NCBI GenBank assembly: GCA_964187785.1
Contig: OZ076419.1
Span: 39,556,001-39,620,000, forward strand
Reading direction: 5' to 3'
DNA from: Amphiscolops sp. MND2022
Lineage: Eukaryota
Length of the DNA: 64,000 nucleotides
Under the pieces are notes generated by a model that saw only the letters and a list, made by a program, of their open reading frames with translations, ran no database searches and had not been told where the DNA came from. The position numbers and the translations under genes were made by a program. Below are positions 1-64,000 of this stretch, in pieces (position 1 is the stretch's first letter; each line of letters starts with the position of its first letter).

Positions 1-1
1 G

Positions 2-106
2 TTCGTTGTGGTGAACTATGACCCTCCTGGCAACATTGTACACCAAGGACAGTATGAGGACAACGTCATCAAACCGAAGGGAGAAATTGAAGGTCAAACC
101 AAGTAA
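2..106 (+). CDS. C-terminal end of a CAP/SCP-superfamily (GAPR-1/GLIPR2-like) host protein; the rest of the gene lies upstream of the window
   Basis: Frame 2 reads FVVVNYDPPGNIVHQGQYEDNVIKPKGEIEGQTK*. This matches the CAP C-terminal pattern (F/Y)VVxxYxPxGNx(6-7)(F/Y)xxNV, and an AT-rich UTR-like tract follows. Too short to appear in the ORF track. Confidence 0.75.
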   Translation, partial: FVVVNYDPPGNIVHQGQYEDNVIKPKGEIEGQTK

Positions 107-540
107 AATTCACCTCCAGCAGTCAGAAAAGCTAGACGAACATTCTCCTGTAGTGCGATGTCTCCTGTAATCTGTGTTGCTCTTAGAATGTTTAGAATGT
201 GACGTAGTGTAAGTCGACTGAATTGAATACTTTGTTATTATAATAATTTTGAATCAATGCCTTGTTTGATTATAAATAATGAAAGGTTAATATAAAACCT
301 ATAATAATACTTATGCAATTCAAAAATATTGGGCTACAAGTTTATTTTTTATTTTTCGATGGTAATAATGGAATAATGAATTAATTAAGTGATTCGAGTC
401 ATGAATGCGAGTTTCGGTTTGGACTTTTGTAATTCAAAAAAATCTGAAAATCTGAAGCATTCGTCCTATTCCAATTGGCACTAAAATTAGAACTCAAAAG
501 CTCACAAGGTGAACAAAAAAGCACCTCTGATTCGGAAAAA

Positions 541-660
541 TGCATTCCTTACAAGGATTTTGCAAGATCTTGCAAGTTAATGCATTTTTCTGCACGACAT
601 TTTCTGCAAGACATTTTCTGCAAGACAATTTCTGCAAGACAAGAGATTCTTTCAAGGAGG
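541..660. repeat. Short tandem repeat (~14-bp unit TTTTCTGCAAGACA) with palindrome TGCAAGATCTTGCA; related sequence at ~30320-30480
   Basis: About 3-4 visible units. The same palindrome (TTGCAAGATCTTGCAA) and similar flanking words recur near 30392. Confidence 0.55.
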
Positions 661-1181
661 AAAATTTCGTGATACGTTTCTGACTTAAAAGTATTCATTT
701 TTCATATTGATAGTTCATTAATTTTCAATTGCACTACTGCATCGTTACTGTCAGATTGATGTCAAAAACTGCGTTTCTTAATCATAAATTCAACTACAAA
801 AAAGATGCAAGCTCTAGAAATCATCTCTAGAAATGTGATTTCGGCGAAGTTATTAAATTAGCAATAAGATATTTCAGTGACGGAACATTTAAAATACCGT
901 TTCAAAGTATTTTCAAAAAATTTTTGGATCACTAGTGTTATGTACTCTGTAAAATGTTTGCAAACGAAAACCCGAAATTTTTCATACAATTACTCCTTTG
1001 GTTGAACCTGTTTAAATTTATTCCACGTTTCTGTAGATTGCCAAGCTGATTGAATTCACTAAGGCAGCCAGCTGATTGAGCAACTAAGGCAGCCAGACTA
1101 TGGTAATTTCAATATGGGAGATGAGATGAGTAAGCGACAGACCGAGAATAAATAATAACCGAAAGAACAGACATAACACCA

Positions 1182-2225
1182 TTGTTGGGAATGGACTGGA
1201 TGAAAACATTCAAATTAACAGTTAGAAGATTACAATTGGCCGAGAACAACCAATCAGAAAAAGAGAGAATTTTAAATAAATTCCCGGACTTGTTTGAAAA
1301 TAACGAGACAATAAAAGATACCAAAATAAAGATACAACTGAAACCCGGACATTTCCCGGTAAAACAAAAAGCCCGACCGGTACCATTACACCTACAAGAA
1401 GATGTAGGAAGAGAACTAGAAAAACTAATCAACTCCGGACATTTGGAGAAAATGAAAGACGTTGACGAAGATTGTTTCGTATCACCGGTAATAATTACAG
1501 TAAAAAGCGACAATCGGTAAAAATAGCACTAGACTCCCGAAAACTAAACGACAGCTGTGTCAAAATGAGACCACACATGCCGAACATGGAGGAATTACTA
1601 AACCAAATTTCGGTAGAGATAACACGAGACCGAACAACACAATTATTTATGTCCAAAATAGACCTGGACTATGCCTACGGACAAATGAAACTATCCGAAG
1701 AAACTAGCCGACAACGCGTATTCGCATTAACCGGAGGAAAATTCAGCGGTTATTACAGATTCAAAAAAGGTTCTACGGGCTTGCCGATATACCCACAATA
1801 TTTCACGAAAAAATTGACCGAACACTCGGATACTCTACACCAGCGTGGTTGGACGACATAAAAGTAGTAACACGCGGCAGCAAACAAGACCACGAGAAGA
1901 AACTATCCGACGTCTTGAACAGCTAGAAAAAGCCGGTTACCGAGCCAGCAAGAAAAGATTTGAATTTTTTATGAAACAAACAAAATGGCTGGGACATGAG
2001 ATCGACGAAAACGGAATAAAACCGAACGATGAAAAAGTTGAAGCCATACTAAAATTGAATCCACCGGAGAACACCAAAGAACTAAAATCAATTCTCGGAG
2101 CAATACAATATATGGCAAAATTTCTACCGAAGCTTTCGGAAAGAACAGACCGATTACGGAAACTTCTGAAAAGAACGAAACATGGAATTGGGGAACTGAA
2201 CAAGAAGAAGACTTTGGAAAAATAA
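1182..2225 (+). pseudogene. Frameshifted reverse transcriptase of the Gypsy element
   Basis: Three overlapping ORFs (1182-1520, 1472-1861, 1845-2225) carry consecutive RT blocks: ARPVP..EDVGRELEKL, FVSPV, KMRPHMPN, WLGHEI, GAIQYMAKFLP. Confidence 0.85.
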
Positions 2226-2230
2226 AACAG

Positions 2231-3196
2231 ATGCTAACCGAAGGCCCGTGTCTAGCACATTACGCAAAAGGCAAATATAATATAGTAACAACCGATGCTA
2301 GCACTACCGGACTGGGAATAACAATTTGGCAAAAACAAGATAACGGAAATACAAAACCAATAGCTTACGGGAGTAGATATTTGAATGAAACCGAAAAGAA
2401 ATACTCCATCGGTGAACTAGAATTGTTAGCAGTTGTGTGGGGATTAGAGAAATTTAGACTCTATCTTTACGGAAAAAAGGTTCATTTATATATGGACCAT
2501 CAAGCACTAGAACCATTGATTAAAAGAAATCGGAGTAACAAGCAGTACAGTGCAAGACTAACAAGATGGTTAGATCGCCTAACACACTTTGACATATCAA
2601 TACAGCATATAGCCGGCAGTAATTTGAAATTTACCGATTTTCTCAGCAGAAATCCGGTAGGGGGAGCAGCACCGGAAGAAAATTACGATGAAGAATACGT
2701 AACTAATATACTTGCTGAACAAGCTGATTTGAATTTGAAATACGGACAACTATTCGCGGACCAATCAAAATGCAGCAAACGCACCACCGAGAGAACAAAG
2801 AAGAACTCCGAACACAAAGTTGAACACAAAACCGACCAATCACAATTAAATAGAACATTCGAGAACAAAAGCCACGTGAACGAAACCGAACAGAACAAGA
2901 AAACAACATCAGGGCAGTCCGATATTAGCACTCTGAGAGATAGTCAAACATCAAACACTGAAAACTTTGACAACATGGACCGCGAAAACTTTTATCACTG
3001 GGGAGCCACCCGAGAAATTATGGACATTATTCGAAGAAGGAATAACAGCCTGGAAACAAGAAGATTTACGTCGAACAACGTAACGCACTATCCCGGCCCG
3101 GCACACCGAGACGCCGGTATGACCACCAAACGCAGGGTACGGTTTTTGCTCCATCCCGGCCGAACAAACGCAGTAGAGAAGAGATTGCCGAAATAG
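2231..3196 (+). pseudogene. RNase H domain plus low-complexity spacer of the Gypsy element
   Basis: TTDASTTGLG, PIAYGSRYL, ELELLAVVWGLEKFRLYLYG, DHQAL, RWLDRL and DFLSR motifs. Confidence 0.85.
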
Positions 3197-3333
3197 ATGC
3201 CGAATTATTCCGGAGGGCAAACAGACTCGGAGGCGGTTATCAACCACTGATCGAAGAGCAGGAAGAACAACCGGACGAAGTACGGGAAGAAGGAGAATTC
3301 GAGAACAACGAGACAGAAGAAGACAGTGTAGTT

Positions 3334-4407
3334 ATGCGAGGCGACAACCTACCAATTGCGGATTTATCCAAGTATAACACGGAAGGCAAAGAAGCCAAAT
3401 ACATACAGATAAATCACATCGTCGAAAAGCTTACCGCAAACAAAAAAGCCACCGAAGACCACATCAAAAAAGTCGAAATCGAATTCATGCTCGATCTGAA
3501 GACGCTGATATCAAAGACGGCAATCAACCCAGAGTTGACTCGAGCGAGAAACAGCATGCGCCGAGAGGACAGAGAAACCATTCCGGACGGCTACTGGACG
3601 GTCTTCGACAAACTTTCGATCAGATGGGGCCTGATATTTGTTGACGACCAAATCGTCATACCTATCGACCTAAGAAGACGATTACTCGATATCCTCCATT
3701 TCGGTCACTCCGGCATCACGAAAATGACAACCGAAGTCAAAATGTTCTGGTGGCCGAACAAAAAGCAGGATATCGAAACGAAAGTCAAGGACCGCACAGC
3801 ATGCTTAGCATCAGGTAAAAACCTTAATTACAAATTACCGAAAAAACACTACGGAAGACTAGAGAAGTTGTCCGAACCCGGACAAGAATTACAAATCGAT
3901 TTTACCGGAAAATTACACAACAAAAAACTGAACGGGGAAACACATATTTTGATCGCGATAGATAGATTTAGCAAATGGCCGACAGTGAAAATTTGTAAAA
4001 CTTCGGAAAGAAAGGAAGTATTAAGCTTCCTATCTAGCAATTTTAACTTGTACGGAATACCGGAAAAAATAAGATCGGACAAAGGGGGAGCATTCATTTC
4101 GAAAGAATACCGACAATTTTGCAAAAGCCGAAATATAGAAATAGAATATTGTACACCCCGAATGCATACCGGAAACGAAGTAGTCGAGAGAACAATACAA
4201 ACAATCAAAAATTTAATAATAGCAAACATGGAAGACGGACTCTGTCTTACCGAAAGTGTAAACCGGGCACTACGAATAATGCGTTTTACAATACATACGG
4301 GATTAAAAATAACACCGTTTGAATTACATCACGGAAGAAAACCGAGAACCGAATTACGAACATCGTTAAAGACGGAAAAACGTACTTATCTAACTGGTCG
4401 GAAATGA
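3334..4407 (+). pseudogene. Integrase of the Gypsy element
   Basis: HFGH zinc-binding start, QIDFTG, AIDRFSKW, RSDKGGAF and TPFELHHGRKP motifs. Confidence 0.85.
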
Positions 4408-5316
4408 CTATTTCAGCTCCGGACAGACCGAAAGTCCCGATCTATGTGGGCCGCGATGCGGAAGGCGAAATAACCAACTACATCGTAATGGCAAAGACGA
4501 AGACAGAAGAAAAACAATCGGGAGAAAATACAAAGTCACCGAAGAAGATAAGTTCGGTTAGATACCGAATTCTCAATTCTCATTTGTTGAAAAAAAACCA
4601 TAACAAAAAATCCTTAGAAGAAAGATTTCAAAACAAAACACAAACCGCAATAAGCGGAACCGAAAACACCGTAAAAACGGATACCGGAAAAATTATCAAC
4701 CGAAAATTTATTTCGGGACCACTATTTCAGGCCGAAAAGAAGACACGAAGAGAGCCAACAATAAACGCCAATAGAGAAATAAATCCCAAGAATAGGCACT
4801 GCCTCCGAGGTCTCGACGCAAATACGGCAGATGGGGCGAAATTCTCCGGGATATATTGAACGGAAAATTGAAACTAGTAAAAGCCCGAAAACAAGTAACA
4901 AGCGATACAGAAGAAGAAAACGACTATGATGAAGACGAGGAAATGCCGGAAGAAATCGGGACACCGACACCTAATGTATACGATACCTCAGAACGGGATG
5001 GGCGATACATCCCAATCCGGACTAACCCGGAAGAAGATGCGCTGCAGCTACACACCGACGGCGAGATATCGGGTGAGAAAATAGAAACAAATATAAGACG
5101 GTCCACTCGAGATAGTAAAAAACCGAAAAGATACGGTACCATACCATACACTGGAAACTTTTGGGGTTAGAAATAAAAATGTTTTAACAAAAACTGTATT
5201 TGTTACAGGAAACCTGTGGACCCGAACAGAAGGAACACCGCAGCCGGAGAAAAATCAGAAGCCCGCGGACTTCCTACCAGAACAGGAAACACCCTTGGGA
5301 CATTCAAACCAAAACT

Positions 5317-5344
5317 GAGAAAGAGAAGAAGAAATAGGGGGAAA
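5317..5344 (+). other. Polypurine tract
   Basis: GAGAAAGAGAAGAAGAAATAGGGGGAAA immediately before TGTTG at 5345. Confidence 0.75.
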
Positions 5345-5651
5345 TGTTGTATTTGGGTTCATTCCGGTTCATGACCTTACCGAGTTTCGGTTTAAAGAAC
5401 TTTAGTTCACGTCTAGAATACCAACCAATGTTGATAAACAAAAACTACAACAAAACTATATTAGATATTTCATTTATACGATTTGGATATCTACATTCTA
5501 GACTATAGAAAAGATATTACTTTAGAAACTTTCCTTTTATCAAACTAAAGTTATTAGAATAGAACAAGCTGTCCCATTGGTCAATGCGCCGGATTGAAAC
5601 CTGTGTTTGTTTCTCCCCTGTCCCCACTTCTTCACGGGCAGGGTCCCAACA
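5345..5651 (+). repeat. 3' LTR (307 bp)
   Basis: Begins TGTTG directly after the PPT and ends CAACA, a 5-bp terminal inverted repeat. Confidence 0.7.
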
Positions 5652-5798
5652 AATATGACTATGCTGGATCAGCAGATAATGGGCAGATATAACTATGCTG
5701 GACCAAACCTAATGGACACCCCGATTAACTCCAATATTCAAGGGATTAGCGTTAGAGTATCCAACCGGCGCGGTGAACCCAATACAACACAATACAAA

Positions 5799-5952
5799 GA
5801 TTGTATTGTCTGCGGTCGCTCGTAATCAAGGAGACCGCAACCTCAGACGAGAGCCTTACAGAGAACGTCAGAGAAGGAGAGAGGCATACTTAGCAGGAAT
5901 GGAGCAGGGGATGGTACTCTCCATCCCAAGGGGAGTGTCACAGGCTATCTAG
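5799..5952 (+). pseudogene. Frameshifted remnant resembling the C-terminal domain of the element-B sense accessory ORF
   Basis: DCIVCGRS, then in another frame RREPYRERQRRREAYLAGMEQGMVL. Compare CDICGKC...GEKVKERAIRSGAFIHGFEAALFL in ORF 50283-51302. Confidence 0.45.
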
Positions 5953-8929
5953 TCAATTCTTACCAGGGGGAGACGATTCAACCCGTTCCTCCAGGAATCT
6001 TATTTTTTTAAAAAGAAAAACTTTAGGCTCCTTTCCTGTAAACACTCTCTGAAAACATTTGTACATTTTCCAGCATTTTTTTGTATTGCTTACACTTGAT
6101 TAATCAAGATATTGCCATTTCACAAAAATTGGATTTAACTTCAAAATGACTACAGTAAATCAATCAAGTCGTAGTGTATTAGAAAATGCAAGATTGAACA
6201 TTGTAGAATGACTGCGTTTAGTTTTATGAAAACTTTGTGGACAGTTTTTGAGAAATTTAAAGTTCCCATTGATAGGTCGGGAGAAAAAAAGAACGATTGC
6301 ATGAGTAGTCAAAAATTTTTCCCGACTCCTAAAAATGTTTTGATGAGCGAGGTTGATACTCAATTTCAGAAAACCACAAATGGGTCATTACTCAATTACC
6401 AATTATTGTGATATGTCCGCGGACCACTTAGGGACAAAAACTGTGCGCGCCCTGCAGTTCCATGAGAAGATACAATTAGGTCTAAAACCCTTGTGAAAAC
6501 TACAGAAGTCATTAAAATAGTCTGTTGTTTCAGTCAAAAAGCGCGGCCCCTAAACACCTATTTACCTTTCCCCAGGCCAGATCTCTTAGACTGTTTGCAT
6601 GCTACAGGCCTTCATTGAGAGAAGTATTTTCATCGAAAATAGAAATCAGTGAATTACCATATATACTTTCTAAAGGCTTACAATGCAGGTTTTACTATTG
6701 AAATAAAAAAAGACGAAAAAAATCCACTTCCTTTCTGAACTATTTCCGTGATTTATACACTGCCTAAAGGACGCTTAAGTTAGCGCAAGTTAGCAGTTTG
6801 ACTTGGCAACGAACTGAATTCGAATTTAACTGGCCGTATAGTTGATTACGTTTCAGATGCATAAAAAAATTGATGCAAAATTTCTCAGATTAAAATTGCC
6901 ACCTCAATGTAGATGAATCTTTCAAGCAGTTTGATAAAAGTTAACTACAGAGGCGAAATATTCGCGCATAAAAGTTTCCGTAAGAGCTTTAAAAATCTTA
7001 GTAGAGATTACCGACACCCTTCAAAAACGTTGAGAAACGTTCCAGCAATTTCAACAAGTGTTAGAAGGAATAATTTCCGCTTTATGAAATAAAAACGAGG
7101 CACATACTTGAGCCATTCATAGTCAATTGCTTGTCAATAGCTAATCGGTATTTTTAATCAACCTGAAACTTTGTTTCCGAGAGGGACAATGATTTGGTCA
7201 TTACTAGACGTTAGTAAAATCACGAAGTTCACACTGAAGATGCTGAGGTTGTGAGTTTTGTTTTATTTCGTAACTTGTCGGTCATTCTGTTGATTTGTTT
7301 CGTCCGATAGTGACCAATTAAACGTAAAGAATTCTGTCGAACCATGGCATTATTAATCTGAATTATGATTTTCCAGGACAAAAGATCAGTTTCAGTTTTT
7401 TTAATCATGACTCATTTGGCATTTCTTTCTGTTTTTGTGAGTATCTGAATGGAAGTGAGTCACTGGGCGCTGTTGGTAACTGCAGCCTTCGAGCGGAGAT
7501 AACAGAAAATTACGACATAATCAACAACCCGCCCGGCCGAACAGCAAATCTTCGTACTCATCGGTGTACTTAAACCCATTTACCCTGGTTGAAATAACTC
7601 ATTTTAAATTCTATTAAGGATACCTAGATTATAACAATGAATCTTTTTGTTTTCTTTTGCAACCAATGCCATCGCCTTCCTCGACACACAATTCTCAAAA
7701 ATATCGAAATTAATAAAAAAAGGGATGTAACTCAAACTACAAATCCTACAAATCCAAAAACTCTCTTGGGGGTAAAATATTAGACCCCCAACTTTGATTT
7801 CTGTTCACACTTTTTTTTACTTATGACAGATAGGCATTCTTGGAGCCATACATTTGACTGAAGTTCACCCATTGAGTTCCTTTCTAACCTGGACTGAGAA
7901 ATTACAATTTTCACACAATCAAATTAAGTTGTTTCATTTCTTGCCACTTCGGTTAAGATTGACATGCGTCGGGCGGTGTAGAAAAAGGTTAAAGACAAAA
8001 TCATTTCAGTCAATTTTGGCCATCAAGGCTGTTTTCAGCATTTCAACAATAACTTGGACATTTCTAATCATGCTTTTTGATTTCTATGAAAACCCAGGGA
8101 TGGTTTTGGTTGCATTTTGAATCATAAAGAAGCTTCGAATACTTGATGAATCAATTATGGACAACCATGATTGGCTAGCCTGGGTTATCCCAGAGCTTAA
8201 AATGTTTTTGAAGAACTCAAAGTTCCAACTGGGGTGTTCATCTTGGTCTCAACAAATGGAATGCTTCAAAATTTGGCTGATTGTGGTTGTCAGTGTTGTT
8301 GGATTCGCCGTTCTCTTCCACGGAACACTAGCCATTCCCTACCTCTGGTTAAATAATAGACATCTTTCTAGCCATAGAAAATAATTTCAAACATTCGTAC
8401 CTGATTAAACTCGAAAAGCGGTTTTTTATGCTTTTCATCATGGCCCTAGCATTTAGTTTCCGAGTGCTCTATTGAAATACTTTTGCAAATCTTTCGAAAT
8501 CGCTTCGTACGTACTCTTAAACCTCTTTTTCAAAAATTTTGCTTCAAGAAACATTATAAACTTACTGTGACCGAGTACGGTTACACAACTCTCAAGTCAA
8601 CAATCATAAACTTAAAAAGATGCCGAACGATTGTTGAACGTGCCTGTTGTAAAGTGACGTTATTCTGTTGTCGAAGCACCATTGCAATTGCAGTTAAGTT
8701 GCGCTTAGAAAAAACGTGCTGAAGAAAACTGAATAACAAACTCAGGCACCATAGTTTTCAATTACAACAGGGCAAAATTTTAACATTGTGTGTGTATTAG
8801 CATTACGTGGAGAAAAAGTAAAAGTGTAGCGAAAAAAGCGGGAAGATTTGCTTGTAGTATCAGTAGTGCAAAAAACTACATTTCTATCAAAAATAAATAT
8901 GTATAATAATCAACGAAGATGAGAGAAAT

Positions 8930-11900
8930 TCAAGGGTGCTCAACAATTGCAGCACAAAAGGGTGTCAGTGTAAAAAATTGACGAGGACGCAGAGAATGCA
9001 GTATTGCACATAAACGGAGACGGAGCACCACCATTCGTGGTAAAAGGGAAAATTATTATTCAACAATTTTCCACGATGATTGATGAGGGTTCCCCAATTA
9101 CAGTCTTTACCCAGAAAGACCTGAGGAAACTTCTCAAATAAGATGTGATATTTGCTGCCAGACCTCTGCCGAAAAATGAGGAATATGTATATTAAATGGG
9201 CAGACCACTGAACTTATTTGGTTATACAACAGTAGACGCGAAGGTGGGGAAACAAACATTGAAAAACGCACGAATAGTCATTGCACGGGATGGGAAAAGT
9301 TAAAATTTGGACGCGACTGGCTCGCAAAACTAAACTTCAGAGTAGCGGAGTTAGAAAAAAGTAGTGTGTATAACAAAAATATTAATGAAATAGATAACAA
9401 AAACACAAAAACAGAAAAAAACTAGGAAAATCAGATGAACTAGCAACAATAGAACGCAAATCTTCAAAGATTTTCAAAAGATAAGGTAGAAATGTGGAGC
9501 AGTGAATAAAGAATTAATTTAAAGAAGGAGCGAAAGTTACACTCGAAAAGGGAAGACGAGTACCCCTCAAACTACGAACAGCCGTGGACAAAGAATTAAA
9601 AAACTTATGGTGATCACTGTCAAAAAGGACCGAAGTGTCAAGATCGCTTTAAATGCCAGATCGCTCAGCAATGCCATACTGAAGGACAAGTATCAAATGC
9701 CCAATCTGGAGAGCTTATTGGAAAAGAGGTAATCAAGGGGAAACAAGAAGGAGAAACACTATTTACATCGTTAGACATGTTATACGCATACGGGCAAACA
9801 ATTTTACACCCAGAAACAGCCAAACATCGCAAGTTTCAGATCATCAGGGGAAAACAACAGGTATGTAGACATTCAAAATGGGATACTGCGGAGTCATAAG
9901 AATGCCCCCAAAATTCCAGAAAATATTGTACAGATTACTACATAGAACGGAAAACACATTTCCGTTTATAACGATATTTTGATAGTGACAAGGGGATAAA
10001 AAATGCCACAAGAAAACAATCGAGAGACGATTATAGCAATGGATGAAGCAGGAATTCGGCTGAAGTTGGATAAATGCAAGGTTGCGAAACCAGAAACACA
10101 TCGGTTGGGGTGCCACATATCAGCGGCAGGAATAAAACAAGTGGACGAAAGTTCAAGCAAGTACATAAAACCTACGGCCAAAGAACCTAATAGATCTAAG
10201 ATCCTTTATGGGAGCGATAAATCAAATAAATAAATTCATCCCATATGCGATATGCCATAAATGCGATGCAAGTAAAGACGGGCTAGCATCAGTACTACAA
10301 CAAAAATTGGAAAACTGTTGGAAAACAACCCATTTCGCATCGTGATTTTGAACTAAATTTGGACAAAAAAACTCAATCAAGGAGTTGGAACTTCTAACTG
10401 TATAGAAAACTGGGCCATAGAAAACTTCAAAAATTACGTTTACGGTGCCGAATTTTAGTGGTATCAGACTACAAGCACTAATGACCATATTAAGGGATAG
10501 TAGAGTGAATGGAACTTTCTCCTCCAGACTAACCAGATGGGTAGGTCGGTTGTTGCCATTTCATTTCAAGGTGGTCTACGCACCAGGTAGAACTATGGGG
10601 ATGGCCGACTATCTCTCCCGCCATCCCACAGAAAGCAATAGTAACGAAAGTAATATAAAAGCTGAAGAAGTATGGCGCAACTGGTACACCGTAAACAAAA
10701 TAACCAGAAATGAATGTTTAATCAGAAATGACTTTGTTTCAGCGAATCACAAAGAGCAGAACATACCTGGACAGCCAAATAAATCAAAGCTGGCAAATTC
10801 AAGCGAATTGGCAAGTGCAAGCGACCGACGCAAATTGCAATTGAGACAGGCGGAGAAACAGCGCACGAAGTAAATATGGCAGCAATGAAACAATTAGCGT
10901 TAATAATCAGAACACAACCATCAAGCGAGAGTAAACAAACAAGAAGCTGTAAATCGCAGCGAAATGAGCGAAGAAATTATCGAAGCGGGTAATCAGTCAC
11001 AAGTAAAAGTCCCAATTTGCTACTCGGTTAATCCAATCGAAATCTTACAATCTCTGGGAAACCTCACGTTCGCGCCCCGAAAGGACTCTGACAAGTTCAT
11101 GCAAAAAATCATCGGTCTCTTTAAAAAAAGGGATACCACAAAAATTAGCCGCCTAGCAACCAAAAGGAGGGAACAACTTAAATGCTTGAACGTCGTCGCA
11201 AAAGATTTCGTTTACATGGACGAGAGATTAGTTATCCCGAAAGCATTAAGACCTAATATATTGAGATCGCTGCATTACGGCCACCCGTGCCGATATTGCA
11301 TGCTGGCAACCATTTCTAACGTTTGGTGGTTTGGTGGTCGCGACTACACAGAGAGGTGGCGACGATCGTGCGAGAATGCCCACAATGCCAAGAGTCGGGT
11401 AAGAACGTAAAATCATTACTTAGACAAAAGCAACTAGGTAAATTACCAGAAAGTAAAGAAATTAAACAAGAAATAGCCATAGATTTCACCGGACCATTTC
11501 AAAATGCAATACAAGCAGAACGATATCCTATACTATCAATATACTACTTTTCAGAATGGCCTGAGGCGAAATTCTTAAGAGAACCTACAACAGAAACCGT
11601 AATAGAAGTTTCAAAAACTTATATTGCAAGACATGGAATGCCACAAGTGATAAAAACGGACCCAGTCACAATTTGCCGTTGTAAAAGGTGTAAAGAATCA
11701 TGCCAAAAATGAATGTCTCGCCACATAGGATGTCCAAAAGGAGATCACCGCGGAAATGCAAAAAAACATAAGCCGCGCCATAAATGAAACACTGAGGGCG
11801 AATAAACAATTAGTAGTAAGACGTATATCTTTGGGTTATCAGAGTTTTTATTTGCACTCCGAATGTATCCATCAACGAAAGGGAAGTCTGCATATGAAAA

Positions 11901-12060
11901 ATACACAGGCGTAGAACCATACACTATCAAAAAGTAAATAACAAACCCTTCCGGTGTATTTTAGAAACTCCAACTGTGCAATTAAACCGTACACTTTTCG
12001 AATCCGGACAGGATGCAACAATTCTGGTGCGGCAAAGAAGCAGATGCACCAAATTAGAAT
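8930..12060 (+). mobile_element. Heavily decayed Ty3/Gypsy pol remnant, same broad clade as 1130-5651
   Basis: Protease-like TMIDEGSPITVF at ~9070-9110, RT VITVKKDRSVKIAL...KYQMPNLE at ~9610-9715, RNase H RWVGRLLPF...MADYLSRHP (ORF 10445-10873), integrase LHYGHP and IAIDFTGPF (10964-11712). Confidence 0.8.
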
Positions 12061-12642
12061 AGGTGAGCTATGTTAACCTCTTGAACTGAACTCAGTTGTT
12101 TTTTTTGAAAAATTTAGTTGTTGACAAACAATCATATATCAAAACACAAATCACATTGACTCAGTTACCTTATGGTTTTGATAGCGAACAGTTAAATCAA
12201 TATTTGCCAACCGATCTATTCTCTCGATTCCGATCATTCAGAGCTAGACAGCATCAGCAGCATATTCGTCTATGGTTAACAAGGATCAACTGAATAGTTT
12301 ATTCAGTCGTATTGGCAGAAGCAGAGAGGCCAGTGACAAATTAATGTCTAGAGATCACACTACACCTCCGAGAAATTAACAGCTGTCGCCGTGTTTAGTT
12401 TACACTTTGAAACGGTTACTCTTCAATAAGCGTCATTTACGCTGGGATAGCTCCCGGTTATTGCGTCGAGTGTTTTTGGAAAAAGCTTGCAAAAGACGAC
12501 TATATTGCAGGACAATGGACAAATATTTTAACTCTAGATAAAGGGGATGAATTTTACTGTATTCCACTAAAAGCGAAACACTGCGCTACTTTTTCTTCGA
12601 GATAAGATTTTTTGTAACTCTAATAATCGGGATGCCAATTTG

Positions 12643-13077
12643 TCACAGAGTGCTAAAGGCATTTGGGACTCTTGTTCTATGACAGTACAGAATTGCAGAG
12701 ATGCGACTTCTAAAGCTTTCATGTATTACCACCAAGGCTTTGAGGTGTAGAGCTTTATACCCTGACAACTTGTGTTTTGTCAAGGAGTTATCAATAATAT
12801 CGTGCCACAAAACGAGGATGTTTTTGTTCCTTAACGAGCCATTATTCAATAAAAATTGCAAGGAGTTCAGGTAAAAATTGACGTTTGGGTTCAAGGACAA
12901 AGAAGGAATTGCAGTAATTTTACTGGTCAGGGGCGTTTTTTGCTTCTTGTTTAACTGACCAAAAGCGCGACTGAGACAATTTGCTCCCACGATGTGTATC
13001 ATCAAAAAAGTGGAACAAACTAACAGTTTTTTACGTGAAACTAGGAATTGCAGAATGTCCACTCCTTTAGTTTCCAA
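12643..13077 (-). pseudogene. Possible degenerate SGNH-fold-like ORF, likely transposon-associated
   Basis: Motif spacing IHIVGANCL ... AIPSLS ... ILVLWHDIIDNS recalls SGNH blocks I-III, but the catalytic GDS serine is absent. Pattern resemblance only. Confidence 0.35.
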
Positions 13078-13385
13078 TGCTTTCCTGGTGCATTTTCTCC
13101 TCGCGGACCAATTTTACAACATCAAACCTCTGTTCACAGATCTGTACTAGCTTTGTTCTTTGTAAAAGGAATTATATTTGAATCATTAATTTTACTTCCT
13201 GGAAGTTCCAGCAACAAAGAAAATGCGAGTTAAAATCAATTGATATTTCATATGCAAAATGAATAGGAAATGAATCATCAATAAGTTCCAAGTATTGAAG
13301 AAGTTCTACATTGTCTCAAAGTGCACAGCAAAGTGTGACTTTGTAGCGCAGACTGTCAATTTGGTACACTACACTTCCATATCAG

Positions 13386-13990
13386 TTTTTAGTCGGCGCT
13401 TCATGATTATAGCAAAATATTATTGCACCAAATTGCACTATTTGGCCTAGGGAACTGAACCAAAATGGTTTTACCTGTTTTTCCGCGTAACATACCAAAC
13501 CGGGCGAGACCAAAGAGTCCCCCCTTTCAAATTTTTCGGCACTGCGAGACATTTTTTTTCGGAATTTTTTTTCGGAATTTTTTCCCCAAAGAGTCCCCCC
13601 TTCATTTTTTTGATGTTTTGCGACAGAAAGGATGTTGGAAAATCCCAAAGGGTTCCCCCTTTCAGTTATTTTCGGCATTGTGAGATTTTTTCCCGAAAAC
13701 AAAAAAAATCATTTTTTTCATGTTTTGCGACAGAATGGATGTTGAAAAACCTCAAAGGGTCCCCCCTTTCAGTTTTTCAGCATTGTGAGACTTTAGCGCG
13801 CCAGGGGCTCGCGCTAGCGGGTCCCGGTGCGCCACTCGGTCCATTTTTTTAGTATGTAATTTTTTTCGAAAAAAATTTTTCGAAAAATTTTCGATTTTCG
13901 AGTACTGCAAAAGAATACTTGACACTTGGAAGTCTTTTTGCTATTTTTGAGCCTTGGATATGGCGCCGACTTGGGCCGGTCCGGCTTGTT
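13386..13990 (+). mobile_element. DINE-1/HINE-like non-autonomous element, copy 1
   Basis: 5' T-run plus subTIR AGTCGGCGC (13391-13399), internal tandem units (AAAGGGTCCCCCTTT / TTTTCGGCACTGTGAGA), 3' subTIR GCGCCGACT (13963-13971), terminal hairpin GCCGG-T-CCGGC, end TTGTT. Confidence 0.7.
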
Positions 13991-15475
13991 AGAAACACCG
14001 TGAAATTGCGCACCGAGCCAAAACTAACACCAAGAGATGCGTAAGACTTTGCAGAAGTCCTGCTCTCAAAAAAGTGAGAGACGTTTTGACCTGAATTGAT
14101 GAATTTGACGCGAGTTTGGAAGGTGACAAGTAACTTTCCTCCACGAAGCAATGAGTGGGTGGTCGACATCCTTTTACAAGATTAATTATTAATAATTACT
14201 ATAAATAAACAGCATCGGCGAAATCAGTAGAATTTTAGAAAGTGTTTCATACATGAACTAGAAAGATTGTCGTCATCTCAAGTAACTTTTGTGTGCTGAA
14301 TATGATCGGGCGCAATTGGTACGAGCCACCAATGACCACTCAGTTCTTGAAAGGTGGGTTACAACTGGAATCTTTAAGCTTGAAGAAAAGAAAAGATTGT
14401 TTGATTGGTATCATTACGTAATTACCAAAATACATACACATTGAGACAAAAGAAACTAATCTGGACAGGAAAAGAGCCTTGTGGCTCGCCATCGATCCTC
14501 TCATTGGTTCACTTTGTGGAAAAATATAAATACTTGTATATACTTTTCTTTTATTTGTATTCGAATGAACTTTCGTGAGACAAAACTGAAATTGTTTATC
14601 ATCGGCCGTCGAATTTTTTTCCTTCCAGTGAAAGCCTTTGACAGAAGAATTTACGGAAATTCGTCGCCATACAAAGGTTTTTTATACAGATGTTTAGGCA
14701 GATGTTCTGTGGAAAGTCCCGGAATTGTGATTTTTTTGGAAAAGAGACATTGCTAGAACAATGTGTTTTATCTAGCAAGTTGTTTTGTGTTCGTTTCAGA
14801 GGACCCAATGGAGAAATATATGAGTAAGTTAATTTTTTCAGAAATGCTCAACAACTTCTGATGTCGAACAAATCGAAAGTCAATGAATATTCTGAAGGGT
14901 TACCGGACAAAAGCGTCCCAGCCGTAAGCGGCCCAATCAAAGGCTACCGTGGATTTGCTGACTCTTTTCATTCACCAACTTTTAAGTTCCTCACTCCAAT
15001 TAATTTTTTTTAAATTCCTTTGGAACTTTTAATACGGTGTATCGGCTAATTGTTTCTTTGAGGAATCAATATTCTGGTCGCAGGAATGCCAAAATGAGCA
15101 ATATAGTTCTTTTTCAACCGGAGTTTGACTGGGACGCTTCTGACTGTAAAGTAGGCGCGTTAGACAGAGGAGCTTTTTTCTGGGGTGTTTTTATCTGTAC
15201 ACGGTTATGTACTCATTAGTTTGGTTGAGGTAATTCGTTGGAAGCCTGTTCTTTTATTTACTAATCTAATCTGTGACTCAAGAATGTCGATGAAAACTGT
15301 GGACAGCTGATAGTAGAAGTAGTGATGAAATGGACGAGTAACATTGAGTTACAATAATGTGGAAAAAATTCACAATACGTGTTTATCTTTTTTTTTATCG
15401 GTTGTCGTTTTTTTATTTCAATTTTTCATCTAAAGAAACTTTGTTTCTCGAACAAACTACAAAACAAAATGTGCT

Positions 15476-15986
15476 AACAAGACGGGATCGTCTCAAGTCG
15501 GCGCCATATCTAAGGCTCAAAAATATTCAAAGAACAACTATTGGAAACATTTGGAAAAATTATCGAAAAAGTATTTTTTTTAGAAAAAAGTGTTTTTTAG
15601 AAAGTCGCACAATGCCGAAAAACTCAAAAAGAGGCCATTCAGGCTCATTAAACGTTTTTACAAACCGAAAACTTGCAAAAAAATGCAAGGGGTTACCCTT
15701 TGATAGAGTCCAAAATTTTTCGAAAAAAAAGTCGCATAGTGCCGAAAAAAACCCAAAGGGGGGACCCTTTGGTCTCACCTGCTGTACTTTTGGAAGCATA
15801 AAAATATTATGGTTTAGTGCGAGAATCGAACCCCCGCTCTCCGGCTTGGAAGATGAACAAATATGAAAGTGAACAAATTGTAAAAAGTGGACCATTCAGA
15901 GTGAGACTAAAGGCTGAAAAAGAAAAAAAACTACCTACTGTAATAGTCGGGCTTTTTTCCTCAAGGGAAAAGGCGCCGACTAAAAA
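15476..15986 (-). mobile_element. DINE-1/HINE-like non-autonomous element, copy 2
   Basis: Reverse-oriented ends: AACAAGACGGGATCGTCTCAAGTCGGCGCC at 15476 and GGCGCCGACTAAAAA at 15972-15986. Partial inverted repeat AGTCGGGC at 15945-15952. Same internal units as copy 1. Confidence 0.7.
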
Positions 15987-17185
15987 CGCCATGTCATGCC
16001 TTTGAACTGAGGTGGAAAAGTGATAAAGGTTATGAAAGAAAACTGTAGTGAGCAGTTATTTTGTAACTACGAGCTCCGCGCTCTTGAGTTTTCAAAGGGG
16101 GGACGTTCTGTAGAATTCTTGACGTTTTCGCTCATAACTTGAAGTATATTAATTTTATAATATCGAGAGAGGTTATTAGGGTGCGATATGTTAATAAGAG
16201 TAAAGATAACAGTGAGTACTTCAAGTACGTCGCCTTATTGTTGAATGTCAACCTTATTGTCTTTAGTCCTAGTGACAACCTGTTGACAAACTAGTAGCTA
16301 ATTTGGAGCCGCCGAGCAACGTGTGGATGCAAAACTACGTATGACACTTTAATCGAAAAGAAAATTCGACATCGATTTTTTTTGAAATTCTCGACAACTA
16401 TTGCGACGATCATAAAAATAAGATCACATGCTTGTCGTGTTTTGACTTGACTACGTGCTGAGTGAAGTTTAAGGAACCTCGTGAGGAACGAATGACATGG
16501 CGTCAACAGAAATTAAACTAGAACTCTTTTAAAACTGTGAATAGAATGAATCAAAATTGCTATGTTAAAACATGTAAGCGAGATTGAACTTCACAGTAGC
16601 CACAATAAGCACAGAATGCAACTCTCCAAAACGTGTAAGAAGGCGAATGGAGAACGCGCTGTACGGAACCGCACGCAGAGCTAATAAGAAAACAGCCGCA
16701 CTCTTTGAGTTATCCCCTCTCAATCAAACGTAAAATTTCAAACCCGATTTCGTGAAGATTGAAAAAGATATCAATACACAGTTGTCAACACTCGACAGCC
16801 CTTCTAAAGGAAAGTTTCGGTTGAGAAAAAGTGCTTTGTGCATTAACGAGACCCTGGTGGGAGAAGCTTTGAAAACAACTTCTATCAAACTTTTGTCGAA
16901 TTTCCCAAAATGTTTCAATTAAAAAATTCGTGCGATCGGTATTGAGTCTTTCAGAATTGAACCAGCATACGATAAATATGGCCTCAAAATGGCCTGAAAG
17001 GCCGTTTGACACGTGTTATCGCTTACTATTCAACGTATAAGCGCACAATAACCGCCCTTTTGCAGCGTATTTGAGAAATGAAGTCGATAAGTTGATGACA
17101 TAGCAAATAAAGCGCTAGCGAAAAAACCCTAAGATTTGAAACTAGAAATTCTTATTCGATATTAGCAAAACCTTTTCAACTAGAA

Positions 17186-17750
17186 GTGAGGTGAGGTTCC
17201 AAACCTTGTGTTCAGATAACTTCGAAACAGGATTTTGTCGTGAGTGAAATGAGATTTCAAGAACTACTTCATGATCCTTAGCTTCAATCGTATTTGCGAG
17301 GGACTCCAAGACCGTCGTTGGGACACACCGTTGCCATCGCGAGTACGGTGGGATTCCAAGATTTCCGTTGTAGCACTTTGTTCTCCAAGTGGAACTCCAA
17401 GACCACCAGTAGTCTCCATCAACTTTAACAATATTCAACTTGCGTGAGGTGGCTGTCCGCGAACGCTGATAAGAACCATACACATCAGCGACCCTACCGA
17501 TGTGTGGCGGAACTCTGAGACCTTCGTTCGGAAGCCATTACAATCGTGTGTGAGGTGGACTGCGAAACCGTCGCTTTGATACCCCGTTGCAGAGCTACAA
17601 GTGAGGTTGGACTCCCAGACTTTATGTTGTAACAACCCGTCGGCGTGAGGTGGGGCTCCGAGACCGTCGCAGAGATATTTTCATGTTTAGTCGTGCGTGA
17701 TGTGGGACTCCGAGACAGTCGTTGAAATACTATGGCTTTCACTCCAAGAT
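17186..17750. repeat. Degenerate array of 11 copies of a ~21-bp core (GTGAGGTGGGACTCCGAGACC) with variable spacers, period 41-60 bp
   Basis: Cores start near 17186, 17244, 17293, 17343, 17384, 17444, 17502, 17550, 17601, 17645 and 17697. Confidence 0.7.
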
Positions 17751-18673
17751 CGGAAGAGATTTGCGGCGAAATATAATGATGGGTTTTTTCATGTCACACC
17801 CTATCCTTACTGATATCCAAAGCAACTACCTTGCTGAAACCATAGTTTATTGATTCTTTGTGGTAAATGCTGCTCAAAAGTATCCGCTCTAACCTCAGAC
17901 ATTATTGTTCTGTTCATTCTATTATTCGTTGTTGTGAAATTGTGTTTGTTTCCATTAATCATCTTATTCACTTGATGTGTACTAATTACGTTTCAAACTG
18001 CTCTCTTCATTCTTGAAAAGACAACAATCAGCTATAGAGTAGCAAGACAAACCCCTGAAGGAAGCTAGTATTCAAAGTTATAAAAGATCCGTGCTTTCCT
18101 TCTCACACTTAGCCCTACCGCCTTCAATTGAGTTGACTCGGCTTTTTTCTCGGAGTCAATAAATGTCTATGTAGATACTCAGGCAGTCCTTGTCTCGTGC
18201 ATGGTACCTACGGGTTGAATTGAATTGTAATGGAGTAAACCTCAGCAAAATGTTAAAGCTACCGAAAATCAAAAATTGTACACGTTCGGGGGGATAAAAA
18301 AGCAGCCAACAATTTTTTTTGTAAAAGAAGCTTTTCGGGAACCGCTTTCACGCTAAAAGCAGTAAAAGTTACCGGCAAAAGCAGTACACACGAAAATTTC
18401 GTGAATTTTTTCCGTGACAATCAGACAACAAAATGTCAAAATTTTCTCAGTTTCCTTTAGTCGCTTGTGGTTCATCACAACAACAGTTTCGAAGAAGACA
18501 ACATCAGATAGATTAGGCAGGTACCTTGAAATTAAATAAAGAAGTCGTCAAGAAACACACTTGTTGTGCTGCATCAGTGTGAAAACGCAATTCGCATTGT
18601 TTCATTAACATCACAATTTACTTCTCCGTTCACACTTCGTTTCAAGACATATTTCGATGTTGGGTTCACTCAT

Positions 18674-19230
18674 TTCAGTCGGCGCTTGAGGAAATAGAAC
18701 GTCACAATTGTAGTGGCTTAACCGCTTTTGTTAAGTCCACGCGAAGTGGCCATTTTAATGCATGGATGCCAAAATTTCACACAATATCTATAAAATATCA
18801 AAATTTGTTGAACTTATCAGTGTTATTTGTCTTTTTTCAAACGTCGACAATGTTATTTGAATAAGAAAAATATTTGATGGTCATTTTTGGTACTGCGACA
18901 ATTTATTGAAGCAATTTTCCAAAGTTACAAAGTCCCCCTTCGTGTGTTTTTGAAATTTTGGAAACGAAAAAGCGTGTTTGATCCCGAAGGGTTCCCCTCA
19001 GAGATTTTTCCGACACCTTTACTTAAATTTGCCACTGTGCGACGTTTTTGGGATTCTTTTCGCAAAACGTTTCGCTTTTCTGATCGCAAAAACGCCGTTT
19101 CAGGCCCAAGGGACTCGCTTCTGGATTTTTTTGTTACGAAAAATTTATTCAAAAAAACTCTTGACGCTTTGAAGTTTTTTGCTCTTTTTAAGCCCTAAAC
19201 GGAGCAGAGATTTACGCCGTTCTGGCTCGG
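18674..19230 (+). mobile_element. Diverged member of the HINE-like family
   Basis: AGTCGGCGC at 18677-18685, AAAGTCCCCCTT / AAGGGTTCCCCT / GCCACTGTGCGAC internal words, and a degraded 3' end AAGCCCTAAA...CGCCGTTCTGGCT. Confidence 0.4.
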
Positions 19231-19871
19231 GTGTTTTTCGGTTTGACCGAAAAAGATTACATAGACCGTTTTTTTGCGGGTCATCTAGTAGCAAGGGCAA
19301 AAATTTATAGAGTCAAATTTCCAACTCAATTCTTGAGCACCGTTTCATAGGACGAAAAATTTTGGCATATTAGGCAAAAACGTGTTGGGTACGTACGCAT
19401 TGATACTTGTTTGAATAACCGAAACTATATATACTGTCTTTCGGTATTCCAATCAAAATATCATTTTGGTCGGGTATTATCATTTTGTTTTAGAATTTGA
19501 AAGTTGATTTCTTTCTGAGCAGGAGAACATTTTAATAATCCTTCAGCTCTGTAAAACTGTAATCACAAAACAGAAATGCCAATTTTGTAATGAAAATCAT
19601 TTTAGGCTGATTTTGGATTTTTGAATTTCACCTTTCAAGAAACTATAACTTGGAAAAAACAAACCTTATGACCAAGTGTTGTCACTGCGGTCGCCTAACT
19701 CGGATGTTTATCATTTAACATCTCGGAAACAATTGGTCATAATGGAAAAAGCAAATGACACGTTTTCTACGTTTGATTGCGTTCTGTGCAGTTTGATTCT
19801 ACTATTTTTCTGAAAACATCCTCTTAATGAGAGAAAGTCCGATCACTGCTATAAAGTCATTTCCTTTCCAG

Positions 19872-20521
19872 AATGCCATTTTGCTTCATACATCATTCAC
19901 GCTGTCTCCTTTATCTGGGTGACTGTCTGGATCGTGATGGCCGGAGTTGGTATGTGTGCCAGATGTGGCTCCAGCTGTGGGTTCATGGTGACACTCATCA
20001 TATTCGGAGCTCTTAGTAGTTTGTAATTTTCCTTCCCCTCATGATAAGTTCATATAAATGAGTAGGTTCATCGTTGTCAGATGAAAATTCGTGGATTCTC
20101 TTAACTGAGAGGACTTGAAAGTTCTCTTGTTTAAACAGATTGACGAGCCATTTTAGACGGACGTTAAAAGGTTCTTAGTGAAAATTTTACTCGAATTTTT
20201 CATGCTGCCTCACAAATTCTAAAGTTTTTTGTTAGGAGTTTTCAAATTGGATCTTTAGCCGATTTTCTTTCCTTTGTAATAACATTAATCAATCAACAAG
20301 CACCTAACGCTTCATCGATTTTGGAAATGAAATAAACACACCGAAGAGCTCATTTGAACATTTAAAAATTAGTTCGTGGGAGAAGTTTTGTAACAGTCAA
20401 CTGAACTGAATTAAGTTATCAGCTCATTTTGTTCATAGATCTGCCTTTTCAGCTCTTTCGTACCTGGTAGCAATGTCTTTGGATTGGGCCGTTAGAGAAG
20501 ATTTGGAAGAAAAGTTAGCTG
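19872..20521 (+). CDS. Two internal exons (19872-20015, 20453-20521) of a probable multi-pass membrane host protein, MS4A/tetraspan-like
   Basis: Acceptors TTCCTTTCCAG and CCTTTTCAG; donors GTAGTT and GTAAGT; both junctions phase 1. The joined frame reads CHFASYIIHAVSFIWVTVWIVMAGVGMCARCGSSCGFMVTLIIFGAL-T-LSYLVAMSLDWAVREDLEEKLA, with 2-3 hydrophobic helices. Confidence 0.55.
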
Positions 20522-23479
20522 GTAAGTTCATCATCAAGGTAAATAGTTATTAAACCCAGGTTTCCGTCCCACACAAAAACAGGTTGATCATGCTCTGCCA
20601 TAATAAATAAAGGTTGATTCCAGGCTAAGCATACTTGGACCATAAAGGTTTATGGCTCCAGGCTGACCGTACCCTGGACCATATATGCCACGACGGTAAG
20701 TGCCACGATGGAAGAAAATTCCTCAACGCCTACTAAGAAACTGCTTGCAATTATTTCTTTGTCAAATTATTTCCAGATCGAGTGTTAAAAAAGTTTGAGT
20801 GTAAAAAAATGGGTCAACGCTGATGATTCTCTACAATTCCGCTCTCTTTGTTCCGGCACGCTTTTTTCGATTTTTTGTCTCAGCAAGCTTTTATCCGAAG
20901 AAATTTCAATTTGAATTTTAGGCCAAAAAAGGTCCCCTTTTGGTTCTTTTCCGTTTCTGTGGCAGAGAATATTTGACGCTTTTTGTTGGCTTGTTTCATA
21001 TGTGGTAAATAATTGCATGATTTGCATGTTTCCGAATATAAAATTTGGATAGCTCTCTAGTATTCCATGTTAATAAATATTTGGCCTAAATAAAAAAAAA
21101 ACAAATTACAGATTGAGATGACTTTGGACTGTGAAAACTGAAAATTGAACAAGCGATCCCGTAATTTTGACGTCCAATTCCAAAATCGGGTATTTTGAAG
21201 ATCTTTAGGTACGCAAAATATAGAGATGCTGCGAAGCTGTTGAACTAAATTCCATCTGATTATTAGTTTTTCCATTTCAACAGAAACACTTTCCATTTTT
21301 TCCCATTTCTAAGAAAGACTAGTGGTTCACTTATAATCAAATATCAAAAACTCAGCAACTGATGCCAAAATGATAAAATTGGTATTGGTGTCAAGTTTCT
21401 ATGTAAACATTTGGTAGATAACTCAACAAGTCGGCAACCCACTCAGGGCTCAAAAAGCCCAAAAATTATTGAAAACATGCTAAGGATTTTTTAAATGAGA
21501 AACTCATAAAAATTTCGAAATACTCAAAGGGTGGTTTTCGTAATCTGAAACCGCTTCAAAAGTTCGAGTAAATCGTGCTGGGGCGCATTATTTTCTAACT
21601 CGGCTTCTTCTTTAGTAAACCGCATTTTACTTCGAATAAAACTTACAAAAACTCGGAAAGTATGGAAGAAAATTTTCGGTGGATATTTATCAAAAATCAA
21701 AAGATAGATTCGGAAAGAAAACAAAAGAAGGGATCCTTTTAGCTCGTCCGGTTTTTAGGCTACGTTGAAAAAGATAAGAATGAGAGGCATTTTGCGCTAA
21801 CTTAGACGCTTTTCGTTTCTTTGAGGGTTTCGTTGATATGTACAAAAACTTCGTTAAGGCTACCGAATTTTCAAATAAAATTATACTGGGGTACTTTGCA
21901 ATTTTTTATGCTTCCGAGAAACGAACAGTTTTCCCGCGATATTGTTGGAAATACTTGTGAAATGAGCTACTCGGTCCAGCCAGCGAGTTAAACTGGCGCT
22001 GTATATTTTGTTTGAACTGCTGCAAATTAAAAGAGATTCCGAAGCACGGTGGTCCGCTATTTTTTCATCAGTTTACGGCAAATATGAAGGCGTAATTGCT
22101 CTAAGCCCATAACAACTGCCTAAACTTCTCATTCGTCAAACGCGTATTTCGTTTTGTTGTTCGAAATGAATCTACTTGCAAATGGTGTCTGACTAAGATT
22201 ATTGTTCAGCTGTTCTGCCATAAAGTGGCCTCGGCTTTTTGATGCTTGCGCCTGTAGTTATTTTATTGAAAAGATTAGAACTGAAACGTGCCGAGGTAAG
22301 GAAATTTAGTGACTTTTTGTTTCAAATTTGTGGAAGCTGCTGAAAGTCTCGGTGTCCCATTCCAACCGTTTTGCTAATTTGACATTTGTCTCACGAGATC
22401 AGTTTATGCTGAAACATTTTTGATGTATTCCGATCAACAATGAATTGCCCCTACGGATTTCCTTTTGGTTCCTTCAATTCGTTAATTGCTTTCAGTATGT
22501 CATGTAACGGTCTTACACCGTTTTGGTTGGCTTAATGCATACACATTCAGACTCGGGTTGGGAATTTGGGTTTTCAATTTCACTCATTCAATAGCCTGCA
22601 TTTTGTAGTTTCGTTAGGAGGCCCATTGTCTCACTCTTGTCTTGTTCTTGTCTTTTTTGTTACCACTTGTATATCATCGAGGCCGGTGTTTATTCAATTG
22701 TTGAATCACGTTTCTCCGGAAGTTCAGTCGGTATGTCCGCCAGATCGTTGAAGCTTTTTTTCAGAAATCTGTACTAGTCCGTGAAGTTATCTCTTGTGAT
22801 TGTGAATATGTTTTGATTCGGTGCACTTTTGACATTGGCATCTGACCGTTTCCGATTTTGAGTCGATGTTTGAAACCCAATTTTCGTCCAGTGCTTTCTC
22901 ATCCATTTTACCAGTTTTTTTGTAGGACTGACAGAACAGCTTCCGTCTATGCCCGTTGCCGTTTCTATGTGGCCGGGTTCTTCAGGTTCTCTATCGACTG
23001 CTTGTTGTAGATTGGTCGGTATCAGTTATGGTTCTGGTGTGTCAGCTTTGTGTGTTTTGGATTCTTCGCGTAGCCACTTTTACATCATTCACCGTAACTT
23101 TTCGCGGATCATTGTTTCTGAATTACCAGTTCAGACTTGTTAAATCCGGCTATTCAATAAAATTTGGGTCTGTATTTTGTTTTTTTTTCTGTATCCAGTT
23201 TGTTTCCTCCAAGTTCACAAGTTGGGCGAGAAACAGTGTTTTTGAAATGACATTTGATTTCGTTTGACTTGGTTAAAATACAACGCTAGACATATGTGGT
23301 TCAAAACTTAACACAGATTGGATGAGTATTTGAGCCAGCAACGGTTCTATAATTACAAAATGGCAAATATAGAACAATTAGTATCTGATTTTCGGCTCGA
23401 TGTATGCCTTGTTCATCAAAATTGCGTACAAGTAAATGTCAATCAAGATAAATATTTTATAATCATGTCAGCTGTGATC

Positions 23480-26400
23480 AAAAATGACATGACTGGATTT
23501 TCAGAATGTCCAACAAATTCAGAGAAAAACATATTACTGGTCTCATATAGAATAGGGAATTCGAAATCTAAGTTGCGGATGGTGCAATACCGCCGGGATC
23601 ATACCTTAGTGAGTCAATTCTCGCCGTGTGGTAATGGCCTCTGGGATAGTACGTTTCAAGTATCCAGACACGATTGCCTGCTTTATGGCTATGTTGCAAT
23701 CCGTCGTCCACCTGCTTGGGCGATTCGGTCGGGGACTGTACATTTTCATCCACCGTATCCAGATTGCATAAGCATAAGCTTGCCCCCGCACGTACCGTTT
23801 CCGATGGCTGAAGTTTCTTGCTGAAGGTAGTAGAGGACGGACGTCTGGTGTTCAGATGGCTCGGGAGAAAATGATTGGTTGTCAATACATCGGTGCCACT
23901 GAGATCTGAGCTAACTGGGTTTGCGGTCGGGTCATCAACATCTGTTCGACCAAACAGAAGGCAGTTAGAGGGATTTCATCAGTAGACTGTCGTCACGGAT
24001 GAAATGGTATACCCGTTTACCACTGCTTAGTGGACATTGTGCACTCGTAGTTCGAGTGCTTGCTCGTTCAACCTTTTCATGCATTCAACTCATTTCAGTC
24101 ACGGGTACGACAAAATGCGTACCGTTGTTTGACGGACAGCCTTCTGAAGCGCGCGACAAACCTGAATTTTGTGTAACAAGTGAATTGGTGTCTAGAAAAG
24201 GACGGACCTATTGTTTGGATCTGCGGGTCGGGTTGTCAACAACTTGCAAAAGAAACCTTTGCTTTTCGCTCGATCGGCGTTCTGTCACGAACAGTGTTCC
24301 AAAAGAGTCCACACCTGTCCTTGTGAAAGGTGGTTGTCGGAACGAAAGGTATGTTTTTCGGAAGATCTGCGGACCACAAGCCTGTTGCTTGAATGATACC
24401 ACTTCAGTCCAAGCTTGTGGGAGGAAGTGCCCAAAGTGTTGGAAATGGTTTCAGTGCGGATCGTCCCGAAAGGTAACTAGCTCGCGTTCAGTTCAGCGGT
24501 AAAAGTTGGAGAACTACTCGCAAAGTGGATGAGTTTGAAGCATCCGATCGCAGGAAAATTGGCTTGATCTTTTGATTGCTGTAGAGCACTCCAGGCTTGG
24601 GGTAAGTGCACGTATTCATCCATGTAAAATTGAAGTGTCAAGGCACGAGCTGCGTTGGTAAAAAGAACTGGTTCATCAGCAGCAGTCTTTTGCCCCGAAT
24701 ATGTTTCGCACCTTTTGGTAAACACAAAGACGCTTTTGGGGGCCTCCCGGTACTTAAATTGAACAGATGGTTGATCCGGTACCATCATATGGGCTTGAAG
24801 AAACATGCCGTAAGTATCAGGTTTATGCTTGCGGAATTGGAATAGAGTATGCATCAAGTAAGCAAGTAAGCAGGCTGGGTCCGGTAAGGAGTGAGTTTTT
24901 GCGCGATGCTTTCTGAAACCTACTTGTGCCTCAAACTTGCAAGTTTACTGAGATTAAACACATGATAATGAAGAAGGTGACATTCTCTTCTTGATCTCTT
25001 TGTGTTATCGTCATAAGATACATAAAGGATAAGGTAGTTTGCTAGCTGAAAAATTGATGTCTCATCTTTTTTCAAGATGGGGTTCTTCTCCAGTCTCCTT
25101 TCAAGTGACTTTGGTTGAACATTGGCAGTATATTAGTTGTCCGGATTGGCGTCATCTTTGGAAAGAACCATTCCTACTTTGTAGCTAGTACCATCGTGGT
25201 CTTTTGTGTCGTTTAGGCTTCCCAGCGCTCGTTTGTCGGCAGTTCAACGCTGATCCACCAGTTTTGTCGCATCGAAAGACTCGCTATCACACTAAGCTCG
25301 AAATTCGAAATTGTGCTAGAAACCACTCGGGATCGGAAATTGCCTGGTTGCATCCGGCTATCAGACGGAAACTGGTTGGTCGAGGACAGCTCAAGGCCCA
25401 TTCAAGTTGAAGAGAGACTGCAACGGGAGAAACTAGCAAATCAGAAACGAAACACTCCATCGGTCGGATGGCTGGGAATGTGTCCTGTGCTAAAACTAGC
25501 TCCATATAGGAATAGCTATTTCAACAGCTTTCAACGGCGCAAGGTGTAGATAATTGGATTGAAGCGAGGCAATGCCAGTGACGTCAGATCCAACGATGAT
25601 GTTCTATGTCAGCTAGGGAGTCAACATATGAGTCTCTCAAAAATCTTCGAGACAAATTCAGCTCCACCACTGCAGTATGAACAACTCCTTGGGATATGTT
25701 ACCGTTTACTGAGAAACAATTAAGTTGTCCTTAAAGTTTCATATCCAAGGTGGTACACACCGAATAACATAGTGTCCAGGCTGTATTTGAGCCAAAAGGG
25801 CTGAATAGATTCACTTTGGTAATCTGCAGTTGTCCCTTCACATCTGACTTGCATGTAAGGATGAACGAATTCAGAGAGAAATGACTGTCATGAAGTTTTT
25901 GAGTAAAGGATGCGCTAAAATTTTTCAAGATCTTCTTTCAATTACCGGGTTTTGGTCAGCTCGGAAAAAGCGATCAGCTCCACGTGAGAGGGTATTGCAT
26001 CTTTCTTTCGTACGCTTGGGTAAACTAGTACACAAGAGAAAACTATGGCCGTTTCAGTTCTGCTACGATCAGTTCTGCTTGATCCTTCATTGTCACCTAG
26101 GATTTCAATCCTCGATGGTTGGTAGGCATACACTACAGCTGTAAGGTTGGCCGAAGATGTGCTAGAAGTGCGTTGGCTGCCCTCCACTGAAACGGTTTAA
26201 TGAGCCAGCAGGTATACCATGATAGATTAATGCCCTGTGTTACGGGAACGTATGTGGTAGTGTTGCCAGTTGGCCGGGTCAAGGAAGTGACAATAATGTA
26301 AAGACGATTTAGCGGGTTTGGCAGAATTAGGGAAACCTTAGTCGTTTGACCCCTAGCAGAGAGTTGTTTGTTAAACGGAAGGATGTTTATGTGTGGAAGT

Positions 26401-26870
26401 TAGGACTGATTGAATAGTAGACAACTGAGGAGTTGTCAATTCTATTGAGGAAAGTCTGCAACTCCGCTGATGTTACAATAGCGTTCAGATGAGCTGTGGA
26501 AGCATATGAACCCAGTTACAAGTTCAATATTGCTAGCCGGTTTCAGTAAAAACCAAATCGGGGGCCCAGCTTCTTCGCTGACTTCACCCAGCCTCTTCCA
26601 TTGTACCTTCGGCTCCCTGTTTTTGCTCTCCTCCTACTCCGATCAGACCAAGTGATTCTTCGTGGTTTCGGAGGCGCTGGGTGACTCCATTTTCTCTCCC
26701 ATTGTATTTTCGCCAGAACCACCTACTCCAACTGTGGCAGAGGTTTTCAACTATGTGCACATTAAAAGACGCTGACGCTTCAACGAGTAAATTTGTTTCA
26801 ATATAGCTCTCAACATTGGACTCGATCGACAGAACTTGGCCCATTGCAGAAAGTTGCATTCATAACATAG
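23480..26870 (-). mobile_element. Decayed BEL/Pao LTR retrotransposon, internally deleted
   Basis: Gag-like AMGQVLSIESNVESYIETNL (26584-26859), ELVLAQDTFPAIRP (25287-25505), RT-like QFYMDEY (24477-24857), integrase PPFTRTGVDSFGTLFV...SEK (24208-24402), and C-terminal GNRVWILETYYPRGHY..ARI (23568-23885), all typical of BEL/Pao. Confidence 0.8.
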
Positions 26871-26939
26871 AGTTCATTGACTTCGATGAAGAAATTGTTG
26901 TATTAACATTGCGCTGCGACGCAACGGATTCGATGAACA

Positions 26940-28200
26940 CAAAAGTAAAGAGAATAGCTCAGCACTGGCGGGATTAAACATTGACTGGAACGACCCTCAT
27001 AAGAAACCGGGAGGTGAATGGAAAAAGTGGACTTGATTGATTTTCCGTCGCAATGACAGCTAAATACTCCATCTCTACAACAGAAGTTTTACGCCGCGTG
27101 GAAAATAAAACTGATCGAAACAAGGCGCTACTGAACAACCTGGATCATGCACTAGCCGAAAGAAAGCGTGTGAGGGTCTTATTTTTTTTGCTAGGTGCAG
27201 CAGCACGAAAAAAATTCATGAACTGTAAAAACCGCCGAGATTTCACTTGAAGATCTATTTAAAAACTGCAAGGAAACATTCGACAAAAACGGAACAGAAA
27301 TCTTGATAGTTTCTGGTTTCTATCACGAAAGCAGATGCAAGTATTATCCTTAGAAGAATTCTAGAATTCTGTCATTCACTAAACGGACTCGGCGCGGAAT
27401 GCGATTTTGGCACGCATGCAGAAACCTTAGTACACCATATTTGGACTCTAAATATGAAAATCTAATGGTACACTAAAAATTATACAATGACCCATTGCAA
27501 CTACACAGGTGAGATATTAGCATTTGCTACAACAATCGAAGAAGGGCCAATTCGCCAAAAATTGTACGGGGAAAGAAATATGACAATAAAAAGTGAACCA
27601 ATGTGGGCAATTAACAAAAAGAAAAACTGTTTACGAAGCGGTATGGAGAATTTCACAATGGAACTTTTAAAAACATGCCGAGCGAAAAAGAAACAAGGCA
27701 ACAAATGAGGAATACTTTGGCCAATAATGTAGAAAATCCAAAGAAACAAACATAACAAACATCAGCAGCGGCAGATCCACTGAATAGAAGCAGACGATGA
27801 ACCAGGCAACACGTACGAAGAAGAACACGAACACTACGTGTTGGGCAATGAGGGAAGTGGATCATCCCCAGTTATGGTGAAAGGAAAATAGAAGAGGGAA
27901 GTTCTGTCTAATGATAGATTCAGAATCACTCGTGACCATTATTGAGTACGTCGAACTCAAAATTATTCCACAGTACGACGTGTTATTTGTTCGGCCGCTG
28001 TCGACCGACGAAAAATACGGTTATTTCAACAAACAACCTGTCAAATTACTGGGATTTACCTTCTGCGAACTGGAAGTTGGCAACAAGTATGATCAAAAGG
28101 CGTGAATGCCAGTGGCAAAAGCCGCAACAAAATCTATCATCGGAGGAGATTGGCCCAGTTACCTAGAATATTCAATCGAACTCAAAAGAAAGGGTAAGTT
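26940..28200 (+). mobile_element. Gypsy gag-protease remnant
   Basis: Gag-like PGGEWKKW and VLFFLLGAAARKKF, then protease-like MIDSESLVTII...KLLGF...LEVG (ORF 27911-28105). Confidence 0.6.
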
Positions 28201-28568
28201 GAATCATTCTGTGAATATCAGAGATAAAGAAAACTACACACCACCATGAAATCTATCCGATGACCAATTGTCATCTTTAGCACGTTTTGTCCCGGACTTT
28301 TTATGAAAATGTTCCATTTTCTGATCTCAACTCTGTTTCGATTGGCGTAATAGTCACAATTTGGACGCTGAGTTTGTCTGACATTCGTGTTGTTTGCTAC
28401 AGTCCGATGGGCAATATACCAATTGAATTTGTTTTGGTTGTCGTTTTTGTACCTTTGGAGCGTCTCTTTTCATCTGTGTGTCAAATTTTTTTTCTTTTTC
28501 CGGCTCCATAGCTTTTCACTAATAGTTCTCTATCAGGTTGGAATTGACAGTTTGTGCCATCTGTAGTG

Positions 28569-29216
28569 TTTTTAGTCGGCGCATTTTAGTAGAAAATGTG
28601 CCCGACTCTTACAGTGGGTAGTTTTTTTTAGACACGAAAGTTCCACTTTTCTTTCTGTGTCTTTTCTTTTTGTTCTTTGTTCAGTTCATTTCTTCAACAA
28701 CTTGGCGAACCTAAGAAGCGCGTCCAAAACGAAAAAGAAAACAAAACAAACAGAACCTCGACAACACACTAGCGATCTCCCCTAAGCCCCCCCCCCTCAC
28801 TTTTTTTCGGCACTTTGCGACTTTTTTTGAAACTTTTTGGATTGCACCAAAGGGTCCCCCTTTATTTGTTTCGATATTTTAAAACACAATGGATGTCAGA
28901 AAATTCCAAAGGGTCCCCCCTTTTACATTTTTCGGTACTGTGACACTGTTCAAAAATCACATTTTAAATTTTTTTTGGGCAATTTTTTCAGTCCTTAAAG
29001 GGTCCCCCTTCAATTTTTTTCATATTTTGCAACCAGCTGGAGTTTCACAAAGCCCAAAGGGTCCCCCCTTTTACATTTTTCGACTCTGTGACACTGTTCA
29101 ATTCATTTTTTTTTCATATTTTGCCACCAGCTGGAGTTTCACAAAACCCAAAGGGTCCCCCCTTTTACAATTTTAGCCTTAGATATAGCGCCGACTTTGG
29201 CCGTTCCCGGCTTGTT
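28569..29216 (+). mobile_element. DINE-1/HINE-like non-autonomous element, copy 3
   Basis: T-run plus AGTCGGCGC (28574-28582), partial inverted repeat GCCCGACT (~28600-28607), AAAGGGTCCCCC tandem units, GCGCCGACT (29188-29196), hairpin GCCG-TTCC-CGGC, end TTGTT. Confidence 0.75.
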
Positions 29217-30629
29217 TTTATTCTCGTGCAGGTTTTTTAAAGAAGCCAAGTTTTTCATTAAGTTGACTGCGCCTTGAAGTATTTCTAGAGAGGGGTACTC
29301 TAGAGAAAAAGTAAGTAGTTCACTTTAGTGTCTACTTTTACATACTAACAGTACTCTCAAAGTACAAAACATAGAAGTTAATAAAGTATACAGTTAAAAT
29401 AGCAATTGTATGATTTTCGTTTTTCAATAGTTTTAATTGGAAGTGCTGCTGCTCTTATCTATACGTCAACTTCAGCTCAAAGTCATCTAGAAGCGGAGAG
29501 ATTGAGAACATTGGAAACTTCTCCTAAATTCTGTTGTGGAAAATTTAGCAAAGCATGACGATTCGCTTTGTAGCTTTTAGCAGGCGTGTTTGGAAAGAGG
29601 GAAACGACTACAGCAGTGGTGTTTTTCAAGAACAGAAAACTGACAGATTTCTGTAGGCAAGTTTTCATATCAAAGCAACTACTAAGTAGTAGCTTTGTAA
29701 TGTCTAACTGGTAATTGGCCTAGCGATTGGCGCAGAGTTGTGACAAGCAGGAGTAAACTAACATGGGTTTCAGTCTCGCACAAAACCGATGTCCACTCAC
29801 TCGAACGGCAGCTCAAAAGAAAAAAAATCTTTTAAAGTGAATTCAACTAATCAACAAGTGTTTATTTCAACAATCTTTGATGAATTATTTTTAAAAGCTT
29901 TTCTTGCCGAGACATTTCCCTGTGCTTAGCGAGCCTAATATTTTAGAGCTGATGAAAGAAGCCGAAAACGACAGAGCCCGCAAAAGAAGATCCGTCGAAG
30001 ACTTGCATGCACCGACAGAGTTTATCAATGATCAATATTTTGACCAAAGGTACTTGAACTGATTAGTAGAAAACATTCAGCAAATGTTGACAAACCAGCG
30101 AACACGCATTGAATGATGTTTCTTGTTTTATCCATCGGACGATAATTTCATGAAAAAGCACTCTGACAAAAACTGTAGCAAAAGTTCCAAAAGAAATTCC
30201 GGTCACGTGATTCTTGTGTTTTCAATCCTGTCTGCCACCAGAAAAAAGAACAGAAAAATGTGTGCTTCCTGACCTATCCTTAAAAAATAAGGTTTTCTCT
30301 ATGAACCAGAAATAAAGAAATCCCTGCAAAGACCTTGCAACATTGCTATTTTTATTACAATCCTTGAACGATTGTTCATGTGAACGTTTTACTTGCAAGA
30401 TCTTGCAAAGGAATATTCCTTTTTCAAAGATTCTGTACAAGGAATTCAACTTTCGCGAGATTTTTGCATACAAATTCTTGAATTTTCCGAAATTACTTTA
30501 TTGTTTCGGAAAATTTCGAAAGGTTGTGGTAACAATTTGGGTGGAAAATTTACTTCTCAACCAAGATTGAATGATCTATCTGTCAAAAACAGTATTCTAT
30601 TTTTTCTGACGTGACCTCTGACATGCCTT

Positions 30630-30716
30630 ATGACGTCATTCAGTATGTGATTCAATATGACGTCATTCAGTATGTGATTCAATGACGTCATCGAGTATGT
30701 GATTTAGTATGACGTC
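30630..30716. repeat. 25-27-bp tandem repeat carrying CRE-like palindromes TGACGTCA
   Basis: TGACGTCA at 30631, 30658 and 30683, and TGACGTCT at 30710; unit ATGACGTCATTCAGTATGTGATTCAAT. Confidence 0.75.
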
Positions 30717-30813
30717 TTCGTTCGATGGCAACGACTCTTCACTCAGATTTGGTGACAAACCTGACGCAGACTCAAAATTTGGCTATAAGCTTTCTGAGCA
30801 GGCAGTACAGGCT

Positions 30814-30909
30814 ATGAATTCCAGACTCGCCATGTTTTTCATCACTCTCCTGCTCTTCGCTGGGGCTTTTGTATGTACCATAATGGCGGCGGTTGCTACC
30901 TGCAAATGA
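30814..30909 (+). CDS. Possible small hydrophobic or signal-peptide-coding exon
   Basis: MNSRLAMFFITLLLFAGAF followed by a GTATGT donor-like site at 30871; TATAAG at 30784. Function unsupported. Confidence 0.3.
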   Translation: MNSRLAMFFITLLLFAGAFVCTIMAAVATCK

Positions 30910-31321
30910 ACAGATGATGCAGAATTGTGTAAAACTTCGATGATGCAGGCATGTTTTTGCGATGTTGCAGGCAAAAATCTTCAATGACACAGGGATGATT
31001 CTTCAATGACACTGAAATAACTTTTTGGTAATACCGACGTGTTCCGTCCACTGTTCGTTGTTCCATTAATTCTAGAAACTATTTCAAGCAGTCCGTAAAA
31101 CACTACATACTATCGATGAAGTTAAGTCTTAATTGACCGGAAATCCCAGAATATAAACAAAGAATGATTACTAAGCCGGTAACGGGAACAGAAAAATGGT
31201 CCGAGCTTCTTCTTGTGTTACTTTTGATGTAAAACGTAATAACTGTGTTCTTTTCACATGTATCTACACAACTACTCAGGAGTTAAGAAAAATAAGAAAC
31301 TTATCAATCTGAATCGTTAAC

Positions 31322-31397
31322 GCTTTTATGGTGCCCTAATATAAACTATCACGGACAACAAAAAATTTTGTAGTTTACATTAGGGCACCATAAAAGC
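31322..31397. repeat. Mini inverted repeat (27-bp arms, 22-bp spacer), MITE-like
   Basis: GCTTTTATGGTGCCCTAATATAAACTA vs TAGTTTACATTAGGGCACCATAAAAGC, 26/27 complementary. Confidence 0.75.
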
Positions 31398-31881
31398 ACT
31401 GTTTCACGTCAAAATGGACTGATTCAAAAGATTTGTAAAATAGATTCAAGGTTGAACTCCATAGCATTTCCACGGCTTTCAGAGCAACTTCTCCATATGA
31501 TTGGGAGAGATAATCTCAAGTTTCGTGTCTGAAAAGATATTATAGAATTTTGAAGTACGCCCAGTACACTTCAAACTCTAGAAGTAACTTGAGATATGCC
31601 ATGACGTATTGCTACGGATACTTGTTTCAATGACCACTTGTGTATTCGGTTTTCCTAAAGTTGCGTTCTGGAAAAATTAAACTTCAAAAACAACCTTTTC
31701 TCCAATCCAAAAACTCACAAACGTATCCCTATTTTATCTCGTCTTGATCTTTCAAACTTTTTGGCAAACTTATATTGAACTTGAAAAGTGATTAAACCTC
31801 GTAGTATTTGATTTAAATTATGTTCGATAGCTGATACTTTATCAGAGTTACTACACCAAATAACTGTGAGGGAAACATTAG

Positions 31882-32112
31882 TTTATTTCTTACACTATAT
31901 TGTATTTTCAATCAAATATGTAAGTAATCATAGGTGACATGTTGGTGCCAGATTACTTTCTGGCCAGAAAATTACGGAGGGTAAAAGTTCTAGTAAATTT
32001 ACTAGAACTGTTACCCTCCGTAATTTTCTGGCCAGAAAGTAATCTGGCACCAAAATGTCACCTATGATTACATACATATTTGATTGAAAAATACAATAGT
32101 GTAAGAAATAAA
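31882..32112. repeat. 231-bp spacer-less near-perfect palindrome
   Basis: Centre AGTTCTAGTAAA|TTTACTAGAACT at 31997/31998. Arms of 116 and 115 bp differ by 3 substitutions and 2 small indels. Confidence 0.9.
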
Positions 32113-32641
32113 TTGAGCCCTTATTTGTAAGAAAAGAATTGGACCAAAACAAAACTAAGCTCTGATTTCTTCTATCATCCATTTTATTTGAAAATAAATT
32201 ACCCTGGTTGGAACTGCTTGAACTTTTTACATGTTTTTGTAGGCTACCAAGCTGATGTTCCATGATTTTATAAAACCCTCAAAGAAATGTCCATGCATTA
32301 AATCTTCACTCACTCGATTTAATTTTATCAAGCTGCCTATAAAATGCATCTTAAATTTGGCGGCAATTCTGCGCCGCTACGTTTTGCAAGTTTCTTAAAG
32401 CCGCCGTTCTAATTTTGAAAGCAGCTGAGACCTTAATCAATTTTACCGCGCTTTCAATGCAGACAAATTTCAGTCACATTATAAGTTTCAAAGCAGCGTC
32501 ATATTCAGCGTGCTATTTGGCTAACGGTGATTACATAAGGTACTTACATGAGAAACTTACGCGTGAAAACAAAGTGATCGCTGCGGTGAAGAAGTGGAAA
32601 TGTTTTCAGTTTTATTCAAATAGTGGAAGCTGCATTGTAAT

Positions 32642-34633
32642 TGTTACGACTATTTATCGGTGTTGTTTTAGAGTTAGTCGTATTATGAGTTTTGACGGGG
32701 GTGGACGTCCTTGCTACGGAGACGTTCTCTGTTTCAGAGTCAGAGTCTTGGGCATTAGCGAGAAAATTTTGTTTCTTGTTTAAAGGTGCTATCAGTTTAA
32801 GCATTTCCTTTTGATTTTCCGCAAGAATTTTAGCCAGATCAGACATAATCTCCTTTCTTAGCGATGTTTTTATTTCAGTCAAACTTTCTGGTTCTACCCT
32901 AGGAATCTTGCTAGAACTAGCTACAAGGGTCTCAGGCGGAATTTTAATTTACATTTATGTAAACTAACTAATTTACATATATGTATTACATATTTATACT
33001 TTCCCAGCATCATTTGTTCCTCACCTAAAAATTCCTAGGTATCATAAAAATCAGGTTTGTTCAACAAAAAGCGCTAATGATTCATATTATTTCAGTCCCG
33101 CGTCATAAAATCAGGCATCAAAATTCCTAGTTGCGTCAGCGTTCCGTAGAATTTTGTTGAAATCATTTTTGTTCAGGCGGTTCATTTCCTGTTTGTGCTT
33201 CAAAATTGCGGCAAAATAGAAGTCTAGTTGACATTTTCATCAGCGTAGGCACGCCGGCGTGATCAATTAGTCAGCAATCAAGTTGAGAAAATTGAAGTTC
33301 GAAGCAAAAGAATGACACTCGAAAATGGCGACGAAATCGAGACGGAATGAGTCAACTTGGAAGTGGAAGGAAAATATGGAAATTTGGTATAAAGGAACAA
33401 ACGATGCTGAAACAATAATCCCAATATCAAGCATATGAATTACCTGCTAATGGCATACTACATTATTTATACTGAACACAAATTAAGTCCAAACGGGACT
33501 TTAACGGGATACAACAACGATTATACTGCTGATTAGATGAGCGTAACATGTTCGTAATATCAAGCGGAAAGCAACTTCAACATTTTACATAAAAACCATG
33601 AAATTCATCAAAACATAATCAAAGTTTGGTCATTAGCCTGATTATTGCTATCATAAAATACAACTGTTATTATTGACTTGAAAATGAATTAGCGTTGACC
33701 TTACGTCTTACATTAGGATTACCATCAAGATATTCCAAGTGCTTAAGCAAATCAAGTAGATTTGTTCTATTAAGGAAGTACTAAAGCAAAGCATAATGTC
33801 AACGCGATCAAGTGATTTACCATGACGATACAAATCCAGAACATAAAAATACCATTGCAATTTCTATCATCCTTCCTTACAGCACAGTTTTCCTTATATG
33901 AGAATCATAACTCTTAAGTCTTTCAAATGCATCGATTTAAAAGGCATTCGTTTGGATTTCGTTTGAAGCAGTGTTTCTCATTTGCGTTTCTACAATTCGC
34001 TCCGTAGGCGCTACGTATTAAGATTATCTATAGCTGAACAGCGGAATACAATTTTACAATCCGTTCCGTAAGTGCTCCGTACGTATTAAGGTTGCTTATA
34101 GTTGAGCAGCAGTAGCAAGCGGAGTGAAAACGGAAAGCGTAGGCGATTTCATTCTCTTTCTTAGCTAGTAAGCGTTGCTAGGGGCAACCACGCTTAATTC
34201 TACTGGTATCGACTCGGATAATTCCGCCAGAAAGCGACGCTATTGGTCCGTAAAAATAGAAACGTCCGTCACTTGCCTAGTTGAGTGACGCTGTCATAAC
34301 GTTGTAAACATTTACTTAAAAACACTTGACTGCGGTTTTAAGTGGATATTTAACAACTGCTTTAATATTGGAATACATTTCCACTCTATTTTTGTATGTT
34401 CTGACATTTTAGATCTTATGGACTCCGTTGGGATCTCGGAGTTAAATGTCGTTTCTGTGTTTTTATTTTAGTGTGGAGTGTTAAAAATGATCCCGTTTGC
34501 AAAATTATTTAGTATTTAGATTGGAATGGAAAACTCAGAAGATAAAACGGGAAATAAAACGGTGTTGCGTGTGAAAACATTAGACCGGAAGTTTTAGCTA
34601 GCTTAAAATCATTTCTGAAGATCTTCCGTAACA
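32642..34633 (-). repeat. Element A 3' LTR (~2.0 kb; lacks 213 bp present in the 5' LTR)
   Basis: Ends TGTTACG...CGTAACA (7-bp inverted repeat) and is near-identical to 46664-48804. The equivalent of 46963-47175 is replaced by a 20-bp filler. The upper boundary is inferred from the terminal IR only; no clear PPT is adjacent. Confidence 0.75.
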
Positions 34634-34722
34634 TTTACGTTGAATTCCGTATTTGGAAAATTATTTGCGCTTATTTTAACTGTACTGTAGGTAGAATTTT
34701 GATTTGATTAGTTTAACAAAGT

Positions 34723-35588
34723 TTAAAGGTATTTACTCTGCCCTTGTCCATGCCCTCTGCCAAATCCCGGTATTCCAGAGCAGCAAGTAAAATTTCGACC
34801 GGGAGCGGGTCGTGACAGGGCCCCTCTTGAAGCAAGAGACAAGGGTAGACCGTGGCAATGCGGGATTTCTTTTTTCACCACGATTGAAGGGCGGCTGATG
34901 TATTTTCGTACTTGGTGTGGGCCACGTCCTCTTCCCGCTTTCATGTATTCAATTTTCTTCTCCTCTTCTTCTAAATCGAGTACCATTTTCTCCAGATATT
35001 GCATTTCTTCAGGAGAAATCTCGGGCGGCTTGCTTTTTTCGTTCAGGTCATTCAGGGGGCTATCGGGACAGCGGTTTTCTTTCGGTAGAGAAGCTACTCT
35101 CGGTGCGTTCCTACCACGGCCCATAGCTGCAAAGTAATTGCGATCTTCTATATCTAGGTTGTATGTAGCTTCCAGTTCCATTACTGATGGCGCGTTTTTG
35201 TTCCCCGGCTTGATTGTCTCCGGTGCCCTCTCATTCCCTAGCTGAGGGATGTTGAATTTCTCTTTTAGAGGCATTGTATGTTTCAACGAGGAGGCCTGGC
35301 ATATCGGTGAGTCTGGCTCCTCATAGTAGCTGTCGGAGTCCGAAATTGAGCCTCTTGCGGGGGGCAGGTTAAACGAAACTTTAGCGAGCTTTTTCTTTTT
35401 GGGAGTAGGTTCCGTTTTCTTTACGTCGCAGTCTGTTTCAAAAGTTGAATCCAGTTGGATAGCCAAGCTTCTAGTGATGAGTCGCTTATGTTCAATTTTC
35501 CGACCATATTCACGGTCACTGACTTAATTGGTGTGCTGGTCATTCCTTCATCCGATGAGATGTCAATGACTAAGGAGTAGCCGTTCAT
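34723..35588 (-). pseudogene. Element A sense accessory ORF (disordered, ~290 aa, one frameshift near 35525)
   Basis: ATG at 35588 gives MNGYSLVIDISSDEGMTSTPIK. A frameshift leads into (V)SDREYGRKIEHKRLITRSLAIQLD..., which is ORF 34723-35466 (basic PKKKK, RGRG motifs). Confidence 0.55.
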
Positions 35589-35589
35589 T

Positions 35590-36190
35590 TTCGTAATCGT
35601 GCCAGGAGAATTTCTTAAGAGTACTTCTTGTTGATGACAGATCGCGCGTTGAGATTATTCAGAGTTTTAAGCTGGTCAAGCTGCAGTTTTGGACGACAAA
35701 TGAACGTTTTTTAGTTTTTCACCTTCGCAATTTCCGTTGCAATCCTATTGGTCGGTTTTTCCGCTTTCGTTTCGGTGCGACTTAAGTCGGGAAAGGAAAG
35801 CTTGTTGACTGCGTTGTGATTGGTCGAAACTTGTAGGAAAAAGTTTCGAATTTTACGTTCCGTTTCTTTCTCGGTCGATAACGTCATGACGTCATTGATT
35901 TCTTCTCGAATATTCTACGTTCATATTCCGTAATTTCCAAAATGGCATCTTTCTTCAGAACTTCTTGGTGATTTTGTTCACCTGTAGGATATTTTGGAGA
36001 CGTTTTGTTTCCACCAATGCCATAATAGGCTTTCACTGAAGTTGAAGATTTGATGATTTTCCTGGTTACGTAGGGATAACGTTGCTAATTTTCTTTTAGG
36101 CTGTCTACTTTTACTCGACGTGATTTCTATTTTGTTGATTTCTTTTTCCTTTTTAGATTTCGTTGACAGTCGCTGTTGTCACTTTTGATC
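35590..36190. promoter_or_regulatory. Putative bidirectional promoter between the two element-A cargo genes
   Basis: About 600 bp between divergent ATGs, containing ATTGG (CCAAT) boxes near 35748 and 35819, TGACGTCA at 35887-35894, and splice-acceptor-like tracts before the 36191 ATG. Confidence 0.4.
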
Positions 36191-39100
36191 ATGAGTGAAG
36201 ACGCTGTTCCTCCTGTTGTCTCCGGTTTTCTCAGTGGGCATGAGACTAACTTCTGCTTCACTGAAGACGACGCTTATCCTTTGGAAACGGAAGTTGTAGT
36301 TACTTCTTCAGGTTGGTAAAATCTTTCTGACTTCCTGGGCAATAGGACTACTGTTATTTTGGTGATCAGCCTTTTATAGTCTTACCCGTAACTCTGACGC
36401 GTCTGAACCAGATCATGATTTTCAGTAACTCAACCTGGAACTTCCTTGGCTGTTGTTTCCGCTACCACCACGGGTGGGACCTCTGCTACCCCCATGGGGT
36501 TATCTTTGCTGGGTTCTTCTTTGAAGCTGCCTCCAGTGGCCTCAGTGTTGGCTCCTGAGCAGTCTATCAATGATGCTTTGACAACGTTGCTTCCTGCTAA
36601 TCCTACTACTGCGTCTTCAGTAGTTCCGGGCGTTGATGTTTCTTCTGCGGTTCCTCCTGATTTGTCCGAAGTAGTTCCGGGCGATTTTGATGTCAGTGTG
36701 GAGCCTCATGGAGGTGAGGCTGCTACCACCTCCACAGGAGAAGAAAATGCTGTAGAAGAGGAGAATACGCCAAGTTGTAAGTTGTGTGTTTGCATGATTG
36801 TTTCCGTTTGTTGTTGTTGTTGTTGTTTTTTTTTCTTTGCCAACTTGTTGGTTTCTGTTTTCCATTTCTTATCACGCTTGTGTTGTAGGTTCGAAAGTGT
36901 TTCCATTCCGGAGGACGAGCGTGAAGTTCATGGAATTGTCTCCGAAATTGAAAAAGACAGCACGGGCCCCAGATCTTGATGCTACTATGAGCGGTTGGAG
37001 TGGGGCAGAAGACGTATCATTTTCGGCAACTCCTGTGTCACCCGAAATGATGCAGCTGGGTCGTCAGTTGGCTTCGACGGTAGAAGAGCGTACTGTTCGG
37101 CAGATACAGACAGGTGTGTTGTTTGTTTGTGATTGGCCTCCTGTTGATGGAGTGTAGTACGTTGTGGCAACGTTGGTTTTGGGTGTTACGTTTGTTTGAT
37201 TGGTTTGTGTGTATTATAGGCTTTAGCGAGCTTGTTGAGAAAGTGGAGAGTCACTTTGAGCGCCCGAAGACGAAGAAGTATAGCAGTCGGAAATTGTTGC
37301 ATCGTCGGATGCTAGCCCTGAATCCGTTGTTTGCTGATTTCGTGACGGGTTCGGAGTGTGGAAGTGCGAAGCTCTTCTATTGTCGTATTTGTAGAAGAGA
37401 CGTGAAGATGGGCTCAAAAGGGGCAGCTGAGTTTGTTCGTCATTTCGAGTCGAGGAAGCATTGGGAGCAGGACGTCACGTATCGTGTGCACATGGGTCTC
37501 CCTGTGTACAACAAGCTAATGGAGCCCATGGAGCTGAGTGCCCGACAGAGGGACGACTTCCTTTCGCGGCCCTTCGTGGATTTGGGCGGGGAGTTTCCTT
37601 TCCCTGAGGACATGTTCCCCAAACATTCAAAAGCTTCTTCGAAGGTGCCACTGATGACTCTCGTTTCGAGCTTGAGTGATGTGTTACGCAGTGGTGGAGA
37701 TTTCACGTTGGTCCGTCGCCTGCGGGGCTACTTCCTTGCGTCTCTGGGCGGTCGGGATCCGGAATTCACCTTGCAGTGGAGTCGTTCAGAGACTGTGGTT
37801 AGTACTTTTGTGTAGTTAGTACATTTGGTGAGTGGTGTTCTGTTATGCCGCATTTGCTCCTTTTATTGTAAGCTGCTAGGTGGCCGTAAAAGTGTACTGT
37901 GGTGCGATTTCGCTCTCCGTTGTTTGTTTTCTCTTCCTTCTTCTTTTTCATTTGAGTGTTTGTTTTAGTCCGTGTTGTGTCAAGGCCTTGTTCCCCGCGT
38001 GATGCGCGTGATGTTCAAGAATATTGGGCAATTTCGGGAGTAAGCTCTGCAATACGAGAAGAGTACGGAGGTGGAGCGTTGTTTCGTTCTCTTCTGGGAG
38101 GACAATTATTTGAAAAAGGTATGTGTTGATTGTGAGTCGCTGCTGCAGCGTGTGCCAAAACCGGAGTTGCTGCCCTTGGCACGAGTCGTCTGTAGTTTAT
38201 CGCCTGGGAAGTTGCCTTTGGCTATAGTCGGTGGAAGTCCGTCCTTAGTCCGTGTCTTGGGTGACACTCGAGCTGACAGTCGTGTCTTTGTGTCTTACCA
38301 GCCCTTCACTAGTGAGATGTTGATTCGTTGTATCCGGCAAGCCTATCAGGACGTGTTCAGTATGATGGAGGTGACTTCCCTGGTGGATTATACTGTGTTA
38401 CGCTTGAAGACTGCCATTTACGAGGACTGGATGGAGGAGAGAGTCATATTGTGTAAAAGTGTTCGTCAGGGCCACGTGGAATTCGCTGATTTGCGGGAAG
38501 TACTGTCAGATCTGATCGAGTTATGGCCTTCAATACGTCCATTTGTTCGATGTACTGGTAACCCTGAGGCTAAGGACAAGGCTGAACGGGTGAGTGAAAA
38601 TGGTTCTTTCGGTCCGTTGTAATTGCGGTGTTACGTATTGTTGTATCCTGTTGTGTATATTTTAGCTACAGGGGATTGATTGGTTACTAACTGCCGATAA
38701 TATGATAACGTATCGGTTCAGTCTGCTGAAAGTAATCCTTGATACTTGTGAGTGTTCTCTCTTGAGTTGATGGATTGTTTCTTGATTGTTGTTGACTGCG
38801 TATTTATTCGTATCATTGGCTGTGCCTTTCTGTCTTCCTCTTTTTTTTTGTGTATTGGAGTAGGGTTGTTCTTCTGTTGTATACGAATCATGGTGTGTGT
38901 TTTAGTCCACAACAATTTCCCCAAATTGCGACAGGGTCAGGCAGATTATGCTTTCCGTGCTCATGGCGAGTTTTGTAACTTTGTGTATTGCCTGCTCTTG
39001 AAAACTCGCAGCACCAGTGGTCTTCCTGAAATTCATGCTTGGGAGTCTTACATGGATGTCGTGAAAGTCCGAGATTTCGCTGTTGTTCCGTGCGATTCCT

Positions 39101-40209
39101 TTCTCTCCAGTCATGACTTGGGCGAGCAGTTATCCGCAGGCAAGACGAAAGAGTATGTGGCTTTCCGGCTTCATTGTCGGCAGTTTGTTGATCGTCTGAT
39201 CATCATTTTACTGGAAAGCACATATGCACGTTCTGTTATTGCTAAAGGGATGTGTAGTTTCTGCCCCGAGTTGATGCTGGAAGGCGATGATGTGGCCGTT
39301 TTCAGTCTTTTTGCTGATTTGTGCCGTGTTCTTGTATCCTGTGGTTCGCTGAGTGTGGACGAAAGTAGTGCGGCTTTGGAGGAACATAAAAGTTTCATTG
39401 TGGAAAAACGTGGGTATCATTCTTCATCAGGGCAGTCTGCTGGTGACATCGTGGATGTGGTGCCGTACCTGCTCCGTGATGTTGGATTTTTGTCACGACC
39501 ACATTTGCTCCGGGTATTCAGGCTGTGTTGTCTTGTCTCGGGAGTGTCTGCCTCACGCTATCCTGCCGTGTCTCTGGATTTATCTGGGTTTGCATTGAGT
39601 GTTGCAGACTTTCTGAGCTATGTGCAACTGGTGCAGTCTTATATATTGAGCGAAGGATATTCCCATCAGTCCTTCTTCAGTGATCAGACTGTTAAAGTTG
39701 TGAAAAAGGCTATCGCAGATGCTGGCAGATTTTTTGGAGCGTCTAACTTCAGTATGTGGACCGAGTTTTGTGGGGAGGATGTGGATGCCTTTGTTGCAAA
39801 ATATAGTACGTTGTTTACTACTTTCGTCGCGGTGCGTCGGAAGAGCTTCGATGCTCATTATGTGGAGTACAACAATGCAAATCGGATGTCCCGGTTGTCT
39901 GAAAGTGGCGATACAGCTGGTTCGAGTGGTTCCCTGAGTTCTGTGATTCAGCGGAAGAGGCAAGATACAGGTCCTCCAAGTGTTGCTTCCGTGAAGTCTG
40001 GTGGCAGTAAGTCAAGTAATGGCGAAACGAAATTGGGGTCTAAGTCTGCTACTATTTCGTCTAAAGGGAAGAAGCAGCTGAAAAATGTCGGTGGTAACTC
40101 GGGCGATGGAGCTGGTTCATCTAAAGGAAGAAAGAAAGCTGTGCGAGATGCTGATGATGATGGCTCTGGTAGTCAGCCAAAACCTAAGAAAATGTCCAAA
40201 AACTGTTGA
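36191..40209 (+). CDS. Element A antisense cargo gene, 7 exons, ~1093-aa zinc-finger protein (one in-frame TAA at 38041)
   Basis: join(36191-36311,36426-36776,36889-37113,37220-37797,37969-38589,38666-38747,38906-40209). All introns are GT-AG, phases 1,1,1,0,0,1 are mutually consistent, and the total of 3282 nt is 1094 codons. CX2CX16HX5H finger at 37381-37461. Confidence 0.8.
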
Positions 40210-40363
40210 TGATTTGATTTCTTGTAGACTTTGATGTAGTTATATTTTCCTTTTATTGTCCGCTGATCTCCGTTGTATTAGTTTTTGAGTATATAGTTTT
40301 AGAAAATCCCGAGAAAAATTGACGTAGCCATTCCGGTTCGGTTTGGTTTGTTGAGTTTTTTAG

Positions 40364-42088
40364 CTAGTCTTGAGTTGGACGTGAGTCCTCCGTAGTAGCT
40401 GAGTCAAGCCTTCGAAAATCAGGATTGACATTAGGTTTCGGATTAGGTCGTAAGTTGTATCTTCCCACTTTTCTAGGATTATATCCAACGACGATAGGCG
40501 GCAATTCGGGTGTTTTGGGAGGGCTTTGTATCGGTGGTGGGGTCAAAATATATGGGTTATCGCTGATATTTAGATCAAATGACGTAACGTTGTCGGAGGG
40601 TGTTCTATCTCCTTCAGTGTTTTCATTCGTGGTTGTTTGAACCACTTCATTTTCCATTGTAGTTTCGCCTGTAGTTGTTTTAACCACATCATTTTTCGTT
40701 GTAGCTTCGTTTGTGGTTGTTTTAACCACTTCATTTTCCGTTGTGCTGTCGGCGTTGCCTGTTGTGTCTGTGATTTCTGCAACTGTAGCTTCTTCGGCGG
40801 CGTTTTCTGTGGTATTTCCGAACAGAACTTCTCCGAATTCGGTTTCCCAAGCTTGCGCGTACCAATCATTGTGGGTTGTTTTAACCTCTGGATCTGGAAG
40901 GTAATCTTCCCTTCTGACTGTTACGTCAGGTACTCGCTGATTGGGCGCATATAGCCTTAGGCGAATTCTATGGAGGGTTTGAGTATACCTAGTTCCCGTG
41001 CGACGTACGACGTAGTTGTTGTTCGAGAGTACTTTGACTACTATGTAGGGTCCTGTCCAAATGCAATCTTTAAAGGCGAATTTCATTGACTGATTGTCTG
41101 CCTTCGGATTAAGGACGTAGCAGTAGTCGTTGACTTTGAGCGGTGTAGCCGTTGCTTTCTTGTCATAATACTGTTTGTATTTGAGGTAAGACTGCATTAG
41201 GTTCTCTTTGGCAGCGTGGTGTATTTCGGCTATTTGTTTCTGTAATTGATCCGTTAGTTCTTCGTTGCTATCTTTTTCCCAATTAGGTTTCAATCCAAGT
41301 TTTATGTCCAAAATGTTGTACGGAATGCGTCCGTGAAACACTGTTGTAGGTTCGCAACCTAGGCTTTCATGGTAGCTTGTATTGTAATTCATGACTGCAA
41401 TCTGGACGTATTTGTGCCACATAGAGCGTCGTTCTCCCGTTGATATCTTTAGGGAGGTTTTCAAAGATGTATGCGTCCTTTCTAGGATGCCAATCGTTTG
41501 GGCGTGTTTCGTCGATGCGTGGCTTATCCGTATATCCAGTGTTTGTGCTATTTGGTTGACTACTTCTGACCTGAATTGTGATCCTTTATCCGTTAGAACG
41601 ACGGTCGGTAGGTAGCAGTGTCGTGTCATGACGTCTATTATGCATCGTGCGACTGTTTTTGCTGTCATATCCTGAGTCGGGTAAGCGAAAAGGTAACGCG
41701 AAAAGACATCCATCATCGTTATGATGTGTTGGTATCCATTTGAGGAGGGTAGATTTGGTAGGATGTCTACTTCTAGGCAGTCTTCTGGTCCCATTGTGAA
41801 TTCAGTGTTGCTTAGCATTTTGGGACGTATTTGTCTCGTGTCGATTCTTTTATTGGTAATGCAATCCTGACAACTGGTTACCCAAGCTCTGATTTTGCGT
41901 GCAAGACCCAAGAAGTAGTATTTCGCTCTGCATTCTTGTATCATTTTGGTGATTCCTGGGTGTTTATTTGTTTTGCCATGCAGGTTGGACAAGAGTTCTG
42001 GAACTAGGTGTTTTGGAATGATAATTTGGTTATGGGTGACTGATCCGTCTTCTCCGTAGTATTTTCGCATCAGAACTCCGTCTTTCAT
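40364..42088 (-). CDS. Element A integrase
   Basis: HGKTNKHPG...CQDC zinc-binding module, EVDILP, LTDKGSQF, GILERTH, WTGPYIV. Confidence 0.9.
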   Translation of the reverse strand: MKDGVLMRKYYGEDGSVTHNQIIIPKHLVPELLSNLHGKTNKHPGITKMIQECRAKYYFLGLARKIRAWVTSCQDCITNKRIDTRQIRPKMLSNTEFTMGPEDCLEVDILPNLPSSNGYQHIITMMDVFSRYLFAYPTQDMTAKTVARCIIDVMTRHCYLPTVVLTDKGSQFRSEVVNQIAQTLDIRISHASTKHAQTIGILERTHTSLKTSLKISTGERRSMWHKYVQIAVMNYNTSYHESLGCEPTTVFHGRIPYNILDIKLGLKPNWEKDSNEELTDQLQKQIAEIHHAAKENLMQSYLKYKQYYDKKATATPLKVNDYCYVLNPKADNQSMKFAFKDCIWTGPYIVVKVLSNNNYVVRRTGTRYTQTLHRIRLRLYAPNQRVPDVTVRREDYLPDPEVKTTHNDWYAQAWETEFGEVLFGNTTENAAEEATVAEITDTTGNADSTTENEVVKTTTNEATTKNDVVKTTTGETTMENEVVQTTTNENTEGDRTPSDNVTSFDLNISDNPYILTPPPIQSPPKTPELPPIVVGYNPRKVGRYNLRPNPKPNVNPDFRRLDSATTEDSRPTQD

Positions 42089-42420
42089 TATGATTCTTTC
42101 TTCGTGTCGTAATAGGTTTCGTCCTCGTGGTTCAGTTTTGAGAAGATGTTTGTCATATTCTTCGTGTGAGATCCGTTGTTTCAGTGCTTTAAGGAGGGGG
42201 TCTGCATCTTGTTCGTTTCTGATCCGTGCATTTTCCTTAATTGCACCGAAAGAGTAGACTGTGGAGTTGAATGGTATCTTGATGACTTCGGTTACTTTTG
42301 TTGATAGTTCTTTTTCATGTTCGTCTAGGGCACGTCACTTGCTGAGTTCTTTTCGGGCAAAAATTTCTTGTTCAGATTCATCTTCTTCGTCTGGTAGGAA
42401 GAAAAAATGTTCTTCGTCGG

Positions 42421-43761
42421 CTACATCTGATGATTGTAGATTAACCTCAATCGGGACGTTAGGATGTCGTCTCGTAGTTTAAGTTGTACCTTTTCTTTCG
42501 GTGTAAGTTCGAGTCTTGAGAGAAAATCTGCTGCCGTGTTTTGGGAGCCTGCTACGTGCATAATTCGGAACTTGAATTGTAACACATAGTCACAGGCGTT
42601 CCAGAGTGCAGGGGGTGTTGTTTTCGTCTGGAAGAATCTAGTTACTGAGCGGTTGTCCGTTAAGACCAGTGTTGGAATTGTTGTTTCCCATAGTATGTGG
42701 CTGTATTCGAGGAAGGCATGGTAGATTGCTAAGAATTCCTTGCAGTAGATGGACATTTTCAGTTGCGCAGGTGAAAAAACTCGTGATCCGAACACTACTG
42801 GTGCGAAGGTTTTTCGTTTGGAGAGTTATTTGCGCTCGTCGTTCTCTTCGATCAAGAGGGCGTAGCCACGAAAGCTTGCATCCGTCATTAAAACGTACTG
42901 TTTTCCTGCTATGGGCTGTCGGAGTGCAAGTCCACAAGCTTCCGCTAAACTGGCGTTAATTTTCTTGAAGTTATCGACAAGTTCTTCTGAAATTCTGATC
43001 TTGGAGTCTGCTTTGAGTAGTTCGTACATGCCGATGAGTTTTTCTGACAAGCGCGGTATGTAGTTGCGGTAGTAGTTAACAAAGCCAATGTATTTTTGAA
43101 CTTGTTTTTTGGATTTGGGGAAGCGGACTTTGGAGAGGAAATTTTTGACTTTTTGATCTTGCGGGGCTACTCCGTCGGGGGTGATGATTCGGCCAAGGAA
43201 TTCGATTTGGGTTACTCCAAAATGACATTTTTCGAAGGTTAGTTTTAGTCCTGCTTTCCTAATGCATTTGAAGACTGCTCTGATGTTCTTTATGAGTTGT
43301 TCCGTTGTGGTTGCGGCAATGCCAATGTCATCTACATATTGTGCACATTGGTCTGCTTTGATGACTGAGTCCAGGTACTCACGCATGAAGATCGAAAAAG
43401 CTGATAGAGCTCTGCTTGGTCCTTGTGCCAGGCGACGATAGGCGAACGTCCTACTAGCAAAATTAAAAGCAAGTAACTCTACTGACCTTTGATCTGCCAT
43501 TTGAAGGCAGTGGTACGCCTGGGAGCAGTCAAGTTTGCAGAACAGTTTTTTCCCTGCTAGGTGTTGTGCCGGATCTGAGAGGGTGCTGACAGGGTGGTTG
43601 TTGTTGATGTAGTCATCTGCTATGAGTGCGTTGATTTTGCGCAGATCCACCAGCAGCCTCAGCTTGCCGTTGGGTTTCCGTTGTGCAAATATAGGGCTGG
43701 CGTATTTGGAGAAGGGGAGTGTCGTAATGATACCGTATCGGTGCATGAGAGCCAGTTCCAC
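42421..43761 (-). pseudogene. Element A RT and RNase H (frameshifted)
   Basis: ASPIFAQRKPNGKLRLLVDLRKIN, KLDCSQAY, QYVDDIG, LMTDAS, KEFLAIY and AADFLSR across ORFs 42826-43761 and 42421-42795. Confidence 0.9.
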
Positions 43762-43933
43762 AGTTAGATCTTCTTTGAGATTGATGGGGACTGGTAGACT
43801 TTGTGTGTAGACTGGTTTGTCATCTTGTGGTGTTAGCTGACTTTGAATTGTGTGTTCATCCCCCGTTGTCTAGCCGGTGTCGAGCGAAGATGTCGTTGAA
43901 TTCGACAATGGTGTCCTCGAGGTTTTCACGGTC

Positions 43934-45052
43934 TTAGTTCGCAATTAGTGAGTCTGTCCATTTGAACATGGATAGGAATTTGTTGCGAGACTCTTCGTTT
44001 TTGGTTGGGTCAAGTTTTTCTAACTCGGCGAGGTCTCGCAGTTCTTTCAAGATTCGCTTTTGTATGGGCGAATGTTCCTGTTCGTTGCCTGGGTGTTCTG
44101 GGGTCGGAAACCAGAATTTCTCTTCATTATCGTCGGGCCGCTCTACTTGCATTAGTGCATTGATGTACGTGACCACATCGTCATGGTCAGTTAGGAGATT
44201 CAGGGCGGCTATGTCAACTGGGCGGATCATCTTCGTTTCTTCGGGTTTCAGGATTTGCAGTTCGGCCATTTTGGTGTTGGTGGCTATAGTGTATGGGAAA
44301 TCCGTGGTGTTGGCGATTTTAATTAGTATTTTTTTGTCTCTGGCTGTTGTAATAGCTGGGGCTACTATTACATTCGCGCATTCATCGAATTGTGGTAGGG
44401 GTTGTAAAGTGCCCGTTATTGAGTGTTCGATACTCACAGGGATTGTTGCGTAGATGATTCGGGTAGAGTGCGCTGGAATTGTATGCTTGGCTTCGGTCTT
44501 TATCGTGATGGGTTTGGGATTGCACTTTTGTCTTTCATCTGTGAGCGCCATTGTGATTTGGATTTTAGGGAAGTCGATGGTTCCTTGTGCCGTGTCGAGA
44601 ATTGCGGCGTGTTTACGTAGGAACGCTAATCCAATTATGGGGAATGACGTTTGATTCATGATGATGAATGTTTCTTCAAAGGTGTAATCCCCTATTTTGA
44701 AACGTAGGGTGTACGTGGCATGTGGTTGTTCTAGTTCGGCATTGGCATACTGCACTTTGAAAGGGGGTGGGGGTGCCTTATTGACGATGCACTGACTAGC
44801 GTGCTGTCGGAGTTTTTCAGCGTCCCTTTCGCTAATAGCGTTAATGTACGCACCTGAGTCGACTAGTTCGTCAATTTTGATTGTGTTGAATTCGACTGGT
44901 AGAAAAAGCATTCGTTTTTTCTTCTTTAGGGCGATGGAAGACATTAACGGAATGTAGTCGTCATCTTTGTCGTGTTGGATGAATTCTTTGATGGCATCTA
45001 GGTCTTCAGGCAGTTTTGAGGGACATTCCGTGATTTCTACGTCGTCGTCCAT
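43934..45052 (-). CDS. Element A aspartic protease followed by a beta-rich, dUTPase-like spacer domain
   Basis: LVDSGAYINAI and PIIGLAFL protease motifs. The following ~120 aa (TIPAHSTRII...KIANTTDFPYTI) resemble the pseudo-dUTPase seen in some Gypsy pols, which is an inference. Confidence 0.8.
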   Translation of the reverse strand: MDDDVEITECPSKLPEDLDAIKEFIQHDKDDDYIPLMSSIALKKKKRMLFLPVEFNTIKIDELVDSGAYINAISERDAEKLRQHASQCIVNKAPPPPFKVQYANAELEQPHATYTLRFKIGDYTFEETFIIMNQTSFPIIGLAFLRKHAAILDTAQGTIDFPKIQITMALTDERQKCNPKPITIKTEAKHTIPAHSTRIIYATIPVSIEHSITGTLQPLPQFDECANVIVAPAITTARDKKILIKIANTTDFPYTIATNTKMAELQILKPEETKMIRPVDIAALNLLTDHDDVVTYINALMQVERPDDNEEKFWFPTPEHPGNEQEHSPIQKRILKELRDLAELEKLDPTKNEESRNKFLSMFKWTDSLIAN

Positions 45053-45600
45053 CTGTGCTGCGGCTGGCGCAGTTTTTGGAGGGGTTACTGGAGGATCAAC
45101 ATTTTCTCGTTTTCGTCTTACTTGATGTGCCCATATTGTTTTATCTTCAATGCAGATTATGTTTTCTGCGTCTATCGGTGTGGACGTAATGGTGACGGGT
45201 ACTGTTGGGGATGGTGTTGTTCTTTTTAGAATTGGCGATGGTGGTGATGGTAGGTTTGTGATCCCCGTGGATTGGGCTTGAGGGTTTGATACTTGAATTT
45301 TGAAGGATAGTTTATTTGTATCGTAAATGGTTGGTTCATCCCAAGGGTCACATCTGTAGTCTCTGTCGTATATTAAATTCGGTCTGTTTTTGATTCCGGC
45401 AACGGTCTTTTGAGTGTCGCATAGTTATCGGGTGACTCCGTTATCCACTGGGGTAGTGGTGTTGGGTCGTCTGGGTGTCTGGCGTTATGTCTGAGAATCA
45501 TGCCGACGTTCCAACGGCGTTGCCAGTCATGAGTTGGTTCTTCGTTACATTCGGTTAAAAAATCTTCTTCATACCTGTTTGGGGGGTCCTCTATCGTGTA

Positions 45601-45654
45601 CGCCCTCGCGTCTACTTTTTCCCCAAATCGTAGGCGCGGCGATTTCAGTTTTTT
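45601..45654 (-). promoter_or_regulatory. -1 ribosomal frameshift signal (A AAA AAC, 6-nt spacer, GC-rich stem-loop)
   Basis: Minus strand CCA AAA AAC TGA AAT then CGCCGCGCCTAC...GTAGACGCGAGGGCG, at the gag stop (45645). Confidence 0.7.
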
Positions 45655-47051
45655 GGCTGGGAGGGCAGTGTGGGCACAGGTTGTTCACTGATTTTGTTGG
45701 TTGGAATGGTGAATTCCCGTTTCTTCCTTCTGGGGTCATTTGCCGCATTGGCTCCGTTCCAACAGTTCTCAGTTTTGTGCATCTTGCCGCATGTATCACA
45801 CTTGGGCTTGGGTGCTTCGTTTTGAGCTGGGTTTTTTGTGGTTGTTTTGGCGACATTGTAACGTTCTCGTTGGAGTCTGCGACACTGTGCTTTATTTGCC
45901 ACAGTGAAAGCAATGACCTCGTTGTTGTTGGTCCTTTTTATCGTCCGTCACTACGGCGTCCACTGTGTCAAGTGGGACTAGGGTTGTTTCGTCGGGCGCA
46001 CCTAGTCCGTTTAGTCTCATTTCTCTCTCAAGATGCAACACTATGTCATTGTAGGGTTTATCTTCCAGATACGCTCTGTTGAGGATCTTCTTGACGTGGT
46101 CCGGAATTTTGGCGTAGATTGCTTTATCAATGAATCTTTGTGCTCCTGAGCCGAATGCTTCTTTTGCTGTTTTTTGCAGGGCATCAAGAAACTCATGGAG
46201 TTTCTGTTTAGTGGGGTCAAAATGCAGCGCATCCCACTCGCATCTCGCTTTAGCAGATGATTGGAAATCGCCAAAGCGACGTTTGAATGCCGTTATGACT
46301 TCTTCTAGGTTGTCTTTTTAGTGTCATCTAGATTACAATACGCTTGTAGCGCGTTTCCTCGTAGGCGTGAGTGGAAGTAGTTGATCATTTGTATCTCAGT
46401 TAGGTGAGGGTACATTTTGATATTATTTCGGAATAGGTCCTCAAAAAGTTCAAACTTTTCGGACTTACCATCGAACACTGGAAGCGAAGCAGTGAGTGCT
46501 TTCGGCATCGGGAGTAGGTTGGTAGCTGGGAATGTTTGCGGTGGTGGCGCAAACAGTATTTTAGATGTTGAAGGACGGTCTTTTGTTTGCTCGTTGGATG
46601 CGCGTTGTTGTTTTGATCTTTTCGTGGGTTGGTTGGTAGAGTCATTGAGGACTCCTGTCACCATGTTACGACTATTTATCGGTGTTGTTTTAGAGTTAGT
46701 CGTATTATGAGTTTTGACGAGGGTGGACGTCCTTGCTACGGAGACGTTCTCTGTTTCAGAGTCAGAGTCTTGGGCATTAGCGAGAACATTTTGTTTCTTG
46801 TTTAAAGGTGCTAACAGTTTAAGCATTTCCTTTTGATTTTCCGCAAGTATTTTAGCCAGATCAGACATAATCTCCTTTCTTAGCGATGTTTTTATTTCAG
46901 TCAAACTTTCTGGTTCTACCCTAGGAATCTTGCTAGAACTAGCTACAAGGGTCTCAGGCGGAAAGTTTTCAGTTACAGAGGTTTCGAAATCACCAGAGAC
47001 CAGCTCTGCTACAGCTTCCCTTTTCTGGCTTCTAGTTGTCATTTTGATCAA
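45645..47051 (-). pseudogene. Element A gag (frameshifted), starting inside the 5' LTR
   Basis: ORFs 46305-47051, 46041-46274 and 45645-45902. LPVFDGKSEKFELFEDLF capsid-like block and a CDTCGKMHKTENC knuckle. Likely ATG at 47042. Confidence 0.8.
46652..46663 (-). other. Primer-binding site TGGTGACAGGAG (element A)
   Basis: Abuts the LTR end (...GTAACA|TGG). An identical 12-mer sits at the same position in element B. TGG is complementary to tRNA CCA. Confidence 0.8.
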
Positions 47052-48804
47052 GAGAGAGAGTGAGAGAGAGAGAGAGAGAGATTATCTTTGGGAAAGGTTG
47101 AATTCTTCAAAGATTTGTTTTCTTTTGAAAACGTTAAGATAACGGAACAGAACTGGTTGTTACAAAACAAGTCAAAAACTAACTAATTTACATGTATGTA
47201 TTGCATCTTTATACTTTCCCAGCATCATTTGTTCCTCACCTAAAAATTCCTAGGTATCATAAAAATCGGGTTTGTTCAACAAAAAGCGCTAATGATTCAT
47301 ATTATTTCAGTCCCGCGTCATAAAATCAGGCATCAAAATTCCTAGTTGCGTCAGCGTTCCGTAAAATTTTGTTGAAATCATTTTTGTTCAGGCGGTTCAT
47401 TTCCTGTTTGTGCTTCAAAATTGCGGCAAAATAGAAGTCTAGTTGACATTTTCATCAGCGTAGGCACGCCGGCGTGATCAATTAGTCAGCAATCAAGTTG
47501 AGAAGATTGAAGTTCGAAGCAAAAGAATGACACTCAAAAATGGCGACGAAATCGAGACGGAATGAGTCAACTTGGAAGTGGAAGGAAAATATGGAAATTT
47601 GGTATAAAGGAACAAACGATGCTGAAACAATAATCCCAAATTCAAACATATGAATTACCTGCTAATGGCATACTACATTATTTACACTGAACACAAATTA
47701 AGTCCAAACGGGACTTTAACGGGATACAACAACGATTATACTGCTGATTAGTTGAGCGTAACATGTTCGTAATATCAAGCGGAAAGCAACTTCAACATTT
47801 TACATAATAACCATGATATTCATCAAAACATAATCAAAGTTTGGTCATTAGCCTGATTATTGCTATCATAAAAGACAACTGTTATTATTGACTTGAAAAG
47901 GAATTAGCGTTGACCTTACGTCTTACATTAGGATTACCATCAAGATATTCCAAGTGCTATAGCAAATCAAGTAGATTTGTTCTATTAAGGAAGTACTTAA
48001 GCAAAGCATAATGTCAACGCGATCAAGTGATTTACCATGACGATACAAATCCAGAACATAAAAATACCATTGCAATTTCTATCATCCTTCCTTACAGCAC
48101 AGTTTTCCTTATATGAGAATCATAACTCTTAAGTCTTTCAAGTGCATCGATTTAAAAGGCATTCGTTTGGATTTCGTTTGAAGCAGTGTTTCTCATTTGC
48201 GTTTTTAAAATTCGCTCCGTAGGCGCTACGTATTAGGATTATCTATAGCTGAACAGCGGAATACAATTGTACAATCCGTTCCGTAAGTGCTCCGTACGTA
48301 TTAAGGTTGCTTATAGTTGAGCAGCAGTAGCAAGCGGAGTGAAAACGGAAAGCGTAGGCGATTTCATTCTCTTTCTTAGCTAGTAAGCGTTGCTAGGGGC
48401 AACCACGCCTAATTCTACTGGTATCGACTCGGATAATTCCGCCAGAAAGCGACGCTATTGGTCCGTAAAAATAGAAACGTCCGTCACTTGCCTAGTTGAG
48501 TGACGCTGTCATAACGTTGTAAACATTTACTTAAAATCACTTGACTGCGGTTTTAAGTGGATATTTAACAACTGCTTTAATATTGGAATACATTTCCACT
48601 CTATTTTTGTATGTTCTGACAATTTAGATCTTATGGACTCCGTTGGGATCTCGGAGTTAAATGTCGTTTCTGTGTTTTTATTTTAGTGTGGAGTGTTAAA
48701 AATGATCCCGTTTGCAAAATTATTTAGTATTTAGATTGGAATGGAGAACTCAGAAGATAAAACCGGAAATAAAACGGTGTTGCGTGTGAAAACATTAGAC
48801 CGGA
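46664..48804 (-). repeat. Element A 5' LTR (truncated by insertion of B; contains (GA)n at 47051-47081)
   Basis: Matches 32642-34589. Homology stops exactly at ATTAGACCGGA|TGTGAT, where element B begins. Confidence 0.85.
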
Positions 48805-49578
48805 TGTGATAATCCTCTTGTTCGGATTCTTCATTTGAAAGCTCTATTTGGTCTAAGTCTGTTTCAGTTTCAAAGAAGGGTTTAGCAGGATGTTTCAAGT
48901 CCTTCATTTTAGATGCTCTAAGTGAATAGTCGTCGTTCTCGGAATCAGAGTTTTCGTTATTGGATGCATGAACTCCTATAAATTTACTCGATTTGGATCC
49001 CGATGGTTGATTTTCTCGCATTTCATTTATATCCGACCTAGGATTAGTTACTGTGGATGCACTCTTATTAGACTTTATTTCCTTTATAAACGCTTCAAGT
49101 TTGTTTTCCATTTCTTCTCTCATCTTTTCAATCCTATCGTTGTTCTTTTGTTCCATGATTTGGGTCCAAACTTGCATTTGATTGTTTATTTGACTAGGTT
49201 CGGTTAACTGGTTTTCAGAGCTATTTTCACCTAAATTTCCTTGGGCAACATTCCTAAGATCAATTAAAGCTTCATTACCTGTTTTAGGGGTTTCTATTTG
49301 TGTTACCTCCACTTCTCTGTCTGGGGACGGTGTCTCAAGTCTTCTAGACCTTCGGCTCCTTTTATTTCCCATGTTGTTCTCAAGTGAAAATGTTTTCTGG
49401 CTTTTGGGGAAGAATTTGAATTAGTCTTATATCCCACAAGAGAAGCAAAGTTGAAGTTTTACAGTGGCGAAATCAAAGTTTTACAGTTATTTGAGAAAGT
49501 GACTGCACTTGATGAGGGTTAGATTCTTAATGAATCTCTCTGATTGAAAACTTTGAATAAAATCCAAAAACCATGACA
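48805..49578 (-). repeat. Element B 3' LTR (~774 bp)
   Basis: The minus strand reads AAAAAGGAG|TGTCAT...ATCACA. The upper boundary is inferred from this PPT-like tract and the TGTxAT terminal symmetry. Confidence 0.7.
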
Positions 49579-49794
49579 CTCCTTTTTATGGGAGTCATCA
49601 TATGAAATCGAAGACAAAAATAGAATTACGTCCAATGACGTTATTCTATAAAAATAGCACAACTACATGACATCATAAAAGTATGATTGGGAAAAGAAAC
49701 TAATGAACCCTGGGACTCTCTAAAGATGGCCTTCTTTCGTAGTTGAAATGGCATCTAGATAACATTATAACACGTGCTGGATTTATTTAACAAG

Positions 49795-49995
49795 TCCTGC
49801 GAGAACCGTATAGTGACGAGTATGCGTCACAACTGGTTCCGCAGGATGCCGTATAAAGTTTTTATGAAAAGCGCATAATGCCGCATACTCGTTACACCTT
49901 GAAACGTGTAATGCCGCATAATGATACTAGTAAAAACGCATAATGACGAGTATACGTCACACCTTAATCCGCATATTACCGCATAATTGTACTAG
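49795..49995. repeat. Degenerate CCGCATA-core tandem array 1 in element B
   Basis: Recurring CCGCATAATG(A/C)CG / GACGAGTATGCGTCAC words at roughly 30-bp spacing. Confidence 0.55.
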
Positions 49996-50282
49996 CTATG
50001 AAGTAGATTACTATCTGATGACGAATTTTGACGCATCAGGACCTTTAGAATATTTGATTAGACAATGAGATAACTCAATGCATGATCACAACAAGGGTTC
50101 CCAATGAATTAATGAAGGTATGTTAGCACTATGATGAAGGTCCATTCACAATAACCATATTATAAATATCATATTTACATGACTTTCGAGACTAAAAAGC
50201 ATTGAGTTTTAAAGCATCATATAAGACGGGTTCATCAGGTTTTTAGCAAGTTTGTTGAAATGAGTTTATCATTCGTTCCTCT

Positions 50283-51302
50283 TCAAAGTTGCGCCACGGA
50301 ACCATCGCATCTTGATGAATGCGACAGTCCCGCATTTTTAAAGAGGAACAGGGCTGCTTCAAATCCATGAATAAATGCTCCTGATCTAATCGCTCTTTCT
50401 TTCACTTTTTCTCCCTCGTATTCAGTTGCCATGAGGTACTCGCCCAAAGTTTCCAGCGCAATTTGATCGTAGCACTTACCACATATGTCGCAGTAACCCG
50501 CCACATTTGACATGACAGTTGGCAACAGTCTCATGCTCTGTCTCTCTCTTGCAGGGATCATCATGATATTCGTGCTGTGGGTCACATGAAAGGGAAAGCC
50601 CAACTGCACCATAGGTTGAACTGTGATCTGTTGGTTCTCAATGGAAGCTCCCCTCATTGGGATGGGGAAGAACGCGGGTGACAAATTAAATCCTTGCACT
50701 GCATTTAGAGTACCTTGTGACGGAGCTATATCTCTTCGTAGCTCTTGTTCCATGGGTTCACTGAGTTGCGTGTGCTGAAAATCGGATGTCTCTGGCCTGT
50801 AGTTAGGTGGGTAAGTGGGGGTTGGTCTTGGCAATATTCCACCTGCACTGGGGTTCACTCTTTGGGTAGGGGGAACCCTGGCGGTAGGCCGACCATAATT
50901 GTTTGTTCCCTCAGGAGGGGTATTACCCAGCGTCCAGGGGAACAAATTCCCTTCTTCAAACTCGCTATCTATGAATGAACTTGGGGAAATCATTGTATCT
51001 TCTTGCGGTTCCCCTAACAACTCCATCAGGTCTTGTTCTATCTGTGTCCCTGTGGCACTTAGAGACTCATTCTGTTCTGCTGTATTGGCCGGATCCACGT
51101 ATAACGAAGCCAATGTTGAGCCCATGAATGCCGACATCAGGTTACTCCTAGTTGTATTAAATCGAAATCTTTCGTCAAGCTGAGCAATATCTCCGGGAGC
51201 CATTGAGAAACTATTTTCTGACTCGCTCGAAATATCCACCACATCAGGTGATATTGGGGAGTACAGAGAATTCATATCAGAATTGAATTGGAGTTTTTCC
51301 AT
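50283..51302 (-). CDS. Element B sense accessory ORF (339 aa; disordered, with a C-terminal CxxCG domain)
   Basis: Intact ATG-started ORF. N-terminal VVDISSESE, Pro/Ser/Gln-rich middle, and C-terminal CDICGKCYDQI...ERAIRSGAFIHG. Confidence 0.7.
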   Translation of the reverse strand: MEKLQFNSDMNSLYSPISPDVVDISSESENSFSMAPGDIAQLDERFRFNTTRSNLMSAFMGSTLASLYVDPANTAEQNESLSATGTQIEQDLMELLGEPQEDTMISPSSFIDSEFEEGNLFPWTLGNTPPEGTNNYGRPTARVPPTQRVNPSAGGILPRPTPTYPPNYRPETSDFQHTQLSEPMEQELRRDIAPSQGTLNAVQGFNLSPAFFPIPMRGASIENQQITVQPMVQLGFPFHVTHSTNIMMIPARERQSMRLLPTVMSNVAGYCDICGKCYDQIALETLGEYLMATEYEGEKVKERAIRSGAFIHGFEAALFLFKNAGLSHSSRCDGSVAQL

Positions 51303-52102
51303 TTTAGATTTGTAGAGAAACCACTGAGTATTTCAGATTTTCAAAAATTTTAGAAGGCAACTGATTTATGAGATTGCAAAGACCATATGGTGATCGATTT
51401 TCTTCTTCCTCTTGATTTTGGATGAAAACCCGCGGAAAAATTGCTTGTCATGTTCTGATCCTGCAGACATCCTTATAAGGTTTTCGTAGGTAGTAGATTT
51501 TCGGGTTTCATTCACAACGAGTAGTAAACAATTTCCATAAAAGGTGTTTCAGGTAACGCCTTTACTGATCATCACCCATCATCAAAGCTTAAAGCTTTCT
51601 TCATACGTTTAAATGATAGATAAACAAATTCTTCCTAACTTCAGAATAACTAACCAGGAAATATTTTCATGGAAATATTCATTGAAACAACTCAAAAGTG
51701 AATTCATTTGTTCTTACATGACTAAGTTTACATGAAAATGAAAGATGTTAAAGTGAATGTTTCATTTCAGTTTCATATCGTTACGGAAACAAAGTTTATT
51801 TTAAAGAGAAACATAGTTTAAACCCAGTCCCGCATTTGAAAAATGCAGCAGGGTTAGTAATAAAGCAAATAGGTTTTCATGTTTGTTGGTAATTCCAAAA
51901 AACTTGTACCAGCAGTCTAGACTTCTAAAAACATATCAAAATCAAAAGAGCGCCGGTCTTGTATTGGCACATTATTAATATCACATATGTCTTGCCATTA
52001 AGAGTATGTAGTTTCTTCATCATATTACAAAATACTATTCCATTCATACGCTTCTAATCATTGACGACATTAATCCACTCCTTTTAAATGCATTCAGCGA
52101 AA

Positions 52103-52350
52103 ACCGCATGATGCCGAGTACGCGTCACTACTCAATCCGCATAGTGCCGCATAGTCCTTGACTGCAATTCCTCATATTGCCGTGTACATGTCACTGCAAT
52201 TCCGCATACTGCCGCGTACTCGTCACTGCAATTCCGTATACTGCCGCGTACTCGTCACTGCAATTCCGCATACTGCCGCGTACTCGTCACTGCAATTCCG
52301 CATACTGCTGCGTATTCGTCTTCAGTCGATCCGCATACTGCCGTCTACTC
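52103..52350. repeat. 32-bp tandem repeat (ACTGCAATTCCGCATACTGCCGCGTACTCGTC), array 2
   Basis: Units at 52161, 52193, 52225, 52257 and 52289, plus degenerate flanking units. Confidence 0.9.
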
Positions 52351-52419
52351 TAGCATATAAATCATTCCAATTTGGTTCATATTAACGCATTTGCATGTAT
52401 TTTCACACCCAGATCCACA

Positions 52420-55400
52420 ATGAGTCAATCAATCACGCTGGCAGACGTAATTGATATTGAATTAGCCAATCAGATTCCAGTATTTCTTTGCACTTTTGCG
52501 CAAACTAGCATCATTTGCTCTTTGCCTTTGCCTTGTTACGCCACGCCTTTGGAACTTCATCATTTGTCAAACAGTCATATAGTTAAAATAGTATTTCAGT
52601 CCAGAGTTCACAAAACATTGCAGTTCAATCTACTCCTTTTAGCCTTCACCGATTTCAGCTTTATTTTCAGCCTTTTATACTTTATTTGTGGAGTATATAT
52701 TTTATTTCTTAACCACAATCCACTATCCCCTTCTTTGCATCACTTTCGGATGGAGGGAAAACAGGAACAGAGTTTATCTGGGGAGAAAGGGACGCAAGGG
52801 GAGCAATCACCTCGTCGTTACGGTGGAGGGAGGAATTATAATCCATCTTTCTGGTCTGATCCAGGCAAGTCCAACTTTCAATATAATTCTAGTTTGGTTG
52901 ATTCAGTGAATGTTCGGTTTGTTGAGTTGGCCATACTCATACGTGAAAATGATCCTTGTTCATCGGATCAATTTCAGATTCTTTTGAAACGTTTCCGTTT
53001 CCAATTTCTAAGTGGCTTCCGGTTTTCATACATTTCCTGTCCCCGCGTCCGGTTTCAGTCAATTTAAGCGGCTTCCACTTGCATAATTTTGTTTTGTTAA
53101 CTGGATCATTTGTTTCAGTTGAACTAGAGGCCAGTGAATTACATTCAACTCAATCCCCGGTCAAGGTTTATAGACCTCTGCAAACATCCTCTCCTAAATT
53201 TCCTGTCATCTCAGAAACACTTGAATCCCAAAGTACTGCTCCGCTTCAAATCCATGAAGAAATTAGTGTGGAAACTACAATCGAGAACACCCCTGCTGAT
53301 ACTCCAATGACAACCGGGGCTAATCATCAAGAATACACAGTTGAAAACAACCGCACCACTATATAACCAACCCTGAGCAAGAAACGACCCCCACGGGAGA
53401 CATGGAGAGCTCCTATGCAAACATTAGTCGTGAGATAGTGGAAAGCTTCATGGATTCAGAAACAGCTCAGGCCTTTTCTTCACATTATAGCCAATACCTA
53501 CCTCCAGGAACTGGTTCTGGGCTTGAACATGCTATGACCAACGTTACGGAGCAAAATGTACCACCCCATAATGAGCTTCCAGAACTGTCTCCAGCTGACG
53601 GAGGCAACTTCAGTAATGTTGTGATACAAGATGCTGCTCATAGCAGTATTAACATCACTAGGAGGGAGATCCTTGCATTAACTAGAGTCCTGGAACGTAT
53701 CCCACAAGAGTATGTCCTCAATGAAGAGACTAGAGAAGGTCAGACTTTGACCCTAACCATTGTAAACGATACTGAAACTGCTCCCAACGTCGCCTCATCT
53801 AGTCAAGAGGAGGTTGGACAGCCTGTTTCGTCTGACGTTTATCCAGATGAATTACAAGGAGGACACTCAATGGGAAGAGGAAAACGTCGCAGACCAAAAT
53901 ATTCTTTGACTGGAGCTATGCTTAAGAAACATCCATTTCTGGGATTCTCTGCCACTGGCCCCATCGACAAAGACAAAACACCACACAAATGGTGGTGTCG
54001 GGTATGCAGGGTAGAACTTTCTCTAATGAGTAGAGGTAGCCTTGAATTACTATCTCACTACAAAACCGAGTCTCATTTAGTGAAGGAGCACCGGATGCGC
54101 ATGGAGATACCCGGTATGGCCCTCTTCGACAGAGAAGGACGGGAAATCTATGGAATTTCACTGCAAGAAGCTAAGAAAAAAGCCAAAAACAATTACCCAA
54201 TCGCTCCTCAACTCGACGTGTGCCGGCCCCTTGTGGGACAAGAGTCTGTCCCAGATTTCAATGCTGTTACCAACCCCACCGATAAAGTACTGTCGCAGAT
54301 CTGCATACTCGAGCACGGACTTTGCCATGGTGGGCACATCAGAAGCCTTACTGGCATCTATGATGAACTGTCTCGTCTTTCCTCCAGCAGCGGGATGTGT
54401 GAACAGAATTGGAGCCCACAGCGACTTTTTGTAGGTAGTTCTTTCTCAATTGACAGTATTCATTTTCTATCTTAACCGAATTTCCTTCATAGAAATCCCT
54501 TTAATATAAGTTTATTTACTGTGAGTAAGGAACATTTTGTTTGTCTCATAGGGAATTTTCGTCTACATGTTCCGAGAATTGGTTGGATATTGTGTCACTG
54601 CGATCGCTACATCTGGCCATTACTCTTTCGCTTTGCAACATACCCCAACAGCAACGTATCTAATCCTCAATTTCTGGTCGGGGAACGTATTACAGCACGT
54701 ATGCTTGGGAAGTGGACCACGGGGAATGTTGATGCCAAGGAAAAACCTGATGACAGTTTCATCATTCATCAGCCTCTTTGAAGAAGCTCCATCTTGTGTT
54801 GCCCTCATTGACTTCAGTGAAAAGTTAAGTGAATGTCTATCAAACTGTCTCCCAGGAAAACAGCAATCTTCCATTGTCAGTTCATATGGACCAGAAGAGT
54901 TTGAGAAGAGCCTTGCGTTACAAACTTCTCAAATCATTGAGCGCCACGACTTTCGAACGATATTAGACTTTCTCTTAATGAAGTTGAGAACGGTTTTGGA
55001 CCGAGATTGGTTAAAGAAGTTACCACTACTACACAAAGTAATTAAAATACTATATTCGTTTTACTTAAACGTCTAAGTTTCCGAGGTGTGATTTTCCTTT
55101 TCTTTTAGAGTGTAGTCCCCTTGGAGTATTCTCTTCAGGATGCATCATTGATTATAGAGACTTTATCCAATAATTGGGATCACGTGCTTGACCACCTTAA
55201 TCAAGTCGCGAGGCTTCCTGCGTATCGCTTCCATATGCGTGAGGTTATTTGCTCTCCTTTACCATGTTTCCTTTGAGACCAAAAATACGTATTTTCCTTA
55301 TCTTCATGTTATCCTTTCGTTTTAGCCAAGCACTTTGGATGAATGTTTCCGCCTCGACACGGCTTACCTAACCCGCCTCTTCGTCATCCGCTGTGTCCTA

Positions 55401-57122
55401 GACCATTGTTAGTTGTTTTGTATCCATACCACCTATTGTTGTAACAGTTTCTAAGTATTATCATTCCCAAAACTCAAATTCCTCTTTGTAGCAGACTTTT
55501 CATTTCTCCGAAAATCATTGGAACACAATTAGTATATCTTTCCTTTCACGGTATATATAATGGTGCATAACCATTCTGCTGGTTGCGAATAGTGACGCAT
55601 GTTCGCTGTATCTCGTTCCACATTGCTCTGTATTGCCAATCAGCTCATTCCGCATAATGGTGTATAATCATTCAACTGATTGCGCGTAGTGACGTATAGT
55701 CGCTACACCTCGTTCCGCATAGTGTTGTTTAGACATCTAGCTGATTCCGCATAGTGACGTATAGTCGCTACACCTCATTCCGCATAGTGACGTATAATCA
55801 TCCAGCTGATTCCGCATAGTGATGTATAGTCGCTATACCTCGTTCCGCATAGTGACGTATAATCCTTGATTATTCAGCTTTAATGTGTCGGTTTCCACTG
55901 TAGTAATTCCGCACGTGTTTTATGGCGCTGATGCTTTCTTCAAATCAACTCTTGTTCTTTTTGTTTTGTGAAAATGCAGGGCTATTGTATACTTAACTTA
56001 TTTGTTGTTTTAGACAACTCAGCGTTCTCTGAAGTTCAGAAGAGTGTGGATTGTGGATTTCGCGCCTTCAGTCAGTTTACCATTTTTATTTACTCCCAGC
56101 TTCAGAGTATTTTACCGGATTCCTCGCTTGGGAATATATCGGATTGGGACAATTTTTTGCAGCTTGATTTAGATCAAGCAGACTTGCCGTACAGAACCCC
56201 GGACGAGTATGTTCTCAACGAAGATTTTCACAAATTAGTTACTGCGAGTAAATTGCCACGTCCCAGCAAATTCGTTGAACAGTCTATTCGCTTTGTTAAA
56301 TCTTTTTGCAGACAACTATTGGAACATGGGAACATCAAATCTAGACTCATCAGAGGACTGTCAGCATTTGATCCTGCCGTAATCCTTGTTGGACCGGAAG
56401 CCAACTACACGGACGCTATTGAAAAACTGACAAGCCATTTCGTCTCTGTTAACTTGATTACTTCAAGTGTGAAAGTAAAAGTTGTTAGTCAGTACCGATC
56501 ATTAGCAGTTAAATTGCGATCCGGGGATTCTCCAGAGTACGATGATTGGATTACGTTTCTGACTTCTCACTATGAGCTTCAATGTAGACCCGAACTGTTT
56601 CAATTGTTCAAGTATTCATGTTTATGTTTGCCTCCACGTGTTGTAATGCCTCCAGAATTTATTGTTCCAATGGCCGATTTAGAGTCTGGTGAGGGAAACT
56701 TTCAGTCTTGCATAAAAAGTCTTCAGATGTCGTACAGCACTATTCCACATGTTTCCAGCCTGTATCGGGATCCTAAATCAGTGAGTCGCGTTTTCCGCCT
56801 CCTGGGTCGTGGAGCCGATTTATTGGCAGATAGAAAATTTTCCATCTGGAATTTCATGAGGGGGAGTGCTACCCGTAGAACATCATTGTTAGGAAAACTT
56901 GAAACTGGTTATCGCAAGGCTGTTTTGCAACACGATAGGCCAATTGTTTCGTCGACTACAACAACCCCCAGTGTCAGCAGGACTGGAAGTGTGAACAGTT
57001 CTCCTTCACCTGATCCTAGTCTGAGCAGGATTAGTGTATCGCTTAATCGCTGTTCCAGTTCCTCAGTTGAAGATACCGGCAAGAAATCCAACTCCAAGTT
57101 TGCGAAAGGCAAGAAAAACTAA
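52420..57122 (+). CDS. Element B antisense cargo gene (spliced zinc-finger protein, homologue of the element A gene; 5' structure uncertain, frameshift near 53360)
   Basis: Supported exons are ...-54430, 54552-55037, 55109-55243, 55326-55407 and 56014-57122, all GT-AG with consistent phases 0,0,0,1. CX2CX16HX5H finger at 53996-54076. The start at 52420 is tentative. Confidence 0.72.
55585..55865. repeat. Intronic tandem repeat, alternating 33/32-bp subunits (65-bp dimer), core TTCCGCATAGTGACGTATA, array 3
   Basis: GATTCCGC at 55743 and 55808 (65 bp apart); subunit tails alternate between GTCGCTACACCTC and ATCATCCAGCTGA. Confidence 0.85.
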
Positions 57123-57305
57123 ATGTGGATTGCAGTGTATGATTGATTACTGTTTTCTTTCCATTCTTTGTTTTGTTTGATGTCTGTTTTTGTTACGTAT
57201 TTATCTTATACCAGGCTAGTCATTACTGATAAAAAACAGGCACTCTCCCTGGTATTTATTAGAAGAAAAAGGGAGGAAAAAGAAGATGTTTGTCTGTGTT
57301 TTGTT

Positions 57306-60300
57306 CTAATATCTGTATGAGTCAGAGTAGTTTGGGTTGGGATTGGGGCGTAAGTTGTATTTTTCACCACGTGTGTTTATGGGTTTTTCTTGCCATGGAG
57401 TATTTTGGGAGTTTTCTGGGGTTTTTTGGGTATCATCAACTGGTGAAATACTTGGTTCTTTTTGAGTTTTTCGGGAATTTTCATCATCATCACTGATGTG
57501 TTGTGGAATTTCATTTTCGTGATTGTCGTAATTTTGATCTGGTTCAGTGGTCTGTTCCACTGGGCTCCCCCCACCATTTTTTGAAGATTCAGGGGAGGGC
57601 GGGTGGTTATTTTCGGGGATTTGAATCGGAGCATATTCAGCATCGTCAGTGTCCTGAGAAAACTCGGACGGCCCGTCTTCAAACGGGTTCGTTCCAAAAT
57701 TTGTGTTCCATGATTGGGCGTATAGATCATCATTGCTATGGGCGTTTGATCATCTTTTTGCCAATCAGTTTCACGAACAAAAATATCTGCCAATGGGGCT
57801 TGTGGAATAATTTTCCTGAGCCGGATCCTGTGTAGTAATTGCGTTTTGTTAGTGCCAAGTCTCCGGACAATATAATTATTGTTAAGGAGTACTTTTTCCA
57901 CTTTATATGGTCCACACCATCTGAATTCTCGGAATGGTATTTTTGTCGCTTGAGTATCAGCTTTTGGGTTGAGGATGTAACAATAGTCCGTCGTTTCGAG
58001 CGGAGCTGCTTTTGCTTTCCTAACATAGTAGGCTTTGTATTTGAGATAAGATTGCATGATGTTCTTCTTAGTTTGATCGAGAAGGATTTTCATACGTTTT
58101 TGGATTTCTTCAGCCACATCAGTCTGTGGTTGGTATCGTGGGTTAGGGTTATATCCAAGTTTGTAGTCTAGGATATTATGTGGTATTCTACCATGGAAAA
58201 CTCGTGAAGGCTCGCAACCGAGTGATGCATGATACGTTGTATTGTGGTTTAGAACTGCCAACGGTAGATACTTATGCCAGTTATTCCTGAAATCGCCTGT
58301 TCCAGCTTTCAGGTGTGTTTTGACTGAAGCATGGGTTCTCTCAAGGAGTCCTATCGTTTGAGCATGTTTCATTGTTGCGTGTTTAAGTTCAATTCCTAGC
58401 ACTGCTGCAACTTCATGCGTTATTTGCGCATTGAATTGAGTGCCTAGATCTGTGATTATCGTTGTAGGAAGGTAAGTGTGTTTGCATAGTATGTCCATGA
58501 TAACTCTTGACACCGTTGTTGCATTGATGCGAGTTACAGGGTAAGCAAACAAATATTTTGAGAAGACATCTATCGCCGTGATGATATGGTCATAGCCTCC
58601 GCTTGTGGGGAGGTTTGGCAAAATATCCATTTGCAAAATGTCCTCTGGCCCAAGATCCCATTCTGGGCAGTTTAAGAGTTCAGTTCTGAGAAGATCATTG
58701 TTAATGCGTTTTGTTTGGATACACACTTGGCAGTTACTGACCCATTTTTTGATGTATTTAGCCATACATGGGTAGTAGTATTTTTGTCGGGCTTCTTGAA
58801 TCATCTTGGTGATTCCTGGGTGGTTTGAATTGTGACCATGTAGGGCTTGAAGAAATTCTTCTAGCAGTTGGATCGGTAAGAGAATTTGGTAATGAGATAT
58901 GGTTCCTGTGTCAGTGTAGTATTTTCGTGTAAAGACTTCCTGTTTTATTTCTATTCGGGTTATATTTTGTAAGTAGTGTTGGTATCTATAATCGGACGCC
59001 AATTCGTTTTCATCAAATGGGTTTCCTTCAAGTTTTGCTCTCAGATTTCTAAGGACGATGTCATTGTTCTTCTCGAGGCGAATTCTTGCATTATCCTTAA
59101 AGTATCCTGATGAGATTGAGATCAACCCCGATGTGGGTTTATGAAATTGTTGTAGTTCAGAGACGTCAGTTTCTGGTTCATTGTGTGTTTCTGTTTGAGC
59201 TTGGTCTCGAATATTTTGTTTCTCTTCCCAAAGTTGATTTTCATCATTTTCATCTTCGGGTAGAATGTAAATTTGCTCTTCGTCTACAATTCCGGTTGAT
59301 TGGATATTCACCTCAATAGCTTTGGTGTGAATGTCATTACGGATTGTCATTTCTAGTTTTTCAGTTGGGTCAACTTCTGTTCTAGATAAGAAGTCAGCTG
59401 CTGTGTTCATTGATCCAGCAACATGAGCAATTACGAAATTATATTGTAAGACGTAATCGCACGCATTCCAGAGTGCTGGTGGAATCATTTTTGCTTGAAA
59501 AAAGCGAGTTACTGATCGATTGTCAGTGAAGACTATGACTGGGAAGGTACTTCCCCACATGAGGTGTCCAAACTCTACAAATGCGAAATATATGGAAAGG
59601 AATTCTTTCGCATATATTGACATTTTAATTTGTGTTGGATTAAAAGTTTTTGAACCAAATGCAATGGGTGCATACGTTTTTCGTTTAGATTGGAGATTTT
59701 GGCTCGGGTCGTCTTCGATCATGATAGCATATCTTGCTGCTGTGAAACTTGCGTCGGACATGACTATAAGTTGTTTATTTTTCAGTGGTTGTTTTAATGC
59801 TAATTGGCAGGAGTTTTCTAGAAGTTTGTTGAGGTTGGTGAAGGCTTCTACCAAGTTTGTGGGTACGTAGAATTTGGAGGTTTCTTTGAGGAGTTTGAAG
59901 AACGGAGAAAGCCGTTCTGAAAGGCGTGGTATGTAGTTTCGATAATAATTTAGAAATCCAATATACCTTTGTAACGCCTTCTTTGACTTGGGGAATCGGA
60001 GTTTTGATAGAAAATCGGTGACTTTGTCCACTTGTGGGGCGACTCCGTCTGGTGTTATTGTACGCCCTAGAAAGTCGACTTGTTTGACTCCAAAGTGACA
60101 TTTTGACATGGAGAGTTTTAGTCCTGCATTGCGAATGCATTCAAAGACAGTTTTGATACTTATGCAGAGTTGTTTTGTGTCGTTTGCCGCTATGCCAATG
60201 TCATCGACATATTGGGCATATTGGTCAGCTTTAATTGCTCGATCTAGGTACACTCTCATAAAGCTTGAAAATGCAGAAAGTGATCTAGAGAGGCCTTGAG

Positions 60301-61156
60301 CAAGACGACGATAGGCAAATGTTCTACTGGCAAAATTAAAGGCTAGCATTTGGATGGATTGGTAATCGGCCATCTGGAGGCAGTGATAAGCCTGTGAGCA
60401 ATCCAACTTGCAGAACAGTTTCTTTCCTGCCATATGTTGCGCTGCATCTGATAAAGTGCTTACCGGGTGATTGTTATTGGTGTAATCTTCAGTGATGAGG
60501 TTGTTAATCTTTCTGAGGTCTACTAAAAGTCTAAGACGTCCGTTGGGTTTGCGCTGTGCAAAAATTGGGCTGGCGTATTTGGAAAAAGGTAAAGTTGTAA
60601 TGATACCGTACTTGTGTAGAAGTGCGAGTTCTACTGTGATATCATCCTTGAGATTGATAGGAGTTGGCAGACTTTGGCTGTAAGCAGGTCTGTCATCATT
60701 CGGTGTTAATTTCACTTTGAATTCGCGGTTTATTCCTATATCGAAACGATGTCTGGCAAAGATGTCGTGAAATTCGATGAGGATTTCCTCAATTTCTTGT
60801 CGTTCGGCTGGGCCGAGTGTTGTATCAGACCAGTCGAAGTTTGAAAGAAATGTTGTTCTTGAGGAGTCGTTATCATTTGGGTTTAGTTTCTCGAGTTCTT
60901 GTAGTTCAAGAAGCTCTTGATAGATGCGTTGCTGAATTGGGGTATATGTTGCAGGGTCGCCTGGTTCATCAGGAGTAGGGAACCAGTAGGTCTCCTGTTC
61001 GGGATTTTGTTGTGGTACTTTAAGAAGTTCATTTATGTGGACTTCTGTTGTTTCTTCGTGTTGAATCATAAACGATAACAATGCAGGGTCCACTGGTTGT
61101 ATATGTTTGATTTGTTCTGGTGTTAGAATCTTGAAATCTGCTAAATGGGTGTCCAT
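57306..61156 (-). CDS. Element B RT-RNase H-integrase (1259-aa ORF; frameshift in the C-terminal tail)
   Basis: QYVDDIG, MSDAS, AADFLSR, HGHNSNHPG...CQVC, QMDILP, ITDLG and LLERTH. The tail continues in ORF 57306-57560. Confidence 0.93.
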
Positions 61157-62175
61157 TGTAATGGTGTATGGTAATTCAGAAAAGTTGATGATTTGATAGC
61201 CGATAGCATTGTTGTTGACAGTACTGAGCTATCGTGATTTTCATATTGTTGCGATGGGGTGACTATGCCGGTGGCATTATGATTCATCAAATGGGGCATT
61301 CTGCTTGCGATGGCGAGTGTTTCGCCTGGTTGTAAGGTGTAGGTATTTTCAGCAAATAATGGTGTTGCTTGCCTTATTGATGTTTGTGTTTCTGGTTTAA
61401 GTTGCATTGATAGATAGGGGAAGGTTAGGATACCCTGTGTAACATCGAAAATTGCGTTATTTCTCCAGAGGAAACACAATCCGATTAGTGGGTTCGGTAG
61501 ATTTTTCATGATGATGAAGTTTTCTTTTAACATGAAGTCAGCCACTTCAAATTCTAGTAGTACCGTACCGATGGGGACTTCTAGTTGTCCATTTGCCACC
61601 ATAATTTGGAAGTTCGGTGGGGGACCGGTTTCTTTTATTGCCTCATTGGCGAGCAATTTGATTTTGTTGAGGTCTTGTTCTGAGATTGCACTTGTGAGAG
61701 CTCCAGTATCAATGAGACCATCAAGCGTGAGTTTTTCGAAGTCCATCGGAATGTAGTACATGTGGCGTTTTCGCTTCAGTGTTAAAGAGGTTGAAATTGG
61801 GAGATATGATAAGTTTCGTTCCTTATCAAATTGTATATGTTCCGTGAGGTCTTCATTTAGAAGAGGTTGTTTCTCATTATTGCAATAAGTTTTTATTGTT
61901 ACGTGGCGTTTTGTTGTGTGTTGGGTTTCTGAGTTTGGGTCGGTTCCGGGGTTGTTAGATTGTTGAGGAAAGTAGTTGTCTGGTGCGTCGTGTAAGAGTT
62001 CGTATAAGTCTTCGGGTTGAGTTTCCAGAGTTAGTTGTTGTATATTTTCTGTTATTGAGTCGGCTTCAAAGGCTGATGTTTTTGTAGGTTTTGGGCTTAA
62101 CTGATGCTGCCAGTCATCAATTGAGTTTGGATTTTGTAGTGATTTTGTGTAAAGGCGTGGCGTTTCTAGTTTAAA
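61141..62175 (-). CDS. Element B pol N-terminus (linker plus aspartic protease), entered by -1 frameshift
   Basis: The -1 frame is open from the T TTA AAC heptamer (62175-62169) through LETPRLY... to MYYIPMDF...LIDTGALTSAI. A frameshift near 61230 separates it from the RT ORF. Confidence 0.85.
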   Translation of the reverse strand, partial: FKLETPRLYTKSLQNPNSIDDWQHQLSPKPTKTSAFEADSITENIQQLTLETQPEDLYELLHDAPDNYFPQQSNNPGTDPNSETQHTTKRHVTIKTYCNNEKQPLLNEDLTEHIQFDKERNLSYLPISTSLTLKRKRHMYYIPMDFEKLTLDGLIDTGALTSAISEQDLNKIKLLANEAIKETGPPPNFQIMVANGQLEVPIGTVLLEFEVADFMLKENFIIMKNLPNPLIGLCFLWRNNAIFDVTQGILTFPYLSMQLKPETQTSIRQATPLFAENTYTLQPGETLAIASRMPHLMNHNATGIVTPSQQYENHDSSVLSTTMLSAIKSSTFLNYHTPLQWTPI

Positions 62176-63838
62176 TCCTCCGACGAGGATTGTTGATGTT
62201 CCATTTTTGGTTTAATAGGTTTTTTGGCTTGTTTGTAGTTTTCAATGACTTTTTTCTGGGCTTCTGTAAGGTTCCATTTGGTTGGACGATTTTCCATATT
62301 GGCTCCGAAGTAACAGTTTTCTTCGTCATGTCCTGGGGTGTTGCAATTTTGACATTTTTCGGCTTCCGGATCTTCCTCGAGTTTGCGCCGTTTAGCTAAT
62401 TTGGGACAGTCAGTCATCATGTGGCCTGTCTCCTTGCAGTAACGGCATTGGTCGTTTTTGAGGGTTTTATCTGGTACTGTTTTTGGGGTTTGTTTTTTGG
62501 TTTTGTCAGTTTGTTTTTTGTTGATTTTTTCAGTATTTTGTTCCTTTTTAGTAACGGTCATTTGAGTTTTGACGAGAATGTTTGCTTCTAGGCCGTTAAG
62601 TTCCATTTCTCTTTCAAGGTGTTTGACAATTTGATCGTAAGTGCCATTCTCAAGATAAGCTTGGTTAATGGACTTTTTGAGGTGGGGAGGCATTTTGGCA
62701 TAGAGTAGGTTCTCTGTCATTTGGTGGGCATTGTCCCCGAACGCTTTTTCAGCACTTTCTTGGAGTTCTTATAAGAAGTCCGGAAGTTTTTGGTTTTCTG
62801 GGTCAAAAAAGAGTCTGTTGAATCTATGTTTAGCAGATGCACTGGACTCTGGTTTCACATATTTTCGGCGAAAGACTTTTAAAATGTCTTCCAGCGTCGT
62901 GGTGGGAGTTCTTTGTATGTTTTTGAAGGTTTTAAGTGCCAAACCTCTGAGATGGGCGTGGAAATGGTTAATTTTCATTTCCTCTGTTAAGTTTGGTTGC
63001 ATTCGTAATGTTGTATGGAACAAGTCCTCAAAATATTCGAATTTCTCGTTTTTCTCATTTTTCCCATTGAAGGTGAGTGTATTTTTGGGGTGAAAAGTGA
63101 TTGGGGAGAGTTTTTGTTGGCCAATTTCTCGATTGCAAGAGCAATTTGATTAACTGGATCAAGTGGTTGTGTTATTGAGTTCGTTGTATTTTGGACTGCA
63201 TGGGATCCAATTGTATCATTTAGCTTTTGTGAGCTCTGTCTATGGAGTTGTCGGTTGGCTCCTGTCACCATGTGATAATCCTCTTGTTCGGATTTTTCAT
63301 TTGAAAGCTCTATTTGGTCTAAGTCTGTTTCAGTTTCAAAGAAGGGTTTAGCAGGATGTTTCAAGTCCTTCATATTAGATGCTCTAAGAGGATAGTCGTC
63401 GTTCTCGGAATCAGAGTTTTCGTTATTGGATGCATGAACTCCTATAGATTTACTCGATTTGGATCCCGATGGTTGATTTTCTCGCATTTCATTTATATCC
63501 GACCTAGGATTAGTTACTGTGGATGCACTCTTATTAGACTTTATTTCCTTTAGAATCGCTTCAAGTTTGTTTTCCATTTCTTCTCTCATCTTTTCAATCC
63601 TATCGTTGTTCTTTTGTTCCATGATTTGGGTCCAAACTTGCATTTCATTGTTTATTTGACTAGGTTCGGTTAACTGGTTTTCAGAGCTATTTTCACCTAA
63701 ATTTCCTTGGGCAACATTACTAAGATCAATTAAAGCTTCATTACCTGTTTTAGGGGTTTCTATTTGTGTTACCTCCACTTCTCTGTCTGGGGACGGTGTC
63801 TCAAGTCTTCTAGACCTTCGGCTCCTTTTATTTCCCAT
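62166..63838 (-). pseudogene. Element B gag (split by frameshifts), starting inside the 5' LTR
   Basis: ORFs 62987-63838, 62769-63023 and 62166-62720; knuckles CRYCKETGHMMTDC and CQNCNTPGHDEENC. Confidence 0.85.
63259..63270 (-). other. Primer-binding site TGGTGACAGGAG (element B)
   Basis: Abuts the LTR end (...ATCACA|TGG); identical to element A's 12-mer. Confidence 0.8.
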
Positions 63839-64000
63839 GTTGTTCTCAAGTGAAAATGTTTTCTGGCTTTTGGGGAAGAAATTGAATTAGTCTTATATCC
63901 CACAAGAGAAGCAAAGTTGAAGTTTTACAGTGGCGAAATCAAAGTTTTACAGTTATTTGAGAAAGTGACTGCACTTGATGAGGGTTAGATTCCTAATGAA
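63271..64000 (-). repeat. Element B 5' LTR (partial; predicted to end ~44 bp beyond the window)
   Basis: Colinear with 48805-49534 at a constant offset of 14466. Confidence 0.9.

Follow-up and report, generated by a model that had tools for sequence, protein, structure and literature searches.

The window (the whole stretch of 64,000 nt analysed) contains two minus-strand retroelements, A and B, both with the protease-RT-RNase H-integrase order of Ty3/Gypsy, and both with LTR ends of the form TG...CA, a short target-site duplication and TGG following the 5′ LTR (Table 1). RNase H is identified by Pfam in element B and is represented in element A by a candidate RNase-H-like frame (42421-42825). 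The LTR pair of A shows 2138 matches and 39 mismatches with target-site duplication GTAAT, and that of B 1499 matches and 22 mismatches with duplication CCGGA. Element B is inserted into the 5′ LTR of element A, the remainder of which therefore lies outside the window. Each element carries one antisense cargo gene, gene A in element A and gene B in element B, with integrase on one side and the 3′ LTR on the other; no inverted repeats of at least 40 nt are found around either gene. Gene A comprises seven exons and six introns; the window copy is interrupted by a premature stop at 38041-38043, and the four-exon 5′ model of the gene is open in 11 of 16 copies. Gene B comprises six exons and five introns, the first with a GC donor, and has a frameshift near 53360 in the window copy. 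Its third and fourth exons (486 + 135 nt) together equal the 621 nt of exon 5 in gene A.

Table 1. Features of the two elements and their cargo genes in the window.
Feature	Position	Strand	Remarks
Element A 3′ LTR	32642..34817	-	TG...CA; GTAAT duplication at 32637-32641
Element A ORF X	34723..35523	-	sense; no known family; extends into 3′ LTR
Gene A exon 1	36191..36311	+	ATG; followed by phase-1 intron
Gene A exon 2	36426..36776	+	low complexity; 351, 402 or 453 nt across copies
Gene A exon 3	36889..37113	+	
Gene A exon 4	37220..37797	+	C2H2 zinc-finger motif; followed by phase-0 intron common to A and B
Gene A exon 5	37969..38589	+	621 nt; RNase-H-like core and beginning of helical insertion
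Gene A 82-nt exon	38666..38747	+	
Gene A last exon	38906..40209	+	helical domain and basic low-complexity tail
Element A gag-protease-RT-RNase H-integrase	40364..47081	-	split over several frames
Element A 5′ LTR, main part	46664..48804	-	rest outside window, about 64792-65024
Element B 3′ LTR	48805..50326	-	CCGGA duplication at 48800-48804
Element B ORF X	50283..51332	-	349 aa; sense; no Pfam match
Gene B exon 1	52750..52864	+	ATG; phase 1; donor is GC, but GT in other subfamilies
Gene B exon 2	53119..54430	+	acidic low-complexity region, basic cluster, C2H2 finger
Gene B exon 3	54552..55037	+	486 nt; RNase-H-like core
Gene B exon 4	55109..55243	+	135 nt
Gene B 82-nt exon	55326..55407	+	
Gene B last intron	55408..56013	+	606 nt; contains tandem array, spacing about 65 nt
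Gene B last exon	56014..57122	+	
Element B gag-pol	57377..63886	-	Ty3/Gypsy order; frameshifted
Element B 5′ LTR	63271..64000	-	runs on to 64791 outside window

The original prediction of shared intron positions in the two genes is borne out by the junctions 37797^37969, 38589^38666, 38747^38906, 54430^54552, 55243^55326 and 55407^56014, all of which have a GT donor and a TAG acceptor at these bases. The spliced cores of A and B (861 and 796 aa) align over 678 columns with 18% identity (blastp E=9.8e-27), with a local score of 300 against 41±5 and a maximum of 55 in 200 shuffles. The three common introns fall at aligned positions and in the same phases, after residues 192 (phase 0), 399 (phase 0) and 426 (phase 1), and the chance of three such matches is roughly estimated at 3e-9 for about 2000 sites, rising to about 2e-5 with no more than 100 usable sites. 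Compared singly and unjoined, the zinc-finger, middle and last exons are each alike in A and B (z=12.8, 12.7 and 20.3), and the 82-nt exon alone is weakly alike (z=2.4, with 7 of 200 shuffles as high). The splice positions have thus stayed fixed while the proteins of A and B diverged by more than 80%. The intron at 55038-55108, described earlier as extra in B, is present with a GT donor and TAG acceptor; a third clade shares it, and it is therefore likely ancestral rather than gained.

The predicted structure of the cargo protein has an RNase-H core with a helical insertion, arranged as in Hermes. Two exons folded separately tile the Hermes (hAT) transposase in order (153-347 and 368-609), the gap between the two segments fits the 82-nt exon, and Hermes alone among the structure matches listed spans the whole middle exon. 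An N-terminal zinc finger (C48, C51, H68, H74), conserved in three clades, stands at the place of the hAT BED finger as placed in the relevant passages of PMC4763223; Pfam assigns it to weak C2H2 families (best E=0.054) and gives no zf-BED. These structural models argue that the cargo gene probably descends from a hAT transposase. It is fairly unlikely that the protein is instead a non-hAT member of the RNase-H fold with a helical insertion, its Hermes matches reflecting a common arrangement, since both independently folded exons pick Hermes. That reading draws on the modest Z and high rmsd of the Hermes matches, on hhalign comparisons with ZMYM1-type and Ac/Hermes-type hAT alignments that are not significant (E=0.17-0.49), and on Atlas hAT rows that score 0.88-0.89 only, with the middle exon lacking a usable match. 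Foldseek gives no match at E<=0.001 for the model of the last exon, and Pfam scans of the exons and 59 relatives together with PDB sequence searches return nothing convincing, including no match to PF05699. A profile built from the cargo fails to pick out the hAT frames of this genome (best E=0.1), and a search of the genome with PF14291 gives no match, the controls likewise being without one.

The relation of the gene to its elements was surveyed at 100 loci beyond the window, recruited through the cargo gene itself by searches that scored about 100 best candidates each and that a single-copy host parent could escape. A Gypsy integrase adjoins the gene at 98 of the 100 loci, one more has gag and ORF X, and L087 is the only one without any element part. 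The gene is antisense at all 98 loci with integrase in view, with no sense-oriented copy among them, and an env-type third ORF, which needs sense orientation, is rejected on this ground. Quick IQ-TREE and FastTree trees (31/60 open cores included; L060 left out for want of a complete model, L099 and L101 for implausible junctions; the donor of L118 placed by hand to yield a 621-nt exon) show that the cargo tree matches the integrase tree at the deep level, as for a gene inherited with the element, and that the cargo gene is swapped in a cassette-like manner at the shallow level. Independent recent insertions are rejected as a reading. Both the adjoining integrase and the deep agreement of the trees speak against capture of the gene from the host, perhaps as a hAT derivative domesticated beforehand, with a product working for the host or on chromatin generally and the element mainly as vehicle; this reading is quite unlikely. 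In its favour, a structure with many introns is what host genes typically show; the six canonical hAT frames found here, with 496-697 codons and no intron, are not close donors, and the relatives P0223 and P0259 are without a close match in the genome. The metagenome context of outside relatives was looked for and not found, and the last-exon alignment search revealed no longer spliced database proteins among 7,988 candidates, which is weak evidence.

The DDE triad and CxxH motif of active hAT transposases are not conserved in the cargo protein. With the DDE positions located by secondary structure, Asp is found in 0/40 sequences at strand-1 positions 24-29, in at most 12/40 at positions 30-31 and in 6/40 after strand 4, Glu reaches at most 9/31 in the C-terminal region, and CxxH occurs in one of 40, in an unrelated place. 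A literature search for the Hermes residue numbers found none. A remaining nuclease or strand-transfer activity based on a rebuilt active site, used for instance to aid integration or to cut rival elements, is highly unlikely. The core fold of the protein is retained, one Asp/Glu is invariant in 40/40 and Glu27 on strand 1 is present in all nine clade-E sequences. Against this, the other clades carry Ala, Phe, Arg or Val at the strand-1 position, Gly predominates at the strand-4 position, and hAT enzymes depend on the DDE and CxxH motifs for cleavage or hairpin formation (PMC4763223).

Continued selection and splicing, also part of the original prediction, are supported at the sequence level for the lineage, to which selection applies as both window copies are broken. 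Between subfamilies dN/dS is 0.07-0.17 with saturated synonymous sites, and the 0.3-0.9 among near-identical copies is the pattern expected from decay after insertion. In 15 subfamily representatives GT-AG is retained in 57/57 introns. Lengths of introns are free modulo 3 (67/68/78) and the sequence within introns is saturated, whereas exon lengths are fixed and the 82-nt exon is intact in 60/60 A/B loci. The many broken copies and the dN/dS of the youngest would suit a decaying passenger, or a gene conserved only via an overlapping sense-strand gene or as antisense RNA, a reading largely refuted by the low dN/dS between subfamilies and the fixed exon lengths. Minus-strand frames of at least 120 aa are absent opposite gene B and limited to one (143 aa) opposite gene A, and conservation through an overlapping sense gene is rejected.

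The elements with introns inside have LTR pairs and target-site duplications, and the introns have therefore passed through retrotransposition. The uniform orientation (98/98) agrees with the proposal that being antisense lets introns persist, in which orientation would have a causal role, but the shielding is leaky: two introns have been lost base-exactly in nested sub-lineages, which also confirms their junctions. The accompanying statement on the purging of sense introns goes too far, as retroviruses and Bagy2 splice subgenomic messages while the genomic RNA keeps the intron, according to sections of PMC7264820 and PMC10186651. The introns probably survive because the genomic RNA of the element carries them reversed and unreadable to the spliceosome, with a separate spliced mRNA presumably produced from a promoter inside the element, located between the cargo gene and ORF X. 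Occasional reverse transcription of this mRNA followed by recombination could give the exact losses; this mRNA would have the polarity of the minus-strand template.

Taken together, the data suggest, with a probability of roughly 0.7, that in a large clade of Ty3/Gypsy elements an old, conserved and intron-split gene runs antisense between integrase and 3′ LTR, likely a former hAT transposase without catalytic residues, with introns likely shielded and a product that is likely a nuclear DNA-binding helper. Through its zinc finger and dead core the protein might, as a tentative suggestion, regulate transcription of the element or guard it against silencing. More doubtful is a fuller scenario of a retrotransposon lineage domesticating a DNA transposon enzyme, in which a hAT transposase gene, inserted in reverse orientation into an ancestral Gypsy element, lost its activity, retained its introns through very many cycles of reverse transcription and turned into an accessory cassette open to exchange. 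Its product would now bind the DNA of the element and thereby activate it, protect it from silencing or direct where it integrates, and the few exact losses of introns would record template switches of the element's reverse transcriptase to the antisense mRNA after splicing.

Antisense extra genes have precedents in HTLV-1 and in the Gypsy elements of plants and fungi, and the relevant part of one review treats their origin and function in LTR elements as an open puzzle (PMC7264820). The plant Ty3/Gypsy aORF-3R genes between pol and the 3′ LTR (maize Grande gene23, rice RIRE2, Retand TRP28 with domain PF04195; PMC7264820, PMC11963269) resemble the cargo gene in site and orientation, presence in nearly all copies, a long pol-to-LTR region with tandem repeats and a suspected nuclear or DNA-binding role, and the Grande aORF has its own internal promoter. 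The cargo gene differs in its five or six spliceosomal introns at fixed positions and its predicted hAT-like fold; Pfam scans of its exons and relatives give no match to PF04195 and none that convinces to another family. The review, in its section on aORFs, gives them no similarity to other transposons and urges a search for spliced antisense transcripts (PMC7264820), and the word "intron" is absent from the main text of the Retand paper (PMC11963269). HTLV-1 hbz and HTLV-2/3/4 aph are spliced antisense genes for nuclear regulators that pass through reverse transcription; as outlined in parts of PMC10186651, they are driven from the 3′ LTR, overlap sense genes and encode bZIP-type proteins of about 31 kDa, whereas the cargo gene is non-overlapping, has about 1,090 codons and starts 1.4-2.4 kb inside the LTR. 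The predicted order of zinc finger, RNase-H-like core, helical insertion and C-terminal part matches hAT transposases (Hermes 4d1q, 2bw3, 8edg) and domesticated Kat1, as covered in part by PMC4763223, but the cargo gene is kept by a retrotransposon rather than the host, without conserved DDE/CxxH or a PF05699 match. Literature searches found no antisense gene in an LTR element that was hAT-derived or had multiple introns. Antisense introns in such an element would not be new in themselves if brtn is multi-exon and transcribed, as Zhao et al. reportedly found in 2011. This antisense gene belongs to the fungal Boty-like Gypsy elements of Botrytis cinerea, and the passages citing it mention neither descent from a hAT nor introns conserved at depth or lost exactly (PMC8365987, PMC4227169).

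For one LTR antisense gene the family points to a probable source among mobile elements of a different class, and it shows strong selection at the protein level. It also provides a natural experiment in which introns are repeatedly reverse-transcribed, stable when antisense and sometimes lost exactly, so that RNA-mediated intron loss can be counted on a tree. Spliced genes on the opposite strand are overlooked by repeat annotation pipelines. The gene family comprises hundreds of copies in three deep clades.

For the two Ty3/Gypsy elements of the window, which is part of a 1.07-Gb eukaryotic assembly, the order of Pfam domains places both on the minus strand, with element B inserted in the 5′ LTR of element A, and the two LTRs of A differ from each other at 39 of 2177 aligned bases, those of B at 22 of 1521. 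The plus-strand gene of each element occupies the interval from the end of integrase to ORF X, a sense ORF that adjoins the 3′ LTR, matches no Pfam family, is 35-60% conserved between subfamilies and is apparently intronless. As gag begins within the 5′ LTR, its start is present in both LTRs. Seven junctions of the two antisense genes, including those named in the original prediction, are GT-AG at exactly the bases claimed, and, within the spliced cores, the three introns of gene A coincide in codon and phase with three of the four of gene B, as had been proposed. Formal alignment of the spliced cores is significant (E=9.8e-27, 18% identity), as are three exon pairs unjoined (z 12.7-20.3), and the 82-nt exon on its own has weak similarity (z 2.4). 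In the complete models, gene A comprises 7 exons (1,094 codons) interrupted by a premature stop at codon 450, and gene B comprises 6 exons and is frameshifted near 53360, so that both copies in the window are broken; the 5′ four-exon model of gene A stays open in 11 of the 16 copies.

Features of the window and its two elements
Feature	Positions	Strand	Remarks
Other Gypsy pol fragments	2042-4859, 10907-11410	+	RNase H, integrase; Pfam; unrelated to A and B
Short-repeat family	13510-13982, 15476-15763, 28781-29216		direct and inverted
Near-perfect palindrome	31905-32090		93-nt arms, spacer-free, 550 nt outside element A
Element A LTRs	32642-34817, 46664-48804	-	TSD GTAAT; second completed beyond the window
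Element B LTRs	48805-50326, 63271-64791	-	TSD CCGGA
ORF X	34723-35523 (A), 50283-51332 (B)	-	sense; reaches into 3′ LTR; head-to-head with antisense gene
gag start	46305-47081, 62987-63886	-	inside 5′ LTR, reading through primer-binding site
Related tandem arrays, 32- and 65-nt spacing	49830-49985, 52104-52350, 55544-55861		B's LTR, upstream of gene B, its last intron
Non-coding motif GAAACGTTTCCGYTTC	52986-53002		gene B intron 1

The gene belongs to a large family, with at least 95-114 matches in this genome to each of six protein queries; a profile search of clusters at 50% identity yielded 728 relatives. In 100 fetched loci of 10 kb each, it is antisense to integrase wherever integrase is in view (59/59 and 39/39 loci). 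Junctions placed by protein similarity alone in 60 A- and B-type loci are GT-AG at 203 of 213 sites; the 15 subfamily representatives have GT-AG at all 57. The 82-nt exon has exactly that length in every one of the 60 loci, none of which has a missing intron, and intron lengths are evenly spread modulo 3. As the reference junctions were taken from the window, these counts show conservation at homologous sites rather than independent discovery. Spliced cores are open in 40 of 59. Four loci (L025, L042, L055, L064) carry internal tandem duplications of the gene region, with as many as three last exons at a spacing of 3.6 kb.

Open models were obtained for 22 of 40 more distant loci, and 20 of these were kept. 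Ten relatives of A show 621- and 82-nt exons; a third clade, E (20-21% identity to A and B), is represented by ten models, seven of which have the 486/135/82-nt exons of B. The intron described as extra in B is thus likely ancestral, being common to two of three deep clades (the tree is unrooted). The last intron is absent from loci L110, L115 and L118, and this ancestral candidate is missing from L118 too; each time the frame crosses the predicted joint with no base gained or lost, and sister lineages retain the intron. These nested exact losses independently confirm two junctions, and would fit reverse transcription of spliced mRNA followed by recombination. Three related database proteins, P0223, P0235 and P0259, are 26-28% identical to the closest of the fetched loci and continue unbroken across one or two of the intron positions (two in P0223). 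Nothing close to P0223 or P0259 was found in this genome, suggesting that the family likely extends to others.

Cargo and integrase trees agree on three deep clades (Spearman 0.65, 0/999 permutations), and the cargo evolves faster (A versus B, 18% identity against 53% for integrase). Within clade B the two trees conflict. Locus L056 matches the DNA of window B at 92-95% identity on either side of the gene and at 64% inside it, and L026 and L027 show 88-92% identity across the gene and 69-72% in LTR and ORF X; by these DNA-level mosaics, the gene is exchanged among elements as a cassette. The expected continued selection is evident between subfamilies (dN/dS 0.07-0.17), with medians of 0.16-0.17 at dS 0.05-0.2, 0.14 at dS 0.2-0.6 and 0.07-0.09 at dS >1.5, synonymous sites being saturated in 210 of 231 B pairs. 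Near-identical pairs (0.33-0.52) match the expectation of post-insertion decay. Such selection implies that replication was more successful in lineages whose gene worked, and hence that the protein likely aids its own element.

Shielding of antisense introns is established logic, and antisense orientation in 98/98 loci is consistent with it. The genomic RNA is the minus strand, where the introns appear as CT...AC; the spliceosome would pass them over, and so each new copy inherits them. A separate plus-strand transcript, likely starting in the 0.7-1.4 kb that separate ORF X from the start codon, would after splicing encode a protein of ~1,090 residues with a predicted low-complexity N-terminus (acidic in B), basic cluster, zinc finger, dead nuclease core and basic tail. 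Our best guess, held tentatively and at less than even odds, is that the protein binds DNA in the nucleus and acts in transcription or anti-silencing. The motif GAAACGTTTCCGYTTC occurs in 24 of 34 B-type loci, where synonymous sites are saturated, versus 0 of 66 others, and may be an ORF X promoter or else a binding site.

The Botrytis antisense gene brtn is reportedly multi-exon. The literature searched yielded no hAT-derived antisense gene of an LTR element, nor any work on how introns are conserved in genes of this kind. Published accounts describe antisense genes located between pol and the 3′ LTR, both in Gypsy elements of plants and in Botrytis (PMC7264820, PMC11963269, PMC8365987, PMC4227169), the spliced antisense gene hbz of HTLV-1 (PMC10186651) and other extra ORFs in rotifer elements (PMC5408684). 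The genome that contains the window holds several distinct hAT transposase families (L143-L150) with long open frames and, by eye, canonical motifs. The short-repeat family of the window perhaps represents the ends of a non-autonomous DNA element.
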